Source: a virus
IMG/VR virus record: IMGVR_UViG_3300035698_025127
Coordinates: 1-64,000 of that record
Reading direction: 5' to 3' (one strand)
Length of the DNA: 64,000 nt
Shown: positions 1-64,000 of the stretch, in pieces
Position numbering within the stretch: the stretch's first letter is position 1
How the letters are laid out: each line of letters opens with the position of its first letter
Position numbers and translations under genes: made by a program
Notes under the pieces: model-generated
Told to the model about the DNA's origin: nothing
What the model saw: the letters and a program-made list of their open reading frames with translations, nothing else
Database searches by the model: none

Positions 1-2
1 AC

Positions 3-749
3 GGCACAAATACTTATGGTGCATTAGGACAGAGTTCTCATTCGGAGGGCGATTTAACAAAGGCCGAAGGTGATAATTCACATGCTGAAGGTGATACGAC
101 TACCGCTACAGGTGACGCTTCACATGCTGAAGGTAATACGACGGACGCACAGGGTAATAATTCACATGCTGAGGGTAGTAATACTATTGCATATACAGAT
201 AATTCACATGCAGAAGGTTATAAGTCAAAAACAAAACATTTTGCTTCACATGCTCAATCTTCTCATGATTTTATCGGACAAGTCGGGAGTGCTCAGTTTG
301 AACGTTTTGTTATTTCTGATGTAATTGAATTAGCCACTCAAAATGTAGCGTATATTGGTATTGACTCTGGCGACACTTTTACTGATAATTCAAGTGCATA
401 CGGTGCATACGTTGCTGATGGTAATAGTTTTTCTATGGATATTGGTGCTGTATATTCTTTCAAAATAAGATGTTTAGCCGTAAATGTAGATAATACGACA
501 GATTTAATTTTACAAAATCATATGTATTCGTCAACTATTCATGGAATTTTGAGACGATTTAATGCGGGATATGTACAGAATTCTGTAGAAACTGAAGATA
601 CAGATGTATTCTCTTCTGGATGTAGCTTTATTTTTGAAATTTATTCTGGCCTGCCATATATTGAATTTACTGGCACATTGGGAGAATCTTATCAGCTTCA
701 ATTTACAGTGGAATTTACAGAAATAGAAACTAAGGTCGCGGTCATATAA
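3..749 (+). CDS. Tail fibre/adhesin-like protein with 14-aa SHAEG (YadA-head/Hep_Hag-like) repeats, 5'-truncated by window edge
   Basis: Frame 3 is open from position 3 into the track ORF 435..749; it translates GQSSHSEGDLTKAEGDNSHAEGDTTTATGDASHAEG...; the stop overlaps the next ATG (TAATG). Confidence 0.75.
   Translation, partial: GTNTYGALGQSSHSEGDLTKAEGDNSHAEGDTTTATGDASHAEGNTTDAQGNNSHAEGSNTIAYTDNSHAEGYKSKTKHFASHAQSSHDFIGQVGSAQFERFVISDVIELATQNVAYIGIDSGDTFTDNSSAYGAYVADGNSFSMDIGAVYSFKIRCLAVNVDNTTDLILQNHMYSSTIHGILRRFNAGYVQNSVETEDTDVFSSGCSFIFEIYSGLPYIEFTGTLGESYQLQFTVEFTEIETKVAVI
36..260 (+). repeat. Six in-frame 42-nt repeats encoding SH(A/S)(E/Q)x
   Basis: TC(A/T)CAT(GC/TC) units at 36, 78, 120, 162, 204, 246. 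Confidence 0.9.
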
Positions 750-2164
750 TGGCTACATTTAACGGAAAACAAATAAGAGATGACGCCGAGATTGCAGTAA
801 AATCAGTAACAGTAAATGAAGATCGTAGTAGTACAACTCCGGGAATTGTTGCCAAACAATCAAACCCCGCAAGCCCCGACATAGAGTTACGATATAATGA
901 AGCTATATCTAAATGGCAATATACTAATGATGGTATAATTTATTCTGATATTGGTGGTAGTGGTGGCGGGGCAATTGCTGATTATGGAGATGAAACTGCC
1001 GATTCCTGTTTGGCTTTTTATAAGTTTGGACTTGATTCTGTACATCCGGGAAAAGAATATGTTTCGGGAACATCATATGAAATAACTGTCCCGTCTGACG
1101 CTAGAATAGTAACGGTTCCGGGTGATTTAACGGGTTTGCAAGATATAAGTGATATTATTGACCTTGGAACAATTGTTCCTGCATGGCAACTCCCCGGAGC
1201 AATGTCTGTTTCTGTGGTCGTATCTTTCCCCAACACTTTTACCACAGATACTAATTGGATTGCTGCGATGGATGATACGACAGGTTATAGTCTATCAGAA
1301 AATGCTCAATGGAAGTTCGGAATTGATAGTAGTTATTATGAAAATAGTACACCATCGGTTGCAATCGCAGATAATACTTCTTATGGGTCTCCGGGGACAC
1401 AATGGCTATATAGGTTGGGCAGCTATTATTTAAAGGCTTGGAAAATTACAAATAATACCGGTTCTGATCATATTTTGGGTAGTATTACTACGGCTCTTCG
1501 ATGTGATTTTACTAACACCTTGGATTTGGGGTTTTATATTGCGCCAGATTCCGGTGGATTGCCAGATTGGGGTAATCGTGTAAGTTATCCTGTAAAAACA
1601 TATTCTGGAATCGGCGATATTGACATTACCTGGGATAGTTTAAATTATATGTTGCCAGACACAGAATCGCATTGGATATTATATGAAGGAATTAGTGGAA
1701 CGGTTGGGATAGATAAAGTTGTAACAGTTAGGGAGGTTTTGTCTCCAAACGCTGGCCTTTTAACAAATATAACAACTACTAGAAGTAGTAGTGTTGATGG
1801 CGGAACGACTTGGGGTGCACCAGCCGATACGGATAGTTTTTCGCACGGTATATTATCAACAGTGGCAGGAATAACGCTAGATTTTTCGCCAGTACCGCAA
1901 CAATTTGTGTGTTATGGAAAGCCTGTTCATTTGTTATTTACAAGAAATGCCTCTATGGAAACAAAAATATATATGAATGGTGTGTTGATAGGCACGACAA
2001 CTACTGACTCTCCGCCAACCGGTGGTTCTAACACTACTTTGAAAATATATGCAAAAAATAAAATAATAACTTCTTTGGGGATTTATCCAACAGAACTAAG
2101 TGATGTGGTTGCAAGACGACAGTTTGTTGAAACTGTTGGGCCATTATATAGTGTAGCCTCGTAA
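749..2164 (+). CDS. Virion/tail protein with LamG (concanavalin-like) domain interrupted by an insert
   Basis: LAFYKF near N-terminus, C-terminal KPVHLLFTRN...KIYMNGVLIG...LGIYPTELS typical of LamG; 471 aa. Confidence 0.55.
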   Translation: MATFNGKQIRDDAEIAVKSVTVNEDRSSTTPGIVAKQSNPASPDIELRYNEAISKWQYTNDGIIYSDIGGSGGGAIADYGDETADSCLAFYKFGLDSVHPGKEYVSGTSYEITVPSDARIVTVPGDLTGLQDISDIIDLGTIVPAWQLPGAMSVSVVVSFPNTFTTDTNWIAAMDDTTGYSLSENAQWKFGIDSSYYENSTPSVAIADNTSYGSPGTQWLYRLGSYYLKAWKITNNTGSDHILGSITTALRCDFTNTLDLGFYIAPDSGGLPDWGNRVSYPVKTYSGIGDIDITWDSLNYMLPDTESHWILYEGISGTVGIDKVVTVREVLSPNAGLLTNITTTRSSSVDGGTTWGAPADTDSFSHGILSTVAGITLDFSPVPQQFVCYGKPVHLLFTRNASMETKIYMNGVLIGTTTTDSPPTGGSNTTLKIYAKNKIITSLGIYPTELSDVVARRQFVETVGPLYSVAS

Positions 2165-2179
2165 AAGGGAAAAAATATT

Positions 2180-2413
2180 ATGTTAGAAAATTATGAAAAT
2201 CTAAATAAAGCTGAATTTGATTTTTTTATGATGCTTTTACAAAAAAAAGCAGAAATGGAAGCGCAATATAATGAATTGAATAATCAAATTAATTCTTATA
2301 TTGTTGATTCTATTGAAAGTAAAGGTGGGGAAACTATAATAGGCGATACATATGAAATTGATATTGCAAATAAAAAAATTGTTTGTCTTAGTAAAAAAGA
2401 ACTGAAAAGATAA
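2180..2413 (+). CDS. Hypothetical protein (short coiled coil)
   Basis: 77-aa ORF, AAGGG RBS-like site, TAATG coupling to next gene. Confidence 0.6.
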   Translation: MLENYENLNKAEFDFFMMLLQKKAEMEAQYNELNNQINSYIVDSIESKGGETIIGDTYEIDIANKKIVCLSKKELKR

Positions 2414-2679
2414 TGACTGTTGTAGCAGATTTAACCGATTTATTTACGCCTATTGATTCAGGTGTAAAGTGGCTTGAAGTTATTGGTTCAATTAACGGAT
2501 CAAACAAGATTTTTGCTGCATTGGAGGATATTGGTGACGATTACAAAGATTTTGTCGTTTCCCATAATGGACAAATTCTTAATTATGACGCGGACTATGT
2601 TTTTTCGGCGCCACGCACAGTAACTTTTATAATAGCACCATTATCTGGCGATTATATCAAAATAATTCGATTAGCATAA
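2413..2679 (+). CDS. Small virion beta-domain protein
   Basis: GSINGSNKIF..VSHNGQIL..DYVF..VTFIIAPLSGD pattern common in tail/baseplate repeat modules. Confidence 0.55.
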   Translation: MTVVADLTDLFTPIDSGVKWLEVIGSINGSNKIFAALEDIGDDYKDFVVSHNGQILNYDADYVFSAPRTVTFIIAPLSGDYIKIIRLA

Positions 2680-2692
2680 TAATTATTTGAAT

Positions 2693-2701
2693 CGAATATA
2701 T
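2693..2701 (+). promoter_or_regulatory. Candidate late-promoter motif CGAATATAT
   Basis: Intergenic copy of CGAA(G/T)ATA(A/T), upstream of GAGG RBS. Confidence 0.45.
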
Positions 2702-2718
2702 ATATAGAGGAAAATTTA

Positions 2719-3834
2719 ATGAATTATGTAACAGTAAACGAAGATTTTAAACGTACCGCACCGTTTTTGTTTAATAATAGTACGAATAGTGATATTCAAA
2801 CGGTAACATGTTCTTCAATTAATGTTGAAGGCTATTTCGAGGAATTTGATGTAAAAATTCCGCTTTTGCCCGAATCTCCACTACCTTTTGACGTTATTAC
2901 TCATATTAATGTGATTCCCACATTCCCGGAATTTACAGAAAGCGAAGTCATTACTGGTGATTCGACAAATAACAAAGACATTAAATTGCTTACAATGTCT
3001 CAAATGCCAGTACCGGGTTTTGTACGCGGAGAAGTTATTACTGCTGTAGGCGGAGCAACTGCTATTATTGGTAGAAGATATGTTACAACAGATACTTATT
3101 TAGTATATGATGTTGATGAATCTGGTGGTGCTTGGGGTGGAAATGTTACTGGCGGTTCTGGTGGTGGCGCCACAACACCGGGCACTGTAAGTGCAAATAC
3201 GGCATTTAAGGCCTACTATGATAGTTCGATTAAACATGGTAGGAATGTTTCAAGGGTAAGAAACATAGGCGCTGTTTATTCTGACGACGTTTTATTGCGT
3301 GGTTGTAATATGTTACCTCCACCTGGTTCTACTATTGGTGGTTCGACGTCTGGCGAAACGGCAGTAATAAATTCTATTACTCCGCCAGGCATTGTAGCAA
3401 GTCTTAGAGAAGCTAAATTGCATAGTTCTACATTAGTTGCTGATAATCTGGGCATTATGTTGAGGTCTGCACTTATGTACGGCGATGCTTGTGATTTGCT
3501 TAATCCGATAGCAGTAGATGGCATTGAAGCGAGAATGAGACGTCAGGAAATGATTTTTATTGATGACCATCCGCACCATACCAATGAAAGTCTTGATTGC
3601 GCATTTGATTTTGGAAATTCTCAGGTTAGTGGAAAATGGTCAACTTCTACAAGTTCAGTGAGAGCTTCTTCTGAAAGTCCAATTAGTGGTGAGCCATTTG
3701 CTGACGCACTTATTTTTAGATTATATGTTAGTGGTAATATTCCGGCTGAAGAGCTTACCGACAATATAGTATTTCGTAGGATAGTATATAATGAGGGTTG
3801 GAGATATCTCCAGCATAAAGGAGTTAAAATCTAA
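2719..3834 (+). CDS. Putative virion structural protein
   Basis: 371 aa; FVRGEVIT..GGATA and GSTIGGSTSGETAV modules typical of T4-like structural proteins; GAGG RBS. Confidence 0.55.
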   Translation: MNYVTVNEDFKRTAPFLFNNSTNSDIQTVTCSSINVEGYFEEFDVKIPLLPESPLPFDVITHINVIPTFPEFTESEVITGDSTNNKDIKLLTMSQMPVPGFVRGEVITAVGGATAIIGRRYVTTDTYLVYDVDESGGAWGGNVTGGSGGGATTPGTVSANTAFKAYYDSSIKHGRNVSRVRNIGAVYSDDVLLRGCNMLPPPGSTIGGSTSGETAVINSITPPGIVASLREAKLHSSTLVADNLGIMLRSALMYGDACDLLNPIAVDGIEARMRRQEMIFIDDHPHHTNESLDCAFDFGNSQVSGKWSTSTSSVRASSESPISGEPFADALIFRLYVSGNIPAEELTDNIVFRRIVYNEGWRYLQHKGVKI

Positions 3835-4175
3835 TGGCTATTGGAAGAGGTCCGGTATTTGATGCGGAAGCGGGTAATGTTTGGTCTGATGTAGTTGATA
3901 TTAGTGGCAGTACGGCAGTTTATCTGTATTATCATATAAGTGCGGCAGCTACTATTAATATTAAAAGTGCTTTACTAAATAATCAGGGTGTTGTAGATGT
4001 CCCAACAAATTTAGTTTATAATCCGGCAACGCATGTTGGCGCAATGGATATGACTTCATTCGCAACGGCGGGTTATCAAACGGAAGTTCTACTTACCAAC
4101 CACGCCATGGATAATATTGTGTTCGAGGTTTCCGGTAATACCGGAACCGTAACGCTTTATTATATAGCAACATAG
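3834..4175 (+). CDS. Hypothetical beta-rich virion protein
   Basis: 113-aa ORF, AAGGAG RBS, TAATG coupling. Confidence 0.6.
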   Translation: MAIGRGPVFDAEAGNVWSDVVDISGSTAVYLYYHISAAATINIKSALLNNQGVVDVPTNLVYNPATHVGAMDMTSFATAGYQTEVLLTNHAMDNIVFEVSGNTGTVTLYYIAT

Positions 4176-4185
4176 AGGTTATATT

Positions 4186-6450
4186 ATGGGTACAAAATAT
4201 TGGAAAAATGGACCATGGCCTTATTTAAGTGATGCCGCTGGCGGGCATGTTTACGATGGCATTTATGTTGCTGCTGATTCCGGAAACGATGCAAATTCTG
4301 GAACGAACCAGGAACCTGTAAAAACGCTGCAAGCCGCATGGGATTTGTCTTCTGATAACGACATTATCGTTTTATCGGAAGCTGGTTCATATGGTGGATT
4401 GGCTGTTACGGCTGTAAATAAAAAGCTAAATATCAAGATTGTTGATTCGACTAGCACAAAAACTTCCAAAATAACTAATACAATTGATATTGATGATGGT
4501 GTTTATGGTGTTGGGGATCAATTTATTTCTCTATTCGGGGTTGAATTTTTATTAGATATTGCCGATTCCGAACTTTTTGATTTTGGGAACAATGATGTTT
4601 TGGTAGATTTGTATGATACTAGAATATCTGCCTATTTAGGCACACAATCACTTATTAGTGCTGGAACTGTAAGGCTATACCTTGAAAAAGGTTTTATCGT
4701 GGTTAAACAGTGGGGTGCCGGAACTGTATCAAACTTGATTGGCTATGATGGTTCGATTGTCAGTGACAATGGCGTTACGTGTAGCTTTGCCGTATTTACC
4801 GATTTTAACATTGAGACAAGTTTGGCAGTATCTGCGGCTTCATTGACAAGTGCAGGTGTGACATATCTTGCGCGTTCAAAAGTATTTGCGACTGGTTATG
4901 TACCGGGCGCAATTGTAACTACAGGATTATTTTCTTCTACTGAGTCTATATGGAATACACAATATTCTACTTATGGTTCGTTGGAATTATTTGGTATTCA
5001 TGATTTTTCTGACAATGCTGCTGATATTCGGGCAAATTTAACCACTGAACCGGGCGCGCTAGGTGCTACAGCAATGGACTCTTCTGGGATGTTGGTACAC
5101 GACGGATCTATATGGCGACCTTTTGATATATCTATTGCGAATGTTGCTCTTGACCCTACAGGTATTATTGACCGGACTACGTCCGAAATAATTTTTACGG
5201 ATGGCGGAACTGGCTCAATAACTATCCAGCCTTTAGCTCCAGCAACAGAATTTGACGTTTATATTAATGGCGTAACTCATACTTATAACTCTGCTCAAAC
5301 AACGGTTTTGGATGGAGCAGAAGGTATTCATTGGGCATATTTTGACGATACCGGAACTCTGCAGTCTGTGGCAAGTGCAGAGCCTGATTTTTCAAACGCG
5401 TTGGTGGCCACAAGCCACTGGGACGCAACGTCTAGTGTTTTTACAAAACGTGCCGATGAACGCCATGGGATCATGCAATGGATTACACATAAATATTTGC
5501 ACGAAGTAATAGGGACTAAGGTTTCCGGATTTACTCTAAGTAGGCTAGCTACGGGCACAGGTGCTGCGGACAACGATGCCAAGATCCTTTTGGGGAATGG
5601 TGTTATTGCTGATGAAGATTTAGTGTATAATATTACCGATGGTTTTCCGCAGGATTTAAGTCCAATTGCACAGATTCCGATAATTTATCGAGACGGAGCT
5701 ACTGGGGTATATCGCAAACTCGCTGCAGACGATTACCCACTAATAACTGCTAGTAAGGCTGGGTCTGGCGCCAGAGCCCACTACAACGAGTTTACCGGCG
5801 GAGTTTGGACATTCTCAGAGGTTCAGGACAACCGATATATGTGTATGTTCTTGATTGGGGATAACGATTTGTCAGAACCTATTTATGCTATCCCCTCCCA
5901 AACAGATGGTCGATTAGATGACATGCAGGAACTTTTGTTCTCTGACTTAAATCTCCCGACAAATATTTTGCCGGAACGAGTATTGATGTATAAGCTGATA
6001 ATTCGAACTCGGAATTCTTATGGCAACACTCCCAAGGCATACATTGCAGGGGTGACGGACTATAGGAAGTCCGGAATAACGAATGCCACGGCTATTACTG
6101 CGACTGATCATAACACCCTAAATAACAGGGATGTCTTGGGGTCACACCCTTCGCGGGCGGTTGCGAATTCTTATGTAACTGTGTCGGACACCGACCACGT
6201 GGTTGCCTCAGATGAAAACGGTATTGTATACGATACTTTAACAGCAGCCCGGGCGATTGCATTGCCGGATGCTGCTGCTTTTCCGGGTAGACGGATTATG
6301 GTCAAAGATTTATCTGGTAATTCGGGCACACATAATTTAACTGTGACGCCTTCAATTGGAACTATAGATGGTTCTGCGACTTTTGTTATTAGTACAGGAT
6401 TGGCTAGTTTTCACTTTGTTTCTTATAATGATAATTGGATTGTGGAGTAA
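4186..6450 (+). CDS. Tail fibre/spike protein with beta-helix-like N-region
   Basis: IYVAADSGNDANSGTNQEPVKTLQAA (DUF1565/pectin-lyase-like start); C-terminal IALPDAAAFPGRRIMVKD...TIDG..NWIVE fibre domain. Confidence 0.65.
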   Translation: MGTKYWKNGPWPYLSDAAGGHVYDGIYVAADSGNDANSGTNQEPVKTLQAAWDLSSDNDIIVLSEAGSYGGLAVTAVNKKLNIKIVDSTSTKTSKITNTIDIDDGVYGVGDQFISLFGVEFLLDIADSELFDFGNNDVLVDLYDTRISAYLGTQSLISAGTVRLYLEKGFIVVKQWGAGTVSNLIGYDGSIVSDNGVTCSFAVFTDFNIETSLAVSAASLTSAGVTYLARSKVFATGYVPGAIVTTGLFSSTESIWNTQYSTYGSLELFGIHDFSDNAADIRANLTTEPGALGATAMDSSGMLVHDGSIWRPFDISIANVALDPTGIIDRTTSEIIFTDGGTGSITIQPLAPATEFDVYINGVTHTYNSAQTTVLDGAEGIHWAYFDDTGTLQSVASAEPDFSNALVATSHWDATSSVFTKRADERHGIMQWITHKYLHEVIGTKVSGFTLSRLATGTGAADNDAKILLGNGVIADEDLVYNITDGFPQDLSPIAQIPIIYRDGATGVYRKLAADDYPLITASKAGSGARAHYNEFTGGVWTFSEVQDNRYMCMFLIGDNDLSEPIYAIPSQTDGRLDDMQELLFSDLNLPTNILPERVLMYKLIIRTRNSYGNTPKAYIAGVTDYRKSGITNATAITATDHNTLNNRDVLGSHPSRAVANSYVTVSDTDHVVASDENGIVYDTLTAARAIALPDAAAFPGRRIMVKDLSGNSGTHNLTVTPSIGTIDGSATFVISTGLASFHFVSYNDNWIVE

Positions 6451-6453
6451 AAT

Positions 6454-7401
6454 ATGGCTTATATACCATCAGGTGCCGCAAGTTCCCCCTATGGAATTGT
6501 TAATACGTTCGATAATGATGTTGATCATACAGTGTTTTTGATTGATGCTACTGCGACTAACCCGTATATAGATCAATCAAACACCAGCGCTGGTGTAATT
6601 ACACCGCCTTCAGATAATATCTTATTGCCAGTCAATGGAAGTTACTTGAAAGTATATACTACTGTTCCAAGTAATCCTACGTATACGTGTGGAGGGACAT
6701 CTTCAGTTCCTGTGCCGACTACATTAACTTCAGGGGTTTCTGCCACCGACACTACAATGGTTGTGGCCACAGCTACAAATTTCGCTATCAGCAAACGATT
6801 GGTGATTGCGCCAGATACAGCAAATCAGGAATATGTAACCATTTCGAATGTTGTTGGAACAACAATAACTATTGAAAGTCCGGGGTTTGTGAACCCTCAT
6901 TTAAGTGGGGTTGTAGTGCAAAGTCCCTTGAGATTGCAAAGTAGTTTGACCGGCGAAGCAATCATTATAGCCCATAGTCAAAACCCCAAGATAGCTATTG
7001 GGTTTTCGGGCTATCCGTCTTCTGGGCAAAATCACAATCATCAATGGCAATTTACCATAAATCCAACTAGTTCCCAATATTTTGGAATGTATTGGGAAAA
7101 CGGGTCTGCCGTACAAATTCTGGCTTTCCCGACAAAAAATCATAGATTTAGGGTTCCGGTAGGCCAACCGATACATCTTGCATGGGTTCGCAACGACCTT
7201 GGAACTACCAGTACCGTTACAACTTATCTAAATGGTGCATTGATTGGTGTTAGTGCTGCGGTAAACAATCCAGACGGCGGCGATGATGCAATGCAGGTAT
7301 ATTTTGGGGTTGTCGAAGGTTCGTTGGTTTCTGCTAGAGTAAGTGATTACGCCATGGATGCAGCGCAAGTTGCTGCGTCTTATAGTGCGCTTGTGGCATA
7401 A
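6454..7401 (+). CDS. LamG-like virion protein, paralogue of 749..2164
   Basis: GQPIHLAWVRN..TTYLNGALIG..PDGG aligns with GKPVHLLFTRN..KIYMNGVLIG..PTGG. Confidence 0.55.
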   Translation: MAYIPSGAASSPYGIVNTFDNDVDHTVFLIDATATNPYIDQSNTSAGVITPPSDNILLPVNGSYLKVYTTVPSNPTYTCGGTSSVPVPTTLTSGVSATDTTMVVATATNFAISKRLVIAPDTANQEYVTISNVVGTTITIESPGFVNPHLSGVVVQSPLRLQSSLTGEAIIIAHSQNPKIAIGFSGYPSSGQNHNHQWQFTINPTSSQYFGMYWENGSAVQILAFPTKNHRFRVPVGQPIHLAWVRNDLGTTSTVTTYLNGALIGVSAAVNNPDGGDDAMQVYFGVVEGSLVSARVSDYAMDAAQVAASYSALVA

Positions 7402-7412
7402 GGATTTTATTT

Positions 7413-7868
7413 ATGATTGACATTCAAAAAACTTATCAACGATGGGGCAAGTCATATAGATTACGTTTTATGCCATATAATAGTGGTGTATTTGTTTCTG
7501 GATATGAGGTGTATGCGTACATTATGCGCGTAAGTGATGGTGCATTTTTTGATTTTTATAGTTACGATGCCAATCCGAATAACGATGTTTGGCTTACAAC
7601 CGGTTCTTTTCCGGGAGATTTAACGCATTTAAGAAAGTTATTACCGGAATTCAAAATTGGCACAATACCGTTTTATTACGGAATTGAATGGAATTTTCCC
7701 AATAATGTTGAAAAAGACGATACAGAAACGTATCAAGTATTCTACTATAATCCTACAAGTAAGGTTATTAGTACAGAAGAAGTAGTTTATATACCTAAAA
7801 CAATGAGTTTTAACGTTTATGAAGCGCAACCGGCTGTGTCAGGCGACATAGTTTCGGTATGCGGATAA
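7413..7868 (+). CDS. Hypothetical virion protein
   Basis: 151-aa ORF with AAGGA RBS in structural cluster. Confidence 0.6.
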   Translation: MIDIQKTYQRWGKSYRLRFMPYNSGVFVSGYEVYAYIMRVSDGAFFDFYSYDANPNNDVWLTTGSFPGDLTHLRKLLPEFKIGTIPFYYGIEWNFPNNVEKDDTETYQVFYYNPTSKVISTEEVVYIPKTMSFNVYEAQPAVSGDIVSVCG

Positions 7869-7884
7869 GAATTTTTATTACAAC

Positions 7885-7893
7885 CGAAGATAA
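7885..7893 (+). promoter_or_regulatory. Candidate late-promoter motif CGAAGATAA
   Basis: Intergenic copy of recurrent motif. Confidence 0.5.
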
Positions 7894-7986
7894 TTATATA
7901 GAAGAAGTTATTTTACTATAAACGATATAGTAGAATTTTAAGGCAGAAAAACAATTAACTAGTTAAGAGAAAGTAAGAGAATTATT

Positions 7987-8760
7987 ATGCCGGGACCTTG
8001 GACTAATACAAGAAAAAATAGCGTATCGGGAAAATGGGAATATTCAGAAGATAGCGGTGCCACGTGGTTGGAATTTGGTAGTACAGCAGATATTTCTGTA
8101 GTTAGTGGGGGTCTTTCAACACTTGACGGAACAGTAACAACCAATGCAGCCGCATCATTAGATATTGGTGGATATTCCTATGTAAATTTGGAGATGCCAA
8201 CACAACCTACCGCTGCCGATACTATCACCATCGGTGCTACCGATGTATATGAATTGGATGGAGGCGGGGTAAATATTAATGTTGCTCTAGGAATTGACGT
8301 TGCTGCTACTAGAGCCGCATTGGTAGTGGCCATTAACACCTTGGGTACAGAAAACGTACTTGCTGGTTCTCCGGGTGGAAGTGTAATATATCTTCGAGCT
8401 GCTGATGCCCCCGGTGGAACTCCAGTAGTCGGTGTTGGTCCAAGTTTGGCAGTTTCGGTAAGTATGGCTGCCGGTGGCAATGTGTTGCGTCAGACAAATT
8501 TTAATGAGTCTGGTCGCGCACCGTCAAAGCACTTTAAGACAAGTATTGTGTGTACCGCGGAAAACGTAGCCGGAAGTTTTGTAATTGGAACGCCAGAAGC
8601 TGTTACAAGTGTTACCTGGTCAGCATATACTGCTACAGGCGAACTTATTGAGGCTACTACCGGAACTGTAATTGCAAGCGCCGGAAATATTGTTTGTAAT
8701 TTTAGTACAGGTGGTTCGCCATTAATAGCAACCAATGTGGTTAAAATTTTTGCTTGGTAA
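7987..8760 (+). CDS. Putative virion decoration protein
   Basis: 257 aa, Gly/Thr/Ala-rich, one ATRAALVVAIN ('IN-motif') module; followed by strong terminator. Confidence 0.6.
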   Translation: MPGPWTNTRKNSVSGKWEYSEDSGATWLEFGSTADISVVSGGLSTLDGTVTTNAAASLDIGGYSYVNLEMPTQPTAADTITIGATDVYELDGGGVNINVALGIDVAATRAALVVAINTLGTENVLAGSPGGSVIYLRAADAPGGTPVVGVGPSLAVSVSMAAGGNVLRQTNFNESGRAPSKHFKTSIVCTAENVAGSFVIGTPEAVTSVTWSAYTATGELIEATTGTVIASAGNIVCNFSTGGSPLIATNVVKIFAW

Positions 8761-8785
8761 TAACAATATAATTTGAAATTATTAT

Positions 8786-8823
8786 GGACTAGCTCTGGGA
8801 ATTATTCCGGGGTTAGTTTTTTT
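8786..8823 (+). terminator. Intrinsic terminator
   Basis: GACTAGCTCTGG...CCGGGGTTAGTT stem (several G-U pairs) followed by T-run. Confidence 0.75.
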
Positions 8824-8827
8824 GTAT

Positions 8828-8836
8828 CGAATATAA
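8828..8836 (+). promoter_or_regulatory. Candidate late-promoter motif CGAATATAA
   Basis: Directly after terminator, before 2357-aa gene. Confidence 0.5.
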
Positions 8837-8876
8837 AGTAAAGTGCGATTATATTTTTTTATTAAGGCAAGGTAAT

Positions 8877-11800
8877 ATGGCTTTTTCAAGATACGATGCT
8901 CGTGAAGGACAAACTGTTAGATTATATATGCGGTTTTTTGCAAATGGAGTTTTGGTGGATCCAGATTCTTTAGGTAAAGTATATATAACACCCAGTAATG
9001 AAGTGGGAACTATCATAGGATATTTTAGTGCACCCATAAAATATGATACTGGTGTTTATTATATTGACTGGCGGGTTCCATCTACAGATATTAATTCTCC
9101 TTACTATAATGCTTTATTTGCAGAATATGTAAATATTAGAGGAAAAAGAACATTTAGTGATGTCTGGACAAATATTACTATAAACGGGTCTACTTTTACA
9201 CAAACGGGAGATTTTTATATTTCTGTTGTACAATCGTCCGAATTTAGTACAGATAATTTGTTATCATTTGATTTTGAACTTTTAAATACCGAGATCCCAA
9301 AGGGGTCTATTGATTATATAGTAATGCGCGCAAGTGAAAAAAGCAATAAACTTGTAAATGGCTCATCTGAATTCCCCGAAGGTGAAATAGTTGTACAAAG
9401 AGACGAATCTTTTATTCGTTCGTGGAGCCCTGCATCTCACAATCAAAATAGTAGTGATTATGCATATTTGTTAGATACTAGCAATTTAGATATCGGGCGT
9501 TATGCTACAAAAGTACGCTTAAATGTACCTGAAAAAACTATTGACAGTGCAGCGGAATTAATTGGCACTCGATCATTAGTTGGTGGTTATTCCCCCAATT
9601 CAGATCAAATTCAAAATTTAGATATAACTGTTGATGGTGTCAAACGTTCTGTGATTTTTGACAGTAATGCAACAAGGGGCTCAATTCAAGGTGCATCTCA
9701 AACGTGGGCTAATTATGCTCGTTTGGAGAGTACTTCTGCTGTGGCAAGTAGTTCGACATTGCTAAATGGAATTACTGCTACATTTAAGATAAATGGTAGA
9801 ACATTGCCGGTTACTTTTGGAAGCACCCGAAGCGTTATAGCCTCCTCTCTGAGTGGCGGTAAGGTTCTTTTGCAATTTTCTGCAAGTCGCCCAGAGGCTT
9901 TACAGCCGGGCGATACTATTTATCGTATTGATAACCCTGCTGTTTTTTCAACTGTATTTAGTTTATCAGCAAATACAAATGAAGTTATTTTGGATACAGT
10001 AACTTTAGGTAATTGGACGGCACCATTTGACGTTGGGTTAAATATCGCTTTAACACCTGATGATATTGTTTCACAAATAAATACGCAAGCTATTGCCAAT
10101 TTAGGATATTCTGTTGCGGAAACATTTAATGATGGTGGCGTAAAACTTAGATTGTTTTCAAAAGACAGGGGAAGTTTTACATATAATGAAACTATTCCAT
10201 CAACTTCGTCTACAGGCATTGGTTATGTTGAAATTGTATCTGTATCACATGCCTCAAAAACTGCAGATTTTCAAAATACTACAAAATGGACAGTTGGTGA
10301 TATTGCATATTGTAATGATTATGTGGCAACCGTTTCTCCAAGTAATATAAATAACTTGTTAAAAATAGGTGTTGACCCTACGAATATCGGATTTACATAT
10401 CAGAATATTTCATTTCCTACGGGATACTGGGATAGAGGAGATATAGTAGATTTTATCAATGGTTCGGCCCCATATAATCAAGCTCAAATTGTTAGTGAAA
10501 GGGCAACAGACATTTTTGCCACGTCTGGCAAAATATTTGCAATTACGTCAAATGCAATTGCTGGCGGCACGGTTTCTGAAAGTGTAACATTTACTGGCAC
10601 TGATCCTATAGGTATTGCCGATATTGTTACTCAAATGGATACTGCATTTACTTTGTTAAATGTTACTGTTGACACCGTATTAGTTGGCGGGGCAAATAGA
10701 TTGCGAATAACTTCCAATGAAATTGGTGCTAGTTCTATTTTGGTAATTGCAAGTGATAGTGGTACTGGTGGAAATTTAGAATTAGGATTTACTGAGGGCG
10801 ATGAATCAACTGGCGGTGATCGTTTGTATGGTGCCATTGCTGAATTAATAACAAATAATAGATTAAAAATAACTGGGGATATTGCTGGTTCTGATTCTAA
10901 ATTATATTTAGACTCTGAATCAAACGGTTCTGTGGCAAATAGCATTTTAAGACTTTCTTCTGGAAGTGTAACGGTTTCAGGAACTGATTCTGCTGGCGCG
11001 CAGGTAACTGGAAATAATGGGAACCCTATTGTTGCTATTTCTCCAAGCACAAGTGCAAGCGTTAATAGTGCAATTATCCCGACAGCAGGAATTGATTTAA
11101 ATGATACTTATTTAAATTTGCAAATTGATGACGCGAAATTTTTAGTTGAATTTGAAAATACAAAAACTGCTGCAAGCATTTTGGGCGATTCTACTATTTA
11201 TAGTACAACATTTCCGACTTCGTTTAAGCACTACTATGAAACATCTGGCATTACTCATAAGCCTATTCAGCGTTATTTAGCTACTACTGCTGGTGGCGGA
11301 TTAATTGACGCTGATGGTAGTTCTGATGATGGTTATTTTGGTGTGAATCCGGGTAATTCTGAAACTGACTTTAGAGGTTTTATGCATGTACCGGGCTCAC
11401 CTATTTATGGGCATTGGTCATATATTACAAAATACCCAACACCGGCGTCTTCAATAAGTTATTTAGGCTGGCCTTTGGCACCGACATTAGCTTTAAGCAT
11501 AAAAAATGATGTTGAAAGTATATCTTATATAACCAAAAATTATGTTGATGCTTCAAATCATGTGGATGTTGGGGGTGTTATTCATGGAATCATGAAAGTA
11601 ACAGGCGTTCCTAATACTACAAGTTATATTAGTGCGTTTGAACCTATATCATCACTTGCAACAACATTAAGAAGTACTAGCGGATTTGAATTAAATGCTT
11701 CATTTGGTAATTATAGCATGTTTGATATTGCTGTTAAATTGGATTTACAATTAACACCAATTGCTTACGGGAATCCTGTTGTAAGAAGTTCGTCTACAAT

Positions 11801-14800
11801 TGGTGCATTCAGATATAAAACGGCTGATGATTGGTATCTATTAGACTTATCTAATGTAAATGATACTATTGAAATTGGCAATATAATTACAATTAATGGT
11901 GTGGGTCCCGCCATGATTACAGATGTATATTCTCGTGTTGATGATATTCTTATTGCTTCAAGCGTAGAACATACAAATAACAAATTAAGTATTCGTGCCA
12001 ATAGCGTCCCTGTATTGCCTTTAACAAGACTTGCTGAATTTGATACTACTTCATCTCAATCAATTGGGGATATTGTAAGCGAACTTAATACCGAATTATG
12101 GTCATATGGTGATAGTATTCGGGCGGACCAATCAGGCAATAAATTGTTATTAGAAAGTAATATTTTTGGCAATGATTCTCATGTGGAATTAAATAGCGAT
12201 ATTTTTGACGGTGGTGCATTACCTTTGTTAGGCATACAGCAAGATTCTACTGTCTTTACATATGATACGGCGGCTGTCACTACCTATCAAGTTTTATATG
12301 TTGAATTTGATGATACAGATTTGTTTTATTATATTGATGATATTGTAGGAGCAGAAACTGTTGCATTAGCTATTACTGATAGCGCTTTGGGTGCTGGCAA
12401 TTTAATTGGTGGTTTTGTATACGCCTCTAATACTTATGATGTTTTTGGTAATGCAATAGGCGTCAATAAAGGCAGAGCATATTTGTTAGTCGAGGTAACT
12501 GTGCCGTTTACAACCGGAGCCACAATAAGTGGGATGTCCGCCGGTACAGCTCCGGTTACAACTAAGGCTGTAACCCAAACTACATCGGCGGCTTCTTATG
12601 GTCAATATGTATTTGAAATGTTTGGTGTTATACCTGAATTGAATAATGGATATGGCGGTTATATTACATCCTCTAATGCGACAACATTTTCTGCTCTGTC
12701 TAAAAGCGGAGCAAGACCGTTTATTGGTGCCGGACAAGAAACTATATATTTTGTTTTTGATGATTTTTCTGGTGGTGAACCTGCGGGATTTTATATTGTA
12801 ACTGATATAGATAGAACAGGCAAAGAAAGTATCGGAACTGATACGCCTCTAGTTTCTGGTGAAATCACAACACAAATTAATGCTGCCGCATCTATGGCTG
12901 GATTAACATATTCGCCCGCAAGCGTAACAGCTGCAAACAGAATAACACTAGATTCGCAATTATATGGTGAAGATAGCATTGTAGCTTTGTGGCAAAAAAT
13001 ACCTGCTTTAACAGTGGGAGCTCTTAATGCTCAGGCTGCATTAGGGTTCTGGAATGATATGACAGATATTTTTTGCCCGGTTTCGAGATTAAATGATCCT
13101 TCGCCGGCCGGAATTGCAGCAATACCTACATCTGTTACTATTACAAATGATAATACAGCAACGGCAGCAGCTCCCAGCAATGCAACAATTGATAGTATTT
13201 CGCCATTGTACGACCCAGTTACATTAACAGATATGTTGGTGTTGGATGTTTCAAGTGTTAATCCTGCGTTGCCTATAACATGGACCGGCATAGAAGCATT
13301 TCCTGTTGCTAGTGCAACTCCGAGTGGTTCTGATTTAGATATTACAATTACAGGTGTTATTCCAACATGGTTAGATATTGGAAGTTATGCAATTATTAGT
13401 GATACTGTGCTTGGTAGGGTAATTAATGCTGCTACTATTAAAATTGAAGGTGAAGCTGCAAATGCAGCATTGTGGAATGGCAGTACGGTGAGATTTAGTA
13501 ATGGTTGGCCAACAGAAGGTGATTTGACAATTGCTACAAGTACCAATTATTTGCAAGGCGGATATTGGGGATATGGTTCATGGGGCACAACTGGAAATGA
13601 TTTATGGAAAATAGATGTAAACGGTACTGAATACTCAACTCGTATCAGCAGTATTACAAGTTATTCGCAATTAGCTTCTTTTTTAACATCAGATTTAAGT
13701 CCGGTAACGGTTTCTGAAAGTAGTGGCGACTTATCGTTTTTGACAAATGCTAGTGGCGCATCAATTGAAATGAGGGTAAAAGGAGGATTGGAAAATTCAT
13801 CCGGTTCAGAAGAATTCGGGTTCGGAAATAATGCAGTATTAAAACTGGCAGATTCAAACGGGACTCTATTTACAACATTTATCGGATATCAATTATATTG
13901 TACAACAGATCCAACATGGAGTGCCATACTTTTAGAAATTGTTGATTTTAAAACTTTGATTATTGGTGGGGCTACTCATTCATTGGGCTCAGGCCTTACT
14001 ATCGGTGTAATTGGTGACACTACTGGCTTAACTTCTATATTAGCAACTAACCCCATGACAGATAATAACTTTTGGCATTATGCCGAGCTACAAAGTTTAG
14101 AACCGATTGATATTTCTACCGATTTTGATATTAATAACGATACTTTATCGTTAAAGGGCTCTGATGGGAATACTGCAAATATTCGTATGGGTGATAATAC
14201 GTATACTCGGTCCGGATTGTTAAATTTTCTAAATATGGACAGAATCGGTACTACACTTTATGACCCTGCTTTAATAAGTGGGAATATGTTGATACATGAC
14301 TATGGTCTTGTAAGTGGCGGTGGTAGAATTATTGACAGGCTTGAAGGTACTAATACGGTAAGATTAAAAACAGCAAAAAGCAATGTAATTACCACAAGCG
14401 GTAATTTAGGCACAACATTAGGGAGAAAAGTAAGTTATGGCGTTGGACCGTCATATGGTTGGATTGTTGGGTATTATTTATCCGGTGGCGTTCGTCATTA
14501 TGGCATTTTAGCAGATTTAGCATATAATGCGCCACTAAACGGCGATTCAATTACGAATATTACAGATTCCTTGTCAACTACGGTTTCTAGTATTTTGGCA
14601 GATAAATCAAAATTTCAGTATGGCAAGCCAGTTGAAATTTATGAACTGTTAGGTATTGATTACGTAAGTGTTGCTTCGGCTGGCAATACTACATTTATTC
14701 AGACTCCAGAATTTTATTGTGACGCAACTTTTAATTTGAATATGCGTGACAAGTGGGTTGCGGGTAGTTTTGAAGCCGATACTGTACCACATGAATATTT

Positions 14801-15950
14801 TGGTTCTTTGACTGTTTTAGACAGTTCTGTGACAACAGCATGGGGGCCACTTAAACTTGATTCGGTAATGGGCAATGATGGACTGTATTACCGTGTAGGT
14901 GGCTCAGACATTGAAAATCTGACCCAATACCCATATTCGCGCGGTACAGCCGCTCTACCGCCTGTTCTGATCGGTTTAGAGCCTATTGACCCAAGTTCGT
15001 GGATAACTGGATATGTAAATTCTGTTGGTAAGTTTCGTTTTGATGACGAGGCAACTTTGGTAACATCAGAATTAAATGCAGGAAGTCCTCCGAAACAAAT
15101 GACGTTATGGAGTATTGTAGATGGATTAAATGGTTATGGAACTGCTTTAGGTGTAAATGCCACATATCCTTTAACGTGTCTGTCGGGCTATAACGTGCTT
15201 ATTTTTGATGTAGATAGTGTTGCAACGAATGTTAATGTTGTTTTTACGGTTGGGACAACATATACACTTGATTCTATTGTAGATATTATAAATACTGCAA
15301 TAACAGGTACGGGCGCAACTGCTTTAGCTGTAAATTTCGATGGGCAATTACTTATTAAGTCAACTACTTCGGGCGCAACTAGCAAAATAGTCATTTATGA
15401 CTATACAAATGGTTCGACAATTAATGGCTGGCTGGGATATTCGTGGTTGGGCCAACAAAGTATTGCATATGCGGGCAAACAGCTTGACATAAGTGGTACG
15501 GAACGCGGACTTGCATTAATTAATCAACATATTGCCGATAGTGGTCAAATAACTATTGCATCACTGAATCTTGCTAGTTCATCACAGATATCAGCTGTTG
15601 AAGTAGAATCTATATTTAATGGTTCAAATATCAATAAATTGTTAGGATTTAACCAGTTAGGATTTGGACCGGGATATGGTTTTGTTTCTGACACTACATA
15701 TTCAATAGATAATATTGTTAGCTTAGTAAATGCTCAGTATGGCGGACTAGATGTGGCAAGTAATTCAGGGAATGCCCTGAAATTAACATCACTTGTGCAG
15801 GGTTCAACTGCAAATATTACTATTTTTGCATCATCAAGCGTAGAAGTTAAACGGTTATTCGGATTAACACCACAAACTGTTATTGGCACAAGTCAGTCAT
15901 TTGTTAACCAAACAATAGTTTCACCGTGGGTATATTTCGATGTCGTGTAG
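8877..15950 (+). CDS. Giant modular virion protein (Ig-like N-terminal domains plus repeated IN-motif modules)
   Basis: 2357 aa; N-terminal TGVYYIDW Ig-like domain; at least six repeats of I(V)xx(I/L)N...(L/I)xLxSxxxGxxSxI. Confidence 0.7.
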   Translation: MAFSRYDAREGQTVRLYMRFFANGVLVDPDSLGKVYITPSNEVGTIIGYFSAPIKYDTGVYYIDWRVPSTDINSPYYNALFAEYVNIRGKRTFSDVWTNITINGSTFTQTGDFYISVVQSSEFSTDNLLSFDFELLNTEIPKGSIDYIVMRASEKSNKLVNGSSEFPEGEIVVQRDESFIRSWSPASHNQNSSDYAYLLDTSNLDIGRYATKVRLNVPEKTIDSAAELIGTRSLVGGYSPNSDQIQNLDITVDGVKRSVIFDSNATRGSIQGASQTWANYARLESTSAVASSSTLLNGITATFKINGRTLPVTFGSTRSVIASSLSGGKVLLQFSASRPEALQPGDTIYRIDNPAVFSTVFSLSANTNEVILDTVTLGNWTAPFDVGLNIALTPDDIVSQINTQAIANLGYSVAETFNDGGVKLRLFSKDRGSFTYNETIPSTSSTGIGYVEIVSVSHASKTADFQNTTKWTVGDIAYCNDYVATVSPSNINNLLKIGVDPTNIGFTYQNISFPTGYWDRGDIVDFINGSAPYNQAQIVSERATDIFATSGKIFAITSNAIAGGTVSESVTFTGTDPIGIADIVTQMDTAFTLLNVTVDTVLVGGANRLRITSNEIGASSILVIASDSGTGGNLELGFTEGDESTGGDRLYGAIAELITNNRLKITGDIAGSDSKLYLDSESNGSVANSILRLSSGSVTVSGTDSAGAQVTGNNGNPIVAISPSTSASVNSAIIPTAGIDLNDTYLNLQIDDAKFLVEFENTKTAASILGDSTIYSTTFPTSFKHYYETSGITHKPIQRYLATTAGGGLIDADGSSDDGYFGVNPGNSETDFRGFMHVPGSPIYGHWSYITKYPTPASSISYLGWPLAPTLALSIKNDVESISYITKNYVDASNHVDVGGVIHGIMKVTGVPNTTSYISAFEPISSLATTLRSTSGFELNASFGNYSMFDIAVKLDLQLTPIAYGNPVVRSSSTIGAFRYKTADDWYLLDLSNVNDTIEIGNIITINGVGPAMITDVYSRVDDILIASSVEHTNNKLSIRANSVPVLPLTRLAEFDTTSSQSIGDIVSELNTELWSYGDSIRADQSGNKLLLESNIFGNDSHVELNSDIFDGGALPLLGIQQDSTVFTYDTAAVTTYQVLYVEFDDTDLFYYIDDIVGAETVALAITDSALGAGNLIGGFVYASNTYDVFGNAIGVNKGRAYLLVEVTVPFTTGATISGMSAGTAPVTTKAVTQTTSAASYGQYVFEMFGVIPELNNGYGGYITSSNATTFSALSKSGARPFIGAGQETIYFVFDDFSGGEPAGFYIVTDIDRTGKESIGTDTPLVSGEITTQINAAASMAGLTYSPASVTAANRITLDSQLYGEDSIVALWQKIPALTVGALNAQAALGFWNDMTDIFCPVSRLNDPSPAGIAAIPTSVTITNDNTATAAAPSNATIDSISPLYDPVTLTDMLVLDVSSVNPALPITWTGIEAFPVASATPSGSDLDITITGVIPTWLDIGSYAIISDTVLGRVINAATIKIEGEAANAALWNGSTVRFSNGWPTEGDLTIATSTNYLQGGYWGYGSWGTTGNDLWKIDVNGTEYSTRISSITSYSQLASFLTSDLSPVTVSESSGDLSFLTNASGASIEMRVKGGLENSSGSEEFGFGNNAVLKLADSNGTLFTTFIGYQLYCTTDPTWSAILLEIVDFKTLIIGGATHSLGSGLTIGVIGDTTGLTSILATNPMTDNNFWHYAELQSLEPIDISTDFDINNDTLSLKGSDGNTANIRMGDNTYTRSGLLNFLNMDRIGTTLYDPALISGNMLIHDYGLVSGGGRIIDRLEGTNTVRLKTAKSNVITTSGNLGTTLGRKVSYGVGPSYGWIVGYYLSGGVRHYGILADLAYNAPLNGDSITNITDSLSTTVSSILADKSKFQYGKPVEIYELLGIDYVSVASAGNTTFIQTPEFYCDATFNLNMRDKWVAGSFEADTVPHEYFGSLTVLDSSVTTAWGPLKLDSVMGNDGLYYRVGGSDIENLTQYPYSRGTAALPPVLIGLEPIDPSSWITGYVNSVGKFRFDDEATLVTSELNAGSPPKQMTLWSIVDGLNGYGTALGVNATYPLTCLSGYNVLIFDVDSVATNVNVVFTVGTTYTLDSIVDIINTAITGTGATALAVNFDGQLLIKSTTSGATSKIVIYDYTNGSTINGWLGYSWLGQQSIAYAGKQLDISGTERGLALINQHIADSGQITIASLNLASSSQISAVEVESIFNGSNINKLLGFNQLGFGPGYGFVSDTTYSIDNIVSLVNAQYGGLDVASNSGNALKLTSLVQGSTANITIFASSSVEVKRLFGLTPQTVIGTSQSFVNQTIVSPWVYFDVV

Positions 15951-16419
15951 CAAAAAATTATATTGTTATCTTGACGATGTTGTTATAACAACACCAAACG
16001 TTTTTTGCCAAAAGAGTACTAAACTTAGACCGGTTTTAGATATTGAATCGGTATGTTATATAGGAGATTGTTTTATGCCAGCAAATGAGTATAATTTAGA
16101 TATGGTTAGAGGCATGTATAAGGAATTCGCTTTTGTGCTTGAAAGCCAACGTGATATTTCAGATGCCGTAAATATTGTAATGACGCTAAAAAGGCATGTA
16201 AATGACGAGGATAGTGCAATTATATTACAAAAGTCATATGATTCCACAAAATCGGACTTGGCTGCCGGGCACATTGTCTTTAAATTTGTTAGTTCCGATA
16301 CAAAAAGTTTGGATTTGCGTACGTATTCTTATGACGTACAACTTGAAATGACTTCTGAAGAAATCTATCAAGTTGCCGTTGGCAATCTTGCTCTACAGAA
16401 AAACATTTATAGGCGATAA
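15940..16419 (+). CDS. BppU-like Ig-fold baseplate protein (alternative start 16075)
   Basis: RGMYKEFAF..DISDA..IVMTLK..SSDTKSLDLRTYSYDVQL; AGGAG RBS before ATG 16075. Confidence 0.55.
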   Translation: MSCSKKLYCYLDDVVITTPNVFCQKSTKLRPVLDIESVCYIGDCFMPANEYNLDMVRGMYKEFAFVLESQRDISDAVNIVMTLKRHVNDEDSAIILQKSYDSTKSDLAAGHIVFKFVSSDTKSLDLRTYSYDVQLEMTSEEIYQVAVGNLALQKNIYRR

Positions 16420-17003
16420 TGGACTACTTTGATAATAAGACGATAACGGCTGCAGTATTGCAGTATCAAGCAACTGGAAATTACAGAATTTTGGAAGAAT
16501 GCGCTGATTCATTTAGGAAACTTGTGGTCGGCATTATACATACGCATAAGTTTTATGCGTATCAGAGCATAGTATATGATGATCTGGTGCAGGAAGGTTT
16601 AGTAGCAGTTTTAGAAGCTATTAGTAAATATAATGATCAAACGAAATCGAGTCTATTTTCTTATTTGTCTTTGGCTGTTAAATATACACTCATAGATTAT
16701 ACAAAGAAAAATGGTAGAGAAACTAATCATTTAGGTACTTCCGAAGATTATTCTTGTAATACAGATTATTTAGATGAACTTGTTGGTTGCATTAACAAAA
16801 TTGGGGATATTAGATTATCATTTCCGAGACCATTACATGATCTTATGGAAGTTGTATTTGATCTAATTGACAATCTTATTGACCGTGGCTATTCTATTCC
16901 GTTTGGTGATCTTATTGTGTATTTAATGCACGAAACAAATGCATCGCGTTTGCAAATTGAAAATATCATGAAACATATTCGTACGAAAGCATATATTAAA
17001 TAA
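16419..17003 (+). CDS. Phage RNA polymerase sigma factor (late, gp55-like)
   Basis: sigma70 region 2 signature YDDLVQEGLVAVLEAISKYN...SLFSYLSLAVK; N-terminal DYFDN. Confidence 0.8.
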   Translation: MDYFDNKTITAAVLQYQATGNYRILEECADSFRKLVVGIIHTHKFYAYQSIVYDDLVQEGLVAVLEAISKYNDQTKSSLFSYLSLAVKYTLIDYTKKNGRETNHLGTSEDYSCNTDYLDELVGCINKIGDIRLSFPRPLHDLMEVVFDLIDNLIDRGYSIPFGDLIVYLMHETNASRLQIENIMKHIRTKAYIK

Positions 17004-17224
17004 TGAAAAAGAAAAAACCAATATCTAAAGAGGAAATTGCCAGATTGGTAAAACAAGCCACGGCACGTTTAGCAACGCCAGAAGGTCAAGAAGAACTAAG
17101 AAAAGCATTTGAAAGGGGCAAAAAGGAAGCTAAAAGAATTCGAGAAGTGGCAAAACCTGGCCCTGAAATAATGAAAATACCTTTCAGCCCTGTTAATGGC
17201 GGTTGTTGGTCTGATTATAAATAA
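17003..17224 (+). CDS. Hypothetical basic protein
   Basis: 73-aa ORF coupled by TAATG. Confidence 0.55.
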   Translation: MKKKKPISKEEIARLVKQATARLATPEGQEELRKAFERGKKEAKRIREVAKPGPEIMKIPFSPVNGGCWSDYK

Positions 17225-17227
17225 CAA

Positions 17228-17584
17228 TTAGTATGCAGTATGCGACATATACAAGGGGGAACTATTAAAAGACGGCTTATTAGTCGTCTTTGTTTTTATT
17301 AAGGCTTTGTTTTTACTGATAATTTCTTTTGCCATACCCTCTTTGTATCTCATTTTACAAAGATATGTATCACCTCTATAATGTTTTTTGTTTATACGAC
17401 ATTCTACCATAATTCCGGTAGATGCATCTATATATGCTATATCTTTAGATTTTTCGTAATTATGGTTACATACTGCTATTGTAAAAAATATACCGAGTGT
17501 ACAGGCTATCAGTATAATAAGAAATCCTAGGCCAGTCGTGGGATCTGACGAATCATTGTCCGAATGTCGATGTGCTAAGGGCAT
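17228..17584 (-). CDS. Hypothetical membrane-anchored protein
   Basis: 118 aa, one TM segment (LGFLIILIACTLGIFFTIAV); own sigma70-type promoter. Confidence 0.6.
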   Translation of the reverse strand: MPLAHRHSDNDSSDPTTGLGFLIILIACTLGIFFTIAVCNHNYEKSKDIAYIDASTGIMVECRINKKHYRGDTYLCKMRYKEGMAKEIISKNKALIKTKTTNKPSFNSSPLYMSHTAY

Positions 17585-17664
17585 TTAATGTGTTTGTTTG
17601 TTCCTTGTATTATAATTCATTTATTTATCCTTTCGGTATAAGTTTATTTTTTAATACTTAATTA

Positions 17665-17692
17665 AGTATAGCACATTTTTTTCAAATGTCAA
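17665..17692 (-). promoter_or_regulatory. sigma70-type promoter TTGACA-16nt-TATACT with extended -10 TG
   Basis: Reverse complement reads TTGACA tttgaaaaaaatgTGc TATACT. Confidence 0.65.
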
Positions 17693-17708
17693 GTAAAAAA
17701 AGTATAAC

Positions 17709-17717
17709 CGAAGATAA
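17709..17717 (+). promoter_or_regulatory. Candidate late-promoter motif CGAAGATAA
   Basis: At head of the packaging/head operon, just before GAGG RBS and ATG 17734. Confidence 0.55.
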
Positions 17718-17733
17718 AGTAGAGGTTATAGAT

Positions 17734-18150
17734 ATGGAAGAAACTAAAAAACGCATTGTATTACCCGATGGAAGCATTACAACATTGGACGAAATTCTGA
17801 CTAGTCTTGTTGATTTAACAGGCGATCAGCAATTTGACATTTTCATCACAACCATTTTGAAAGAATTTAATGACTTGCGCGAAGAGGCCGATAATATTTA
17901 CGAAATGGCAAGAGCAAGTTCTGAATCAACTAAAGAATTTACCTATATGAATGTACAGCTAAAGGCATTAAGCATTAAGCAAAAAGCTCTTGAAAAAGCT
18001 GCTGAAGTAATAAAAATGGTTGTAAACTACAAAATACAACTTTCAAAGAGGGCTATTATAAGTAAAGTATCTGATTCTGAAGACGATTCTGAGAATGAAG
18101 GAAACTTATATGGTAATTTGCTAAAAATAGTAGATGGCGGTAAAAGCTAA
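17734..18150 (+). CDS. Helical protein, possibly terminase small subunit
   Basis: GAGG RBS favours start 17734; coiled-coil; first gene of operon containing the terminase. Function inferred from position only. Confidence 0.4.
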   Translation: MEETKKRIVLPDGSITTLDEILTSLVDLTGDQQFDIFITTILKEFNDLREEADNIYEMARASSESTKEFTYMNVQLKALSIKQKALEKAAEVIKMVVNYKIQLSKRAIISKVSDSEDDSENEGNLYGNLLKIVDGGKS

Positions 18151-18521
18151 TGAATGTAAAAGATATATTGAACGTAGCTAATTATAATGGTGTATCTACC
18201 ATGTTGACAAACCCCGCGATTAACATGACAGGTGCAAATTTGCATACTCTGAATCAGTATGGGGTTGTATTTAAGGATTATACGTTTAAGCAAAGGCCAG
18301 ACTTATTAGCTGTTGTACTGGCTATTTATAATCGTGAAAAAATAGATTTTTCAAAATACGAGATTCTAATACAACAGGCATTAGACCAAAAACTAATAAT
18401 GCATAATCGCAGTAGCAAAATACCTTATGCTATAACGTCTTTGGGCAAAAAATTTGCCACAATGAATAAAACCAACATTGACAGTATTCCGTGGATGGCG
18501 GGGTATTTAGCGAGGATTTAA
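18150..18521 (+). CDS. Hypothetical protein
   Basis: 123-aa ORF, TAATG coupling. Confidence 0.6.
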   Translation: MNVKDILNVANYNGVSTMLTNPAINMTGANLHTLNQYGVVFKDYTFKQRPDLLAVVLAIYNREKIDFSKYEILIQQALDQKLIMHNRSSKIPYAITSLGKKFATMNKTNIDSIPWMAGYLARI

Positions 18522-18522
18522 G

Positions 18523-19068
18523 ATGAGCAGAGTAGGAATGCCTAAAGACCAAACACAGTTTTTTATTGAAGAGGTTCAGGAATTAAAGAGCTGGCACCGT
18601 ATTATGTTAAGGGGTGCAATAGCTGGTATAATGTTTGGAGTAGTTTTTGCAGTTTTTATTAGTATATGGGGGAGTTCTGTAATTATCGGGGCAACCGGGG
18701 AATGGATGCCCGAATTTGCAGAGCTTTCGAGGGTAGTATCTAAAGTAGTAGAGTTATTTGCATTTTGTGTTTTTGGGATTGGTGGTGCAGTTGCAACAAA
18801 AAAAATGGGAGTAATTGGATTATATTCATTAATCAAGGAACATATGGAAAGAGTAGATAAGAGCCCGCAAAAAGATATAGATGACGTTATCGGATTTACT
18901 TGTGAACGTTGCGGAACTTTTATTAGTAACGGTGAGCTCGAGATGATACAAAAAGGCGCACCTATTGCCCACCCTAATGCTATGTGCGAAATGGCAAATG
19001 GAACGGGCAAATGTTTATATGCATGGGCGCGCGATAATTATAAAAATAATCAAGAAAAAGGAGAATAA
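18523..19068 (+). CDS. Two-TM membrane protein with Cys-rich C-terminus
   Basis: Hydrophobic GAIAGIMFGVVFAVFISIWG and VVELFAFCVFGIGG; CERC...C...C. Confidence 0.6.
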   Translation: MSRVGMPKDQTQFFIEEVQELKSWHRIMLRGAIAGIMFGVVFAVFISIWGSSVIIGATGEWMPEFAELSRVVSKVVELFAFCVFGIGGAVATKKMGVIGLYSLIKEHMERVDKSPQKDIDDVIGFTCERCGTFISNGELEMIQKGAPIAHPNAMCEMANGTGKCLYAWARDNYKNNQEKGE

Positions 19069-19069
19069 T

Positions 19070-19375
19070 ATGCCACGCGATGAAGCAAATAATACAGAAA
19101 AATATATTCACGTTGGAACCGATAAAAGTGAAACTGGCGAAATCCGCACAATTAATATCGAAAGAAATAGCGGTATTAAAGCATTATACAATATAACCAC
19201 AAAAGAAATAGTATCATTCCTTTTTTGCAAAGAAAAATGGGACGAAGGGCGTGCAAAAGAGTGGGTAAAAAAGAAATTGTCAGAAGAAATTGAAATTCCG
19301 TTAAGTGAAGTAGAATATTTAGCAAAAGAACTTATTAGACATAATAAGTATGAACTAGAGAAAAGTATTAAATAA
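19070..19375 (+). CDS. Hypothetical protein
   Basis: AAGGAG RBS before ATG 19070; IRTI..GIKA..SFLF.KEKW....AKEWV motif. Confidence 0.6.
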   Translation: MPRDEANNTEKYIHVGTDKSETGEIRTINIERNSGIKALYNITTKEIVSFLFCKEKWDEGRAKEWVKKKLSEEIEIPLSEVEYLAKELIRHNKYELEKSIK

Positions 19376-20337
19376 TGATAATTCCGCACAAACTACCAAA
19401 AAACGGGACAATTGGTATTATTACAACGTCTTCGTCTATTAATCATAGTTTTTTGTCTGGAGCGATTGAATATTACAAAGAACTTGGCTATACAATTGTA
19501 TTAAGTCCGTCAATAACGGATTTACAAGATACTATTTTATCGTCTTCAAGTGCCAAAGCCAGGGCAAACGAAATTAACAATATGTTTGCAAATAACGAGA
19601 TTGATGCAATTATATCTGCTCGTGGTGGTTATGGTGCACAAGAGATTTTGCCACACTTAGATTATAATTTAATAGCGAAAAATCCAAAACCATTTATAGG
19701 GTTTTCGGACGTTACAGCAGTTTTAAACGCTATTACTACTCGAACCGGATTGATAACATTTTTGGGCCCAACATTTGAATTTGACATGAAAGACCAGGCA
19801 GATTTAACAAGTGCCGAGTTTATGATTGAGATGATAAGCAAGCCAAGAAAATCTATCCGTTTAGCGTTAAGCGGCTCAAACGCTTTTGTGCGTAGACTTG
19901 GCAAGCCTGGGGACGCATATGGCACACTTTATGGCGGAAACTTGACGTTAATTTCGCGTTTAGTCGGAACTCCATATGCATTGCCAATGAAAAGCGATAT
20001 AATAATTGCGATTGAAGATATTAGTGAAGGTGTTATTTCTGTTGATTCCATGTTGCAGCATTTAGATATGTCTACATTAATTACAAAAAATACTCCATTG
20101 CTAATAGGTGAATTTACTAATATACAGTCGGAAACTGGTTCAAGCAGAACGCCAGAAGACGGAGACCCATCAATAAATGTAGCTTTAGTGGAGCGTTATG
20201 GCGCCCACAGTGCACCGATGCTTGTTGGATTACCGTTTAGCCATGGTAAATACAATTTAACGCTTCCTATAGGCGCCAAGATAAAAATATCTTACAATGA
20301 ATTTAGCGCTTTTACAACGGATTATGTTGTAAAATAA
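19375..20337 (+). CDS. LD-carboxypeptidase, peptidase S66 (LdcA/MccF family)
   Basis: SARGGYGA, NPKPFIGFSDVT (catalytic Ser), GGNL, IEDISE (Glu), FSHG (His), LPIG. Confidence 0.92.
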   Translation: MIIPHKLPKNGTIGIITTSSSINHSFLSGAIEYYKELGYTIVLSPSITDLQDTILSSSSAKARANEINNMFANNEIDAIISARGGYGAQEILPHLDYNLIAKNPKPFIGFSDVTAVLNAITTRTGLITFLGPTFEFDMKDQADLTSAEFMIEMISKPRKSIRLALSGSNAFVRRLGKPGDAYGTLYGGNLTLISRLVGTPYALPMKSDIIIAIEDISEGVISVDSMLQHLDMSTLITKNTPLLIGEFTNIQSETGSSRTPEDGDPSINVALVERYGAHSAPMLVGLPFSHGKYNLTLPIGAKIKISYNEFSAFTTDYVVK

Positions 20338-20879
20338 TGGCAAAAAAAACAAAGAGAAGAAAAACAAGGGCAAGACGGCCGAAAATATCATTCGGCGCGA
20401 CTATTCCGGAAAATAACAACAATAGTTCATATATTTCTGGTATGACAAAAGAACAAATTGAAAAGTTGTCAAAACGCAATGCCCAGAAGATTATAAATGG
20501 AACTGACAATCTAAAAAGTCGCGGCCATACTGGTAGTATTGTGCTCCCAAGGTTGCGTAAACGATTAAATTACCGCTCTGGGCTTGAAAGAAGAAGTTAT
20601 TTAGCTTTAGATGCTATTCCGGAAGTGGTTAATATTGAAACTGAACCGTTCATGATAGAATATGACTATCATGGATACCGCTTAAACTATGTGCCGGATA
20701 TTATTATAAAAATGCACAATGGAAATATTTGGTTATTTGAGGTAAAACCGCAAAGTCAGGTAAATGAACCTAAAAACCAAGCAAAATTTGCTGCTGCTAA
20801 TATATTCTGTGAAAAACGCAATATGCAGTTTGGTTTAATAACTAATCCCGCACATGTAAAAAGGATGATATCAGAATAA
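20337..20879 (+). CDS. Head-completion nuclease (T4 gp4-like, TnsA N-terminal PD-(D/E)xK fold)
   Basis: YRSGLE...EPF.IEY...YVPD...EVKP...KFAAA..FC; adjacent to terminase. Confidence 0.8.
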   Translation: MAKKTKRRKTRARRPKISFGATIPENNNNSSYISGMTKEQIEKLSKRNAQKIINGTDNLKSRGHTGSIVLPRLRKRLNYRSGLERRSYLALDAIPEVVNIETEPFMIEYDYHGYRLNYVPDIIIKMHNGNIWLFEVKPQSQVNEPKNQAKFAAANIFCEKRNMQFGLITNPAHVKRMISE

Positions 20880-22516
20880 TGATGGATTTAGATGTTAAAA
20901 AAACAAAGGGGCTAACTGCTAAGGAAAAAGTAATTGAATTTCAGAGATGTCGGGATGAACCGGCTTACTTTGTCGAGAATTATGTTTCTATTGAACACCC
21001 AGCCTTGGGTGTTATACCGTTCAAACTATATGGTTTCCAGCGAGAACTAATAGATGTAATTATGGGAAATCAAAAAGTTATTATTAATAAGTCACGACAG
21101 ACTGGTATTTCTACATTGTCATCTGCTTTAGGCTTATGGACAGTGTTATTTCATTCACACAAAAATGTAGCTATTGTTTCGCGTACAGATAAAGAGGCAG
21201 TTGTTTTCTTGGAAAAAGTAAAACTTGCTTATGATGAATTACCTATATGGATGAAAATTCCGTTTATTAAGAAAAATGACCACGAGTTATTATTAGAAAC
21301 TGGTAGTCGAATAGTTGCTGTGGCAGCATCTAAGGATGCAGGTCGTGGTAGATCATTAGCTATGCTTATACTTGATGAAGCCGCATTCCAGACATGGGCT
21401 TGGGATATCTGGAAAGCCGCAGCGCCTACATTATCACGTGGTAATGGAAAATGCGTTGCTATTTCTACTCCTAATGGTGCAGGAAACTGGTTTTATGAAA
21501 CGGCTATGAATTCACAAAAAACTGGCGAGAAATGGAACGGATTTAAATACTTTTTTTGTAACTGGAGAGATGTTCCGGAATATGACGATGAATGGTATCG
21601 CAATATGCGACCTACATTTTCTGATGAAGATTGGGCACAGGAATATGAAGGCGATTTCTTGGGTTCCGGACGCAAAGTTATTGATGCAGAATCAATGAGG
21701 CGTATCCAAACCATGACAACGGCACCTTATATAAAACTCAATACTGATTTTGAACTTGATGCAAAGGGGAATTTGTGGATATGGAAACGACCTAAACAAA
21801 ATCATTATTATGTTGTTACGGCTGATATAGCCACTGGCAATGGCGAAGATTTTACTGCAATTACCGTATGGGACATGGTTGCAAAAGAACAAGTAGCAGA
21901 ATTTTATGGCGATATAAATATTCACAAGAGTTCGCGCCTAATACATGATATCGGTATGGAGTACAATGAAGCATATGTTATTGTAGAAAATAATACATAT
22001 GGACATATTGTTGTATTAGATTTATTAGATAGATTAGATTATGAGAACTTATATTTTGAACGTGACATTTTAACGTCAAAGGTAAATTACAAAAAGCCAG
22101 GATTTAAGACTAGCGCGCGTACACGCTCGCGTGTTGTAAATGGCGTAAAAGAAGCGTTTAGAAGCTGGAATATATATAGTGAGCGTTTGTTTAAAGAAGG
22201 AACTTCATTTATATGGAATAACAATAAGGCAGAGGCGGATAAGCGTTGTCACGACGATTTAATTTTTGCTACTGGCTTATGTATAGGTAATATTGACTTT
22301 ATTATTTTGGATATTCCAGGACTCATGGATCTTGCTAATAAATTATTACCAGAGTTTCTTAAAACAGAAGTTAATACTATGGAAGGCATAGATGATATGT
22401 CTGACAATGTTGAAATACAACATATTGATGGTCCTGTTGACCCATCATTATTTATTAGATATGATGACGGGAGCAGCGATATTGAAAATGCATTTAACGA
22501 ATTATTCGGAGGATAA
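20879..22516 (+). CDS. Terminase large subunit (gp17-like)
   Basis: KSRQTGIST Walker A, LILDEAAF Walker B, ISTPNG, QEY, ADIATG nuclease, HDDL. Confidence 0.96.
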   Translation: MMDLDVKKTKGLTAKEKVIEFQRCRDEPAYFVENYVSIEHPALGVIPFKLYGFQRELIDVIMGNQKVIINKSRQTGISTLSSALGLWTVLFHSHKNVAIVSRTDKEAVVFLEKVKLAYDELPIWMKIPFIKKNDHELLLETGSRIVAVAASKDAGRGRSLAMLILDEAAFQTWAWDIWKAAAPTLSRGNGKCVAISTPNGAGNWFYETAMNSQKTGEKWNGFKYFFCNWRDVPEYDDEWYRNMRPTFSDEDWAQEYEGDFLGSGRKVIDAESMRRIQTMTTAPYIKLNTDFELDAKGNLWIWKRPKQNHYYVVTADIATGNGEDFTAITVWDMVAKEQVAEFYGDINIHKSSRLIHDIGMEYNEAYVIVENNTYGHIVVLDLLDRLDYENLYFERDILTSKVNYKKPGFKTSARTRSRVVNGVKEAFRSWNIYSERLFKEGTSFIWNNNKAEADKRCHDDLIFATGLCIGNIDFIILDIPGLMDLANKLLPEFLKTEVNTMEGIDDMSDNVEIQHIDGPVDPSLFIRYDDGSSDIENAFNELFGG

Positions 22517-22518
22517 CA

Positions 22519-23292
22519 ATGCCTAATAACTTTAAAAATTTACCATATATTGATTACCTGAAAAGAGCAAAGAAAATTGAAGACATGGATTCAATGAAAG
22601 ATATTTTTGAAGCTCTTGGACCTAAAGAGTCTATTAAAACGATGAATAACTCTGGTGAAATTGATATTGAAATACCCACTGTGCCTTTAAGCGTACTTAT
22701 GGGAAAATCCAAGAAAAGAAAAAACGTATGGGTATCAAAAAAAGATATCAAAAAAACGTCAGAAATGGATGATGCAACATTTGACAAATACTGGAATAAA
22801 GCAAAGCAGCATAATTCTCGGCATCGTCATTATGAGTTTGGTAGAAATATCAATGGTGATGAAATTGTAACTATGGGTAAGCGTAAAACCTCTGTTAAGG
22901 AGATGCTTGATAACAAGTTATTAGATGAACCCATTGATATGGTTCAGGTGGGTGTTTATGAAAGACTTGGAACTTCCAATGTCGATTTAGTATCTGGACT
23001 TGGAAAAAACAATAGAGGTTATCTTTTCGAGGACGAAACTGATACTAGTTCTATGCTTAATGGTGTTGTTGTGGATGCAAAGTGGGTAGATGGCTCGCTT
23101 AACATTAACATAAATGTTAATGGAGAAACAATGTTCTTTTCTCTTACAAAAGATCAGTCTTCAATGTTGGTGCTTAGTGTTGACGATTTGGAAAATAATG
23201 CTAATATGTTAGTACAGAAAACACTATATTTTATGCCTGATTATAGTGACGGTGTAAATAATATTGGGATGAAACAGGTAGTCGTTAAATAA
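22519..23292 (+). CDS. Hypothetical protein
   Basis: 257-aa ORF, GGAGG RBS. Confidence 0.65.
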   Translation: MPNNFKNLPYIDYLKRAKKIEDMDSMKDIFEALGPKESIKTMNNSGEIDIEIPTVPLSVLMGKSKKRKNVWVSKKDIKKTSEMDDATFDKYWNKAKQHNSRHRHYEFGRNINGDEIVTMGKRKTSVKEMLDNKLLDEPIDMVQVGVYERLGTSNVDLVSGLGKNNRGYLFEDETDTSSMLNGVVVDAKWVDGSLNININVNGETMFFSLTKDQSSMLVLSVDDLENNANMLVQKTLYFMPDYSDGVNNIGMKQVVVK

Positions 23293-23295
23293 AAA

Positions 23296-24774
23296 ATGGA
23301 TATTATAGATAATATTTTTCTAGGGTCAAAGCCAAAATTATATTGGCAAAACGATGCGGCGTTACAAAACGGTAATTCTGACGGTTTGCTTAATTATACT
23401 CCGTTTCTGGAAATTAATTTTGGTGCTGGGCTTCCATTTTACAATATAATAAATGACCATTTGTTAAGTTTTTCTTTAGACAATAACATAGGGACGTTAA
23501 TCTTTTATGATTCTACAAACTTTATTTTTGAACGACTGTTAAAATATGCTTTTGCTAAGAATAAGGGCAAAGGGTTGTTAATGAGATGGGGTTGGACAAA
23601 TGGTGCCGAAAAGATTACACAGCCTGAAGACAAGTGGACAACACTTATTGTTACAAAAATTGCAAGTACACCAGATACAAATGGTACTCGGTGGACTTTG
23701 GTATTAAGTAATTTTTTGTCATATGCACAAGACCTTATTAAGATATCCAGGTCCATAACTATTTCTAATCTGGCCAATTTAGACGATTTAGAACGTGAAG
23801 TAAATATTATTGTTGCAGGTTCCCCTAAAATTGTATTTACTAAAGGTTTAGCTCTAAAGGACGCCCCTAATTGGGCGCAAGCTGGTGTGTATACTACTAC
23901 TGGTGACGTATCGTTAGGCGAATTTATTAGAGATGTGGTTCAAAAACGTTGGGTTTCGGAATCAACAGGAAAGCCACCTGAAATTTCAATTTCAAATGCC
24001 GTATTTGAAGGCCAAAGTGCCGAACCACAAATAAATGTATTGCTTTACGACATAAAAGATTTATTAGATTCAAGATCGGCTAAAAATAGTAGTGTATCAG
24101 CGACAGATTTAGATAATTTTAGCAATTGTGATTTTGTTTTGAGATATCCAACAAATGAAAATGGCATTTTGGGCCTTTCGTTTGGACAAGATTTAAGTTG
24201 GTCGGATCTTGCTTTGGCACGAAACTTATATGTAGATAATTCTGGCAATGTTATTGTTACAACATCCGAATCGGAAATACCAGCTAATGCAATTGTACAA
24301 ACAAGAAATCGCATAGGCGAAAATGCTGTTACTGCAACTGCTGGTGCAGATATAGGCCGAAGCCAGGAAATTGGCGACAATGAAGCAACCCCTGAAGGTA
24401 TTGCAAGAGTAATGGAAAAAGTGCGTTATCAATCAATGCGCATTGTTTTGACGTTAAGAGGAGAACCAGAGCTATTTGATTGTGCTTTATTAAAGGGACA
24501 CAGAATAGGACTTATTATAAACATTGCACCATTTGTGGATAGTAACTTATTGTCATATGGTGATGATGATGCTTCATTTGGGCGTGCATTCCCGATGTTC
24601 TCTGGGCCTAACAAAGAAACATTTAATATATTAAAAGAAGTTTTTCAACACAATGATGAAAATTTTTACAGCCAATTTACTGGAATTTGGCTTGTACAGA
24701 ATTTAAGACAAAATATTTCTGCCGGTTCTTATGTAACTGAATTGGATTTAGTAAAATCCGGCTATGAAGGATAG
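23296..24774 (+). CDS. Baseplate hub-like protein (gp27/late-control-D fold)
   Basis: RWGW motif, LTLRGEP, C-terminal FTGIWLVQNLRQNISAGSYVTELDLVK. Confidence 0.55.
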   Translation: MDIIDNIFLGSKPKLYWQNDAALQNGNSDGLLNYTPFLEINFGAGLPFYNIINDHLLSFSLDNNIGTLIFYDSTNFIFERLLKYAFAKNKGKGLLMRWGWTNGAEKITQPEDKWTTLIVTKIASTPDTNGTRWTLVLSNFLSYAQDLIKISRSITISNLANLDDLEREVNIIVAGSPKIVFTKGLALKDAPNWAQAGVYTTTGDVSLGEFIRDVVQKRWVSESTGKPPEISISNAVFEGQSAEPQINVLLYDIKDLLDSRSAKNSSVSATDLDNFSNCDFVLRYPTNENGILGLSFGQDLSWSDLALARNLYVDNSGNVIVTTSESEIPANAIVQTRNRIGENAVTATAGADIGRSQEIGDNEATPEGIARVMEKVRYQSMRIVLTLRGEPELFDCALLKGHRIGLIINIAPFVDSNLLSYGDDDASFGRAFPMFSGPNKETFNILKEVFQHNDENFYSQFTGIWLVQNLRQNISAGSYVTELDLVKSGYEG

Positions 24775-24783
24775 GAAACATTT

Positions 24784-26778
24784 ATGGATCAAATTTTAAA
24801 CTCGACATTATTCCAAGATATCCAAAAGCAAATTGATGATCTTGGTTATATTACCGTTCGTGACGTTACCGGTGCAACAAGCAATGATATGTTAACAGCG
24901 CCTATACCGGTGCGAGATGAATCTGAATGGTATGAAAATGTTATGTCGGTTTCACAGGGCCGTATTCAAAGATACGGTGACTTCGAAGATATGGACAATC
25001 ATCCGCTTATGGCTAGCATTTTGGATATTTATTCTCAGGAGTCAACCCGAAAAGATGCATGGAATAATGTAGTTAAGATTAATACAAATAATTCTAACAT
25101 TAAATTAGAGTTAGAAGAATTACTTTTTAAGCGCCTAAATATTAATTTTAGAAGCAAAAGTATTATTCGTGATATGTGTAAGTACGGAGATAAATTTCAA
25201 TTCCTTGTACTTCAAAAGGATCGCAAAGGTATATTATATCTTAAAGATATGCCTGCGTGGACTGTTTTTAGATTAGAGCATCATGATAAGTTGGTAGGAT
25301 TCGTCCAGTATCAGCCCACTGGCGTGTCGCCGGTGTTAGACCCGTTTTCTGTTATACATTGGCGCCTGGGGCTAACTAGGGAGCGTTATAAGCCATATGG
25401 CACAAGTTTGCTTGAGCCAACTAGACGCCACTATCGTCAATTGAAACTTATGGAAGACGCAATGACGGTTTATCGTGTTACAAGAGCGCCAGAGCGTAGA
25501 ATGTTCTTCATTTCTGTTGGACGTCTTGCCCCACAAAAAGCCGAAGAATATATCCAAAAGATTGTCCAAAAGTGGCGTAAAGCTCCTATGACAAACAAAC
25601 AAACAAATAGTATTGATTGGAAGTCTCACAGCATGGCCCCCGACGAGGATTTTTATATTCCGGTTCGTGATGGCCAGGATGGAACTCGAATTGAACAGCT
25701 GCCCGGTGGGCAAAATCTTAGCGAAATTGATGATGTTAAGTGGTTTAAGGACCAGATTTTATCATACGTCAAAATCCCTCGTATCTATCTTAATGATCCA
25801 GAAGGTGGTGCAGCAGAACGTAGAGAAAATCTTGCACAACAGGATGTTAGGTTTGCCGCTGCTATTGACGATGTCCAGGAATATTTCTTGGAAAGTCTAA
25901 CAAAAATATGCGTTATTCATTTGTTACTTCGTGGATACAAGAAATCTGATGCATTAGATTTTTCACTGCAAGCAACACAATCTTCTTATGCAGCAGAGCA
26001 GCTCAGGATGGAAGTGGAAAACTCAAGATTCGCATTAGTGGGCACGATGGTGTCAGCAGGATTGCCTAAGTCGTATGCTATGTTTAGAGTATTACAGCTT
26101 CCAAAAAATGAAATAACTAAGTTAACTAAAATGCGTAGGGCTGAAGATTTATTTATGGCACGGCGAGAAGCCGAAGTAGAAGCTTTTAGGTCTACTATGG
26201 GCGATGCACTGAGTGATTCCATGAAACAATATATTGAAAAGAATGGTGTATTTGACCCTAAGTTGTCATTTTTGAAAAATTTACCAAAACCTGACTTTTC
26301 GGATTTTGAATCGCCTGATACTGGTGATGTGTTTCAGGATAGAGCGGTAAGTATAGAACGTGATAGGTTTGAAAAGAAAAAGGAAAAGAAATGGCAAGAT
26401 TTTGAAAGACCAAAAGAACCGTATAGAAGTGATGGCCGAAATGACGATAAATCACATTTCCAGAACCCAAAACAGCAGTTTAAGAAGGTTGCCGGCGAGG
26501 ATAATGCTATGGAAGATATAATTTCTTTGTTATCAGAAGATAATATTAGTGGTGGAGCAAGTTATTCCGCTAACATAGAGTTATTTGCTAATGGCGATAC
26601 AACACCACTAAGTATTGATAATTATAAATTAATGGCTGACACAGCCAATGATAAATATGAAGGTTATCTTGACGGAGTTGATGAAAATTATGACAATTTC
26701 CGAATTTCACAAGATAATAAACTAAAAGAATTGATTATAGAACTTGACATTGAGGAGACTTCTAATGAGAAAATATAG
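24784..26778 (+). CDS. Portal protein (gp20-like) with acidic C-terminal extension
   Basis: LKLMEDAMTVYRVTRAPERRMF, DEDFYIPVR, IEQLPGGQNL, QDVRFA. Confidence 0.96.
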   Translation: MDQILNSTLFQDIQKQIDDLGYITVRDVTGATSNDMLTAPIPVRDESEWYENVMSVSQGRIQRYGDFEDMDNHPLMASILDIYSQESTRKDAWNNVVKINTNNSNIKLELEELLFKRLNINFRSKSIIRDMCKYGDKFQFLVLQKDRKGILYLKDMPAWTVFRLEHHDKLVGFVQYQPTGVSPVLDPFSVIHWRLGLTRERYKPYGTSLLEPTRRHYRQLKLMEDAMTVYRVTRAPERRMFFISVGRLAPQKAEEYIQKIVQKWRKAPMTNKQTNSIDWKSHSMAPDEDFYIPVRDGQDGTRIEQLPGGQNLSEIDDVKWFKDQILSYVKIPRIYLNDPEGGAAERRENLAQQDVRFAAAIDDVQEYFLESLTKICVIHLLLRGYKKSDALDFSLQATQSSYAAEQLRMEVENSRFALVGTMVSAGLPKSYAMFRVLQLPKNEITKLTKMRRAEDLFMARREAEVEAFRSTMGDALSDSMKQYIEKNGVFDPKLSFLKNLPKPDFSDFESPDTGDVFQDRAVSIERDRFEKKKEKKWQDFERPKEPYRSDGRNDDKSHFQNPKQQFKKVAGEDNAMEDIISLLSEDNISGGASYSANIELFANGDTTPLSIDNYKLMADTANDKYEGYLDGVDENYDNFRISQDNKLKELIIELDIEETSNEKI

Positions 26779-28711
26779 TTTAGATGCATTTAAGACCGTT
26801 TTGGAACAGTCTATGGAATCACGTTTGAATAAATTGGATTCCGCATTAAGGTCTGCAAATCCATCATGGAAGAAGATTGCGACAACTAATAATCATTTAT
26901 TTGTTGTTGATGAAGATACTAATGAATATCTTATTATGCCATATACAATTGAAGACGGAATTTTGACTGTCGATAAATGTGAAAATGTCGGAGTGGAAAC
27001 AAGCGAAGAAATTTTGGATAGTAAACGTAGCGAAGCGGTAAAATTATTTGTTGAAAGTGTTTTTGACGGGGAAGAAAATAGTAGCAAACTATTTGAAGAT
27101 ATTCTCGAAACTGTAAGATATGAATGTCGCGCAAAGACACAGCCGCAATTTTTTGGCATTAGTATTCGTGATATTGTTGGCGAAGCTCTTGAAAAGGCGC
27201 CGAAACCGATAGTTGAATATGTAAAAATGCTTGGTTCGGTGCCCTCTAATTCAATGACAATGGGATTTTCTACTAATCTCAATGATCCACAAGTTTCTTT
27301 AAGTAACTTTATAGATAATCTGCCGCAACTTACTAAAATTGCTGTAGCAAGACAATCTGTACGCAAAATTTCTGATTCCGAATCACAAATGAAAGATTTT
27401 GTGCAAACTTATTTAGATAGTTATGACGATGGCGATCTTGACAAAGTAGTTAATAGTTATTCTGCCGAATGGGTTTGTTCTACATATGACGAGAAGAAAA
27501 CAATGTTGGGTGAATGTGGCTTGGAATCTAATTTTGAAAACATTATTAATAACATTGATAGCGTTTGCGAATCTAAATACAAAGGTCATATTGATAATGT
27601 GAAAAATGTTGTTGAAAATACATTTGATCGCGAATTTGAATTAGCATTAGAGTATGTTGATAATACTGTAAATCTGGAAGCATTATATGGAATGGATATT
27701 TCTGATATTCGCAATACTATGCAAGAAATTTTAGATAATTCAGAAGATCGCCATATGATGTCACAATCAATGGTAGAACAGTTCAAATCAACTATTAATG
27801 GGCTAACAGCACTTATTGAGAGAAAAGTTCATGACCCTGTTTTAATGGTTAAAGCTATTCATTTAATGAGTCAATTTTCCCCTTTAACGTTTAGGCCGGG
27901 AACTAATCTGAATAACGAGGTTCCTGGTGGCTTACTTGACAATAAAACTCCGGAATCTGGAAATGTTATTGCTGAAGCAAATAACCCTGCCAAATGGCTA
28001 AGTGATGTAGAAAAAAGAGTTAAAGGGTTCAAAACGTATGCCAATACTACTGGCGAATTTTCCGGTACTATTGGAAATTATGTCGTAAAAGTAAATACTG
28101 CTGGTATGCCTGCCGTAACCGTTACTCGTGGAAATGCAAAAGCTAATCTTACATATAACCCCGATACTGGAAAGTTTAGAGTCAGTGTAATGGGTGATAA
28201 AGTAACCGGTCAAAAAGCAAAAGAAGTTCTTTCCGCGTTTTATCCTAAATGGGTACAAGAAGAAAAAAGTAACAACGTAAACGAGGGCGAGGGTTCTTTT
28301 GTAACAACAAAAACACCATCAATGACTCCTGAAGTAAAAAAACTCACTGAAAGTGTAATTGGGAAACTAATATCTGTACATAAAATTTCAGATAGAATGT
28401 TATTAGATGCTTTGTTGCCATTAAAAACACAACATAATCTTAAAGGCGAGAGCTTTAAATTAGTAAGAGATTATATTGTAAAAAAAATTGCAATAAAAAA
28501 TAAGACCTTTAGGGAATCACTGTCGAAAACATATCTGGAAAAATTGGGATATAGAGATGTTAAAACGTATGCTGATCCAAGTGGACGCAAAGTAACTATC
28601 CCGGAAACGAAAAAGAAAACATTAGCCGATGATGACCCTAATGCTGATAAAAAAATCGACCCAGATCGTGATGATGATAAAGATGACAATCCGGATGATA
28701 CAGTGGAATAA
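26765..28711 (+). CDS. Putative prohead core/internal protein
   Basis: GAGGAG RBS favours ATG 26765; lies between portal and protease. Confidence 0.55.
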   Translation: MRKYSLDAFKTVLEQSMESRLNKLDSALRSANPSWKKIATTNNHLFVVDEDTNEYLIMPYTIEDGILTVDKCENVGVETSEEILDSKRSEAVKLFVESVFDGEENSSKLFEDILETVRYECRAKTQPQFFGISIRDIVGEALEKAPKPIVEYVKMLGSVPSNSMTMGFSTNLNDPQVSLSNFIDNLPQLTKIAVARQSVRKISDSESQMKDFVQTYLDSYDDGDLDKVVNSYSAEWVCSTYDEKKTMLGECGLESNFENIINNIDSVCESKYKGHIDNVKNVVENTFDREFELALEYVDNTVNLEALYGMDISDIRNTMQEILDNSEDRHMMSQSMVEQFKSTINGLTALIERKVHDPVLMVKAIHLMSQFSPLTFRPGTNLNNEVPGGLLDNKTPESGNVIAEANNPAKWLSDVEKRVKGFKTYANTTGEFSGTIGNYVVKVNTAGMPAVTVTRGNAKANLTYNPDTGKFRVSVMGDKVTGQKAKEVLSAFYPKWVQEEKSNNVNEGEGSFVTTKTPSMTPEVKKLTESVIGKLISVHKISDRMLLDALLPLKTQHNLKGESFKLVRDYIVKKIAIKNKTFRESLSKTYLEKLGYRDVKTYADPSGRKVTIPETKKKTLADDDPNADKKIDPDRDDDKDDNPDDTVE

Positions 28712-28722
28712 GAGGCAAAATC

Positions 28723-29466
28723 ATGAGTAATATGGACACAAAAGAATTGAAAAAACTATTAGAAGGTTTTATGAAGCAATTGGATGAATCTAATGCTGAT
28801 ACTTTGCCGGTATTAACCGAGGGGCGTCAACTTTTAATTGAAGACGTAGAAGACCCTTGTTGGCTGCCGACTGAAAAAAGTCTTAATGAGGCAAGTAGCA
28901 TTTTGTTAGAAGACCCTAAAGCTCCTATGAAACTAAGAGGATTATTTCAAGAGGCTGGCAAGCGTAACCAGAATGGCCGCGTATACCCCCTGAATGTGCT
29001 TGTACGCGAAGTAGAGCGCTTACAGCCTATTATCGAACAGAAACGTCTTACGGGCGAAATGGACCATCCTGAGACTTCTAAAATTCGTATGAAGGAAGCC
29101 GCATTTTATATTACAGGACTGTGGGTGGAAGGTGATAAAGTATATGGCGAAATTGAACCAACAACCGGCCATCTAGGTATGGAGATGCGTGCGCGTATTA
29201 GAGATAAATCTTTATTTGGTATTTCAAGTCGTGGTGTTGGTAGCCTCCAAAGAGAAGGCAACGACATTATTGTACAAGAAGATTATCATATGTTGACCTT
29301 TGATGCTGTAACTGATCCGTCAGTGTATAAGGCATTTTTATATAATGAAACGTCAAATGATGTGACTACCGAAGATAATAATAGAGCAGAGAATATTACT
29401 AATAATTTTTTTGAATTAATGGACAAATACTTCTCACAGAAAAAGTTGGAGTTAAATAATGACTAA
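28723..29466 (+). CDS. Prohead protease (gp21-like)
   Basis: GLFQEA..RNQNGRVYP, GEMDHP, GISSRGVGS, FDAVTDPS. Confidence 0.95.
   Translation: MSNMDTKELKKLLEGFMKQLDESNADTLPVLTEGRQLLIEDVEDPCWLPTEKSLNEASSILLEDPKAPMKLRGLFQEAGKRNQNGRVYPLNVLVREVERLQPIIEQKRLTGEMDHPETSKIRMKEAAFYITGLWVEGDKVYGEIEPTTGHLGMEMRARIRDKSLFGISSRGVGSLQREGNDIIVQEDYHMLTFDAVTDPSVYKAFLYNETSNDVTTEDNNRAENITNNFFELMDKYFSQKKLELNND
29370..29378 (+). promoter_or_regulatory. Candidate internal late promoter CGAAGATAA upstream of scaffold/capsid
   Basis: Same motif ~90 nt before scaffold start, inside the non-conserved tail of the protease gene. Confidence 0.35.
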
Positions 29467-31354
29467 AGAAAACGTTGTCGATACAAAAGCAGTAAGTGCT
29501 TTGCTAAGAAACCTTGATGGTGAAATGACTTCTCTACGAAATTATGTAGAGGAAAGTAAGAAATCAGATATGCCTAAAACTGATCCTAATGTGGCGCCTT
29601 CTAATTGGAAACGCAAGAAAAGCGAAGAAGAAGAGGAATTGCGTAGAGACCAAGTAGAGGCAGACAAAGATGAAGCTAAGCGCAAACGTAAGCAAGCTGA
29701 AGAAGACGAAGAAGAGTCAAAACGGAAACGTAAGAAAAGCGAAGAAGTTGAAGACGATGAAGAAAAAGCAAAATTAAAAGCCTGCGCTGATGAATTGGAA
29801 AATGATGCTAAGCGCAAAACTGCCGCAGCTGATGATCTTGAAGAATCAGCAAAACGCAAAGAAAACGAAATTGAAAAAGACGAAATTGCTGACGAAGCTG
29901 GCAAAATGCGTCAAGATGCATATGCAGACAAAGATGAAGCCAAACGTAAAATGGACCAAGCCGAAGAAGATGACAAAGAAGCCGAAGCTAAAGAAAAAAT
30001 GGCAGACGAAGAAGACGACGAAGACAAATGTAAGAAAATGAAGGAATCGGCTTCTGTTTTGCGTTCAGATGCTACGCGTAAGCGCATGGCCGCAGTTTCA
30101 TTAGAAGAAGACGCCGATGCTAGAATTGACAGAGCACAAGAGCTTGAAGCTTCCCTGTTTGTTTATGACGGTAATGTACAAAATAATGTCGAAGTTAGTG
30201 ATTCAACAAAAGAGTTTTTAAGCAATGAAGCTATTAAGTATCAGGAATTCTTTGAATCTAGTTCAGTTAAAGTAAATGAACTATATGATGCTTATTATGC
30301 AATTTCTGAAAGCCTAAGCAATGGTGAACCGCTCCGCAAATTTGCCGAAATTCTAAAAGAGTGGGACAATTTTGTTAGCAGTGAAGAAAATGATTATGAT
30401 GCAGGTATTGTAGAGACTAAAAAGTTATTAGGTTCACTTGATAAAGATATTTTAGGTGAAACTTATAATGAGCTGTCCGCATTACTAACTTCACATATCG
30501 AAGAATCTGAAAGTGTTATCGGCTTTTATGACATGGCAAAAGCTCTTCTTGAAGCTAAAGAAAAAGAAGACGACGACGAAGAAGCTAAAAAAGAAATTGA
30601 GCCTAAAGACGATGACGAAGCTGAAGAATCTAAGGCAAAATTAAAAAAAGCCATTGAAATTGTTGATAAAGTAAGCGAACACAATAGAATTCTGCAAAGA
30701 AAACTAGATAATGTAACAGCAAAAACACAAGATACTATTACTACAATTCGCAATAAGTACGAGTCTGTAATTGATTCTCTAAAAACTGATGTTGATGAGT
30801 CAAAAGACCGTGCCGAAAAGAAAATTGTAGCATTTATGGAAAATTATGTTCCTCGTCTAAAAGAAATTTTAAAAGAAGAGGAAGCATTATCTCCAGATTA
30901 TATTGATTCTACCAAGACATTGAACGAAATGCGTAAAATTCTTGGAATTACAGAATCTATTAATGTAACTGTTCAGGGCATAGATGAGTCTCGTGTATAT
31001 GACCTTGAATCAAAGAATTCACTATTAGAGAAGAACTTAGAGGATTTACGGGATCGTCTATCAAGGAAAAGTAGTTTAGTTGAAGCGCACAAGGCGCAAA
31101 ACGAACTTATTAAACGTATTCATGACGATGTTAATTTCGAAGACATTATGAAAAAAGTTTCAGACAAAATTCAAAATGTTTCTCAAATTGACGAAGCTCT
31201 ATCAGATTATCGAAATCAGAGTTTAATGGATGAAGCTGTGGATTCTTCTTTTGTATCACCAGAAGAAGTTATTAAGGAAAATAGTAATGAGGAAACCGTT
31301 GGTATGCCTTGGACTACTAGACTACAAGACCTTGCCGGTATTAATGGCAAATAA
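29459..31354 (+). CDS. Prohead scaffold (gp22-like)
   Basis: Highly charged coiled-coil, ends RLQDLAGI, between protease and capsid. Confidence 0.8.
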   Translation: MTKENVVDTKAVSALLRNLDGEMTSLRNYVEESKKSDMPKTDPNVAPSNWKRKKSEEEEELRRDQVEADKDEAKRKRKQAEEDEEESKRKRKKSEEVEDDEEKAKLKACADELENDAKRKTAAADDLEESAKRKENEIEKDEIADEAGKMRQDAYADKDEAKRKMDQAEEDDKEAEAKEKMADEEDDEDKCKKMKESASVLRSDATRKRMAAVSLEEDADARIDRAQELEASLFVYDGNVQNNVEVSDSTKEFLSNEAIKYQEFFESSSVKVNELYDAYYAISESLSNGEPLRKFAEILKEWDNFVSSEENDYDAGIVETKKLLGSLDKDILGETYNELSALLTSHIEESESVIGFYDMAKALLEAKEKEDDDEEAKKEIEPKDDDEAEESKAKLKKAIEIVDKVSEHNRILQRKLDNVTAKTQDTITTIRNKYESVIDSLKTDVDESKDRAEKKIVAFMENYVPRLKEILKEEEALSPDYIDSTKTLNEMRKILGITESINVTVQGIDESRVYDLESKNSLLEKNLEDLRDRLSRKSSLVEAHKAQNELIKRIHDDVNFEDIMKKVSDKIQNVSQIDEALSDYRNQSLMDEAVDSSFVSPEEVIKENSNEETVGMPWTTRLQDLAGINGK

Positions 31355-31376
31355 TTTTTAGACAAAGGAAACAATT

Positions 31377-33197
31377 ATGTATAATAACAATGAACACGAA
31401 AAGATTGCTCTTAATCTGATTAAAGAATGGGCTCCATTGCTGGAAGGCCTAGAGAGCGAAGAAGAAGTAATCAACATGGCAATCATGTTGGAAAATACTT
31501 ATAACTGGCATGTAAATTCTAGTCCTGATGGACAGATGTTGCAGGAATTTACCGGTTCGAGTACTACAGGCCCTAGTGGTCAGAGCCCTCAAATCGCAAC
31601 CTTCAAGCATTATCTGATGCCACTTATTCGCAGAATGTATCCGGCATTGATTACCCCTACTCTAGTTGGTGTAACTCCAATGACAAGCCCGGCTACTCAG
31701 GTATTCTATCTGAAGTATTTCTACAATGGAATGGTAAATCAGCAAGATCCATGGGGAACTACTCCTGCTGCTAAAGGCCGTACAACTGCAGGTACCGAAT
31801 ATGCCAACTTTATTGGTGATACATGGAATGTTGATCCATATTACTCAATGCAGACAGTATATCGCGAGCCGCTTTCAACTGGCGGTGGAACTATTGGTGC
31901 AGGACTTGACTTTAGTGGTGCCCCTGATACTGGAACTCACGTTGCCGTACAAGCTGCATCTCCAATTTTTGATAGTAGCACAAAGGTTTATCTGATTGCA
32001 ACTGACGCTGCAACTCATGCTGCTTCTACAAAAGTTGCTCTTATCGAAGTTTCGGGTTTTGCTAATGGTACTACAACCGGCACTTTGGCAGTTTCACAAA
32101 TTGCAACCCTAGCAGGTTCGGACGCTTTCGATAATGCCGTAACTGGTGGTATTACTGCTGCAACTGGCACATTCTCCATGACTGTTAGCAATATTGGTAA
32201 TTATGATTTTATTCTGTCAAATACAGAATCACTAAATGTTACCACTCATAACGGCCTAAATACTTTGACATACGACTTCAATATGGAAAATAATCCTCGT
32301 ATGCCTGAAATCTCACTGGAAATCGCCAGCACCACAGTGAACGTGGAAACACGTAAGCTGCGTACTGTATGGTCAATCGAAAGTGCTCAGGATATGCGTG
32401 CGATGCATCATATTGATGCTGAAAAAGAATTGGTTTCACTGCTTTCAAGCGAAATTGCAGCTGAAATTGACCGTGAAACTATTAATAACTTAATCACTAA
32501 TAGCGGTCATCGTCGTAATTACGATTACAATAATCCGTTTATTGTGGGTGGTTTTGCCGTTGGTGGTGGAACTGGCCTGCTTAACTGGAATCAGTCAGCT
32601 TCTCTGCCTGCAGCCGGTGGAAATCCATGGTTCCCGGTTGGTGGTTCTGGTAATCTGCGCGACAGAAATGAAGCTCTTATGTATCAAATTCTTGAAATGT
32701 CTAATGATATTTATCGTCAGACACTTCGTGGCGCAGCTAACTTCATTATCACTTCGCCGGAAATTGCTTCTAAGCTGGAGCAACTGAGTGAATTCGAAGC
32801 AACTCAGAATAGTGTGATGGATTATTCTCTGGGTATCCAGCAAGCTGGTGTTATTCAGGGTAAATATCGCCTTATTAAGGATCCTCTATTCCCGAGTGAT
32901 CTGATTCTGTTAGGTTATAAGGGTGCTAACAATATGGATGCTGGTTACCACTATTGTCCATATGTACCTCTACAGTTAACCCCAACCATGATGGATACTC
33001 GTTCAACAAACGCAGTGAAAGCCATTATGACAAGATATGGTAAATTTATGCCTGAGAATGGTAGTAGATTCTACGGTATCATCAAGGTTAGCAACTTAAC
33101 CGCACAGGGTAGCGCAACACCTTCAGGATTCCCAATTCAGACTAGCACCAGCATTTCTGGTAGTAATCTGATTGACGGCGACTCTGATCTAGTTTAA
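31377..33197 (+). CDS. Major capsid protein (gp23-like)
   Basis: EWAPLLE, LIRRMYP, VGVTPMTSP, TRKLRTVWSIE.AQD, EIAAEIDRE, DAGYHYCPYVPL, IMTRYG. Confidence 0.97.
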   Translation: MYNNNEHEKIALNLIKEWAPLLEGLESEEEVINMAIMLENTYNWHVNSSPDGQMLQEFTGSSTTGPSGQSPQIATFKHYLMPLIRRMYPALITPTLVGVTPMTSPATQVFYLKYFYNGMVNQQDPWGTTPAAKGRTTAGTEYANFIGDTWNVDPYYSMQTVYREPLSTGGGTIGAGLDFSGAPDTGTHVAVQAASPIFDSSTKVYLIATDAATHAASTKVALIEVSGFANGTTTGTLAVSQIATLAGSDAFDNAVTGGITAATGTFSMTVSNIGNYDFILSNTESLNVTTHNGLNTLTYDFNMENNPRMPEISLEIASTTVNVETRKLRTVWSIESAQDMRAMHHIDAEKELVSLLSSEIAAEIDRETINNLITNSGHRRNYDYNNPFIVGGFAVGGGTGLLNWNQSASLPAAGGNPWFPVGGSGNLRDRNEALMYQILEMSNDIYRQTLRGAANFIITSPEIASKLEQLSEFEATQNSVMDYSLGIQQAGVIQGKYRLIKDPLFPSDLILLGYKGANNMDAGYHYCPYVPLQLTPTMMDTRSTNAVKAIMTRYGKFMPENGSRFYGIIKVSNLTAQGSATPSGFPIQTSTSISGSNLIDGDSDLV

Positions 33198-33203
33198 ACC
33201 CTT

Positions 33204-33240
33204 AGTATGGAGGGGAAATCCCCCTCCATACTTTCCTTTT
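33204..33240 (+). terminator. Intrinsic terminator after capsid gene
   Basis: AGTATGGAGGGG-aaatc-CCCCTCCATACT then TTCCTTTT. Confidence 0.85.
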
Positions 33241-33301
33241 AATACTGATAACTTGTGAAATAGTCAAGAGTACACTAAAGAACGATAAAGAAGAGGTTAC
33301 A

Positions 33302-33769
33302 ATGCCAAAATTTTTAAATCCGTATAGAGGACGCGTTGAATTTATTTACAACGACACTCGCATTCGTTTGATGCCTAATCAAATTATGGAGCTTCCGAAA
33401 GCATTAGGTCAAAGTCTGCAATTAAAGCTAGTAGAAGAAGTAATTGTAGAACCCGAAAAGGCGCCTGAATTATCACCAGAAAAGATTGAAAAGATTGATT
33501 CTGAACTTCAAGACATTAAACATAAAATTGATTCTGAAGCTACTATTATTCCGGTATTTGATGCTAAAGAAGAGGATATAGTTAAACATGCAGAAGAAGT
33601 AATTCCTGCAACACCAGAATCAGAAAAACAAATAATTGTCGATGTTGACAAAGACGCAGAAACTTTAAAAGAAGCCTTGAAAGAGGACAAAGAAGATGAA
33701 AAAGAAGAACCAGAACCCGAAAGTAAGCCCAAAAAGCGCGGAAAAAGAAAATCAAGTAAAACAGTCTAA
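33302..33769 (+). CDS. Hypothetical acidic head-associated protein
   Basis: 155 aa, GAGG RBS, Glu/Lys-rich tail. Confidence 0.65.
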   Translation: MPKFLNPYRGRVEFIYNDTRIRLMPNQIMELPKALGQSLQLKLVEEVIVEPEKAPELSPEKIEKIDSELQDIKHKIDSEATIIPVFDAKEEDIVKHAEEVIPATPESEKQIIVDVDKDAETLKEALKEDKEDEKEEPEPESKPKKRGKRKSSKTV

Positions 33770-33879
33770 AACTGTAAATGTTTTAGAAGACAAAACTAGA
33801 ATGTTGTTGACGGATGATTCTTCAGAAGTATTACTTCCGGTAATTTCTGAATAACTTAATAGCATAAAAGGAAAACATT

Positions 33880-34398
33880 ATGCCTTCAGATAAATTTAGA
33901 CCTTATCAATATATGCGTGAACGTAATCTTTTCAGTGAATCTGATAAAGCTAACATGAAGCGCTTCTTGGGTGATATTATTCCAGAAGAAGGTGGAGAAG
34001 GCACACCACAGCCAGCAACGCCCGCACCTGATGGTTCTCCTAAAGAACCTAGCAATCAGCTACCTCAGCCAGAGAAACGCGCTGACGGCGGCTCTGGGAC
34101 TCCACAGCCGGCAACCCCGGTGCCACCTTCAACACCAAGTGATCCGGAACATCAATTACCGCAACCAGAATTGCGTTCGGATGGCGGGCCGGGGACTCCG
34201 CAGCCATCTACTCCTACTGAAGCTGTTGAAATTAATAAAACTCAATATAATAGTTCTAAAGCTAAACTTCTTATTAAAGATATTATTACACAGTCGGTGA
34301 TAACTATAGCTTTAAATGATGTAAATGCTAGAAAAAAGTCTCATGAAAAGCTAGTCGGGTTGACAACGGAATTGAAAAAATACTTAAATATTAAATAA
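33880..34398 (+). CDS. Hypothetical protein with Pro-rich 32-aa tandem repeats
   Basis: AAAGGA RBS; GGxGTPQPxTP units. Confidence 0.65.
   Translation: MPSDKFRPYQYMRERNLFSESDKANMKRFLGDIIPEEGGEGTPQPATPAPDGSPKEPSNQLPQPEKRADGGSGTPQPATPVPPSTPSDPEHQLPQPELRSDGGPGTPQPSTPTEAVEINKTQYNSSKAKLLIKDIITQSVITIALNDVNARKKSHEKLVGLTTELKKYLNIK
33991..34215 (+). repeat. 96-nt (32-aa) tandem repeat, ~2.3 copies
   Basis: GGxGTPQP starts at 33991, 34087, 34183. Confidence 0.85.
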
Positions 34399-34411
34399 AA
34401 AGGAAAAGATT

Positions 34412-34753
34412 ATGTCAGAGCAAAGAAACAAAAATTTCGTATACGAATTCATTAACAAAATGGAAAACAGAACAGGAATTACCGAAGATAATTTCAAAGA
34501 TGCAGACCGTTCCCCTGGCGGTATTTTTGCGAAAATCGGTAGTGAAAAAAATATCGGTAAAAAGTATGAAATGGTAAGTCAGTGGTACATTGGCAATAAG
34601 AATAACAAAGACATTGCCGGTGAAATTATTGACATGTTTAAGGCATTACATTTCGTAAAGATTGCCCTACAAAGACTGAATCTTCTTGGAAGTAAGCACT
34701 TTACCGGTCTTGTTGATGAAGTTATGGTAAAAGCAAAGCAAAAACTTAAATAA
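34412..34753 (+). CDS. Hypothetical protein
   Basis: 113 aa, AAAGGA RBS. Confidence 0.65.
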   Translation: MSEQRNKNFVYEFINKMENRTGITEDNFKDADRSPGGIFAKIGSEKNIGKKYEMVSQWYIGNKNNKDIAGEIIDMFKALHFVKIALQRLNLLGSKHFTGLVDEVMVKAKQKLK

Positions 34754-34754
34754 G

Positions 34755-34837
34755 TATCTGGGTTATAAGAGATTTTACAGTATTTTATAACCCAGATAAT
34801 TTTTAACTGGTGCTCTGGAAAATGTTCCGGCGCACCA
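34755..34837 (+). terminator. Two adjacent hairpins (terminator/processing site)
   Basis: TATCTGGGTTATAAGA...TTTTATAACCCAGATA + T-run; then TGGTGC..TGGAA-aatg-TTCCG..GCACCA. Confidence 0.65.
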
Positions 34838-34857
34838 TTCTATTGTAGGTATTATCT

Positions 34858-35400
34858 ATGAAAAGTATGAAACATACTATCGCTGAATATGCAACAGGGG
34901 CGCTCAACGTATCTCGTTTGGTAAAGAAATTTTATAGACAATGGGAAGATATGCCGAAATATTTCGCAAAAGCGGATTTTGCAAAGTCTTATTCTGGTAA
35001 GGATGGATTAACTCCGTTCTTTGAACCATTAGATACGCTTATAAAGCTAGGCGATGACGTATATGGTAGCTATAATTATTTGCTTCCACAAGAGTTAAGG
35101 ATAAGTCATAGAGCATTAAAACAGGCTATTCAGTCAAAACTTGATAGTGGCAATTTTGAAAAAGAAGAAAATATTAGACATACAAAAGATTTGTTTCGAA
35201 AAACTATTCCGTCCGCTGCCAGACTTGGATTAGCAAAAAAAGCTAGCCAACTAAGTAAAGCTAAGGGTAGTTATACTCGTGAAGATTTTAGTGAATTATT
35301 TGCTAGTTATTATTCCTTTTTGGAACATGTATTACCTAAATTTAAAGGTAAAACTATTACAAATTTTGCCACAGTATCTAGTATTAGTAAGGCAGTATAA
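34858..35400 (+). CDS. Hypothetical protein
   Basis: 180-aa ORF. Confidence 0.6.
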   Translation: MKSMKHTIAEYATGALNVSRLVKKFYRQWEDMPKYFAKADFAKSYSGKDGLTPFFEPLDTLIKLGDDVYGSYNYLLPQELRISHRALKQAIQSKLDSGNFEKEENIRHTKDLFRKTIPSAARLGLAKKASQLSKAKGSYTREDFSELFASYYSFLEHVLPKFKGKTITNFATVSSISKAV

Positions 35401-35532
35401 TGGGAAACAAGAAATTATTTATTCAGTTGAAATAGAGTGCCCCATTGAAAATAATGGAGAGAATTTTAGATAGAGTTGTAGCTCATGTCTTAAAAATTGA
35501 AATGAAGAAAAACTAGTATTAGGAAAATATAA

Positions 35533-36276
35533 ATGCCATTAGTACAACCGGGACTAAATTTAAGAGACAGAATTAAACAACATATAATGTTTGAGTTCGG
35601 ACATGGTGTTGTAACTGTTGAAGTTATAGAACCTTGGGTTGACCAGGCAATTGACGTTGCAATACAAGAATTCTCTCGTTTTTATCCTAATGCGGAAGAA
35701 TGGTCGGTATTTAATGCAGTTGCTGGAGTAAACAAATACAAAGTAGATGATGATTATTTGTATGTTAGGCGCGTTGTATATCAGCCACAACTTAATGTAT
35801 ATGGTTATTACAATATGTTTTCAGCATTCGGCGCTTGGGGACCATGGATGCAATGGTTTAGAAATATGTCATTGACTGACTATACCATTACAGATATGTA
35901 TATTTCTCAGACGCGTAGAACTATGGGACTGCAAGGTACATGGCAGTTCGATCATCCGTACATTTATTTGTACCCTACACCAACAAATGCAGTACCCGTT
36001 TTCGTTAAATATACGAAATTGTTAGATTATGGTAATGATAGTCGCGATATTCGAGAAGAATCTTGGGTTCGTGATTATGCCACGGCTGTAATGAAAATTC
36101 GCTTAGGTCGTGTGCGTAGTAAATATAGTTCGCTGCCAGGACCTCGTGGTGACGTCAGTATGGACGGCGAATCATTAATTTCGGAAGGTCGTGAAGATTT
36201 AGAACGTTTAAGAAATGAAGCGCGACTTGAATATGAAGAACCATTAGGGTTTTTCGTCGATTCTTATTTTGGATAA
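35533..36276 (+). CDS. Neck protein (gp13-like)
   Basis: FGHGVVTVEV; WVRDYATA.MKIRLGRVRSKYSSLPGPRGDVSMDGESL.SEG. Confidence 0.85.
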   Translation: MPLVQPGLNLRDRIKQHIMFEFGHGVVTVEVIEPWVDQAIDVAIQEFSRFYPNAEEWSVFNAVAGVNKYKVDDDYLYVRRVVYQPQLNVYGYYNMFSAFGAWGPWMQWFRNMSLTDYTITDMYISQTRRTMGLQGTWQFDHPYIYLYPTPTNAVPVFVKYTKLLDYGNDSRDIREESWVRDYATAVMKIRLGRVRSKYSSLPGPRGDVSMDGESLISEGREDLERLRNEARLEYEEPLGFFVDSYFG

Positions 36277-36293
36277 AAGAAAGAGAAAATAAA

Positions 36294-36590
36294 ATGGCAA
36301 AAGCAGGACTTTTTAAATCAGACACTGAAACACAATTTATGCGTACTTTGGCCGGTTCCGGCGATGGTGCAAAAGGTGTTGTACGAGAAGAATTAGCACG
36401 CATTAAAAATGGCGAAACCACAAATGAAATAAGTGCAAAATTTCAATATGACCCAAGTTATAATGAGGGCATACGCATTACAAAAGATGTTTTAATGCAA
36501 AGTATTATGGAAGTAATGGTTGGCATTCCTGATGGAGAAGCTCAAAAGCTGACTTCGCTTTTATATGACAGGCTGGAGAAAAAAGGTTAA
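36294..36590 (+). CDS. Hypothetical protein
   Basis: 98-aa ORF. Confidence 0.6.
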   Translation: MAKAGLFKSDTETQFMRTLAGSGDGAKGVVREELARIKNGETTNEISAKFQYDPSYNEGIRITKDVLMQSIMEVMVGIPDGEAQKLTSLLYDRLEKKG

Positions 36591-36602
36591 GGCTAAATAA
36601 CA

Positions 36603-37004
36603 ATGGCTAAAACATATATTAAAATAGAAAATACATCAACTAGTGGTACTTATAAAACGACTTTGATACATGACTATAGTGATTGGGAGCATTCTGAAAT
36701 GCTCAGAAAAACTGGCTATATTGAAGTTGAAATTGGTGGTACCTTTACTGTTGCTGTACCTGTATATGGTAGTGTTACTTTGACGTTAGCTAGTAATGAA
36801 ATAAAGTTTCCGGACTCGTTTCCGCAAACCTTTCTATCTAGTGTGGAAGACGCCGGGGGTGACTATGAATTGGCTGCAGCAAAAGCTGACGCATGGCGTA
36901 TCCACACTTTGGAAGAATTGACAACAGCTATACAAACACGTTGGACAGCCACCAAAGATATAGACTTTGAATCAGAATCTACAAGTGAAATTATAAGTAC
37001 ATAG
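36603..37004 (+). CDS. Hypothetical protein
   Basis: 133-aa ORF followed by terminator. Confidence 0.6.
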   Translation: MAKTYIKIENTSTSGTYKTTLIHDYSDWEHSEMLRKTGYIEVEIGGTFTVAVPVYGSVTLTLASNEIKFPDSFPQTFLSSVEDAGGDYELAAAKADAWRIHTLEELTTAIQTRWTATKDIDFESESTSEIIST

Positions 37005-37040
37005 CATAATATGCTCACATGATAGATAATATTAGCTTGC

Positions 37041-37068
37041 AAAGCCTGCCTTTATGGTGGGTTTTTTT
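37041..37068 (+). terminator. Intrinsic terminator
   Basis: AAAGCCTGCC-tttat-GGTGGGTTTT then T-run. Confidence 0.75.
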
Positions 37069-37075
37069 GTTTATC

Positions 37076-37084
37076 CGAAGATAA
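37076..37084 (+). promoter_or_regulatory. Candidate late-promoter motif CGAAGATAA
   Basis: Immediately after terminator, before GAGGTG RBS of neck gene. Confidence 0.55.
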
Positions 37085-37100
37085 TACATAGAGGTGAATA

Positions 37101-37838
37101 ATGGTAAAACAACCGCCGATATTTTATACTAATAAATTTCCGGAAGACGATAAGAAAAAAAGGCCATATAATACTGATGGTAATTTCCTAAATAATACCA
37201 TAGATTATTATCAGCCACCGTTTCTTAACGAGATGTCCGGTAATTCTCCTGATGGTACACTTTCTTTGTATAATCCCGATGGGGAAGACCGAAAGTTATT
37301 TGATACAGTAGACCAGGAAGTTATTTTTATTACAAGTGACCCTTTATGGTGGTCTAAATTGGATAGAGACAGAACAGAAACGGATATAATAACCGGTGAA
37401 GCGCCGGTAAGATATTATTCAAAACCTGTAGAGTTTAAGGGCAGTTATGAAGACGCAATAGGTGACATTAACTTGTCAGCGTTCGGCTTAGATCAGATAG
37501 CAAGTATTACTATATACTGTAATTATAATTGGGTACTAAGAAAATTTGATGACGCTCCAAAAACAGGAGATTTAATCTTCCTCCATGATGGACGTATTAT
37601 GGAAATTATGGCGTCTTATGTAAATGATCCCCAAAAGGGTAGACCGCAACACTGGGTATTGGAAACGCAAACTGCACAAACGGATAATTATATTATTGAA
37701 ACCGAAAATGGCGAGATGAATTTAAGTTATTCGCAATTAAAGGACAATACTCCGGACGGGTTTACAGAATATGAAGAATTAGATAGCGAACTTAGTGATT
37801 TAACAGAAGATGACAATTATGAATCAAGGTGGAACTAA
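37101..37838 (+). CDS. Neck/head-closure protein (gp14-like)
   Basis: E.I.I...GE...Y...LSAFGLD...PKTGDLIF pattern and synteny. Confidence 0.7.
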   Translation: MVKQPPIFYTNKFPEDDKKKRPYNTDGNFLNNTIDYYQPPFLNEMSGNSPDGTLSLYNPDGEDRKLFDTVDQEVIFITSDPLWWSKLDRDRTETDIITGEAPVRYYSKPVEFKGSYEDAIGDINLSAFGLDQIASITIYCNYNWVLRKFDDAPKTGDLIFLHDGRIMEIMASYVNDPQKGRPQHWVLETQTAQTDNYIIETENGEMNLSYSQLKDNTPDGFTEYEELDSELSDLTEDDNYESRWN

Positions 37839-38161
37839 TGAAATTAGATGCAATTTTGACTGAGGCTGGGTATTATGTCCCTACTTTGACACAAACCGAT
37901 TTTATGAATATGTGGAAAACACTAAAAGAAAGTAGCGAAATACACCAATATCTTGCAGAATGCGGAGCGGGTATTGCTATTAACATATATTTTAAGGAGA
38001 ATAATGTAAATGTCAAAGTGTTTGGACGAAATGGAAGTATTAAAGGTGCTGACGTGTTTGGTAGATGGGATGAAACAAAGAAATTTGACGTTTCGACTTT
38101 GCCTTCATTAATATGGACATGGATTGATAGAACAACAAAAAAATATTACAATAAGTATTAA
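37838..38161 (+). CDS. Hypothetical protein
   Basis: TAATG-coupled start MKLDAILTEA. Confidence 0.6.
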   Translation: MKLDAILTEAGYYVPTLTQTDFMNMWKTLKESSEIHQYLAECGAGIAINIYFKENNVNVKVFGRNGSIKGADVFGRWDETKKFDVSTLPSLIWTWIDRTTKKYYNKY

Positions 38162-38162
38162 A

Positions 38163-38576
38163 ATGAATATTGAATGTATATCTGAAATACTTACAGTGGG
38201 CGGACTTAGAAGGAATACACCTATTTCGACTAGAAATGCTGCTGATGGCGTTTCTACACACTTTATGGGTGAACGGGCAGGAAAAGACCCGAACGGCGCT
38301 TATAGGCAGTTTTCCTTTGACGTAAAGGGCAAGTATAAGCCTAAAGTAAGGGTATATACTGACAAAGCGGTAAATTCGCGCTCTGGTGCGTGGGTAACTT
38401 GTAACTGTAATGATTTTAAGTATCGCTGGGAAGTAGTTTTGGCTGACCGCGGATCTTCCAAGCTAAAAAGTGCTGATGATGTACAGCCTGAAATTAGAAA
38501 CCCTCAAAAAAAAGCTGGTGTATGTAAGCATATTTATGCAGCATTAGTATATTTAAGAGACGAACATGGAATATAG
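38163..38576 (+). CDS. SWIM zinc-finger protein
   Basis: VTCNCNDF...GVCKHI (CxC...CxH). Confidence 0.75.
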   Translation: MNIECISEILTVGGLRRNTPISTRNAADGVSTHFMGERAGKDPNGAYRQFSFDVKGKYKPKVRVYTDKAVNSRSGAWVTCNCNDFKYRWEVVLADRGSSKLKSADDVQPEIRNPQKKAGVCKHIYAALVYLRDEHGI

Positions 38577-38811
38577 CGACGAAATTGATGAGTTATTAGA
38601 CGATTTATTAGAGGATTTGGCGGAGCGTTTGACTGTTAATTCTGGTTATAAATTTATTGTGGACGAAGATAAAGACATGGTAAAACCTTTAGAGGCAACT
38701 GAATTTAAAGCGCGATTATTAGAATTAGGATCAACAACGATTCCATCTGAGCATAGTCCATTTTTCAAAAATACTATTGCTGAATGGAAAAAAGCAAATA
38801 AGATTAAATAG
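38566..38811 (+). CDS. Hypothetical protein
   Basis: 81-aa ORF. Confidence 0.55.
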   Translation: MEYSDEIDELLDDLLEDLAERLTVNSGYKFIVDEDKDMVKPLEATEFKARLLELGSTTIPSEHSPFFKNTIAEWKKANKIK

Positions 38812-38819
38812 AGGCAATA

Positions 38820-39659
38820 ATGAGTGGAGCTACATACGATCCTTTTAGCCACAGATACGATGGCCTTTATTTTTTAGCATGGGATAGCTATAACCGTGCT
38901 ATTTATCATTGGTTGTCGGGCATTAAAGTTTACAATAAAACGAAACATAATGATGTAAATGTACTATTTAATACGCCAGAGCGTGCGCACGCAAGACTTA
39001 TTGCACCACAAACGAATCAAAGAGTAACAATACCAGCTCTGTCATTTTATATAAATTCTGTATCGCAAGATTTAAATAGACAGTTTTTTCCGACTGTACA
39101 TCCATGGACAACAATACCTACATATGACTCGGATGGGAATGTAGTATCCTGGCAACGTCACTCAAAAGCATTGCCATATGATCTTAGCTATACTGTAACT
39201 CTGTGGTATAAATACGATTTTGAAATGCAACAAGTAGAAGCAAATTTATTGTGGCGATTTACACCATTAAGCTATATAATGGGCAACGGCGCAGTATCAC
39301 CTATTTACTTGGAATCTATTTCGGACTCAAGCGATTTAGAGGTGGGTCCAGAAACAGATAGAGTGATGAGAAGAACATATTCGTTAAGAGTAGACGCATG
39401 GCTTCCGCTTCCATATCAAGAATTCGATCCACTATCGAATATAAATATAGGAATGGTTGGTGCCAGTGTTTTTTCTGATGACATTGGGGCAAATAATATA
39501 ACTGGAGATTCAGAAATTGACAATATAAATAGTCAGTTATTTGATAATTTAGATGAAAATGTAGATATAAGAGATATTAGTTTGATAACAATCGCTGAAG
39601 CCGTACCTGGTGTGATTACATATGAGACGCCTGTATTAGGTGGCGATGTTTTAATTTAA
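38820..39659 (+). CDS. Tail terminator/sheath stabiliser (gp15-like)
   Basis: TPERA..IPALS..D..R..PYDLSYTVTLW..RR.YSLRVDAWLP; precedes sheath. Confidence 0.75.
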   Translation: MSGATYDPFSHRYDGLYFLAWDSYNRAIYHWLSGIKVYNKTKHNDVNVLFNTPERAHARLIAPQTNQRVTIPALSFYINSVSQDLNRQFFPTVHPWTTIPTYDSDGNVVSWQRHSKALPYDLSYTVTLWYKYDFEMQQVEANLLWRFTPLSYIMGNGAVSPIYLESISDSSDLEVGPETDRVMRRTYSLRVDAWLPLPYQEFDPLSNINIGMVGASVFSDDIGANNITGDSEIDNINSQLFDNLDENVDIRDISLITIAEAVPGVITYETPVLGGDVLI

Positions 39660-39672
39660 GAATGGAGATAAA

Positions 39673-39843
39673 ATGAAAGCAATTCGAAACATTTCGGGTC
39701 AAACTTTAGGGTTAATTGTTAATGGAGAAACTGTTATCATCCACCCAAGAGAGGAACTTATTGTTAAAGAATACACAGCACAAATGGATAACATGGCATC
39801 TGCTCGCAAGAGAATGCTAAAAAAAATTATTGTTAGCAATTAA
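39673..39843 (+). CDS. Small protein (56 aa) missing from ORF track
   Basis: GGAG RBS; MKAIRNISGQTLGLIVNGETVIIHPREELIV...; fills the gap between gp15 and sheath. Confidence 0.7.
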   Translation: MKAIRNISGQTLGLIVNGETVIIHPREELIVKEYTAQMDNMASARKRMLKKIIVSN

Positions 39844-39855
39844 CGGAGGACAAAT

Positions 39856-42800
39856 ATGACAACATTACTAAGCCCCACAGTTGTTACTAGTGAAACTGAC
39901 TTGTCTTTTGTGGCACAGTCAATTTCGACAAGTATTGCTGGAATTGTTGGTGCTGCAAGTAAAGGTGCAGTAAATAAAAGGATATACTTGTCATCACAAG
40001 ATGACGTTATCATTAAATTGGGTAAACCACTATTGACAGATTACGGTGTTCAAACCGCTTCTCTGTTTATGAAACAGTCAAGCAACGGTTGGTATAATCG
40101 TATTGCTTCGCTACGCGGAAATGATCCTGTGGCAACTGCAAATACTGATACGAGGGCTCTGTTAACTCAAACCTCGCTTACAGCATTTGTAGCACCATCA
40201 GATATTATTGCTCTGGCTGGCGGAAGTTCTCAGAATCTTAGGTTGCGTTTTGATGATACTAATGATATTACAATAACTTTTACAACTGCTATTGTAACTT
40301 CTTTGGTGCGCTCAACAATGCTTGACACTATGATTGCGTTGACTGGTTGGTTGGACGGCGTACTAAGTTTAAATGGGACTGCTGAACCACGCTACGGGTT
40401 TACCGGCTATACTCAACTTGGTGATGGTTCTTACGTTCTGACAATTCAGAGCGAATTAAAATCCGGATTAAGCAAAATTGAAGTAATGGTCCCAACTGGA
40501 ACCGATGCTGCAAGTTATTTTGGCTGGACTTCCGGTGTTACCAGTGAAACCGGTACGCGTTCGATTGTATTGAATACCAATTTGACGTCCGCTGTCGTGA
40601 CTTCTTTGGCACAAGGCGTAAGTGGATATAACCTGGGAACATCTGCAACATCGACATCTGTAAATTCTGCTACATATAACCTTGGTGTTTTAGCAGATGG
40701 TAGTCTTGATGTAAATAATATGGGCGCATCCCCTAATGCATATTCTTTTGTATCAGTTTTGGAAAGCAATACGACTACTACAATGAATCTTGACAGTGAT
40801 GGAATTCACGCACAGGCTCAAGCTGCACCGTACGCATTTAATCCGGTTGTGCAAATTGTTGTTGACGGATATACAACTTCTATTGAAATTCCATTAACAA
40901 CATGGACAATTGGTGCTATTACAAATGCTAATATGCAAGATTTTGCAACTGCTATTAATACAGCTACTCCTTCTGGGTTGGGCGATATTGCATTCTACAA
41001 TACTGCAACTAAGAAAATGTATTTGCAATCTCCGGGCAAAAGCGTTGGCTATACTTATATTAGTGTACCGTTGGAACAATCTGATACGGTAGCAGGAAAT
41101 GCTGCTATGGCTATTAGAGCAATGAATTTTTTAGGGTTTGATTTTCAAGACGTTAAGGTCCAAAATCAAATAACTATTGAAACTGAAACAAGTTCTGAAA
41201 CAATTTCGTTTGATTATACTACTGTACATTCTTACGGATTGTCTCCGGCATCATTAACCACAGCACAAGTTGTTAGTCTTATTAATGCACAATTCGGATC
41301 TACTATTGCAAGTATTGATAGCGGATTAAATATTTCTCTGGCTAACGACTATCGTGGTATTGACGGGTTTGTTAAGGCAAGTGGATATCAAACAAGTAAA
41401 TTGGCTATTGATTCTACTGCCTTTGACTATACTAGCAGTTGGTATTTACCTTCAAGTTCTCCGATTCGTTTAATCGGCGCCGAAACTGCTACTGCGGCTG
41501 GGTTAAATAATACATATCTAAAATGCAGTTTTGGAACGGATTGGGCAATTGTGCGTATTAATAATACTACATATGCATCTGATCCTGTGGCAATTGGATC
41601 TGCAAAACTAGATGTAGAGGCAACTTCTTTTGCTGCAACTCCTACTCAAATTAATGCATTTAAAATTGCTTTGGCCGCTGTATTATTCGGGCATGTTATA
41701 AGTTCTCCGGGCGATGGATTTGTTATTGGCGAATGGACTGTTGGAACATTAGTAGCAGCAGGAACCGAATTGAGAGTTTATAACGGTGGTGGTCTTACTG
41801 CTGGACGAGTAAGAGTTGTTGATAGTAATGATAATACTGCAACTACTTATCCAGCTTCTCATGAAGGTAATATTTCATATGTTGTAACAGCATTGCCTGC
41901 ACCAGATACAACAACAGTAACACTTCGGGATGCCGGTGGAACAAATGTTCTTACTGTGACATCATTACATGATGATAGAGAACTTCACTTATATGTAGAT
42001 AATACGCCAGCATTGACGTTTGCCGGTAAAACAATGACCGGATTCGCAAGCTCTGGTAGTTATGCTACTTGGCTACAAAAATCATCAAATACTGTAACAG
42101 GTGATGAAACAGCCGAATTGACAATTGGCGCAGGCGGCGATTTATCTTCTGTAGGTCAACTTTCAGTTAGTACAACAGATGCTTCATGGGCATTAGTATT
42201 AGACTTATTGTTTGATGATGGTGCCGGAACTGATTATTCTGCATTGGTTGCTGTTGTGCCAAGCGGAACTACGGCATTTACAACTTCAATTAAGGGTGGA
42301 CATAGTATAGCAGTTGCGGAATGCCCTGTTGACGTTATTACTCTTGCACAGGGTAATGGATATGATGTTACATGGACTGCTGGCACCGGTTCTTATGCAT
42401 ATGTTAATACTGCAACGGGTACTTTAGATTTTGCTCTTGATGCACTAAAATTAAATGGTCAGGATTTACCTTCTGCTGGTGCTGGCGGCAAAGCCAAGGG
42501 TTATTTGATTGGTAATGCCGACATTGAATATATTTTCCGTCCATCAACTGTTACACCGGGCGCATATGCAGCTCAGTGGCAGAATGGTAGAATTACAACT
42601 TCTCGTGTAGCTTATAACGATATAACTTCAACATTTGTTGCCACTGCTCGTTCGTTCTTCCCGAATGATGATTGGGGTGGCGGCTACAATAGGTTTGCTG
42701 TTGTCGTAGATGATGATTATACCGTAGATATTGATTTTAATGATTATACATTTGTTGATCAAAGTGCTGCAACCGCAAGTGAAACTGCCGATGCTCTTAA

Positions 42801-44568
42801 TGCTCGTGCAAAACTCATTAATAGTACGCTAAATGGTTTTGCCACAGCAGTAAGCAATAAGATTGTATTAACAAGTCCTACAAAAGGCGTTTCAAGTCAG
42901 CTTCGCGGAGTTATTGATAATACCGCATTAGATTTTTCTGCTATTGTTAGTACACCTGCAACTGGTAGTGGTTATCCCAATCTATCCTTTAAGGTGGATG
43001 GCGGGACTACAAATACTATTGATTTTACTGACTATGCAGGTATTTTGATTGCAGATCAAAGTGCGGCTACTGCTGATGAAGTCGTTGCTTCCATTCTCAG
43101 AGGAACATCTCTAAGTAGCAGTCTTGTCTATACAGACGGCGTTGGTGTTGCAACTACAGTAAATGTCAAGAGTCTTGTTACCGGCACAAGTGGTACCGTG
43201 GAAATTCTGACAGCTAATCAGGCACTGGGTGACGAGTTTGGTATTCAAACTGTTTATACTGGGACCCAAACTGAAGTTGCTGCCGGCGTTGCTTTTGCAG
43301 TAAGTCCTGGTACTTGGGCAAATGCTGACGAGGATGCTCTGAAAATTAAATTTACTGACGAAAATCCGCTGTTCTTTGCGCCTAATACTTCTCGTGTAGA
43401 TATTTATAGTGGTTCTACTATTTTAGCATCATATCGCGAAGTTTCTCCTGATCCTGATGCTGATGGCAGCCATGGAACAACCGGAGAGGGAACATTCATT
43501 GAGGACGAACTTGGTAATAGCAATGACGTTGCCAACGGAACTAATCCTAATCCATATTTCGCGTTTGACCTTGACGAAGATTTAACTACAGACGTCATTG
43601 ATTATAATGGTGGAAAATTTAAGTCTGGAACTTATTCGTTAAGTGGCGGAGCTGATGGTATCAATGAATTAACTGGAAGTGATTTTGTTGGTGTTTCTTA
43701 TGATTCCACATATGGTGGACCTACAGGAATTCAGAATTTTGCTGATAAGCATTCATCATTTATTAACTTCCTGGTTGCCCCAGGCCGTTCAGATAGTGCT
43801 GTTATTCAGTCATTATTCTCTGTAGCTGAAGAACGCGGCGATTGTTTGGCCCTTGTGGATCCGCCTATCTCTCTGAGACCAGAACAAGTAGTGGATTGGC
43901 ACAATGGCCTAGGTTATGGTAATAGTGTGGCATTTAACACAAGTTACGCAGCATTATACGGTACTTGGTTCTATCATAGTGATCCGTATAATAACACGAA
44001 TATTTATTTACCACCTAGTGCATATCTGCTAAAGCAGTATGCATATAGCGATTCCATTTCGGAACCATGGTTTGCAGTAGCAGGTGATACGCGCGGTAAA
44101 GTTACCGGTGCTATTGGGGTTGAATATTCACCAAACGAGGGTGAACGCGACTTAATGTACGGCAATGGAAATGCAGTGAATCCGATTGTTAATTTCGTAC
44201 AAAGCGGAATTAAAATCTGGGGCCAGAAAACCCTTTCACGCACAGAGTCTTCATTGAATCGTATCAATGTGAGGCGTTTATTCTTGTTTGCTCGTAGAAC
44301 CGTAGAATTAGCCTCACAAGTTATATTGTTTGAACCTAATGATGCGTTGACCCGTAAGAAATTGGTGGAAATAATTGAAGGTGCTATGTCCGATATTCTA
44401 TCAAGACGCGGTATTACAAGATTCCAGGTTGAAGACAAGACTGATGCTTTCCTGATTAATCAGAATAGAATCAAGATTGTTGTGTTTGTTGAACCACAAC
44501 AAACTGCTGAATTCATTGAGATTCCGTTTATTGTAACCGGTAGCGGACAAGCATTTATCGAAGGTTAA
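39856..44568 (+). CDS. Tail sheath protein (gp18-like) with ~1000-aa insertion
   Basis: LSPTVVTSETDLS, GIVGAASKG; C-terminal ERGDCLALVD, PWFAVAG.TRG, IWGQKT, RINVRRL, FEPND. Confidence 0.95.
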   Translation: MTTLLSPTVVTSETDLSFVAQSISTSIAGIVGAASKGAVNKRIYLSSQDDVIIKLGKPLLTDYGVQTASLFMKQSSNGWYNRIASLRGNDPVATANTDTRALLTQTSLTAFVAPSDIIALAGGSSQNLRLRFDDTNDITITFTTAIVTSLVRSTMLDTMIALTGWLDGVLSLNGTAEPRYGFTGYTQLGDGSYVLTIQSELKSGLSKIEVMVPTGTDAASYFGWTSGVTSETGTRSIVLNTNLTSAVVTSLAQGVSGYNLGTSATSTSVNSATYNLGVLADGSLDVNNMGASPNAYSFVSVLESNTTTTMNLDSDGIHAQAQAAPYAFNPVVQIVVDGYTTSIEIPLTTWTIGAITNANMQDFATAINTATPSGLGDIAFYNTATKKMYLQSPGKSVGYTYISVPLEQSDTVAGNAAMAIRAMNFLGFDFQDVKVQNQITIETETSSETISFDYTTVHSYGLSPASLTTAQVVSLINAQFGSTIASIDSGLNISLANDYRGIDGFVKASGYQTSKLAIDSTAFDYTSSWYLPSSSPIRLIGAETATAAGLNNTYLKCSFGTDWAIVRINNTTYASDPVAIGSAKLDVEATSFAATPTQINAFKIALAAVLFGHVISSPGDGFVIGEWTVGTLVAAGTELRVYNGGGLTAGRVRVVDSNDNTATTYPASHEGNISYVVTALPAPDTTTVTLRDAGGTNVLTVTSLHDDRELHLYVDNTPALTFAGKTMTGFASSGSYATWLQKSSNTVTGDETAELTIGAGGDLSSVGQLSVSTTDASWALVLDLLFDDGAGTDYSALVAVVPSGTTAFTTSIKGGHSIAVAECPVDVITLAQGNGYDVTWTAGTGSYAYVNTATGTLDFALDALKLNGQDLPSAGAGGKAKGYLIGNADIEYIFRPSTVTPGAYAAQWQNGRITTSRVAYNDITSTFVATARSFFPNDDWGGGYNRFAVVVDDDYTVDIDFNDYTFVDQSAATASETADALNARAKLINSTLNGFATAVSNKIVLTSPTKGVSSQLRGVIDNTALDFSAIVSTPATGSGYPNLSFKVDGGTTNTIDFTDYAGILIADQSAATADEVVASILRGTSLSSSLVYTDGVGVATTVNVKSLVTGTSGTVEILTANQALGDEFGIQTVYTGTQTEVAAGVAFAVSPGTWANADEDALKIKFTDENPLFFAPNTSRVDIYSGSTILASYREVSPDPDADGSHGTTGEGTFIEDELGNSNDVANGTNPNPYFAFDLDEDLTTDVIDYNGGKFKSGTYSLSGGADGINELTGSDFVGVSYDSTYGGPTGIQNFADKHSSFINFLVAPGRSDSAVIQSLFSVAEERGDCLALVDPPISLRPEQVVDWHNGLGYGNSVAFNTSYAALYGTWFYHSDPYNNTNIYLPPSAYLLKQYAYSDSISEPWFAVAGDTRGKVTGAIGVEYSPNEGERDLMYGNGNAVNPIVNFVQSGIKIWGQKTLSRTESSLNRINVRRLFLFARRTVELASQVILFEPNDALTRKKLVEIIEGAMSDILSRRGITRFQVEDKTDAFLINQNRIKIVVFVEPQQTAEFIEIPFIVTGSGQAFIEG

Positions 44569-44580
44569 GGAGAATAAAAC

Positions 44581-45270
44581 ATGGGAATTTTAGGAATAGT
44601 TGGCAATTCGCGAATTGGCAATGAAGTTGATGGCATGGGAAACTATGACGTTAAACGAAATAATATGTGGGAAATGAAACTGGCCCGTTCGTTTGGCTCA
44701 GATGATTTTCGCAATTCCTTTACTCTACAGATGAATAAGGCTGCAAGACCTAATTTCACTTTGGGCGAAGTCGAATTACAAAGGGGTAACGAACGTTGGT
44801 ACGTTGCCTCTAAACCAGTCGCACAGGATTTGGCAGTTTCGTTTTATGACGCTTTACCATCTCAGGGTGTAAGTTATACTTATCAGCGTGAAGGCGTACA
44901 AAGTCCACACCCGGCTGGTAATCCTGATATGCGTAGTGCATCGCAAATATTGTATAACTGGTATTTACTAATATATAATCCGTCTTCTGGGTATATGGGA
45001 TTAGCAAGTGAATATCAAACTAATGCATATATTACGTTATATTCAGGTAGCGGTGAACCTATCGAACGTTGGATGTATCTTGGTTTATGGCCAAGAGAAG
45101 TAAATATGGGCGATTTAGACCATGCCACTGAAGGCGATCCTCTAACAATCGAAGCGACTTTTAGATTTAATAAAGTCTATCGTATTGACCCAGGTACAAC
45201 AGCAGAACCTACAGATGGTGATGCTCAGTTGTTACCAGAAACAGCAGAGAGTTCTTTTAATATCCTCTAA
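44581..45270 (+). CDS. Tail tube protein (gp19-like)
   Basis: KRNNMW, AARP.F...E, W...IYNP.SG.MGLA.EY, W...G.WP..V.MGDLD. Confidence 0.9.
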   Translation: MGILGIVGNSRIGNEVDGMGNYDVKRNNMWEMKLARSFGSDDFRNSFTLQMNKAARPNFTLGEVELQRGNERWYVASKPVAQDLAVSFYDALPSQGVSYTYQREGVQSPHPAGNPDMRSASQILYNWYLLIYNPSSGYMGLASEYQTNAYITLYSGSGEPIERWMYLGLWPREVNMGDLDHATEGDPLTIEATFRFNKVYRIDPGTTAEPTDGDAQLLPETAESSFNIL

Positions 45271-45279
45271 TAACTAATT

Positions 45280-45321
45280 AAGCACAGCACTTAGAAAAAG
45301 TTTAAGTGCTGTGCTTTTCTT
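45280..45321 (+). terminator. Intrinsic terminator after tail tube
   Basis: AAGCACAGCACTTAGA-aaaag-TTTAAGTGCTGTGCTT then TTCTT. Confidence 0.85.
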
Positions 45322-45339
45322 TGAAACGCGAGTAACAAA

Positions 45340-45639
45340 ATGTCAAAAATAACAGAATTTAGTACATTTTCAGAAAACAAAATTGACGCAAAGACAATTA
45401 GGGCAGTCGGCAATAAGTTGGGTATTAATTGGAATAAAATCCCATTTTCAGAATTTGAAGCGGGATATTATGTAGAATTAGAACACGGATTACAAGACCC
45501 CGAAACAAATGCAACAAATGACGATCCTGTTATGACAGCCAAAATTGCATGGGTTCATCTAAAGGAATTTTCAGACTATTATACTCGTCTCAAGAAAATG
45601 GAACGAGAAGGCAAGGAACAAAAAAATAGGGAACATTAA
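45340..45639 (+). CDS. DUF5661-family protein
   Basis: GYYVELEH...TNDDP..TAKIAWVHLKEFSDYYTRLKKME. Confidence 0.75.
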   Translation: MSKITEFSTFSENKIDAKTIRAVGNKLGINWNKIPFSEFEAGYYVELEHGLQDPETNATNDDPVMTAKIAWVHLKEFSDYYTRLKKMEREGKEQKNREH

Positions 45640-46159
45640 GAATTTTATTAGTGATATAATTAGTGAAGGCAAAAAACCTCGAAAATTTGATGTTGGTGAT
45701 ATTGTTAGAATTAAATTATATGATGATGGCCCACTATCAAAACAACCGCTAGGCAAAGTTTTTAGTATAGTCGGCTATGATAATTATACCGGAAAATGGA
45801 AATATAAAGTAAAAGAACAGGGATCCGGAGTACGTAAAACCTGGTCTGAAAACAATTTAATTTTAGTAAAGAAAGTCAAAGAGGGTGTCAATAAAGTAGC
45901 CGCCCCTAAAGATAAAATCACAAAACAAGTTAAAGATTTAAGTACAAGTTTAGATTATTTTATAAAAAACGAGTTAGTAAAAAATGCAGGCAATCCTTCA
46001 AAATATTATGCAAATATAGCCGATATTTTGGGTATTTTTGTACGTATATTAAAAATAACTAAAGACACAGATATCATAAAACATATTGAAAGTACAATAA
46101 AAATTTTACAAAATCGTAGCGCTTCATATCGCAATCATACTGATACATGGGAATGGTAA
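45626..46159 (+). CDS. Open frame lacking a canonical start (ATA start or +1 frameshift fusion to DUF5661 gene); SH3/KOW-like segment
   Basis: Frame open 45563-46159; RKFDVGDIVRIK...YKVKE...WSENNLILV; AAGGA 8 nt before ATA 45626. Confidence 0.6.
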   Translation: MGNIKNFISDIISEGKKPRKFDVGDIVRIKLYDDGPLSKQPLGKVFSIVGYDNYTGKWKYKVKEQGSGVRKTWSENNLILVKKVKEGVNKVAAPKDKITKQVKDLSTSLDYFIKNELVKNAGNPSKYYANIADILGIFVRILKITKDTDIIKHIESTIKILQNRSASYRNHTDTWEW

Positions 46160-46162
46160 AAC

Positions 46163-46191
46163 TTGACAAATATCTAAAAGTATGTTATAGT
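46163..46191 (+). promoter_or_regulatory. sigma70-type promoter TTGACA-17nt-TATAGT, extended -10
   Basis: TTGACA 46163-46168, TG 46183-84, TATAGT 46186-46191. Confidence 0.85.
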
Positions 46192-46197
46192 TCTATT

Positions 46198-46482
46198 TAG
46201 GCAACTGTCTTGTTTAAATTTGTTCCTTGTCAGCGATAAGGAGCCTACAAAGGTTTTTCGGTGTACCCGCCCAGCGAAACATCGGTTTTTGTTTTATCAT
46301 GGGTTCGCCAACTTTTCCGTTGTGATAAAATGTAAGTGTCAAAAGGCGTATAACGACACATTTCCTATGTACCACGATGTACAAAAGGAAACAGCCTCGT
46401 CATCGGCGGGGCCAGCCCCACCACGGATAGTATCTGTGGCCCTACCCCCCTTCGTTCGAAAGTTGGGGGGTTTCTTTTTTTC
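46198..46482 (+). ncRNA. Uncharacterised multi-hairpin non-coding RNA (~285 nt)
   Basis: Own promoter and terminator; at least seven consecutive stem-loops, several with G-U pairs on + strand; no RBS-supported ORF. Confidence 0.7.
46444..46482 (+). terminator. Intrinsic terminator of the ncRNA
   Basis: ACCCCCC...GGGGGGT then TTCTTTTTTT. Confidence 0.85.
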
Positions 46483-46511
46483 TTGACAAAACGGCCGTCT
46501 TGTGTTACTAT
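46483..46511 (+). promoter_or_regulatory. sigma70-type promoter TTGACA-17nt-TACTAT, extended -10
   Basis: TTGACA 46483-88, TG 46503-04, TACTAT 46506-11; AAGGAG RBS follows. Confidence 0.8.
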
Positions 46512-46532
46512 ACAACCATAAGGAGATTAGAT

Positions 46533-46994
46533 ATGATTTATTTTGTAATGTTTGTCGTTGCGGCCACGGTACACTTTATAGTAGACTTTTTGTTTCAGAC
46601 ACACGAAACGGCAGTCAACAAGAAACAAAATAATTCGGTGTTATTCAGACATTGCTCATGGTATGCGGTTTGGGTTAGCTTGGCATTTAGTGCGGCCCTT
46701 TTTAAGTTTGGCAATTTATATTATACCGTTGGAGTGGCAGCAGTTTTCGGAGCCCTTTTGATATCCCATTATTACATTGACAACGGGTTTTTAATGATCC
46801 TGTGGGCAAAATATATCCATAAAAATCCACGCTTTGAGGGTGTAAAAAGTATGGATGAAGGTAATAAGGCATTATTCGAAGACTGTCTCGAAAATCCGTT
46901 TAGACCTACAATTTATATCGCCGTAGACCAGATTATGCATATTAGTGTAATCGCAATTATTTCTTTAGTTATATGGGGTATTGCAAATGTCTAA
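46533..46994 (+). CDS. DUF3307-family membrane protein
   Basis: HFIVDFLFQT..KK..LFRH..SHYYID..DQIMH; start moved to ATG 46533 after AAGGAG. Confidence 0.8.
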   Translation: MIYFVMFVVAATVHFIVDFLFQTHETAVNKKQNNSVLFRHCSWYAVWVSLAFSAALFKFGNLYYTVGVAAVFGALLISHYYIDNGFLMILWAKYIHKNPRFEGVKSMDEGNKALFEDCLENPFRPTIYIAVDQIMHISVIAIISLVIWGIANV

Positions 46995-47448
46995 GGCAGT
47001 GGTAAATGTTGAAGGCAATCTTCAGACAATAGTTCTTCTTGTGCACTTATTGGAATTTTATACTATTGATAATATTATTCCGATAAGAATACCGCAAAGA
47101 AAACGGGAATCAATGTATCTTCAATGGCGGATTTTAGAATCGTTTGGCATTGAAAGCAATGACAAGATTTTGTATATTCGCGATACGATTGACGCATATC
47201 TTAAAGAAAATGAAGATATTGTTACTCCGTTCGATGAGAAACGGCTTGAAACGTTCACTAAAAACGTGACTACAGCGGCTTTGGAAGACATAGCATTGTG
47301 TGAGGACGCAGACATGTATACAGTCGATAATACTGAAATTTTTGGCAGTATGACAGCTAATGAAATAACTGATGAAATGGCAATAAAATATTGTAAAGAC
47401 AAAGTTCCCGAAAAATTAATTACAAAAATTATGGGAGAACCAAAATGA
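46987..47448 (+). CDS. Hypothetical protein with degenerate QueC/PP-loop-like N-terminus
   Basis: MSKAVVNVEGNLQTIVLL...PQRKRE...ILESFGI resembles KAVVLxSGGLDS...GQRH..E...A..LG. Confidence 0.45.
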   Translation: MSKAVVNVEGNLQTIVLLVHLLEFYTIDNIIPIRIPQRKRESMYLQWRILESFGIESNDKILYIRDTIDAYLKENEDIVTPFDEKRLETFTKNVTTAALEDIALCEDADMYTVDNTEIFGSMTANEITDEMAIKYCKDKVPEKLITKIMGEPK

Positions 47449-47837
47449 TGGATAAACTTGAAAGTCTTTTAGCGCAACTTGATACTATTGAAGCGAGAAT
47501 GCCGCTTATTGACACTCAGGACGAAGCACAATTTGCCTTTGACTTGACGGACAATCTCATTGAGCAAATTAAAGCTATCATGTCAGGCAAAAATTACTTT
47601 TACGGTAAAATTACAAACAAGACCGATAAGGAATTTGATGCATCCGGTTTCCCGAGTGATGTTGTAAAATGTATTATTGACCCCATGGAGACATATTATT
47701 TCCCGTTTCCCAATTCCGATACTCAAACACTTATTGATACTGCCCGTGGCTATCGTAAACACGGATTTACATGCGAAAAATATACCGGGCGATTTGGTGA
47801 AAACTATTTTATTATAGAATTCGTTGTAAATTCGTAG
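47445..47837 (+). CDS. Hypothetical protein
   Basis: 130 aa, GGAG RBS. Confidence 0.6.
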   Translation: MMDKLESLLAQLDTIEARMPLIDTQDEAQFAFDLTDNLIEQIKAIMSGKNYFYGKITNKTDKEFDASGFPSDVVKCIIDPMETYYFPFPNSDTQTLIDTARGYRKHGFTCEKYTGRFGENYFIIEFVVNS

Positions 47838-48460
47838 TTCTCGGCCATAATAGGATCGTTAATGGCCTCCACAATAGGCTTTAAACGAGCCACGATTGCC
47901 TGTAAGGCACTTTTCTGTCTATCAGTAGGTATTCGGCCTAATTGGTACCAGTCTTTGATCCTACCGGTAATATAGATGATATGTTGGTTCGCGTAAATAT
48001 GTTTGTTCATGAGCATTAGGAATCTATATAGCAGGATAATCGAAGCAATAGACTCATTAGATGCGTTTTTCAAGGTAAAGGTGTCTTCATTTAGGATATC
48101 AATTAATTCCTGCTCAATAACAAAGTCATCAATTCTGATACGACTTTTCTTGACAGTTTTAATTTTCTTTACAATACCCCCGCATTCTAATATCGAAGTG
48201 CCGTCTTTTGTATATTCATTTAGGGTAATTAAGGCACGTTTTAGTGTATTATTATTTTTGCACCTTGCCTTTTTGTCGCCATATAAAATAGTATACGAAT
48301 AACTTTTAAGATCGAGCTTAATGTCAAATTCTATAGACCCCGCAACAGAAAAGAGAACCTGAAACTTGTCAGACTGTATTTCAACACTTACAGATACGTT
48401 ATCAAAAATCTTGTTTATGTACTGTACTACTATTTTATATTGCCTAGGCAGTTTTGTCAT
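47804..48460 (-). CDS. Hypothetical protein
   Basis: 218 aa, GGAGG RBS on minus strand. Confidence 0.65.
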   Translation of the reverse strand: MTKLPRQYKIVVQYINKIFDNVSVSVEIQSDKFQVLFSVAGSIEFDIKLDLKSYSYTILYGDKKARCKNNNTLKRALITLNEYTKDGTSILECGGIVKKIKTVKKSRIRIDDFVIEQELIDILNEDTFTLKNASNESIASIILLYRFLMLMNKHIYANQHIIYITGRIKDWYQLGRIPTDRQKSALQAIVARLKPIVEAINDPIMAENYEFTTNSIIK

Positions 48461-48725
48461 TGTTACCTCCCATCAAGTATTTGCTATACGATTCTATTTC
48501 GGCCCGCTTTTCGGGTGTAAAACTGTCAATATCATAAATATTTATTAGTGTTTCAAATATGATAGCGTCTTTTTCTGGCGATTCTGGCATTTTTCTTGTC
48601 AATAAGTATATAGTGTTTATCTGGTTTAGTAGCGCGAATTCATTATTAACAACTTTATTCTCTATATATAGTAGTGTTATAAGCCGTTTTGCAATGTTTA
48701 CGATTGAATGTTGTATGTATGTCAT
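48444..48725 (-). CDS. Hypothetical protein
   Basis: 93 aa, GAAGG upstream, overlaps next minus-strand gene. Confidence 0.55.
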   Translation of the reverse strand: MTYIQHSIVNIAKRLITLLYIENKVVNNEFALLNQINTIYLLTRKMPESPEKDAIIFETLINIYDIDSFTPEKRAEIESYSKYLMGGNNDKTA

Positions 48726-48802
48726 GAGACCTTCTTTCTGTTTTCTATAAATAACGTACGATAACTTATGAATTCGATAAATTTGACAAGGAATAGAAAA
48801 TA

Positions 48803-50275
48803 ATGAATGTAAAGCTAATTAAGACACGCCCGAATATTGCAACAATAGCGTCAGCAAAAACATGTTATAACGGTATGATTTACCCAAACAAGATTAAAAA
48901 TTCTGCTAAAACTGATAAATTCGTTGTTTCTTTGCTAAATAGTGGACACCATACGACATTTCAGCATAGCGACCATTATTTTACATTTGCGCTTGAAGGG
49001 ATAAGTAGATATGCTGTATGGTCATTTTTCCATAATTTCGAATACTATAATTCAAGTCAGGAAAGCCAGCGTTATGTATCCATGGCACCGGAAAACAATT
49101 ATGTACCAGAAGGATTAACAAATACACAAAGAAGAATCTGGGACGCAGCACTTGCTGACTCTTTTATTGCATATACAGAATTGACTCGTCTATGTACTGA
49201 CAAAACAAAACAATTATATAGTAAGACTTTTCCGAATAAAGATCAGAAAATTGTTGAAGATAAAGCACACAAAATGGCAATTGAAAACGCTCGGTATATT
49301 TTGCCACAGGCTGTTACAACGTCCATGTATTATACGATAAATTTAGCTACTCTTTTGCGTATGCGCGCAGTAGCTAATACATATGACTGTAAATGGGAAA
49401 TTATACCTATTATAGAAAAAATGTGTGAAGCTGTAATCGCATTTGACGAGAAACTAGCAGTTCTTTTTGGACGTGTAGAAATCGGAGCTTTTTTTGCAGA
49501 CTACGAATATAACAATATAAATGCCAAGCTATTCAAGAAAAATTTCGATGCTCAATTTAATGATAACTACGGCAATGAATTCCAACACTCGAAACTTATC
49601 AGCCATAATGCTTTACCGGCATCGCTAAATATTTTTGATGAAATCTTCGGCATTAAATACGGCTATTCAGAAGTAAAAGATTTATCTCTAAATGTTGACA
49701 ATATGCTTACTGAATCTCGTTTGGGCAGCTTATTAGTATTTACATTCGCAAACCGAAATTCATTATCATGTGATTCTCAAATGCAGCGACATCGCACGAT
49801 AAGTAAAGCAAAGACATTTTTGCCGGATCAAATAGTTACAGATGATATTGATTATGTAGTGCCTATAGTGATCGGGTCAAGAAAAACACTAATAAGTCGA
49901 TATAATAGATTTATGGACAATCAATTGACAAACTATAGATATGCAATTAAAGAAGGGATTGCCCCAGAAATTGCTGCTTACCTTCTTCCTAATGCAACAA
50001 TGACTCGGTCTTTTTCGACAGTAGATTTAAATGGATTTAAGAATCAGGCTAATTTGCGTTTGTGTTTTAATGCACAAAAAGAAATATGGGATTTGACAGC
50101 AGAACAGGCAAAACAAATAAGTAAAGTGGTCCCTGAAATATCACGTGTTTTGCATCCTAAATGCAAGTTAAGAAAAGAAAGCGGTATAACACCGGTATGT
50201 ACAGAAGGTTCAAGATTTTGTGGAACACAGACCTGGAACATAGACGACTTTTACAATCATGAACGGGAGTTTTAA
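48803..50275 (+). CDS. thyX: FAD-dependent thymidylate synthase, tandem double-domain ThyX
   Basis: SGHHTTFQH, GISR, SQESQRY, ENARYILP; second domain QMQRHRT, YLLPNA, LRLCFNAQKEI. Confidence 0.9.
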   Translation: MNVKLIKTRPNIATIASAKTCYNGMIYPNKIKNSAKTDKFVVSLLNSGHHTTFQHSDHYFTFALEGISRYAVWSFFHNFEYYNSSQESQRYVSMAPENNYVPEGLTNTQRRIWDAALADSFIAYTELTRLCTDKTKQLYSKTFPNKDQKIVEDKAHKMAIENARYILPQAVTTSMYYTINLATLLRMRAVANTYDCKWEIIPIIEKMCEAVIAFDEKLAVLFGRVEIGAFFADYEYNNINAKLFKKNFDAQFNDNYGNEFQHSKLISHNALPASLNIFDEIFGIKYGYSEVKDLSLNVDNMLTESRLGSLLVFTFANRNSLSCDSQMQRHRTISKAKTFLPDQIVTDDIDYVVPIVIGSRKTLISRYNRFMDNQLTNYRYAIKEGIAPEIAAYLLPNATMTRSFSTVDLNGFKNQANLRLCFNAQKEIWDLTAEQAKQISKVVPEISRVLHPKCKLRKESGITPVCTEGSRFCGTQTWNIDDFYNHEREF

Positions 50276-50276
50276 T

Positions 50277-50474
50277 ATGGGCTTTGACGAAGAAATTAAT
50301 GCAGTATTTGCCAGGTTTGGCCAGCTATTAAACGGAACAACAAGAGAAATGTTTGTTGAATTTATTGATGAAAATCGTGAGATTTTTACAATGTCAGGTG
50401 ATAATCTTTGGAGTGTATATAAACAACTGAATTTGCGAGAAGAAAATGGAATCTGGAAACTTAGAGAAAATTAA
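50277..50474 (+). CDS. Hypothetical protein
   Basis: GGGAG RBS, 65 aa. Confidence 0.55.
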   Translation: MGFDEEINAVFARFGQLLNGTTREMFVEFIDENREIFTMSGDNLWSVYKQLNLREENGIWKLREN

Positions 50475-51180
50475 TGTGCCTCTGGAAACCATTGAATTTC
50501 CAGTAAGGGGGGTTTACAAAACAAGAGATGGTATGCTACCTAAGCGAATGTGCTATTTGCACCCAGATGCCATTAGAAGTTTTTATCAATTACAGCGTTA
50601 TACCGATTTTAAGTTACGATATTCCGACATTTTCAGAAAACCGGAATCGTCTTTTTTGGCCCGCAAGGAGAAGGGGCGAAGTGTTGCGCCGCCGGGCAAG
50701 TCTGGACATAATTATGGGGTATCATTTGACATTGATGTTGAACACGCCCTGAGATTATTTACAAATAACAAAAATCCTCGCGGCAAACGTCTTCTTGAAT
50801 TGCAAGATAAGTTTGTAATGTATGATTGGTATCCACTAAATAGCGTACGTAACAAGTTATTAAGAGACCCGGGTAGAAAACGTCAAATATCGGAAGAATG
50901 GCATTTTAATTATGGTGAAGAACCAATTAGTAGCCGTGTTGAACAGTGGTATTCGGAAGTTGAGTTAGACGTTGCCGAGTTACAAAGTATCTTGTTAGAC
51001 CTTGGATATAATGCTTTTCCGATAGACGGTATTTATGGTAAAAATACTCGAAAGGCAATGAATGCGTTTCAAAAAGATTGTAGAATCCCGAGAACAAAAT
51101 ATCCAGATCGCAATACAAAACTTATTTTAAGTTCTCTTGATGTGAAATATACTATTACTAACGGAGCAGCAAGTTATTAA
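50446..51180 (+). CDS. Endolysin-like M15 peptidase with C-terminal peptidoglycan-binding domain
   Basis: APPGKSGHNYGVSFDID, EEWHF; LQSILLDLGY...IDGIYGKNTRKAMNAFQ. Confidence 0.85.
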   Translation: MESGNLEKINVPLETIEFPVRGVYKTRDGMLPKRMCYLHPDAIRSFYQLQRYTDFKLRYSDIFRKPESSFLARKEKGRSVAPPGKSGHNYGVSFDIDVEHALRLFTNNKNPRGKRLLELQDKFVMYDWYPLNSVRNKLLRDPGRKRQISEEWHFNYGEEPISSRVEQWYSEVELDVAELQSILLDLGYNAFPIDGIYGKNTRKAMNAFQKDCRIPRTKYPDRNTKLILSSLDVKYTITNGAASY

Positions 51181-53420
51181 TGTTTGAACATTTTGGTCCA
51201 GAAACAATTGATATTACTTATAGTACAAATATAGCATTGCAGAATCTAGGCACGGCAAGCGATTTAAAAGCCTATTTAAAAGAAGAAATAGATGAAATTA
51301 ATAAGCATTCTATTGACGTTTTAGCATTAGGCGATGACATTGAAAATCCCAATAATATTCTGTTATATTATTTTTTGGGTATGGCAAAAATACCTAATAA
51401 GTTACAGCATTATTGGAGTGAGGGTGACTTCCCTGATATTGATGCTGATTTTGCACCCGAAGGTAGAGAAGCAATTAAAAAATATCTGGAACACCGGTTC
51501 GGCAAAGAACATGTAAAATCTGTTGTAGCTTGGGGTAGAAGTAGTTTTAATAGTGCTTTTAAGGACCTTTGTGACGCGCTTGGCATTCAAAGAACATATG
51601 TAAATAAGTTTACAAAGATTTTGGATGAAGAAGAAGGCCTAGACGAAACTGAAGATAAGATTAATTATCTTAAAGATAAGTTTCCAGAAATGAAACAAAT
51701 TTTTGACAGTAATCCTAAGTTATCTGAATGGCTACCGGTTTATTATGGTGTTATTAAGAATATCGGCCAACATGCAGCGGCCATAGTTGTAAGTGGCGAT
51801 TCGCTTACAGAACATTTGCCACTTATTAAAAAGGCCAAAGGCGATGAAATTCTTATCGGTCATTCGGAATCAAGCAAGCTAAAAGAATTACAACCGCAAG
51901 GGTTTATTAAATACGACTTTCTGGGACTCAAACATGTTTCTATTTTGAGTACTGCTATTGATTATGTACAGAAAAATCACGATATAATTATTGATGAAAA
52001 ATTCTGGAATGATGTTGGTATAAAAGATACAAAGACTTTTGATTTGGCTCAATCCGGAGAATTAGATGGTATATTTCAATTTGAAGGTGGTGCCGGTTAC
52101 AAATGCATTATGGAAATTAAGCCTAATAACTTAGATGATTTATCTTTTGCTAATGCAGGTATGCGCCCGGGTGCATTAGAAGCTAAATTGCCGCAAATAT
52201 ATTACAAGAGAATGCACGGTATGAGTGACGAGAAGGCCCTTGATATCAATGGGTTATCTCAATATGGCGTTAATGAAATGTTTATTAAGTCATTGTCTAA
52301 AACATATGGATTAATTGTCTATCAAGAGCAGATTATGCAGTTCTTGCATTATGTCGGTGGTATTGATTTACCGAAGACTAATAAGGTGCGTAAAGTAATT
52401 ACAATTGAAATGTCAAAACGTCGGCCGGAACATACTGTAATTATGGATGACGTTTATACAAAGTATATGATACATACAATAGAAGCTCTTAATATGCCTA
52501 AAGAATTGGCACAGGAGTGGTGGGATAACGTAGTTGGTCAAGCTGGCTATTCTTTTAATGCTTCTCACTCATACGCATATGCCATTATTGCATATCGCGA
52601 ATTATATATTAAAGCCCATTATCCTGTGGAATTTTTTCTGGCCCTTTTGGGTCAGTCTAAAAGTACCAAAGACAAAATAGGCGAATATATTGGGGCCGCT
52701 AGACGTTTTGGCATTGAAATTTTGCCGCCCGACATAAACAAGTCAGAAATAGAGCATTCGCCCGAAGGTACAAATTCCATTAGGCTCGGCTTATCCCTTA
52801 TCAAAAGTCTTAACAAGGCATCAACTGCCAAGATTATGGCAAAGAGACCTTTTGTTTCTTACGAGGATTACCTTAAAAGAGGCCCAACTTCAATGACCGC
52901 TATCAAGGCTTTAGTTTACTCTGGCGCGTTGGATACAATGGGACGTCGCGGCAATATGATAGACATGTATGCTGAACGTGTGAAAAAGAATATCCCGCAA
53001 TGCCTAGTTGCCGATTATTTAAGGTTAGAACAAGATTATATAGGATATACGTTTAGTGCAAGTACATTTGTTGAAATACCAAACGAAGTATTAGCGATGG
53101 AACATTTAAAGCGTTTTGATGAAATTCCGGAAGTTATTATTATGGGGTTTGTTGAAAACGTCATTGAATCAAAATTAAAAAGTGGCAAAAGTGTTGGCGA
53201 ATACTATGGCATTTACGAAATAACAAATTATAGAACCAATATTACCGGCGTCAAAATGTGGGCGGAAATATACAAAGAATATGGATTCAAACTTGTGCCG
53301 GGAAGTTGGTTTAAGGCTGTTATGCAAAAAAATAAGTATGGATGGTCTTTTAAGAGAATTTTAGAACATGCAGAACATGGCATAGAAGAACTTACGGAGC
53401 GTGAAACAAAAAATGATTAA
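51180..53420 (+). CDS. dnaE: DNA polymerase III alpha (DnaE-type, family C) lacking PHP domain
   Basis: FPDIDADF, GQHAAAIVV, IKYDFLGL, GIFQFE, RPG, TYGLIVYQEQIM, YSFNASHS.AY, ILPPDINKS. Confidence 0.92.
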   Translation: MFEHFGPETIDITYSTNIALQNLGTASDLKAYLKEEIDEINKHSIDVLALGDDIENPNNILLYYFLGMAKIPNKLQHYWSEGDFPDIDADFAPEGREAIKKYLEHRFGKEHVKSVVAWGRSSFNSAFKDLCDALGIQRTYVNKFTKILDEEEGLDETEDKINYLKDKFPEMKQIFDSNPKLSEWLPVYYGVIKNIGQHAAAIVVSGDSLTEHLPLIKKAKGDEILIGHSESSKLKELQPQGFIKYDFLGLKHVSILSTAIDYVQKNHDIIIDEKFWNDVGIKDTKTFDLAQSGELDGIFQFEGGAGYKCIMEIKPNNLDDLSFANAGMRPGALEAKLPQIYYKRMHGMSDEKALDINGLSQYGVNEMFIKSLSKTYGLIVYQEQIMQFLHYVGGIDLPKTNKVRKVITIEMSKRRPEHTVIMDDVYTKYMIHTIEALNMPKELAQEWWDNVVGQAGYSFNASHSYAYAIIAYRELYIKAHYPVEFFLALLGQSKSTKDKIGEYIGAARRFGIEILPPDINKSEIEHSPEGTNSIRLGLSLIKSLNKASTAKIMAKRPFVSYEDYLKRGPTSMTAIKALVYSGALDTMGRRGNMIDMYAERVKKNIPQCLVADYLRLEQDYIGYTFSASTFVEIPNEVLAMEHLKRFDEIPEVIIMGFVENVIESKLKSGKSVGEYYGIYEITNYRTNITGVKMWAEIYKEYGFKLVPGSWFKAVMQKNKYGWSFKRILEHAEHGIEELTERETKND

Positions 53421-53874
53421 ATTTACTAATAAGGTTGATTCTATTCTAAAAAAATGGCATAGAATGCAATCTGAAAATCCACAGTTGTTTAGAATTACCA
53501 ATCAAGTAAGATTCCACAATGATGATACTATTGGTTTGATTACGTACAAATTTAAGTTTGGCAAACGCGAACTTTCTTACAATATAGTTGTTACAGAACG
53601 TGACGATGGTATATATAGTCTTGCCGGTACTATAATAAGTGCCAATAATATTCCTATTGCACGGTCACGTCTAAAATATAAGTCATTTGAAATATATATT
53701 AGAGGGGCTGATGATCTTATGAATGCGTTGTTTGTCAAAATATGGCCGGAAGTAAGATACTGGCAGGATGTAACACAGTTGAGTTGGCTGAAAATCAACA
53801 CATTTGAATTGTTATATGGTAAAGTTTCTGGATTGCTAAACAAATTAAAGAAAGAAAAGAAAGAGCGGAAATAA
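53413..53874 (+). CDS. Hypothetical protein
   Basis: ~153-aa ORF overlapping dnaE stop. Confidence 0.6.
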   Translation: MIKFTNKVDSILKKWHRMQSENPQLFRITNQVRFHNDDTIGLITYKFKFGKRELSYNIVVTERDDGIYSLAGTIISANNIPIARSRLKYKSFEIYIRGADDLMNALFVKIWPEVRYWQDVTQLSWLKINTFELLYGKVSGLLNKLKKEKKERK

Positions 53875-54273
53875 ATGGATAACCCAAAATTGTTATATAT
53901 GGCTTCACCTTATATGGGAAATAATCTCAACCCCCTATCTATTGAAGTAAATGTCATAGAAGCTAAATATGAAATGCGAATTATTTTACGAAACAAGAAT
54001 TTTGATAGTTATGTCGTTATTTCCCCAGTAATTATGTATGATAGGTTTGGCTTATATATTGATAATAAACCTGAGTTTTGGTATGAATATACACTTAGGT
54101 TGTTGTCACGATGTGACGCACTATGTTTTCATCAGGGGTGGGAAGTCAGCAAAGGAGTTATTGGCGAAGTTCAATTTGCTATTGACCACGATATGCCGAT
54201 ATATTATAAAGGCAAATTAATATCATTTGAAGTAGCACAAAGAATGTTAGATGAAAATGATATTACTAAATAA
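53875..54273 (+). CDS. DUF1937/DUF4406-like nucleoside deoxyribosyltransferase-fold protein
   Basis: LYMASPY..SP..LLSRCDAL...GWEVSKG...E..FA. Confidence 0.75.
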   Translation: MDNPKLLYMASPYMGNNLNPLSIEVNVIEAKYEMRIILRNKNFDSYVVISPVIMYDRFGLYIDNKPEFWYEYTLRLLSRCDALCFHQGWEVSKGVIGEVQFAIDHDMPIYYKGKLISFEVAQRMLDENDITK

Positions 54274-54853
54274 CGAGACATACAAAAGGACTATGTTTTG
54301 TACAGATCAAGACGAACTCCATATGATAATGGAATCATTAATGGATTTAGCAGAAGAAAATGCGGACAACGACTTATATATTACTGAAATATATAAAGCA
54401 GTTTTAAATTTGCTAAATAATGAATGGTTAAAGCCGCAAGACTTTTTACACATTGTCGGTACACTCCCTACTATTTTATATGATGCATTAGAACAGGATA
54501 TACAGTCTCTTGAGGTCATTAAAGTGGTATTTGAGCATTATCCGCAATACTTATTTAACAATGAATATGAGTTAAATAGTTCTTTATTGTATTTAATGAT
54601 GATGTATAACTTGACAGACGAACAAAAGTATGCTATAATACGAGATAGCTTAGAAAATTATGTTAATTCGCGGCACCTTTTAGCAGTCTTCAGGAAATAT
54701 AACGAAGTACCGAGAGCACTTTACGAAAGTATTAAGGCCTTTTGTAATACTGTCCCGGACAAGAAACTAAAAAGCAAACTAATTAAGGCTTTTCGAAATG
54801 TTAATATTACAGAATGCAGAGACACGAGAGAGGATTATAAGACTTTTCATTGA
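54251..54853 (+). CDS. Hypothetical helical protein
   Basis: 200-aa ORF. Confidence 0.6.
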   Translation: MKMILLNNETYKRTMFCTDQDELHMIMESLMDLAEENADNDLYITEIYKAVLNLLNNEWLKPQDFLHIVGTLPTILYDALEQDIQSLEVIKVVFEHYPQYLFNNEYELNSSLLYLMMMYNLTDEQKYAIIRDSLENYVNSRHLLAVFRKYNEVPRALYESIKAFCNTVPDKKLKSKLIKAFRNVNITECRDTREDYKTFH

Positions 54854-55853
54854 TAAGCACTTCTCCGACATTCGATATGCTAATAATACAAGTGGGCGGT
54901 GGATTAATGTTCCAAGTCCAGAAAAGCAAAGAGATACTGATTATCGTCTCGGATTTAATATAGATGCTGGATATGTACATGATTTTACAATTTCAGAAAC
55001 ATGGTCATTCAAAGACTTTGTAGCAAGATATCTTGACATTCACCATAGTGAGGCTGAGGGTGTCATATTTGATATGGCAATTAAAGAAAAAATTATTTCA
55101 CTAAATAATATGCCAAGAAAAAAAGAAGTGGAACCTGAAGTTGCCCCACCGACTAAGCACGTAAAAATATTACCAGAAATATCAATGCCACCACATACAT
55201 TATATGTTGATATGTCAAACAAAAATGGCATTTTGGGTGCAGCTGTTTCGTATCTTGAAGGGCGAGGTATTACTCAGGAATTAGTTGATAAATTCGAAAT
55301 TCGCTATTGTATAGGAGGTCGAGATGGAGGACGAATAATTTTCCCTATTAGAGATATTAATGGTAAAATTGTCATGTATCAGGGGCGAGCGATTAGTGAC
55401 GATTTAACACCTAAATATTTATTTTCTCAGAATGGTAACAAGAAACAAGTAGTATATAATCTATATAATGTTCCAGAAAATCAGCAAATTATTATTTGTG
55501 AGGGTATATTTGATGTGATTGCCGCACATAAGGCAGGATATCATGCTGTAGCAACTTTTGGCAATTCTTTATCTTTTTTTCATCATACGAAGATAAGCAT
55601 AAGGAAACCTAGTAAACTAATCTTAGCTTACGATGTAGATGCAGCAGGTGTTTTAGGTCTAGTGAACGCAAGTAATCTGTTGGATGATTATTTTGTAATT
55701 AATTACCCTAATAATATTGAAGATTTTGGTGATGCGAATGTTGATGAAATACACAGTCTGGTTAAAAATATTGTGCCGTGGACTTCTGGAACATTTTTGC
55801 AATTTTTGCTAAAAGCTGCTTTATTGGAGCGTGAAAAGAAAAATGTCTTGTGA
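54798..55853 (+). CDS. DNA primase (DnaG/TOPRIM)
   Basis: YLEGRGI, RIIFP, YQGR, PKY, ICEGIFD, ATFG, YDVDAAG. Confidence 0.9.
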   Translation: MLILQNAETRERIIRLFIDKHFSDIRYANNTSGRWINVPSPEKQRDTDYRLGFNIDAGYVHDFTISETWSFKDFVARYLDIHHSEAEGVIFDMAIKEKIISLNNMPRKKEVEPEVAPPTKHVKILPEISMPPHTLYVDMSNKNGILGAAVSYLEGRGITQELVDKFEIRYCIGGRDGGRIIFPIRDINGKIVMYQGRAISDDLTPKYLFSQNGNKKQVVYNLYNVPENQQIIICEGIFDVIAAHKAGYHAVATFGNSLSFFHHTKISIRKPSKLILAYDVDAAGVLGLVNASNLLDDYFVINYPNNIEDFGDANVDEIHSLVKNIVPWTSGTFLQFLLKAALLEREKKNVL

Positions 55854-55935
55854 TATTATTTTGTTATCTGCCGACGCTACATTAATAGGTATGGTTATTG
55901 GTATCGTTACTATATTTTATTATATATTAAAGTAA
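55843..55935 (+). CDS. Possible 30-aa single-TM peptide
   Basis: MSCDIILLSADATLIGMVIGIVTIFYYILK fills gap; no homology evidence. Confidence 0.35.
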   Translation: MSCDIILLSADATLIGMVIGIVTIFYYILK

Positions 55936-55947
55936 AGGCAGACAAAC

Positions 55948-56178
55948 ATGGGAGAAATTAAATTTAGGTTATTGACCAAAGCCGAAGCCGCTGTGTATGG
56001 CTTAAACGGTGGAAATCTTTATTTACAATGGACAAACGGTTTAGCCGATCCAGTTAACCTTATAGAAAGGGCAGAGAATTTTCTATGGGAACAGAAACAC
56101 ATAAGAGCAAAAGTAGACATTTTACCGATCAGACGGAACGCGGTTCTACTGAGGGCGCAGGAATTACCGATAATGTAA
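55948..56178 (+). CDS. Hypothetical protein
   Basis: 76 aa, AAAGG RBS. Confidence 0.55.
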   Translation: MGEIKFRLLTKAEAAVYGLNGGNLYLQWTNGLADPVNLIERAENFLWEQKHIRAKVDILPIRRNAVLLRAQELPIM

Positions 56179-56540
56179 CAAGTTTAATATCAAACGCATT
56201 ATATGGTGATAAGGGCTCAAAACTAGCGCTAAAAGCAGTTTTTATGGATTCGCTTTTAAAACTTCAGAAACATAAAAGTATAAATATTGTCGATTATGTT
56301 GAATTATTATTTGTATTAGTTTCATCTATCGACACATCTCGTACGTTATCTTTAGAGGAGGGCAAAGAAACTCCGCCTCAAGTACCAAAATCAGCTTTAA
56401 TTATGCATAAAGGTGAGCCGTGCTTACAAGTATGGTCATTACCTGATGCTTCGGACAGTTATGTCCGTAAATTAACTGATCTTGAAAATGCAATTTTTAT
56501 TAGACAACAAGGAAAAAATAATGAAGAAAGCGCCGATTAA
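56085..56540 (+). CDS. Hypothetical protein (start uncertain, 94-nt overlap)
   Basis: Only + ORF covering 56179-56480. Confidence 0.5.
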   Translation: MGTETHKSKSRHFTDQTERGSTEGAGITDNVTSLISNALYGDKGSKLALKAVFMDSLLKLQKHKSINIVDYVELLFVLVSSIDTSRTLSLEEGKETPPQVPKSALIMHKGEPCLQVWSLPDASDSYVRKLTDLENAIFIRQQGKNNEESAD

Positions 56541-57000
56541 CGTATATAAAGAGTTATTTCCCGCAATGAAAAAGAAAATGCAGGAACATGAATTTTCTAC
56601 CTCAAAATACTATATTCGTCTAGGAATTGAAGACGGGAAAAAGACTATTTATCCTATTCTAAAGGATAAAGAGAATGGTGAAGTAACTGATACTGATATC
56701 ATGAATATTGACAGTGAAACAGCGGTATGCTTAGTTATTGACTCTGCACAGATTAGATTATATGAAGGAACTGTCATTGGTCCGACTGACGCTTTTATGG
56801 AAATTTTTGAAAATTCACTAATTACTCGTAAAAGTCGAGACAGTTTCAAAAAACAGTATGCGGAAAGTGCAAATGTGCCTATAACTACTGTTGATTTTTG
56901 TGCAGAACATAATATCGCACATCCTAAAAGTTTCGGGTGTCCTCAATGCAATGAAAATTCTCTAAAACAAGCCGAAAAGCTAAAGAATACAGTAAGTTAA
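56521..57000 (+). CDS. Hypothetical protein with C-terminal zinc ribbon
   Basis: CAEH...CPQC; AAGGA RBS before ATG 56521. Confidence 0.6.
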   Translation: MKKAPINVYKELFPAMKKKMQEHEFSTSKYYIRLGIEDGKKTIYPILKDKENGEVTDTDIMNIDSETAVCLVIDSAQIRLYEGTVIGPTDAFMEIFENSLITRKSRDSFKKQYAESANVPITTVDFCAEHNIAHPKSFGCPQCNENSLKQAEKLKNTVS

Positions 57001-57476
57001 TGAATTTAACAGAATATATTGACAACCCGCATAAAATATCAGAATTAAAAATACACGATCTAGTTGTTTTTAATAGTATTGATAATAGTGGCTATGAATG
57101 GGTACAAATATTTGCCACACCGTGGTATGATATTCGTTATAATCACATAGTTATACCATTTTTGCGGAAACATATTCTGGATTATGTCTTTGTAAGTTCT
57201 AAAAATGTCAATTTACAAGAGTGTATTTCTGATACAGATATTAGTGAAATATACAGAATTATTGGAAGTTGGCTGACAGTTGTAAAAAACGAGATCTATT
57301 TAAAGACAATATTCAACAAGTTGACGAGGACACTTCGAGATATTAACATAAATGACGATGTTATATTAGAAATAGTTAGATTATTTGAGGCAGACCAATT
57401 TGCCAGACAAAAGCGTAAATTTGAAGAAAGGATTCACCATGGCGCAAAAGCGAATAAAAAAAGTAGATTTCGATAG
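57000..57476 (+). CDS. Hypothetical protein
   Basis: 158 aa, TAATG coupling. Confidence 0.6.
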   Translation: MNLTEYIDNPHKISELKIHDLVVFNSIDNSGYEWVQIFATPWYDIRYNHIVIPFLRKHILDYVFVSSKNVNLQECISDTDISEIYRIIGSWLTVVKNEIYLKTIFNKLTRTLRDININDDVILEIVRLFEADQFARQKRKFEERIHHGAKANKKSRFR

Positions 57477-58308
57477 AGATTATTTCAACTGGAGGGATGA
57501 CAAAACAAATACTATTCGTCAGGAAGTTTATGCTAATAACTTGTATGAAATATCAGAACAAGTATTAATAGACATGCGCATATGGGATTTTAAAAAGGCA
57601 AAATTTTTACCTGAGCTTGTCTGCAAGGCAGTTTATGCCGGGGATAAATGTAGGCCTGAAGCTAATAATTCAAGTCCTTTTAGCTATATATATGCTGCAC
57701 TATTTAAAACAGTTTTGTCACTAAATAAGGTGCATATCGAAGAATTAAAGCATAGTTCTATTACAAGTGTAGACGACGAATTGGAGCGATATTTAGAATC
57801 GAAAGCCAATAATGGCATTGATTTGTCAGAATATATTGAGGCAACTAAACTTAATTGCGCGATAGATTCTTATATTGCATTAAAAGAAAACTATCGTACT
57901 GACATGTTTGATAGTACGTTTATACAGTGTTGCAAAAATATGGCGGCTTGCGGTCTATCGCGCGAGGAAAGCGATTTAATTGTTAGCAATTTTAATGTAT
58001 CTGATAGCCCGCTTTTTGAAAAAATGCCACATTTAAGTAGCAATTTTATGTATAAGTTAGAAGTCTTGTCGGATTTAATAAATAAGTTAGAGGCAACTAA
58101 TTTTACAACAATGACAACTACTGCCAATGTTTTAGCACGATATAATTCTCTTATACGTAAAGGATATATAAAAATTCGGAAAATTGAAACATTGCACAGA
58201 AACCTTTCCAAGTATGCCGAAAGTAGGGGATTTACACTTATACAGCGTAAATACAATGATAGTTATTTGTTATATTTAGAATTTAATATGGAGAATTTAA
58301 ATGTTTAG
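57439..58308 (+). CDS. Divergent sigma-factor-like protein
   Basis: ELVCKAVYAGDKCRPE..SSPFSYIYAALFK resembles sigma region 2; AAAGGA RBS before ATG 57439. Confidence 0.45.
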   Translation: MAQKRIKKVDFDRDYFNWRDDKTNTIRQEVYANNLYEISEQVLIDMRIWDFKKAKFLPELVCKAVYAGDKCRPEANNSSPFSYIYAALFKTVLSLNKVHIEELKHSSITSVDDELERYLESKANNGIDLSEYIEATKLNCAIDSYIALKENYRTDMFDSTFIQCCKNMAACGLSREESDLIVSNFNVSDSPLFEKMPHLSSNFMYKLEVLSDLINKLEATNFTTMTTTANVLARYNSLIRKGYIKIRKIETLHRNLSKYAESRGFTLIQRKYNDSYLLYLEFNMENLNV

Positions 58309-58732
58309 TATATTAATTTCGTGGTCAATATTGGCTGCTGTAGTGTTTATTGTTTTGTCAGTTTATTTTGTAAAAGAAGTCAGGGCAAAATCTGTTATTA
58401 AAGTTCAATATGATCAAATTGTATTGAAAAACATGCTTAGTTATTTGACACAAGTAGCTTTGTTAAGCCAAACGAGAATACAAAATATCGTCATGGAATC
58501 AGAAAATGCACTTAAAGTATTTCTTGCAAATAACTTAAATGCTGGATATCAAGCATTAACTGATGGTACCGGATTTGAAACTCACGAACCAACATTGTCA
58601 AATGAAGAAATAGTTACAACTCTGGAAAAAATTCGGGAACATAGCGTACGTATAGCTTATACAAGACTCGGATTTGGACTGTGGTTTGTCCAGTTTGCCA
58701 TTTTGCTAACTTTATTTGTAATAGGAACATAA
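58301..58732 (+). CDS. Two-TM membrane protein
   Basis: Hydrophobic N- and C-terminal segments. Confidence 0.6.
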   Translation: MFSILISWSILAAVVFIVLSVYFVKEVRAKSVIKVQYDQIVLKNMLSYLTQVALLSQTRIQNIVMESENALKVFLANNLNAGYQALTDGTGFETHEPTLSNEEIVTTLEKIREHSVRIAYTRLGFGLWFVQFAILLTLFVIGT

Positions 58733-60106
58733 ATGTCACAAGAAGCTGCTCTACAACAGGCAATTAGTAATGCACCCAAGACAGTAGGATTAGGAAAACA
58801 ACTAGAAAAACAAATTATTAGCAATTCACTTGAAAATAGAGAATTCTTTTTATATGCTTATGAACTTATTGAACCTTCACATTTTGACGATCAAAAAAAT
58901 AGTGTCATATGGAGTTTCTTAAAGAAATATTATTCTACATATAAGATAGTGCCTTCCAGGCTTGTTTTGGAAAATGCATTATCAAAGAAAAATATTGATT
59001 TTGAAATACCAGATGTTGATTATAGTTCTATTGATTATGTCAAAGAAGAGGTCTTTAGAATCATAAAATTGCAGAAGTACGAACGTTTTTTGTTAAGTGC
59101 TATTTTACAGGCAAGCGAAACAAACCCGGAATATGACAAGTTATTTGAAGAATTCAAAAAAGTAATTCACATTCAAAATGAAATGTCTGCCGGTATTCAG
59201 TATTTTGATGTAAGAACTCGAATGGAGCGTGCTTCTCAAATGTGGAATGATAGAATTTCTTCAGGATTTCCATCGCTTGATATGCATTTGCCGGGTGGTG
59301 GATTCGGCAGAAAAGAAGCTGCTGCAGTCATGGCCCCGCCGGGTGTTGGAAAATCGTTATGGCTAGTAAATTTCGGCGCGAAGTTTGTTCAACGTGGCAT
59401 GAAAGTCTTACATTTTACACGAGAAGTTTCTGAAGAAATTCTAAGTTTGCGATATGACAGTTGTTATCTTGGTAAAAATTCTGATGATGTACTAAGCAAT
59501 ATTGATTTATCTGTTCAACAGATTGAAGGGTTGCACAGTATTATTTCAAAAGAAAAAGATAAAAATCTGTTATGGGTAAAAGAATTCCCAACTGGTGCAT
59601 CATCTATTAATGAAGCACAGGCTTATTTGCAAATGCTTAAAGATAGGTACAATTTTAAGCCTGATGTAATTATTGATGATTATTTAGACCTTGCGCGCTC
59701 TTCAACTTCTTACAAGTCTTCTTATGAAGAACAGGCAAGTGTTTTCAAAGAGTTTCGAGGGTGGATGGTAAAAGAGAGTATGTGTGGTTTAACCGCACTA
59801 CAAACAACGCGAGAAGCGGAAGGGCTAGTGGAGCCCATTAAAATGAAACATACGTCTGATAGCTATCAAAAACCACGTTTACTTGATTTACTTATGACAA
59901 TAAACGAGTCTCCTAATGACAAAATAAATAGCAAACAGCGTCTGTATTTAGCCAAAAACAGAAATAAGGCTGCTGATACCTCCATTATTTTTGGAGTAAA
60001 TAAACCCAAAATGAGGGTTTTAGATCAAGGCGAAACATATGCCAACAGTCGCGCGGATGCGCCTAGAAGCATTTCGGAAAGGATACATGATGACACTCCA
60101 TTCTAA
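58733..60106 (+). CDS. Replicative helicase (gp41/DnaB family)
   Basis: APPGVGKS, R.DS, VKEFPTG, PDVIIDDYLDL, TALQT.R, KNR. Confidence 0.92.
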   Translation: MSQEAALQQAISNAPKTVGLGKQLEKQIISNSLENREFFLYAYELIEPSHFDDQKNSVIWSFLKKYYSTYKIVPSRLVLENALSKKNIDFEIPDVDYSSIDYVKEEVFRIIKLQKYERFLLSAILQASETNPEYDKLFEEFKKVIHIQNEMSAGIQYFDVRTRMERASQMWNDRISSGFPSLDMHLPGGGFGRKEAAAVMAPPGVGKSLWLVNFGAKFVQRGMKVLHFTREVSEEILSLRYDSCYLGKNSDDVLSNIDLSVQQIEGLHSIISKEKDKNLLWVKEFPTGASSINEAQAYLQMLKDRYNFKPDVIIDDYLDLARSSTSYKSSYEEQASVFKEFRGWMVKESMCGLTALQTTREAEGLVEPIKMKHTSDSYQKPRLLDLLMTINESPNDKINSKQRLYLAKNRNKAADTSIIFGVNKPKMRVLDQGETYANSRADAPRSISERIHDDTPF

Positions 60107-60716
60107 TATCGAAGAAGTTATTATTAATGTGCAAGTAGGTACTGACAGATTAAACCGTTCCTTGACAGACGATTTAAAGATTGACGAGGACCGTATTAAT
60201 CGCTGGTTAATTGAAATTCCGTCAAAAACCGCTTATTGGGGTGCATGGTCAAAACGTGCAAAAATGGAACGACTAAGAGCGGAATACAATAAAGAATCTG
60301 CTCTTATTCAATCAAAAGCAATGGCTCGAAGTGCATTAAATGCTTCCAAAAGAGAAGACTTATTAGCATATGCCAGGGCTAATACGGAAGAAAAGAAAGC
60401 TCTTTTGAAACCAAAGGATGTTACTGAAACCGAAGTGACAGACTTGGCAAAGAATATGCCTGCTTATGTCGATTCTATAGCATTATATTTGAAAACTCGT
60501 GAAGCCGATGAGATGTTAGATGCAGCCATGGAAGCTTTTAAAATTTGTCATGGCGCTTTAATGACATTGGCAGCTAATATGCGTACCGAATACAAAACAT
60601 ATGGAAACCATATTAAGCGTGAAGATTCAGATTTTTCTGGTAAAAATACTTTAGCGAAAGCATCTAAAAATGCCGTAGAATATGCTACAAAAACTATAAA
60701 GGGAATACATGAATAA
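60090..60716 (+). CDS. UvsY-like recombination mediator
   Basis: DLKIDE...IP...AYW...TETEV coiled coil, between helicase and SSB. Confidence 0.55.
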   Translation: MTLHSNIEEVIINVQVGTDRLNRSLTDDLKIDEDRINRWLIEIPSKTAYWGAWSKRAKMERLRAEYNKESALIQSKAMARSALNASKREDLLAYARANTEEKKALLKPKDVTETEVTDLAKNMPAYVDSIALYLKTREADEMLDAAMEAFKICHGALMTLAANMRTEYKTYGNHIKREDSDFSGKNTLAKASKNAVEYATKTIKGIHE

Positions 60717-60936
60717 GTACACAAAGGAAGAGTTAGAGGTCATTAAAATGTGGGAATTTTTTCTTAATGACACTAGTGTTCCAGAAAAGTTATTGTATGA
60801 AAAGGCGATGGAATTGGAAAATATAATGAATGAAATGAGAAAAAATCCATGGTCGCTTTCTATTGAGCCTTTAAATGAAGTTTTTCATAAAATGCAATGT
60901 GATTTTCCAAAACAAAAAGAGGTAAATAATGAATAA
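60709..60936 (+). CDS. Small protein resembling major capsid N-terminus (copy 1)
   Basis: IKMWEFFL...EKAMELEN vs capsid IKEWAPLL...NMAIMLEN. Confidence 0.6.
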   Translation: MNKYTKEELEVIKMWEFFLNDTSVPEKLLYEKAMELENIMNEMRKNPWSLSIEPLNEVFHKMQCDFPKQKEVNNE

Positions 60937-61330
60937 GTACACGCACGAACAATTGATTAATTTTGTGACAAGGTGGTCTGAAATTCTTTCAAAGTTTGAC
61001 ATTTCGGAAGAGCAAATAACCGAGTATGCTGTTAGATTAGAAGAAGCCGATAAACTTCCACTTAATCCTCTTGGTGAAAGTGTTAATACAATTATGAAAA
61101 AAATGTACAAAGAGCTTCCACTTCGTAGTGATAAAAAAGTTCAAGAAATTGAGACTTCAGAAACTGAAAACTATGATTCTTTAAAACTGTTATTTGATGA
61201 GTTAGAGCAAAAACTAGAAAGCGCATTAAATAGAATTGTAAAATTAGAAACAAATTCTAATAGGTACGTTCACCCGCAAATGCGTAGGGACGGATATTGT
61301 GATGGGTTGAGGCGTAGAGGTGGGGGGTAG
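60929..61330 (+). CDS. Small protein resembling major capsid N-terminus (copy 2) plus coiled coil
   Basis: HEQL..RWSEIL..SEEQI..AVRLE...IMKKMYKEL vs capsid HEKI..EWAPLL..SEEEV..AIMLE...LIRRMYPAL. Confidence 0.65.
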   Translation: MNKYTHEQLINFVTRWSEILSKFDISEEQITEYAVRLEEADKLPLNPLGESVNTIMKKMYKELPLRSDKKVQEIETSETENYDSLKLLFDELEQKLESALNRIVKLETNSNRYVHPQMRRDGYCDGLRRRGGG

Positions 61331-61333
61331 ATA

Positions 61334-61555
61334 ATGTCAAAGAAAATTATTACAAGAAGTATTGTATTTGTTGGCAATCGCGGTATCCCCGAAGAACTTG
61401 AAAATAAAACTGATATTAAGTTATTTGAATATTTGACTGACCATTGTGAAGGCACAATTGTTATGTTTGATAATATGAACCGATCTTGGCGTTGGGGCTG
61501 TAAAAAGCGGGAACGCATGAAAAAGTTACCACATGCAGTTACGCTAATAATTTAG
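61334..61555 (+). CDS. Hypothetical protein
   Basis: 73-aa ORF. Confidence 0.55.
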   Translation: MSKKIITRSIVFVGNRGIPEELENKTDIKLFEYLTDHCEGTIVMFDNMNRSWRWGCKKRERMKKLPHAVTLII

Positions 61556-61564
61556 GAGAACATT

Positions 61565-61921
61565 ATGGGATTTTTAACAGGCTGGAATTTTGCAGCATTA
61601 TTGATTACTGGCTCATTTATTTTTGGCATTATGGCCAAGCTAAAAATGGTCTTTCCGGCCTTTTTTAAGAGACCTCTTGTAAATAGGTTCAAACCTACGT
61701 ACGCTATTATAGCGGGAGTAGTTATTTGTCTATTACCCGGAATATTGGAAGGCGAACTTCCGATACCGTTAAAAATATTCTTAGGTGCGAATGCCGGTTT
61801 ATATTCGCACTTCTTTAACTCTGTTCTCAGAAAATTCATTCGTAATCAGGTCGCAACCAATTATATTAAGGCCAATGATTACAATGAAAATGAAGAAGAT
61901 TTTATTTCTTCGCGAGAATAG
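61565..61921 (+). CDS. Three-TM membrane protein, holin-like
   Basis: Three hydrophobic segments, charged C-tail, AGGAG RBS. Confidence 0.5.
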   Translation: MGFLTGWNFAALLITGSFIFGIMAKLKMVFPAFFKRPLVNRFKPTYAIIAGVVICLLPGILEGELPIPLKIFLGANAGLYSHFFNSVLRKFIRNQVATNYIKANDYNENEEDFISSRE

Positions 61922-62054
61922 TACGTTAAGATATAGAAATCCACTGTATGGATGATACTTGGGAACCAAAAACTGTTTGCCGAATGGCTTAACTTGTAAC
62001 AATGTCTTGATACTTTTCATCCGGGTATCATGTAAAGAAAGAAAGAGAAACGAA

Positions 62055-63122
62055 ATGACTCATGGCGTAGATATCAAAAAATTACTTGCAAACGCGGAAA
62101 ACATGAAAAATGGCGGCGGGTTTAATAGTAATTTTTGGAGCCCTAAAGAGGCCAAAACAACTATTAGAATTATCCCGCCTAATCCTGAAATTCAAGGTAT
62201 GCTCCCGGGCGTGTTCTTTGTAAAACACAATGAACATAATATCAATGGCCAACGTATTGGTTGTGCTGCCGAAATTCTTCAGGAAGATTGTCCTATTTGC
62301 ACGAAACGAATCGAAATTTACCGCGAACGTAAAGGCAATCCTGCAAGCTGTACCCCCGAGAGAGAGCAGTTTCTCGCTGCAACTCACAGTTCAAGACGTT
62401 TTCTTGCCTTAGTTATTGTTAAAGGCGAAGAAGACAAGGGTGTACAAATTTGGAGTTTCGGCAAGAAAATGTTAGACAAGTTGCTTTCATTTTATGTTGA
62501 TTTCTGTGCTGATGGCGATGATGAATTGTCAGACATGGACAATGGTCGTGATATTATTATCAACAAGACGATTATTCATACTGAAAACGGAAATTTCCCC
62601 AACTATGATAATTCCATTCCGTCTCCGAAATTAACGGCAGCCGGCACCCCCGAAATGATTGCAAAATGGTGGACAGAACAACCTAAATTGTTAGAAATTG
62701 CTTCTGCAAACATTAAGTCCTATTCTGAAGTTGCGCAGATTGCAGAACAACTCATGGAATCATTTGAGAGAAAGGCCCCACAAGCTCCACAAACGCCTCA
62801 GGCGTTACAGAGCTATGCTGCCCCTACCGCTAGTACTCCTGGCACCCCGCAATCAACTGTGGGCGGCCCCCCGGAACTTAGTATTGCTGGTGTACTGGGT
62901 GAGATTGATCTATCTAGCCCCGAAGCACTCATTGCTTTTCAGGGATGGCAAAAAAATGGCAATAACGATTTACAGTTATTGTTAGAAGTTGCCAATTCTT
63001 ATCCTAAACCTGGTACAACAGCCGCAGCAGCGCCTCAAAAGCCAGCGGAAAAAGTACAGACAGAAATTTATGATGATCCCGAAGCATTGTTAGCTAAAAT
63101 TCAAAACGAATTAGATGAATAA
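62055..63122 (+). CDS. Single-stranded DNA-binding protein (gp32-like)
   Basis: FWSPK..TIRIIP, H, C..CPIC, GVQIWSFGK, GRDIII, acidic C-tail. Confidence 0.88.
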   Translation: MTHGVDIKKLLANAENMKNGGGFNSNFWSPKEAKTTIRIIPPNPEIQGMLPGVFFVKHNEHNINGQRIGCAAEILQEDCPICTKRIEIYRERKGNPASCTPEREQFLAATHSSRRFLALVIVKGEEDKGVQIWSFGKKMLDKLLSFYVDFCADGDDELSDMDNGRDIIINKTIIHTENGNFPNYDNSIPSPKLTAAGTPEMIAKWWTEQPKLLEIASANIKSYSEVAQIAEQLMESFERKAPQAPQTPQALQSYAAPTASTPGTPQSTVGGPPELSIAGVLGEIDLSSPEALIAFQGWQKNGNNDLQLLLEVANSYPKPGTTAAAAPQKPAEKVQTEIYDDPEALLAKIQNELDE

Positions 63123-63135
63123 TAAGTAAGGGAGA

Positions 63136-63166
63136 AAAGGGAGGGGTAATTCCCTCCCTTTGTTTC
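63136..63166 (+). terminator. Intrinsic terminator after SSB
   Basis: AAAGGGAGGG-gtaatt-CCCTCCCTTT GTTT. Confidence 0.75.
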
Positions 63167-63170
63167 TATT

Positions 63171-63563
63171 ATGCCAAAAAGATATTTTCAAAAATTTGCA
63201 AAGTATTATGGTAGTTTTAGAGGCGCTTACAATATAAGAAGGTCAATTACAGCTGACTTTGCCAGTGCATTCAATTTAACGCACGGCAAAGCACAGGAAA
63301 TGGTTGACTTTTTTGTTGATAAGTTGTTATCTAATCTCTATAATGGCGTTAGAATCAGGTTTGATGATGTTTTTGTTATTTATCTGGAACCATATCATAG
63401 TTATATACACAAATTCTATAATTTTCAGATCAAACAAAATGACGAGGCACATAAACCATCGCACTGGGGACTAAAGATTCACTTATCGAAACCCGGGTTC
63501 AAAAAAATTAACGATTCTATGGGCATACCAGATGAACGTGATTTTAGAAGTCCGAACGAATAG
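63171..63563 (+). CDS. Divergent HU/IHF-fold DNA-binding protein
   Basis: FASAFNLTHGKAQEMVDFFVDKLLSNLYNGVRIRF...LKIHLSK..KKIN follows HU helix-helix-sheet pattern. Confidence 0.6.
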   Translation: MPKRYFQKFAKYYGSFRGAYNIRRSITADFASAFNLTHGKAQEMVDFFVDKLLSNLYNGVRIRFDDVFVIYLEPYHSYIHKFYNFQIKQNDEAHKPSHWGLKIHLSKPGFKKINDSMGIPDERDFRSPNE

Positions 63564-63571
63564 AGGCGCTT

Positions 63572-64000
63572 ATGGTAAAAAAAGTAACTAAAGCTGGAAA
63601 AAAAACAAAAACCCCGGTTAACAGAGTAACTGTAAATTCCAGTAATGTACTGGAAGAAGTAATGGGGCTAATAAGTAAGGACTATTCTTTTGCGTCTGTC
63701 AATGAAGAAGAAAAAACAAATTATTTGCCAACGGGCAATTCAGCTATTGATTTTGTTTTAACAAATAAATTAACTGGCGGTGGCTGGCCTATTGGCAAGA
63801 TTACTGAATTATCTGGCAATAATGCTACTGGCAAGTCTTTGCTGGGGTTATTAGCACTTATTTCTACTATGAATGGTGCTATTAAAGACGAAGACGGTAA
63901 TCCGCAACCAGGCATTAGCGTTTTGATTGATACTGAACGGGCATATAATGCAGAATTCTTTGAGTTATTAGGCGGAGACCATTCAAAATTAGTTTTGGCA
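63572..64000 (+). CDS. recA: RecA/UvsX recombinase, 3'-truncated by window edge
   Basis: LPTGNSAID...GGWPIGKITELSGNNATGKS...LIDTERA. Confidence 0.9.
   Translation, partial: MVKKVTKAGKKTKTPVNRVTVNSSNVLEEVMGLISKDYSFASVNEEEKTNYLPTGNSAIDFVLTNKLTGGGWPIGKITELSGNNATGKSLLGLLALISTMNGAIKDEDGNPQPGISVLIDTERAYNAEFFELLGGDHSKLVLA

What the first reader, a model, noticed from the sequence alone, without database searches (positions are those of the whole stretch)
46163..46482. Self-contained ~285-nt multi-hairpin non-coding RNA at the late/early module boundary
Seen: a near-consensus promoter (TTGACA-17-TGnTATAGT), then a stretch visibly GC-richer than its surroundings made of back-to-back stem-loops: TCCTTGTC/GATAAGGA, CGGTGT/ACATCG with inner CGC/GCG, TTTTATCA/TGATAAAA, GTGTC/GACAC, TTTCCT-TGTAC/GTACA-AGGAAA, GCCTCGTC/GGCGGGGC, CCACGGA/TCTGTGG. 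It ends in a C6/G6 terminator. The next gene has its own separate promoter, so this is not a 5' leader. Several stems contain G-U pairs on the + strand (they would be A-C on the other strand), which points to selection on RNA rather than DNA cruciforms. Inference: an early, host-RNAP-transcribed structured RNA of no family I recognise, e.g. a protein sponge or anti-defence decoy. Alternatively an R-loop origin primer as at T4 origins.
Basis: partly seen in the sequence, partly recalled or inferred. Interest (0 to 1): 0.85.

Follow-up and report, generated by a model that had tools for sequence, protein, structure and literature searches.

The report
Orphan candidate small RNA gene in phage
A salt-lake phage carries a roughly 280-base stretch that looks like a gene for a folded, non-coding RNA made early in infection, but nothing related to it could be found anywhere, so its structure and role remain untested.

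Summary
There is a near-consensus extended -10 sigma-70 promoter at 46163-46191. About 280 nt follow that are richer in G+C (0.47 against a genome mean of 0.37). Five hairpins in this stretch have pair probability of at least 0.85. It ends in a 7-bp G/C terminator hairpin plus a U-tract (46444-46482), and a second promoter for the DUF3307 gene follows directly.

The excess structure is real but modest. The MFE z-score is -3.25 against shuffles, yet only 29th of 1260 windows within this genome after correcting for G+C.

No Rfam family, tRNA or tmRNA matches. The 88-codon frame across the unit has no Shine-Dalgarno, flat codon-position G+C, no homologue and a poor fold.

The decisive tests could not be run. 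The phage is a very distant T4-like virus (capsid at most 31% identical to any deposited phage). Its flanking genes have no relatives, population copies are identical, and no RNA run holds it.

Best reading (confidence 0.45): an independent, early, host-polymerase-transcribed non-coding RNA of unknown partner, an orphan of a known kind (compare PA5oct ncRNAs, T4 RNAC/RNAD). Nothing supports the sponge, decoy or R-loop ideas. The scan had noted this same stretch in an overlapping window, not on other DNA.

The parts
46163..46191 (+). Early-type sigma-70 promoter: -35 TTGACA, 17-nt spacer with TG at 46183-46184, -10 TATAGT
   Evidence: 11 of 12 plus TG. It is a member of a class of 16 such promoters in the 119.9-kb record. 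The stretch 46157-46196 recurs, with 1 to 4 differing letters or small gaps, on other contigs with other flanks in 3 salt-lake runs.
46199..46200 (+). Inferred transcription start (a purine 8-9 nt after the -10)
   Evidence: Inference from promoter geometry read. Not measured.
46222..46244 (+). Hairpin 1: 10 bp (2 G-U), loop AGC. Its 3' arm contains AAGGAG, paired to UCCUU
   Evidence: mean pair probability 0.97.
46258..46330 (+). Central domain with two competing folds
Evidence: The MFE fold is -20.2 kcal/mol (pairs P 0.55-0.61).
46336..46359 (+). Hairpin 4: 5 bp, 14-nt loop
   Evidence: P 0.85.
46361..46391 (+). Hairpin 5: 6 + 5 bp with internal bulges, loop CACGAU
   Evidence: P 0.90 and 0.98.
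46394..46412 (+). Hairpin 6: 8 bp (2 U-G), loop AUC
   Evidence: P 0.91. It competes with GGGGCC/GGCCCC pairing, which is favoured on the - strand.
46421..46439 (+). Hairpin 7: 8 bp (1 G-U), loop AGU
   Evidence: P 0.96.
46444..46482 (+). Intrinsic terminator: ACCCCCC/GGGGGGU stem, 14-nt loop, then TTTCTTTTTTT. On the - strand no U-tract follows the stem
   Evidence: -16.1 kcal/mol, P 0.97; sequence. Not listed because of that scan's loop limit.
46483..46511 (+). Separate promoter of the DUF3307 gene (start 46533). Its spacer holds the palindrome ACAAAACGG|CCGTCTTGT
   Evidence: I17; the palindrome is unique in the record.
46220..46486 (+). 88-codon TTG-initiated open frame spanning the whole unit (rival reading, judged unlikely)

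Best explanation
This is a stand-alone gene for a non-coding RNA of about 280 nt.

Proposed mechanism:
- Host sigma-70 RNA polymerase starts at about 46199 from an early-class promoter.
- It transcribes a G+C-enriched stretch that folds into a 5' hairpin, an ill-defined central domain and four 3' hairpins.
- It stops at the intrinsic terminator at about 46478.
- Late transcripts that read out of the upstream frame (which ends at 46159) would also end at this terminator. The same RNA sequence may therefore be made early from its own promoter and late as a 3' UTR.
- The RNA would act in trans on an unknown host or phage partner.

Shown: the promoter, the terminator, the lack of coding signals and moderately above-background folding on the + strand.

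Inferred: that the unit is transcribed, that a discrete RNA accumulates, and that it has any function in trans.
For: - Promoter 11 of 12 plus TG, of the same class as 15 other sites in the record.
- Of these 16 promoters, 12 lead into a Shine-Dalgarno ORF within 18-49 nt. This one leads into 280 nt without one (sequence).
- Terminator hairpin -16.1 kcal/mol plus U-tract, one-directional. It is the only strong hairpin found directly upstream of any of the 16 promoters.
- G+C 0.467, reached by 26 of 1260 windows.
- MFE z -3.25 on + against -2.37 on -. Without the terminator, -2.56 against -1.70.
- Five hairpins with P of at least 0.85.
- The ORF88 frame: no Pfam or PHROG hit; no homologue among 5.8 billion proteins; codon score -0.05 against 0.37 +/- 0.13 for 87 long genes; codon-position G+C 0.49/0.44/0.49 against 0.45/0.35/0.31; AlphaFold2 pLDDT 52.8, mostly coil.
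- The capsid places the phage as a very distant T4-like virus. By passages read in PMC3014915, T4 makes two small RNAs of unknown role.
Against: - No transcript evidence: 0 of 24 listed runs are RNA.
- No homologue of the RNA or of its flanking genes, so there is no covariation test.
- Population copies are identical.
- Within this genome the fold is only 29th of 1260 after G+C correction, and most better windows lie in coding DNA.
- The central 70 nt has no well-defined fold.
- An open frame of 102 codons across the unit is itself unusual: 38 of 2000 shuffles reach it.
- At least one likely early gene scores about as low in codon usage (101984-102379, -0.039).
- No phage translation-start region is a better antisense target than for shuffled RNA: 53 of 60 shuffles did at least as well.
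Confidence: 0.45

Rival explanations
1. A cis-acting leader. The promoter makes a short non-coding transcript that normally stops at the terminator, and a phage factor or RNA-borne signal lets polymerase read through into the DUF3307 three-gene block. This would resemble the lambda PR'-6S RNA-tR' unit under Q, HK022 put RNA, or an attenuator or riboswitch (all recalled knowledge, from no call).
For: The architecture is promoter, about 280 nt non-coding, intrinsic terminator, then same-strand genes 46533-47837. The G-run in 46407-46411 could in principle pair with the terminator's C-run instead of hairpin 6 (read; not scored).
Against: A full promoter (10 of 12 plus TG) sits between the terminator and the gene, 21 nt before its Shine-Dalgarno-led start, so read-through is not needed. 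No known riboswitch or leader family matches even at E up to 10. No alternative antiterminator helix appears in the MFE, centroid or pair probabilities. No Q-, N- or NusG-like gene was identified next to it: Pfam and PHROGs were empty for the neighbours, and the model of the upstream 172-residue frame is of low confidence (pLDDT 49.3).
Confidence: 0.2
2. No selected RNA function. This would be a spacer or decayed early cassette between the late and early modules. The terminator insulates the late operon, the promoter is a leftover or spurious strong site, and the hairpins reflect locally high G+C.
For: Structure is only in the top 2% or so of the genome's own windows. There is no conservation evidence at all. 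The T-run after the hairpin is also a common feature upstream of this promoter class: 8 of 16 have a T-run directly before the -35.
Against: A near-perfect promoter of the phage's own early class placed 4 nt after a stop codon is unlikely to be idle. G+C enrichment in a non-coding stretch of an A+T-rich phage has no obvious neutral cause. The fold is asymmetric in favour of the transcribed strand.
Confidence: 0.2
3. A small early protein of 88 residues, translated from TTG 46220 to TGA 46486. The terminator would lie inside its 3' end.
For: The frame is open for 102 codons across the whole unit, which only 38 of 2000 dinucleotide shuffles reach. The TTG lies 28 nt after the -10, within the 18-49 nt spacing seen at 12 other promoters.
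Against: No Shine-Dalgarno motif in 46200-46219, whereas 12 of 16 sister promoters have one. The start is TTG. Codon score is -0.05, below the minimum (-0.041) of 87 long genes, and codon-position G+C is flat. No Pfam or PHROG family. No homologue. The protein-language-model recognition value is 1232, where 91 in 100 known-family proteins reach 2300 (the tool says this does not show whether a gene is real). pLDDT is 52.8 with almost no secondary structure (single-sequence models are often poor).
Confidence: 0.08
4. A DNA-level or primer element: an origin of replication where the transcript forms an R-loop primer (as at T4 oriF/oriG; recalled), or another cis-acting DNA site.
For: Position at a module boundary; G- and C-runs in the transcript.
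Against: The transcript ends at an intrinsic terminator rather than running into an A+T-rich unwinding region. Cumulative GC skew has no extremum near 46 kb in the 119.9-kb record. No iterons or direct repeats beyond chance.
Confidence: 0.04

Closest known systems
Orphan ncRNAs of the jumbo Pseudomonas phage PA5oct (ncRNA001-004, 236-619 nt)
   Same: Non-coding transcribed regions of a large virulent phage that relies on host RNA polymerase. They are similar in size, have no similarity to known sequences, and their function is unknown (passages read in PMC7318152).
   Different: Those were found by RNA-seq and lack recognised promoters. Here the promoter and terminator are clear but there is no expression data. 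No sequence similarity was tested or expected.
T4 small RNAs RNAC and RNAD
   Same: Small stable RNAs of unknown role in a T4-type phage (passage read in PMC3014915). This phage's capsid is distantly T4-like (26-31% identity).
   Different: The T4 RNAs come from the tRNA gene region. This record has no tRNA gene at all, and the RNA has its own promoter and terminator. Homology was not tested.
Bacterial sRNA genes with their own promoter that share the terminator of an upstream mRNA (3'-UTR-type sRNAs such as DapZ or MicL; recalled, from no call)
   Same: The promoter lies at the end of a coding frame, the intrinsic terminator with a long U-tract is shared, and the 5' end is unstructured (46199-46221 is mostly unpaired).
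   Different: At about 280 nt with 5 or 6 hairpins it is longer than most base-pairing sRNAs. No target stands out. The host and its chaperones are unknown.
Lambda PR'-6S RNA-tR' unit (recalled, from no call)
   Same: A constitutive promoter, a short non-coding terminated transcript, then genes on the same strand.
   Different: Here a second full promoter follows the terminator, and no antiterminator gene was recognised.

Membership tests
Independent sRNA/ncRNA gene (generic kind) | Own promoter recognised by the host polymerase | tested here: met
   Scores 11 of 12 plus TG. Same class as 15 other sites in the record. This is a sequence match only; activity was not measured.
Independent sRNA/ncRNA gene (generic kind) | Own intrinsic terminator giving a discrete 3' end | tested here: met
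   A 7-bp G/C stem (-16.1 kcal/mol, P 0.97) followed by TTTCTTTTTTT. Efficiency was not measured.
Independent sRNA/ncRNA gene (generic kind) | No translated ORF | tested here: inconclusive
   Against coding: no Shine-Dalgarno, non-gene-like codon statistics, no homologue and a poor fold. For coding: the 102-codon open frame is reached by only 38 of 2000 shuffles.
Independent sRNA/ncRNA gene (generic kind) | A discrete transcript is detected | not testable with these tools
   0 of 24 listed runs are RNA. The 4 runs laid are DNA contigs.
Structured RNA family (conserved fold) | Homologues with compensatory base changes | tested here: inconclusive
   No homologue was found by any route. Copies in 4 runs are identical.
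Any Rfam 15 family | Covariance-model score at or above the gathering threshold | tested here: not met
   0 matches at gathering in the whole window. On the element alone at E up to 10 there is only msiK on the - strand, 15.8 bits against a threshold of 33. Nothing lies inside the element.
tRNA / tmRNA | ARAGORN detection | tested here: not met
   0 genes in the window, in the whole record, and in the element at a relaxed threshold.
CsrB/RsmZ-type protein sponge | Repeated GGA motifs in hairpin loops | tested here: not met
   The loops of the 5 well-defined hairpins are AGC, AAAAGGCGUAUAAC, CACGAU, AUC and AGU. None contains GGA. No Rfam hit.
Terminator-controlled leader (riboswitch, attenuator, Q/put-type antitermination) | The terminator is the only route of control: no promoter between it and the regulated gene | tested here: not met
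   A promoter lies at 46483-46511, directly after the U-tract.
Terminator-controlled leader (riboswitch, attenuator, Q/put-type antitermination) | Known aptamer or an alternative antiterminator helix | tested here: inconclusive
   No family match. No competing helix appears in the ensemble. A weak G-run/C-run alternative can be drawn by eye.
T4-type R-loop origin | The transcript runs into an unwinding element, with origin signatures | tested here: not met
   The transcript is terminated. No skew extremum. The record is only about 55% complete, so an origin elsewhere is not excluded.
Small protein gene | Ribosome-binding site plus gene-like composition or homologues | tested here: not met

The most novel reading that the evidence does not exclude
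The RNA is the founding member of a new class of structured phage RNA. It would be made in the first minutes of infection from a host-type promoter, and its triloop hairpins (46222-46244, 46394-46412, 46421-46439) would bind and sequester a host protein or defence factor. No data here exclude this. No data support it beyond the existence of the transcription unit and its fold.
Probability: 0.1. Interest if true: 0.7.

Novelty: new member of a known kind. Interest (0 to 1): 0.3.

Why it matters
Virulent phages are known to make small non-coding RNAs, but almost none has a function. A clean case with a readable promoter and terminator would be a convenient object for study. Here the host is unknown, the phage is uncultured and has no relatives, and there is no expression or covariation evidence. 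The finding is therefore a reasonable annotation (candidate ncRNA gene) rather than a lead that opens a question. Its practical value is as a marker. If related salt-lake phages or metatranscriptomes appear, this locus is the first place to look for a conserved early RNA.

Tried and rejected
Homologue hunting, all negative:
- blastn 'distant' of 46100-46560 against 50,697 phage records.
- tblastn of the DUF3307 protein and the 172-residue upstream frame against the same records.
- Single-protein scans of viral contigs with DUF3307, tail tube and ThyX.
- Word-indexed protein searches with DUF3307 (only the identical protein), ORF88 and the 172-residue frame.
- Full HMMER search with the tail tube: 496 hits at E up to 0.001, best 50% identical. 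This led to 19 viral loci and 4 metagenome loci. tblastn of 8 window proteins against these 23 loci hit only sheath and tube, and blastn of the element hit nothing. L005 and L025 were read and are not syntenic.
- BLAST of the element against 4 of 5 related virus records found nothing; L011 is not held.
- Pattern scans gave either chance hits in G+C-rich unrelated contigs or no hit.
- The scan's own index found no look-alike outside this genome.

Expression: no RNA holder is listed among 24 runs. The laid contigs of 4 DNA runs are fragmentary and identical to the window over the element. The contig breaks there are not evidence.

Antisense idea:
- The segment 46219-46229 is perfectly complementary over 11 nt to 45612-45622, just before the A7 run and the possible start of the upstream start-less frame (I7).
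- It is one of 28 non-self matches of 11 nt or more between the element and the record.
- A duplex scan against 157 start regions was no better than shuffles: 53 of 60 shuffles were as good. The duplexes returned had long loops, so this is a crude test. I rejected it as a finding and keep it only as a lead.

Similarity between hairpins 1 and 6 (5' arms CCUUGUC and CCUCGUC): by my rough estimate, not a tool result, several such matches are expected by chance. Rejected.

Loop-loop complementarity between 46307-46317 and 46341-46348 (4 + 4 bp with a 3-nt bulge, read) could not be tested without homologues.

A crude survey of non-coding gaps was too noisy to claim that this is the largest non-coding stretch. 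I make no such claim.

The AlphaFold2 model of the 172-residue neighbour (pLDDT 49.3) was too poor to search with, so no fold search was run.

The catalogue of 8495 candidate structured RNAs from IMG/VR (PMC10690425; passages read) sits in supplementary tables that I did not open. It needs homologues, so this locus is unlikely to be in it, but I could not check.

Full report
CONTEXT. The window is the first 64 kb of a linear IMG/VR virus record of 119,932 b, estimated 55% complete. Only salt-lake metagenome runs hold it. Its major capsid protein is at most 31% identical to any of 50,697 deposited phages. The best hit is an uncultured 595-kb phage, followed by T4-type Vibrio and Aeromonas phages at 26-28%. 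It is therefore a very distant T4-like, probably large, virus.

Upstream of the finding lie these genes:
- a 1570-residue sheath;
- a tail tube (weak gp19 match, 18.9 bits, below Pfam's cut-off of 28.2);
- a 16-bp terminator at 45280-45316;
- a DUF5661 gene;
- a start-less 172-codon frame that ends at 46159.

Downstream lie a DUF3307 membrane protein (start 46533), two unknown genes, two genes on the other strand and ThyX.

THE OBSERVATION. The promoter at 46163-46191 (TTGACA, 17 nt, TATAGT with TG) is the best of 22 promoter-like sites in 44000-49000. More tellingly, it belongs to a class. A scan of the whole record finds 16 sites with a perfect -35 and a TGn extended -10, most of them between 77 and 114 kb.
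- Twelve of the 16 are followed within 18-49 nt by a Shine-Dalgarno-led ORF of at least 30 codons.
- The site at 46163 is the only one whose first such ORF (341 nt away) lies beyond a terminator and a second promoter.
- The other three exceptions are an internal promoter at 54611 (158 nt) and two sites where my simple pattern found no ORF (17692-, 82615-).
- In three other salt-lake runs the 34-40 nt promoter stretch alone recurs on contigs with entirely different flanks. This fits a promoter type shared among co-occurring phages.

G+C rises from about 0.25-0.33 to 0.40-0.51 across the element. Its G+C of 0.467 is reached by 26 of 1260 windows of the record.

THE FOLD. The 285-nt + strand folds to -90.7 kcal/mol. 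Pair probabilities give:
- five well-defined hairpins: 46222-46244, 46336-46359, 46361-46391, 46394-46412 and 46421-46439 (P 0.85-0.98);
- a terminator hairpin at 46444-46471 (P 0.97, -16.1 kcal/mol), followed by TTTCTTTTTTT;
- a central region, 46258-46330, that is ambiguous.

HOW UNUSUAL IS THE FOLD?
- Against dinucleotide shuffles the + strand has z -3.25 (1 of 200) and the - strand -2.37 (3 of 200).
- Without the terminator the values are -2.56 (1 of 200) and -1.70 (8 of 200).
- Against the phage's own sequence the signal is weaker. After regression of MFE on G+C over 1260 windows, 28 fold better on the + strand and 63 on the - strand.
- Three or more perfect short-loop stems of at least 7 bp occur in 93 of 5983 windows.

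The element is therefore in roughly the top 2% by G+C, by folding energy and by hairpin density. These measures are correlated, and there is a modest asymmetry in favour of the strand that the promoter and terminator point to. This agrees with a structured RNA but would not establish one on its own.

IS IT CODING? One frame is open for 102 codons across the whole unit, with a TTG at 46220 that gives 88 residues. Only 38 of 2000 shuffles have so long an open frame, so the rival deserved a test. Against it:
- there is no purine-rich ribosome-binding motif in 46200-46219;
- the codon score is -0.05, against 0.37 +/- 0.13 (minimum -0.041) for 87 long genes;
- G+C by codon position is flat (0.49/0.44/0.49, against 0.45/0.35/0.31);
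- there is no Pfam or PHROG family and no homologue;
- there is no Atlas look-alike;
- the AlphaFold2 model is coil-like, with pLDDT 52.8.

Two caveats apply. Some likely early genes of this phage also score near zero in codon usage (for example 101984-102379, -0.039). Single-sequence models are also often poor. I put the coding reading at about 0.08.

KNOWN FAMILIES.
- Rfam 15 gives nothing at gathering thresholds in the whole window.
- Nothing lies inside the element at E up to 10 in a 3-kb search.
- On the element alone there is only a sub-threshold msiK match on the wrong strand.
- ARAGORN finds no tRNA or tmRNA in the window, the record or the element.
- No hairpin loop carries GGA, so it does not look like a CsrA-type sponge.

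COMPARATIVE EVIDENCE.
- Neither the element nor its flanking genes has any relative in the collections searched.
- The nearest tail-tube relatives are about 50% identical. They lack the DUF5661, 172-codon and DUF3307 genes, and the element.
- Copies in four other runs are letter-identical.
- Pattern scans gave only chance hits.
- No RNA run holds the stretch.

MECHANISM. The best-supported reading is a stand-alone early non-coding RNA gene.
- Host sigma-70 polymerase would start at about 46199 and stop at about 46478.
- Nothing terminator-like lies between the stop codon at 46159 and this terminator. Late read-through transcripts would therefore carry the same sequence as a 3' UTR.
- This arrangement resembles promoter-bearing 3'-UTR sRNAs of bacteria (recalled).
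- The 5' 23 nt are mostly unpaired and the 3' end has a long U-tract, as in base-pairing sRNAs.
- However, no phage start region stands out as a target, and the host is unknown.

The main rival is a terminator-controlled leader of the lambda PR'-6S-tR' or put kind (recalled). The full promoter directly after the terminator weakens it. A non-functional spacer cannot be excluded. The R-loop origin idea has no support.

COMPARISON AND VERDICT. The closest known things are:
- the four orphan ncRNAs of jumbo phage PA5oct, 236-619 nt, with no similarity to anything and unknown function (passages read, PMC7318152);
- T4 RNAC and RNAD (passage read, PMC3014915).

phiKZ work notes that sRNAs are predicted for only a few virulent phages and that their roles are unclear (passages read, PMC8244752).

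This locus is a new, family-less member of that known kind. It is defined by sequence signals only. It is a sound annotation and a modestly interesting one. Without expression data, relatives or a host, it does not yet open a question.

Noticed in passing
window 45563-46159: The 172-codon frame after the DUF5661 gene has no ATG, GTG or TTG until 46028. It overlaps the DUF5661 stop next to an A7 run (45620-45626). It has no Pfam or PHROG family and no homologue. Its AlphaFold2 model (pLDDT 49.3) suggests a small beta-barrel plus a helical bundle. The scan already noted it (e1-6151186).
   Followed up: partly
window 46486-46503: The imperfect palindrome ACAAAACGG|CCGTCTTGT lies in the spacer of the DUF3307 promoter. 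It is unique in the record even with up to 4 mismatches. A 14-nt look-alike half lies at 46603-46616 inside the gene. It could be an operator for a dimeric repressor.
   Followed up: partly
G000:C1, promoters at 82615(-), 94342(-), 112184(+), 95868(-) and 93926(-), outside the window: Several early-class promoters are followed, about 10-15 nt after the -10, by a shared motif of the form GATTGATTGACAAnCTA. The motif contains a second TTGACA. It may be a conserved leader, an operator or a tandem promoter.
   Followed up: no
window 46157-46196, and contigs of runs X7, X8 and X14: The promoter stretch alone recurs, with 1-4 changed letters or small gaps, on other salt-lake contigs whose flanks differ on both sides. 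The promoter type is thus shared by other phages or elements in the same habitat.
   Followed up: partly
G000:C1:88595 and 89162 (- strand), outside the window: Two identical promoter-like stretches of at least 70 nt lie 567 nt apart. This is a direct duplication in the second half of the record.
   Followed up: no
window 63081-63365 (+) and 32966-33250 (-): These windows have the strongest folding-energy excess after G+C correction in the whole record (z -3.70 and -3.43). Both exceed the element studied here, and both lie in coding regions.
   Followed up: no
whole record G000: ARAGORN finds no tRNA gene in 119.9 kb. This is unusual for a large T4-like phage, although the record is only about 55% complete.
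   Followed up: partly
window 45280-45316: A very strong 16-bp terminator hairpin lies directly after the tail-tube gene. The DUF5661 gene starts only 24 nt later, with no good promoter between them.
   Followed up: no

What the first reader, a model, noticed from the sequence alone, without database searches (positions are those of the whole stretch)
60709..61330. Two tandem mini-genes copy the N-terminus of the phage's own major capsid protein, inside the replication module
Seen: both genes begin with the same 14 nt (ATGAATAAGTACAC), indicating duplication. Both align by eye to the capsid N-terminus at 31377. Capsid: NEHEKIALNLIKEWAPLLEGL-ESEEEVINMAIMLEN...LMPLIRRMYPAL. 60929: YTHEQLINFVTRWSEILSKFDISEEQITEYAVRLEE...VNTIMKKMYKEL. 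60709: VIKMWEFFLNDTSVPEKLLYEKAMELEN...NEVFHKMQCDF. They keep the propeptide-like helices and first conserved helix but lack the linker carrying the likely LQE cleavage site and the whole HK97 core. They lie ~29 kb from the head genes, between UvsY-like and SSB genes. Knowledge: T4 gp23 has a cleaved N-terminal propeptide, and capsid proteins trigger defences such as CapRel and Lit. Inference: early-expressed capsid mimics acting as decoys for capsid-sensing defence, as regulators of prohead assembly, or as inhibitors of competing phages' assembly.
Basis: partly seen in the sequence, partly recalled or inferred. Interest (0 to 1): 0.8.

Follow-up and report, generated by a model that had tools for sequence, protein, structure and literature searches.

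The report
Tandem mini-genes faintly resembling capsid propeptide
Two small neighbouring paralogous genes in a salt-lake phage's replication operon have a first ~40 residues that faintly resemble the start of the phage's own capsid protein, but the match is borderline and a capsid-decoy role is not supported.

Summary
The window is the first 64 kb of a 119,932-bp, distant T4-like phage genome. The two ORFs (60709-60936, 75 aa; 60929-61330, 133 aa) are real-looking genes. They are tandem paralogs (BLASTP E 5e-6, 32% identity) and share an exact 14-nt start that occurs nowhere else in the genome. They sit inside a helicase-to-gp32 operon.

They are ORFans. No relative turned up in Pfam, PHROGs, 50,697 phage records, IMG/VR or 1.84 billion representative proteins.

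The capsid resemblance covers only residues ~2-41, a predicted helix-loop-helix. It aligns N-terminus to N-terminus with the gp23-type capsid propeptide. It includes three of the four invariant propeptide columns (W18, L38, E39).

The significance is borderline:
- Each mini-protein separately ranks the capsid N-terminal window 1st of 1,095 own-proteome windows (combined E ~0.005-0.01).
- HMMER gives E 0.043.
- hhalign gives E ~1.
- A profile of 48 gp23-family propeptides does not detect the mini-proteins (E 4.5 and 14).

No structural confirmation was possible.

I put homology at about even odds. If it is real, a propeptide-like docking handle, analogous to T4 capsid-targeting sequences, fits better than an immune decoy.

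The parts
60709..60936 (+). Mini-gene 1 (P0001, 75 aa, pI 4.9). Its start overlaps the stop of the upstream 225-aa gene within ATGAATAA.
   Evidence: ORF and translation. AAGGGA ribosome-binding site about 6 nt upstream. Codon usage favours this frame by 0.24 logL per codon. Identical in contigs of other runs.
60929..61330 (+). Mini-gene 2 (P0002, 133 aa, pI 5.5). Its start overlaps the stop of mini-gene 1 in the same ATGAATAA arrangement.
   Evidence: GAGGT ribosome-binding site. Codon usage +0.31 per codon. Paralog of P0001, E 5e-6.
60709..60722 (+). Shared 14-nt start ATGAATAAGTACAC, copy 1 (encodes MNKYT).
   Evidence: The 14-mer is found only at 60709 and 60929 in the 120-kb genome.
60929..60942 (+). 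Shared 14-nt start, copy 2.
60712..60831 (+). P0001 residues 2-41: the part that aligns with MCP residues ~5-43 (W15, A33, L36-E37-N38).
60932..61042 (+). P0002 residues 2-38: the part that aligns with MCP residues 3-39 (W16, A34, L37-E38). Predicted helices 6-22 and 27-42.
61172..61327 (+). P0002-specific C-terminal extension: a long predicted helix (residues 82-110) followed by a basic, Gly-rich tail ending RRRGGG. It has no counterpart in P0001 or the MCP.
31377..33197 (+). gp23-type major capsid protein (P0003, 606 aa).
   Evidence: Pfam Gp23 1.7e-71 and PHROG 138 2.5e-74.
31383..31505 (+). MCP residues 3-43: first two propeptide helices (model H4-17, H19-22, H28-48; pLDDT about 77 for residues 11-40). 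This is the region the mini-proteins resemble.
31539..31547 (+). MCP L55-Q56-E57, the likely prohead-protease cleavage site ([LI]-x-E followed by FT[GA]S).
   Evidence: The motif is conserved in 6 of 6 closest MCPs, P0003-P0008. The L/I-X-E rule is from PMC9026906, section 2.5.
28723..29466 (+). gp21-type prohead maturation protease.
   Evidence: PHROG 207, 1.4e-42.
58733..60106 (+). DnaB-like replicative helicase, in the same transcription unit.
   Evidence: PHROG 19, 3.7e-66.
60039..60716 (+). 225-aa protein of unknown function directly upstream. Not demonstrably UvsY.
   Evidence: PHROG 1069, unknown function, 3.3e-7. No Pfam hit. No PDB relative.
62052..63122 (+). gp32-type single-strand DNA-binding protein.
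   Evidence: Pfam gp32, 3.3e-20.
63136..63161 (+). Strong terminator-like hairpin (11 pairs plus a T run) that closes the helicase-to-gp32 unit.

Best explanation
The two ORFs are a lineage-restricted tandem pair of small, acidic, helical proteins. They are translationally coupled inside the helicase-to-gp32 replication operon of a ~120-kb distant T4-like phage.

The two proteins share a ~65-residue N-domain. I judge it about even odds that the first two helices of that domain (residues ~5-42) are a fast-diverged copy of the first two helices of the phage's own gp23-type capsid propeptide. On that reading, the 5' ~120 nt of the capsid gene was captured, fused to new sequence, and then duplicated in tandem.

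If so, the most likely way of working is as a propeptide look-alike. The module would dock on whatever the capsid propeptide docks on inside the assembling prohead, presumably the scaffold core. The proteins would then either ride into the prohead as small internal proteins, functionally like T4 capsid-targeting sequences, or tune assembly and maturation. I do not think they act as decoys for capsid-sensing immunity.

Shown: the genes are real, they are paralogs, they lie in this operon, they are ORFans, and there is an in-register borderline resemblance. Inferred: the homology, the origin, the docking partner, and any presence in the virion.
For: Paralogy and the conserved start:
- BLASTP E 5e-6.
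- A unique 14-nt identical start against 49% identity elsewhere. This points to constraint on the extreme N-terminus or the 5' end.

Resemblance to the MCP N-terminus:
- The MCP is the first non-self hit by three scoring schemes: HMMER profile E 0.043 over 615 ORFs, summed Smith-Waterman score 102 against the next best 81, and hhalign.
- Each paralog separately ranks the MCP N-terminal window 1st of 1,095. Brown-combined P is 9e-6 to 1.4e-5, E 0.004-0.01. The statistic is T 31.2 against the next best 18.8.
- 0 of 5,000 composition-preserving shuffles reach the observed score.
- The three pairwise alignments are mutually consistent and anchored at both N-termini.
- The shared columns include W18, L38 and E39, which are 3 of the 4 invariant columns in the first 60 residues of an 18-sequence MCP alignment. 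They also include the near-invariant A35, and N40 in P0001.
- hhalign against a propeptide profile of the related MCP clade, built without this phage's own MCP or its closest relative P0004 (P0005-P0024, 17 distinct N-termini), still gives P 1.2e-3 in the same register.
- Predicted helix boundaries agree: P0002 H6-22/H27-42 against MCP H4-22/H28-48.

Context:
- The phage has a gp21-type protease, and the MCP has a conserved [LI]xE cleavage site.
- In T4, short N-terminal propeptides are sufficient to target otherwise unrelated proteins into the prohead core (PMC9026906 section 2.6 passages; PMC3012670 passages).
Against: - HMMs of the gp23-family propeptide (48 distinct N-termini) do not detect the mini-proteins. 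Ranks are 7 and 18 of 403 listed rows, E 4.5 and 14. Without the own MCP the ranks are 6 and 24.
- The most conspicuous propeptide motif (P-L-L-E-G after the Trp) is absent.
- hhalign significance disappears after correcting for ~221 comparisons (P 0.0051).
- BLASTP with composition correction is not significant.
- The second block fails.
- The score falls to background beyond the closest MCP relative: own MCP 102, P0004 79, P0005 63. This is equally expected for a chance match to one sequence.
- There is no aligned, conserved [LI]xE site in the two mini-proteins.
- Both are acidic, unlike T4 internal proteins, which PMC9026906 describes as basic.
- The genes sit in a replication operon rather than with the head genes.
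- No relatives exist to test conservation.
- The structure models are too poor to compare.
- The finding was selected post hoc from a very large scan. This inflates the apparent significance.
Confidence: 0.4

Rival explanations
1. The resemblance is chance or convergence. On this view the two proteins are ordinary fast-evolving phage ORFans: small helical adaptor or host-takeover proteins made with the replication proteins, with no evolutionary or functional link to the capsid. For example, they might bind the replisome, or gp32 through the basic RRRGGG tail of P0002. The amphipathic helix-loop-helix with one Trp and an L-E pair would then merely happen to look like the propeptide.
For: - The family-level propeptide HMMs fail (E 4.5 and 14).
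- hhalign gives E ~1 after multiple testing, and BLASTP gives E 5.7-24.
- Block 2 fails.
- The genes are translationally coupled to a helicase, a 225-aa unknown and the gp32 operon, which ends at a terminator.
- The ESM Atlas structure neighbours of P0001 are generic helical hairpins such as UVR and YlbF.
- The finding was picked post hoc from a large scan.
Against: - Both paralogs, only 32% identical to each other, independently pick the same MCP window as rank 1 of 1,095. The combined E is 0.004-0.01.
- The alignment is anchored N-terminus to N-terminus and hits the family's invariant columns.
- HMMER gives E 0.043.
Confidence: 0.4
2. The mini-proteins are early-made capsid mimics that soak up or blind a capsid-sensing host defence of the CapRel, Lit or Avs type.
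For: Support is circumstantial only. The genes are small, lineage-specific and tandemly duplicated, and are probably expressed before the late genes. That profile fits many anti-defence genes.
Against: - The mini-proteins lack the whole mature MCP, and the resemblance covers only the propeptide, which is cleaved off.
- In the passages I read of bioRxiv 10.64898/2026.01.04.697583, Avs-type sensors bind newly made MCP monomers through core folds such as the A-domain.
- Three literature searches found no report of a capsid-fragment decoy among the papers listed.
- I did not scan PADLOC or any anti-defence family library. The Pfam and PHROG searches found nothing relevant.
Confidence: 0.07
3. The mini-proteins regulate the prohead protease as competitive substrates. 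The propeptide-like N-domain, rich in L/I-x-E motifs, would occupy the gp21-type protease and delay maturation.
For: P0002 has 4 [LI]xE motifs in its first 50 residues and P0001 has 2 in 75. The genome average is 1.0 per 100 aa. A gp21-type protease is present.
Against: - The motif is short and is expected in Glu- and Leu-rich helices.
- The motif positions are not conserved between the two paralogs.
- There is no homology to any known protease inhibitor.
Confidence: 0.08
4. The ORFs are not genes, and are spurious open frames.
For: There are no homologues anywhere.
Against: - The ORFs are tightly packed with stop-start overlaps and ribosome-binding sites.
- Frame-specific codon usage is comparable to gp32 and the MCP.
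- The amino-acid similarity between the two (E 5e-6) sits on 49% nucleotide identity, which implies selection on the protein.
Confidence: 0.03

Closest known systems
N-terminal propeptide (about 65 aa in T4) of gp23-family major capsid proteins
   Same: The position at the extreme N-terminus is the same. Both are a predicted helix-loop-helix of the same length. The Trp, an Ala, and the L-E(-N) at the end of helix 2 fall on the family's invariant or near-invariant columns.
   Different: - There is no P-L-L-E-G motif, no conserved [LI]xE cleavage site and no mature HK97 domain.
- The family HMM does not detect the mini-proteins.
- They are encoded ~27.5 kb away, in a replication operon.
T4 internal proteins IPI/IPII/IPIII and their capsid-targeting sequences (CTS)
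   Same: These are small, fast-evolving proteins that share essentially only an N-terminal segment. In T4 that segment suffices to deliver cargo to the prohead core, where gp21 removes it (PMC9026906 sections 2.5-2.6; PMC3012670). Here the two paralogs share MNKYT and a 14-nt start, and the phage has a gp21-type protease.
   Different: - A T4 CTS is 10-19 residues and ends in L/I-X-E. Residues 8-10 here are E-L-E and Q-L-I.
- The mini-proteins are acidic, not basic.
- The resemblance is to the capsid propeptide, not to an IP.
- Presence in the virion is untested.
SPN3US head paralogs gp53/gp54, which have identical N-terminal 15 residues within long propeptides
   Same: They are paralogous proteins whose extreme N-termini stay identical while the rest diverges. 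The authors interpret this as a targeting and processing region (PMC5694885 passages).
   Different: They are ~31-kDa abundant virion proteins of a giant phage, with Pfam PF12699 and proven processing. No sequence relation to the mini-proteins was found.
T4 gp24 (vertex protein), the classic paralog of gp23
   Same: It is a within-genome duplication of the capsid gene (PMC5694885).
   Different: gp24 is a full-length HK97-fold copy. This phage has no second MCP-like gene (phmmer of the MCP against all 615 ORFs finds only itself). The mini-proteins would be a copy of the 5' end only.

Membership tests
gp23-family capsid propeptide (homologue or copy) | Significant match to a profile of gp23-family N-termini | tested here: not met
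   HMMs built from 48, 46, 17 and 29 distinct N-termini give the mini-proteins E 4.5-20 (P0002) and 14-39 (P0001), at ranks 6-42. hhalign single-comparison P is 1.2e-3 to 3.1e-3 for near-clade profiles and 0.13 for far ones.
gp23-family capsid propeptide (homologue or copy) | Significant match to the phage's own MCP N-terminus, in register | tested here: inconclusive
   HMMER E 0.043. hhalign P 5.7e-4 for the single comparison but about E 1 proteome-wide. Smith-Waterman empirical combined E 0.004-0.01. BLASTP not significant.
gp23-family capsid propeptide (homologue or copy) | Conserved motif set: Trp, then P-L-L-E-G, then A-x-x-L-E-N | tested here: inconclusive
   Trp, Ala and L-E(-N) are present in both. 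P-L-L-E-G is absent in both.
gp23-family capsid propeptide (homologue or copy) | [LI]-x-E protease site followed by the mature HK97-fold domain | tested here: not met
   There is no aligned conserved site, and the proteins end after 75 or 133 aa with no Gp23 domain.
T4-type CTS-bearing internal head proteins | N-terminal propeptide of 10-19 residues ending in L/I-X-E | tested here: not met
   Residues 8-10 are ELE (P0001) and QLI (P0002). The first [LI]xE motifs lie at 29-31 and 25-27. The rule is from PMC9026906.
T4-type CTS-bearing internal head proteins | Shared N-terminus among otherwise divergent small proteins, in a phage with a gp21-type protease | tested here: met
   MNKYT and a 14-nt identical start. 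Protease PHROG 207, 1.4e-42.
T4-type CTS-bearing internal head proteins | Basic protein packaged in the head and processed by the prohead protease | not testable with these tools
   The pI values of 4.9 and 5.5 argue against the 'basic' part. Packaging and processing need proteomics.
Anti-defence decoy of capsid sensors | Carries the MCP surface that known sensors bind (folded core or A-domain) | tested here: not met
   Only the propeptide-like ~40 residues resemble the MCP. Sensor targets are taken from passages of bioRxiv 10.64898/2026.01.04.697583.
Anti-defence decoy of capsid sensors | Binds or neutralises a defence protein | not testable with these tools
   The host and its defence systems are unknown. 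The phage is known only from metagenomes labelled 'salt lake'.

The most novel reading that the evidence does not exclude
A phage has copied the first two helices of its own capsid propeptide onto small unrelated proteins and then duplicated the result. On this reading it uses the capsid's own prohead-docking handle as a portable address tag or assembly modulator, made from the replication operon. This would be a 40-residue, capsid-derived counterpart of the T4 capsid-targeting sequence. It would also offer a natural probe for the still unknown contact between the gp23 propeptide and the scaffold core.
Probability: 0.3. Interest if true: 0.65.

Novelty: new variant of a known kind. Interest (0 to 1): 0.35.

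Why it matters
The 2023 T4 head review says that how proteins are localised to the T4-type scaffolding core 'remains mysterious' (PMC9958956 passage). The partner of the gp23 propeptide is not known either. If these mini-proteins really are free-standing propeptide modules, they would be a compact natural reagent for mapping that interaction. They would also be an example of a structural-gene fragment recruited as an address tag.

If the resemblance is chance, they are ordinary phage ORFans. The finding then mainly shows how easily amphipathic helix pairs mimic homology.

Tried and rejected
- Homologue searches all came back empty apart from the queries themselves: tblastn against 50,697 phage records; the word-index search (1 hit, itself, among 23 candidates); an IMG/VR pattern scan (280 stretches, 0 relatives); hmmsearch of 1.84 billion representatives (only the 2 queries); the PDB sequence profile (7 sequences at E 0.13-1.5, none relevant); and the ESM Atlas (feature score 0.81 for P0002, which is chance level, none for P0001, and generic helical hairpins by structure).
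- The replication modules of related phages could not be reached. 0 of 5 IMG/VR records holding related MCPs contain either a mini-protein or a gp32 match, and all 5 are fragments. Single-protein scans of IMG/VR with gp32 and with the helicase found nothing. The best relative is a 138-kb metagenome contig with an MCP 63% identical (L085). It is not held for further fetching, and my attempt to address it by locus id was a format error. Whether syntenic mini-genes exist there remains open.
- The AF2 model of P0002 (2-row alignment) was too poor to use, at pLDDT 47. Foldseek against BFVD gave 0 of 68 matches at E<=0.001.
- The AF2 model of the full MCP (18 rows) had mean pLDDT 50. Only residues ~11-40 were usable.
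- Complex prediction of MCP residues 1-60 with P0002 residues 1-66 returned 'no answer' (score 0.00, controls not run). That is no evidence either way.
- No RNA holder is listed among the 24 runs that hold the stretch, so there are no expression data.
- Contigs of 3 further runs are identical across the genes, so there is no population variation to test selection.
- The T4 late-promoter motif TATAAATA is not enriched (15 found, 13.2 expected) and does not sit upstream of the genes. The sigma-70-like scan is at shuffle level (38 found against 33.3 +/- 6.4).
- A first hhalign-against-all-ORFs script timed out. I re-ran it on the 223 + strand ORFs of at least 50 aa.
- Supplementary files of the cited papers were not consulted.
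Full report
SETTING

The window is the first 64 kb of a single-contig virus record of 119,932 bp with 36.7% G+C. Almost all long ORFs lie on the + strand.

The head module is T4-like. It holds a large terminase, a portal, a gp21-type prohead protease (PHROG 207, 1.4e-42), a 631-aa highly charged scaffold-like ORF with no family hit, and a gp23-type major capsid protein (MCP) at 31377-33197 (Pfam Gp23 1.7e-71). There is no second MCP-like (gp24-type) gene.

The MCP is far from cultured phages: the best tblastn hit covers 83% of it at 31% identity. A metagenomic clade of MCPs 41-80% identical does exist. Contigs of 24 listed public runs, all labelled salt lake metagenome, hold part or all of the region.

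THE OBSERVATION

Both ORFs exist (60709-60936, 75 aa, P0001; 60929-61330, 133 aa, P0002).
- Each start codon overlaps the stop of the gene before it inside the octamer ATGAATAA.
- Each has a purine-rich ribosome-binding site.
- Frame-specific codon usage supports both frames, at +0.24 and +0.31 logL per codon, against +0.38 for gp32 and +0.44 for the MCP.
- Contigs from three other runs cover the genes with 0 differences, so the arrangement is not an assembly accident.

The two proteins are paralogs (BLASTP 27.7 bits, E 5e-6, 22/68 identical). The 14-nt identical start is real and occurs only at these two sites in the genome. The remaining aligned nucleotides are 49% identical, and the longest other identical run is 6 nt. 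So the extreme 5' end or N-terminus (MNKYT) is under special constraint, or was recently homogenised.

CONTEXT

The gene order is:
- DnaB-like helicase (PHROG 19, 3.7e-66)
- a 225-aa protein of unknown function (PHROG 1069; no Pfam or PDB relative, so 'UvsY-like' is not verified)
- mini-gene 1
- mini-gene 2
- a 73-aa ORF
- a 118-aa hydrophobic ORF
- gp32 SSB (Pfam 3.3e-20)
- a strong terminator-like hairpin at 63136-63161
- a 130-aa ORF
- a RecA/UvsX-like ORF

 With overlapping or abutting reading frames and no room for a promoter of their own, the mini-genes are most simply co-transcribed with the replication genes. This is an inference. No RNA run holds the phage.

ORFAN STATUS

Neither protein matches Pfam at E<=10. 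In PHROGs, P0001 has no hit, and P0002 has 7 weak hits with best E 0.032; none is the MCP family. There is no relative in 50,697 phage records, in the 5.8-billion-cluster word search, in IMG/VR, in an exhaustive HMM search of 1.84 billion representatives (only the two queries), or among PDB sequences. ESM Atlas neighbours are at chance level or are generic helical hairpins.

IS THE CAPSID RESEMBLANCE MORE THAN CHANCE?

For:
- An HMM of the two N-domains, searched without filters against all 615 ORFs of at least 40 aa in the phage, gives the MCP as first non-self hit. E is 0.043, with profile positions 6-42 on MCP residues 7-43.
- hhalign against the N-termini of the MCP and its closest relative gives P 5.7e-4 over 39 columns at 33% identity.
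- The same register returns against a propeptide profile of the related clade built without this phage's own MCP or its closest relative P0004 (P 1.2e-3).
- With plain Smith-Waterman scores, 0 of 5,000 shuffles of the MCP N-terminus reach the observed value.
- Against 1,095 real windows of the phage's own ORFs, each mini-protein separately ranks the MCP N-terminal window first. The Gumbel-fit E is 1.4 for P0001 and 0.14 for P0002.
- The two queries are only weakly correlated over the background (r 0.17-0.28). Combined by Brown's method, they give P about 1e-5, E 0.004-0.01. The statistic is 31.2 against a next-best 18.8.
- The three pairwise alignments agree with one another and are anchored at both N-termini.
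- The shared columns include W18, L38 and E39, which are three of the only four invariant columns in the first 60 residues of an 18-sequence MCP alignment. They also include near-invariant A35, and N40 in P0001.
- Predicted helices coincide: P0002 6-22 and 27-42; MCP 4-22 and 28-48. MCP pLDDT is about 77 there.

Against:
- BLASTP with composition correction is not significant.
- hhalign of the mini-profile against all 223 + strand ORFs of at least 50 aa again puts the MCP first, but at P 0.0051. That is about what the best of ~221 comparisons yields by chance.
- Most importantly, the gp23 propeptide is a well-conserved module. 59 of 88 collected MCPs carry the motif by my regular expression, and 48 of those N-termini are distinct. 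HMMs of it do not detect the mini-proteins (E 4.5 and 14, ranks 7 and 18; without the own MCP, ranks 6 and 24). The P-L-L-E-G core of the motif is missing.
- Scores fall from the own MCP (102) to its 80%-identical relative (79), and reach background at 63% identity (63). That pattern fits either a lineage-specific copy or a chance match to one sequence.
A sub-profile of it ranks the MCP 69th, and at an unrelated position.
- Structure could not arbitrate. The P0002 model has pLDDT 47, and Foldseek finds 0 of 68 matches at E<=0.001.

There is also a look-elsewhere cost, because the finding was selected from a very large scan. I put homology at about even odds.

WHAT IT MOST LIKELY IS AND DOES

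From the T4 literature I read:
- gp21 cleaves after L/I-X-E.
- It removes a 65-residue propeptide from gp23.
- It removes 10-19-residue N-terminal capsid-targeting sequences from the internal proteins.
- These sequences are sufficient to carry foreign proteins into the prohead core.

(PMC9026906 sections 2.5 and 2.6 and other passages; PMC3012670 passages.)

How core localisation works 'remains mysterious' (PMC9958956 passage). In the giant phage SPN3US, two head paralogs keep identical N-terminal 15 residues within their propeptides (PMC5694885 passage).

This phage has the protease, and its MCP has a conserved [LI]xE / FT[GA]S site (6 of 6 closest MCPs). If the N-terminal module of the mini-proteins is a diverged copy of the propeptide's first two helices, the economical reading is that it binds the propeptide's partner in the assembling prohead. 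That would make the proteins either hitch-hiking internal proteins or modulators of assembly and maturation.

Points against simple membership in the CTS class are:
- there is no L/I-X-E at residues 8-10;
- both proteins are acidic (pI 4.9 and 5.5);
- they lie in the replication operon.

The decoy model has no positive evidence. The mini-proteins lack the folded MCP core that the sensors described in the passages I read recognise. Three literature searches turned up no report of capsid-fragment decoys or of partial MCP duplications. Their scope was Creative Commons PMC plus bioRxiv, and I saw listings only apart from the passages cited.

The equally weighted rival is that the resemblance is coincidental. 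The proteins would then be ordinary replication-operon ORFans, possibly partner-binding adaptors. P0002 adds a long helix and a basic RRRGGG tail.

VERDICT

The tandem duplication and the conserved start are confirmed. The capsid-propeptide resemblance is real as a pattern but only borderline as evidence of homology, and it is confined to about 40 residues. The second block, the UvsY label and the decoy function are not supported.

Novelty, if the resemblance is true, would be a new variant of N-terminal prohead-targeting or propeptide modules. Interest is moderate to low until relatives or proteomics are available.

Noticed in passing
window 31377-31560, and proteins P0003-P0090: The gp23 propeptide carries a widely conserved two-helix motif (Trp, then L-L-E-G, then A-x-L-E-N). 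It is present in 59 of 88 collected MCP relatives, including very distant ones of ~390 aa. The closest clade (6 of 6) keeps an [LI]-x-E / F-T-[GA]-S junction, which is a likely protease site after E57.
   Followed up: partly
window 29459-31354: A 631-aa ORF lies between the prohead protease and the MCP. It is extremely rich in Lys, Glu and Asp, with repeated KRK...EE stretches, and has no PHROG hit. By position it is presumably the scaffold. It overlaps the protease gene by 8 nt.
   Followed up: no
window 63136-63161: A strong intrinsic-terminator-like hairpin (11 pairs, 6 G-C, followed by a T run) sits right after gp32. It marks the end of the helicase-to-gp32 unit.
   Followed up: no
window 60039-60106: The 225-aa ORF as listed overlaps the helicase gene by 68 nt. 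A later in-frame Met (residues 16-18 are Y-M-M) may be the true start. The protein matches only PHROG 1069 (unknown function), not UvsY.
   Followed up: partly
window 61259-61327 (P0002 residues 111-133): P0002 has a disordered C-terminal tail with a Cys and a basic, Gly-rich end (RRRGGG). It is absent from P0001. It could bind nucleic acid, or the acidic C-terminus of the neighbouring gp32.
   Followed up: no
window 61334-61921: Two more ORFans follow the mini-genes: a 73-aa ORF, and a 118-aa hydrophobic ORF that is probably a membrane protein. Neither has any Pfam or PHROG hit.
   Followed up: partly
window 8877-15950 and 39856-44568: Two very long + strand ORFs (2,357 and 1,570 aa) lie in the structural half of the genome. 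I did not examine them.
   Followed up: no
whole genome G000:C1: The T4 late-promoter octamer TATAAATA is not enriched (15 on the + strand against 13.2 expected) and is not positioned before the head genes. This phage probably uses a different late-promoter signal.
   Followed up: partly
window 60000-61600 in runs X2, X3, X4: Contigs from three other runs labelled salt lake metagenome match the region with 0 differences, so the population is near-clonal there. The closest phage-database hit to the propeptide is the MCP of Rhodothermus phage RM378 (47% identity over residues 9-42, E 0.04).
   Followed up: partly
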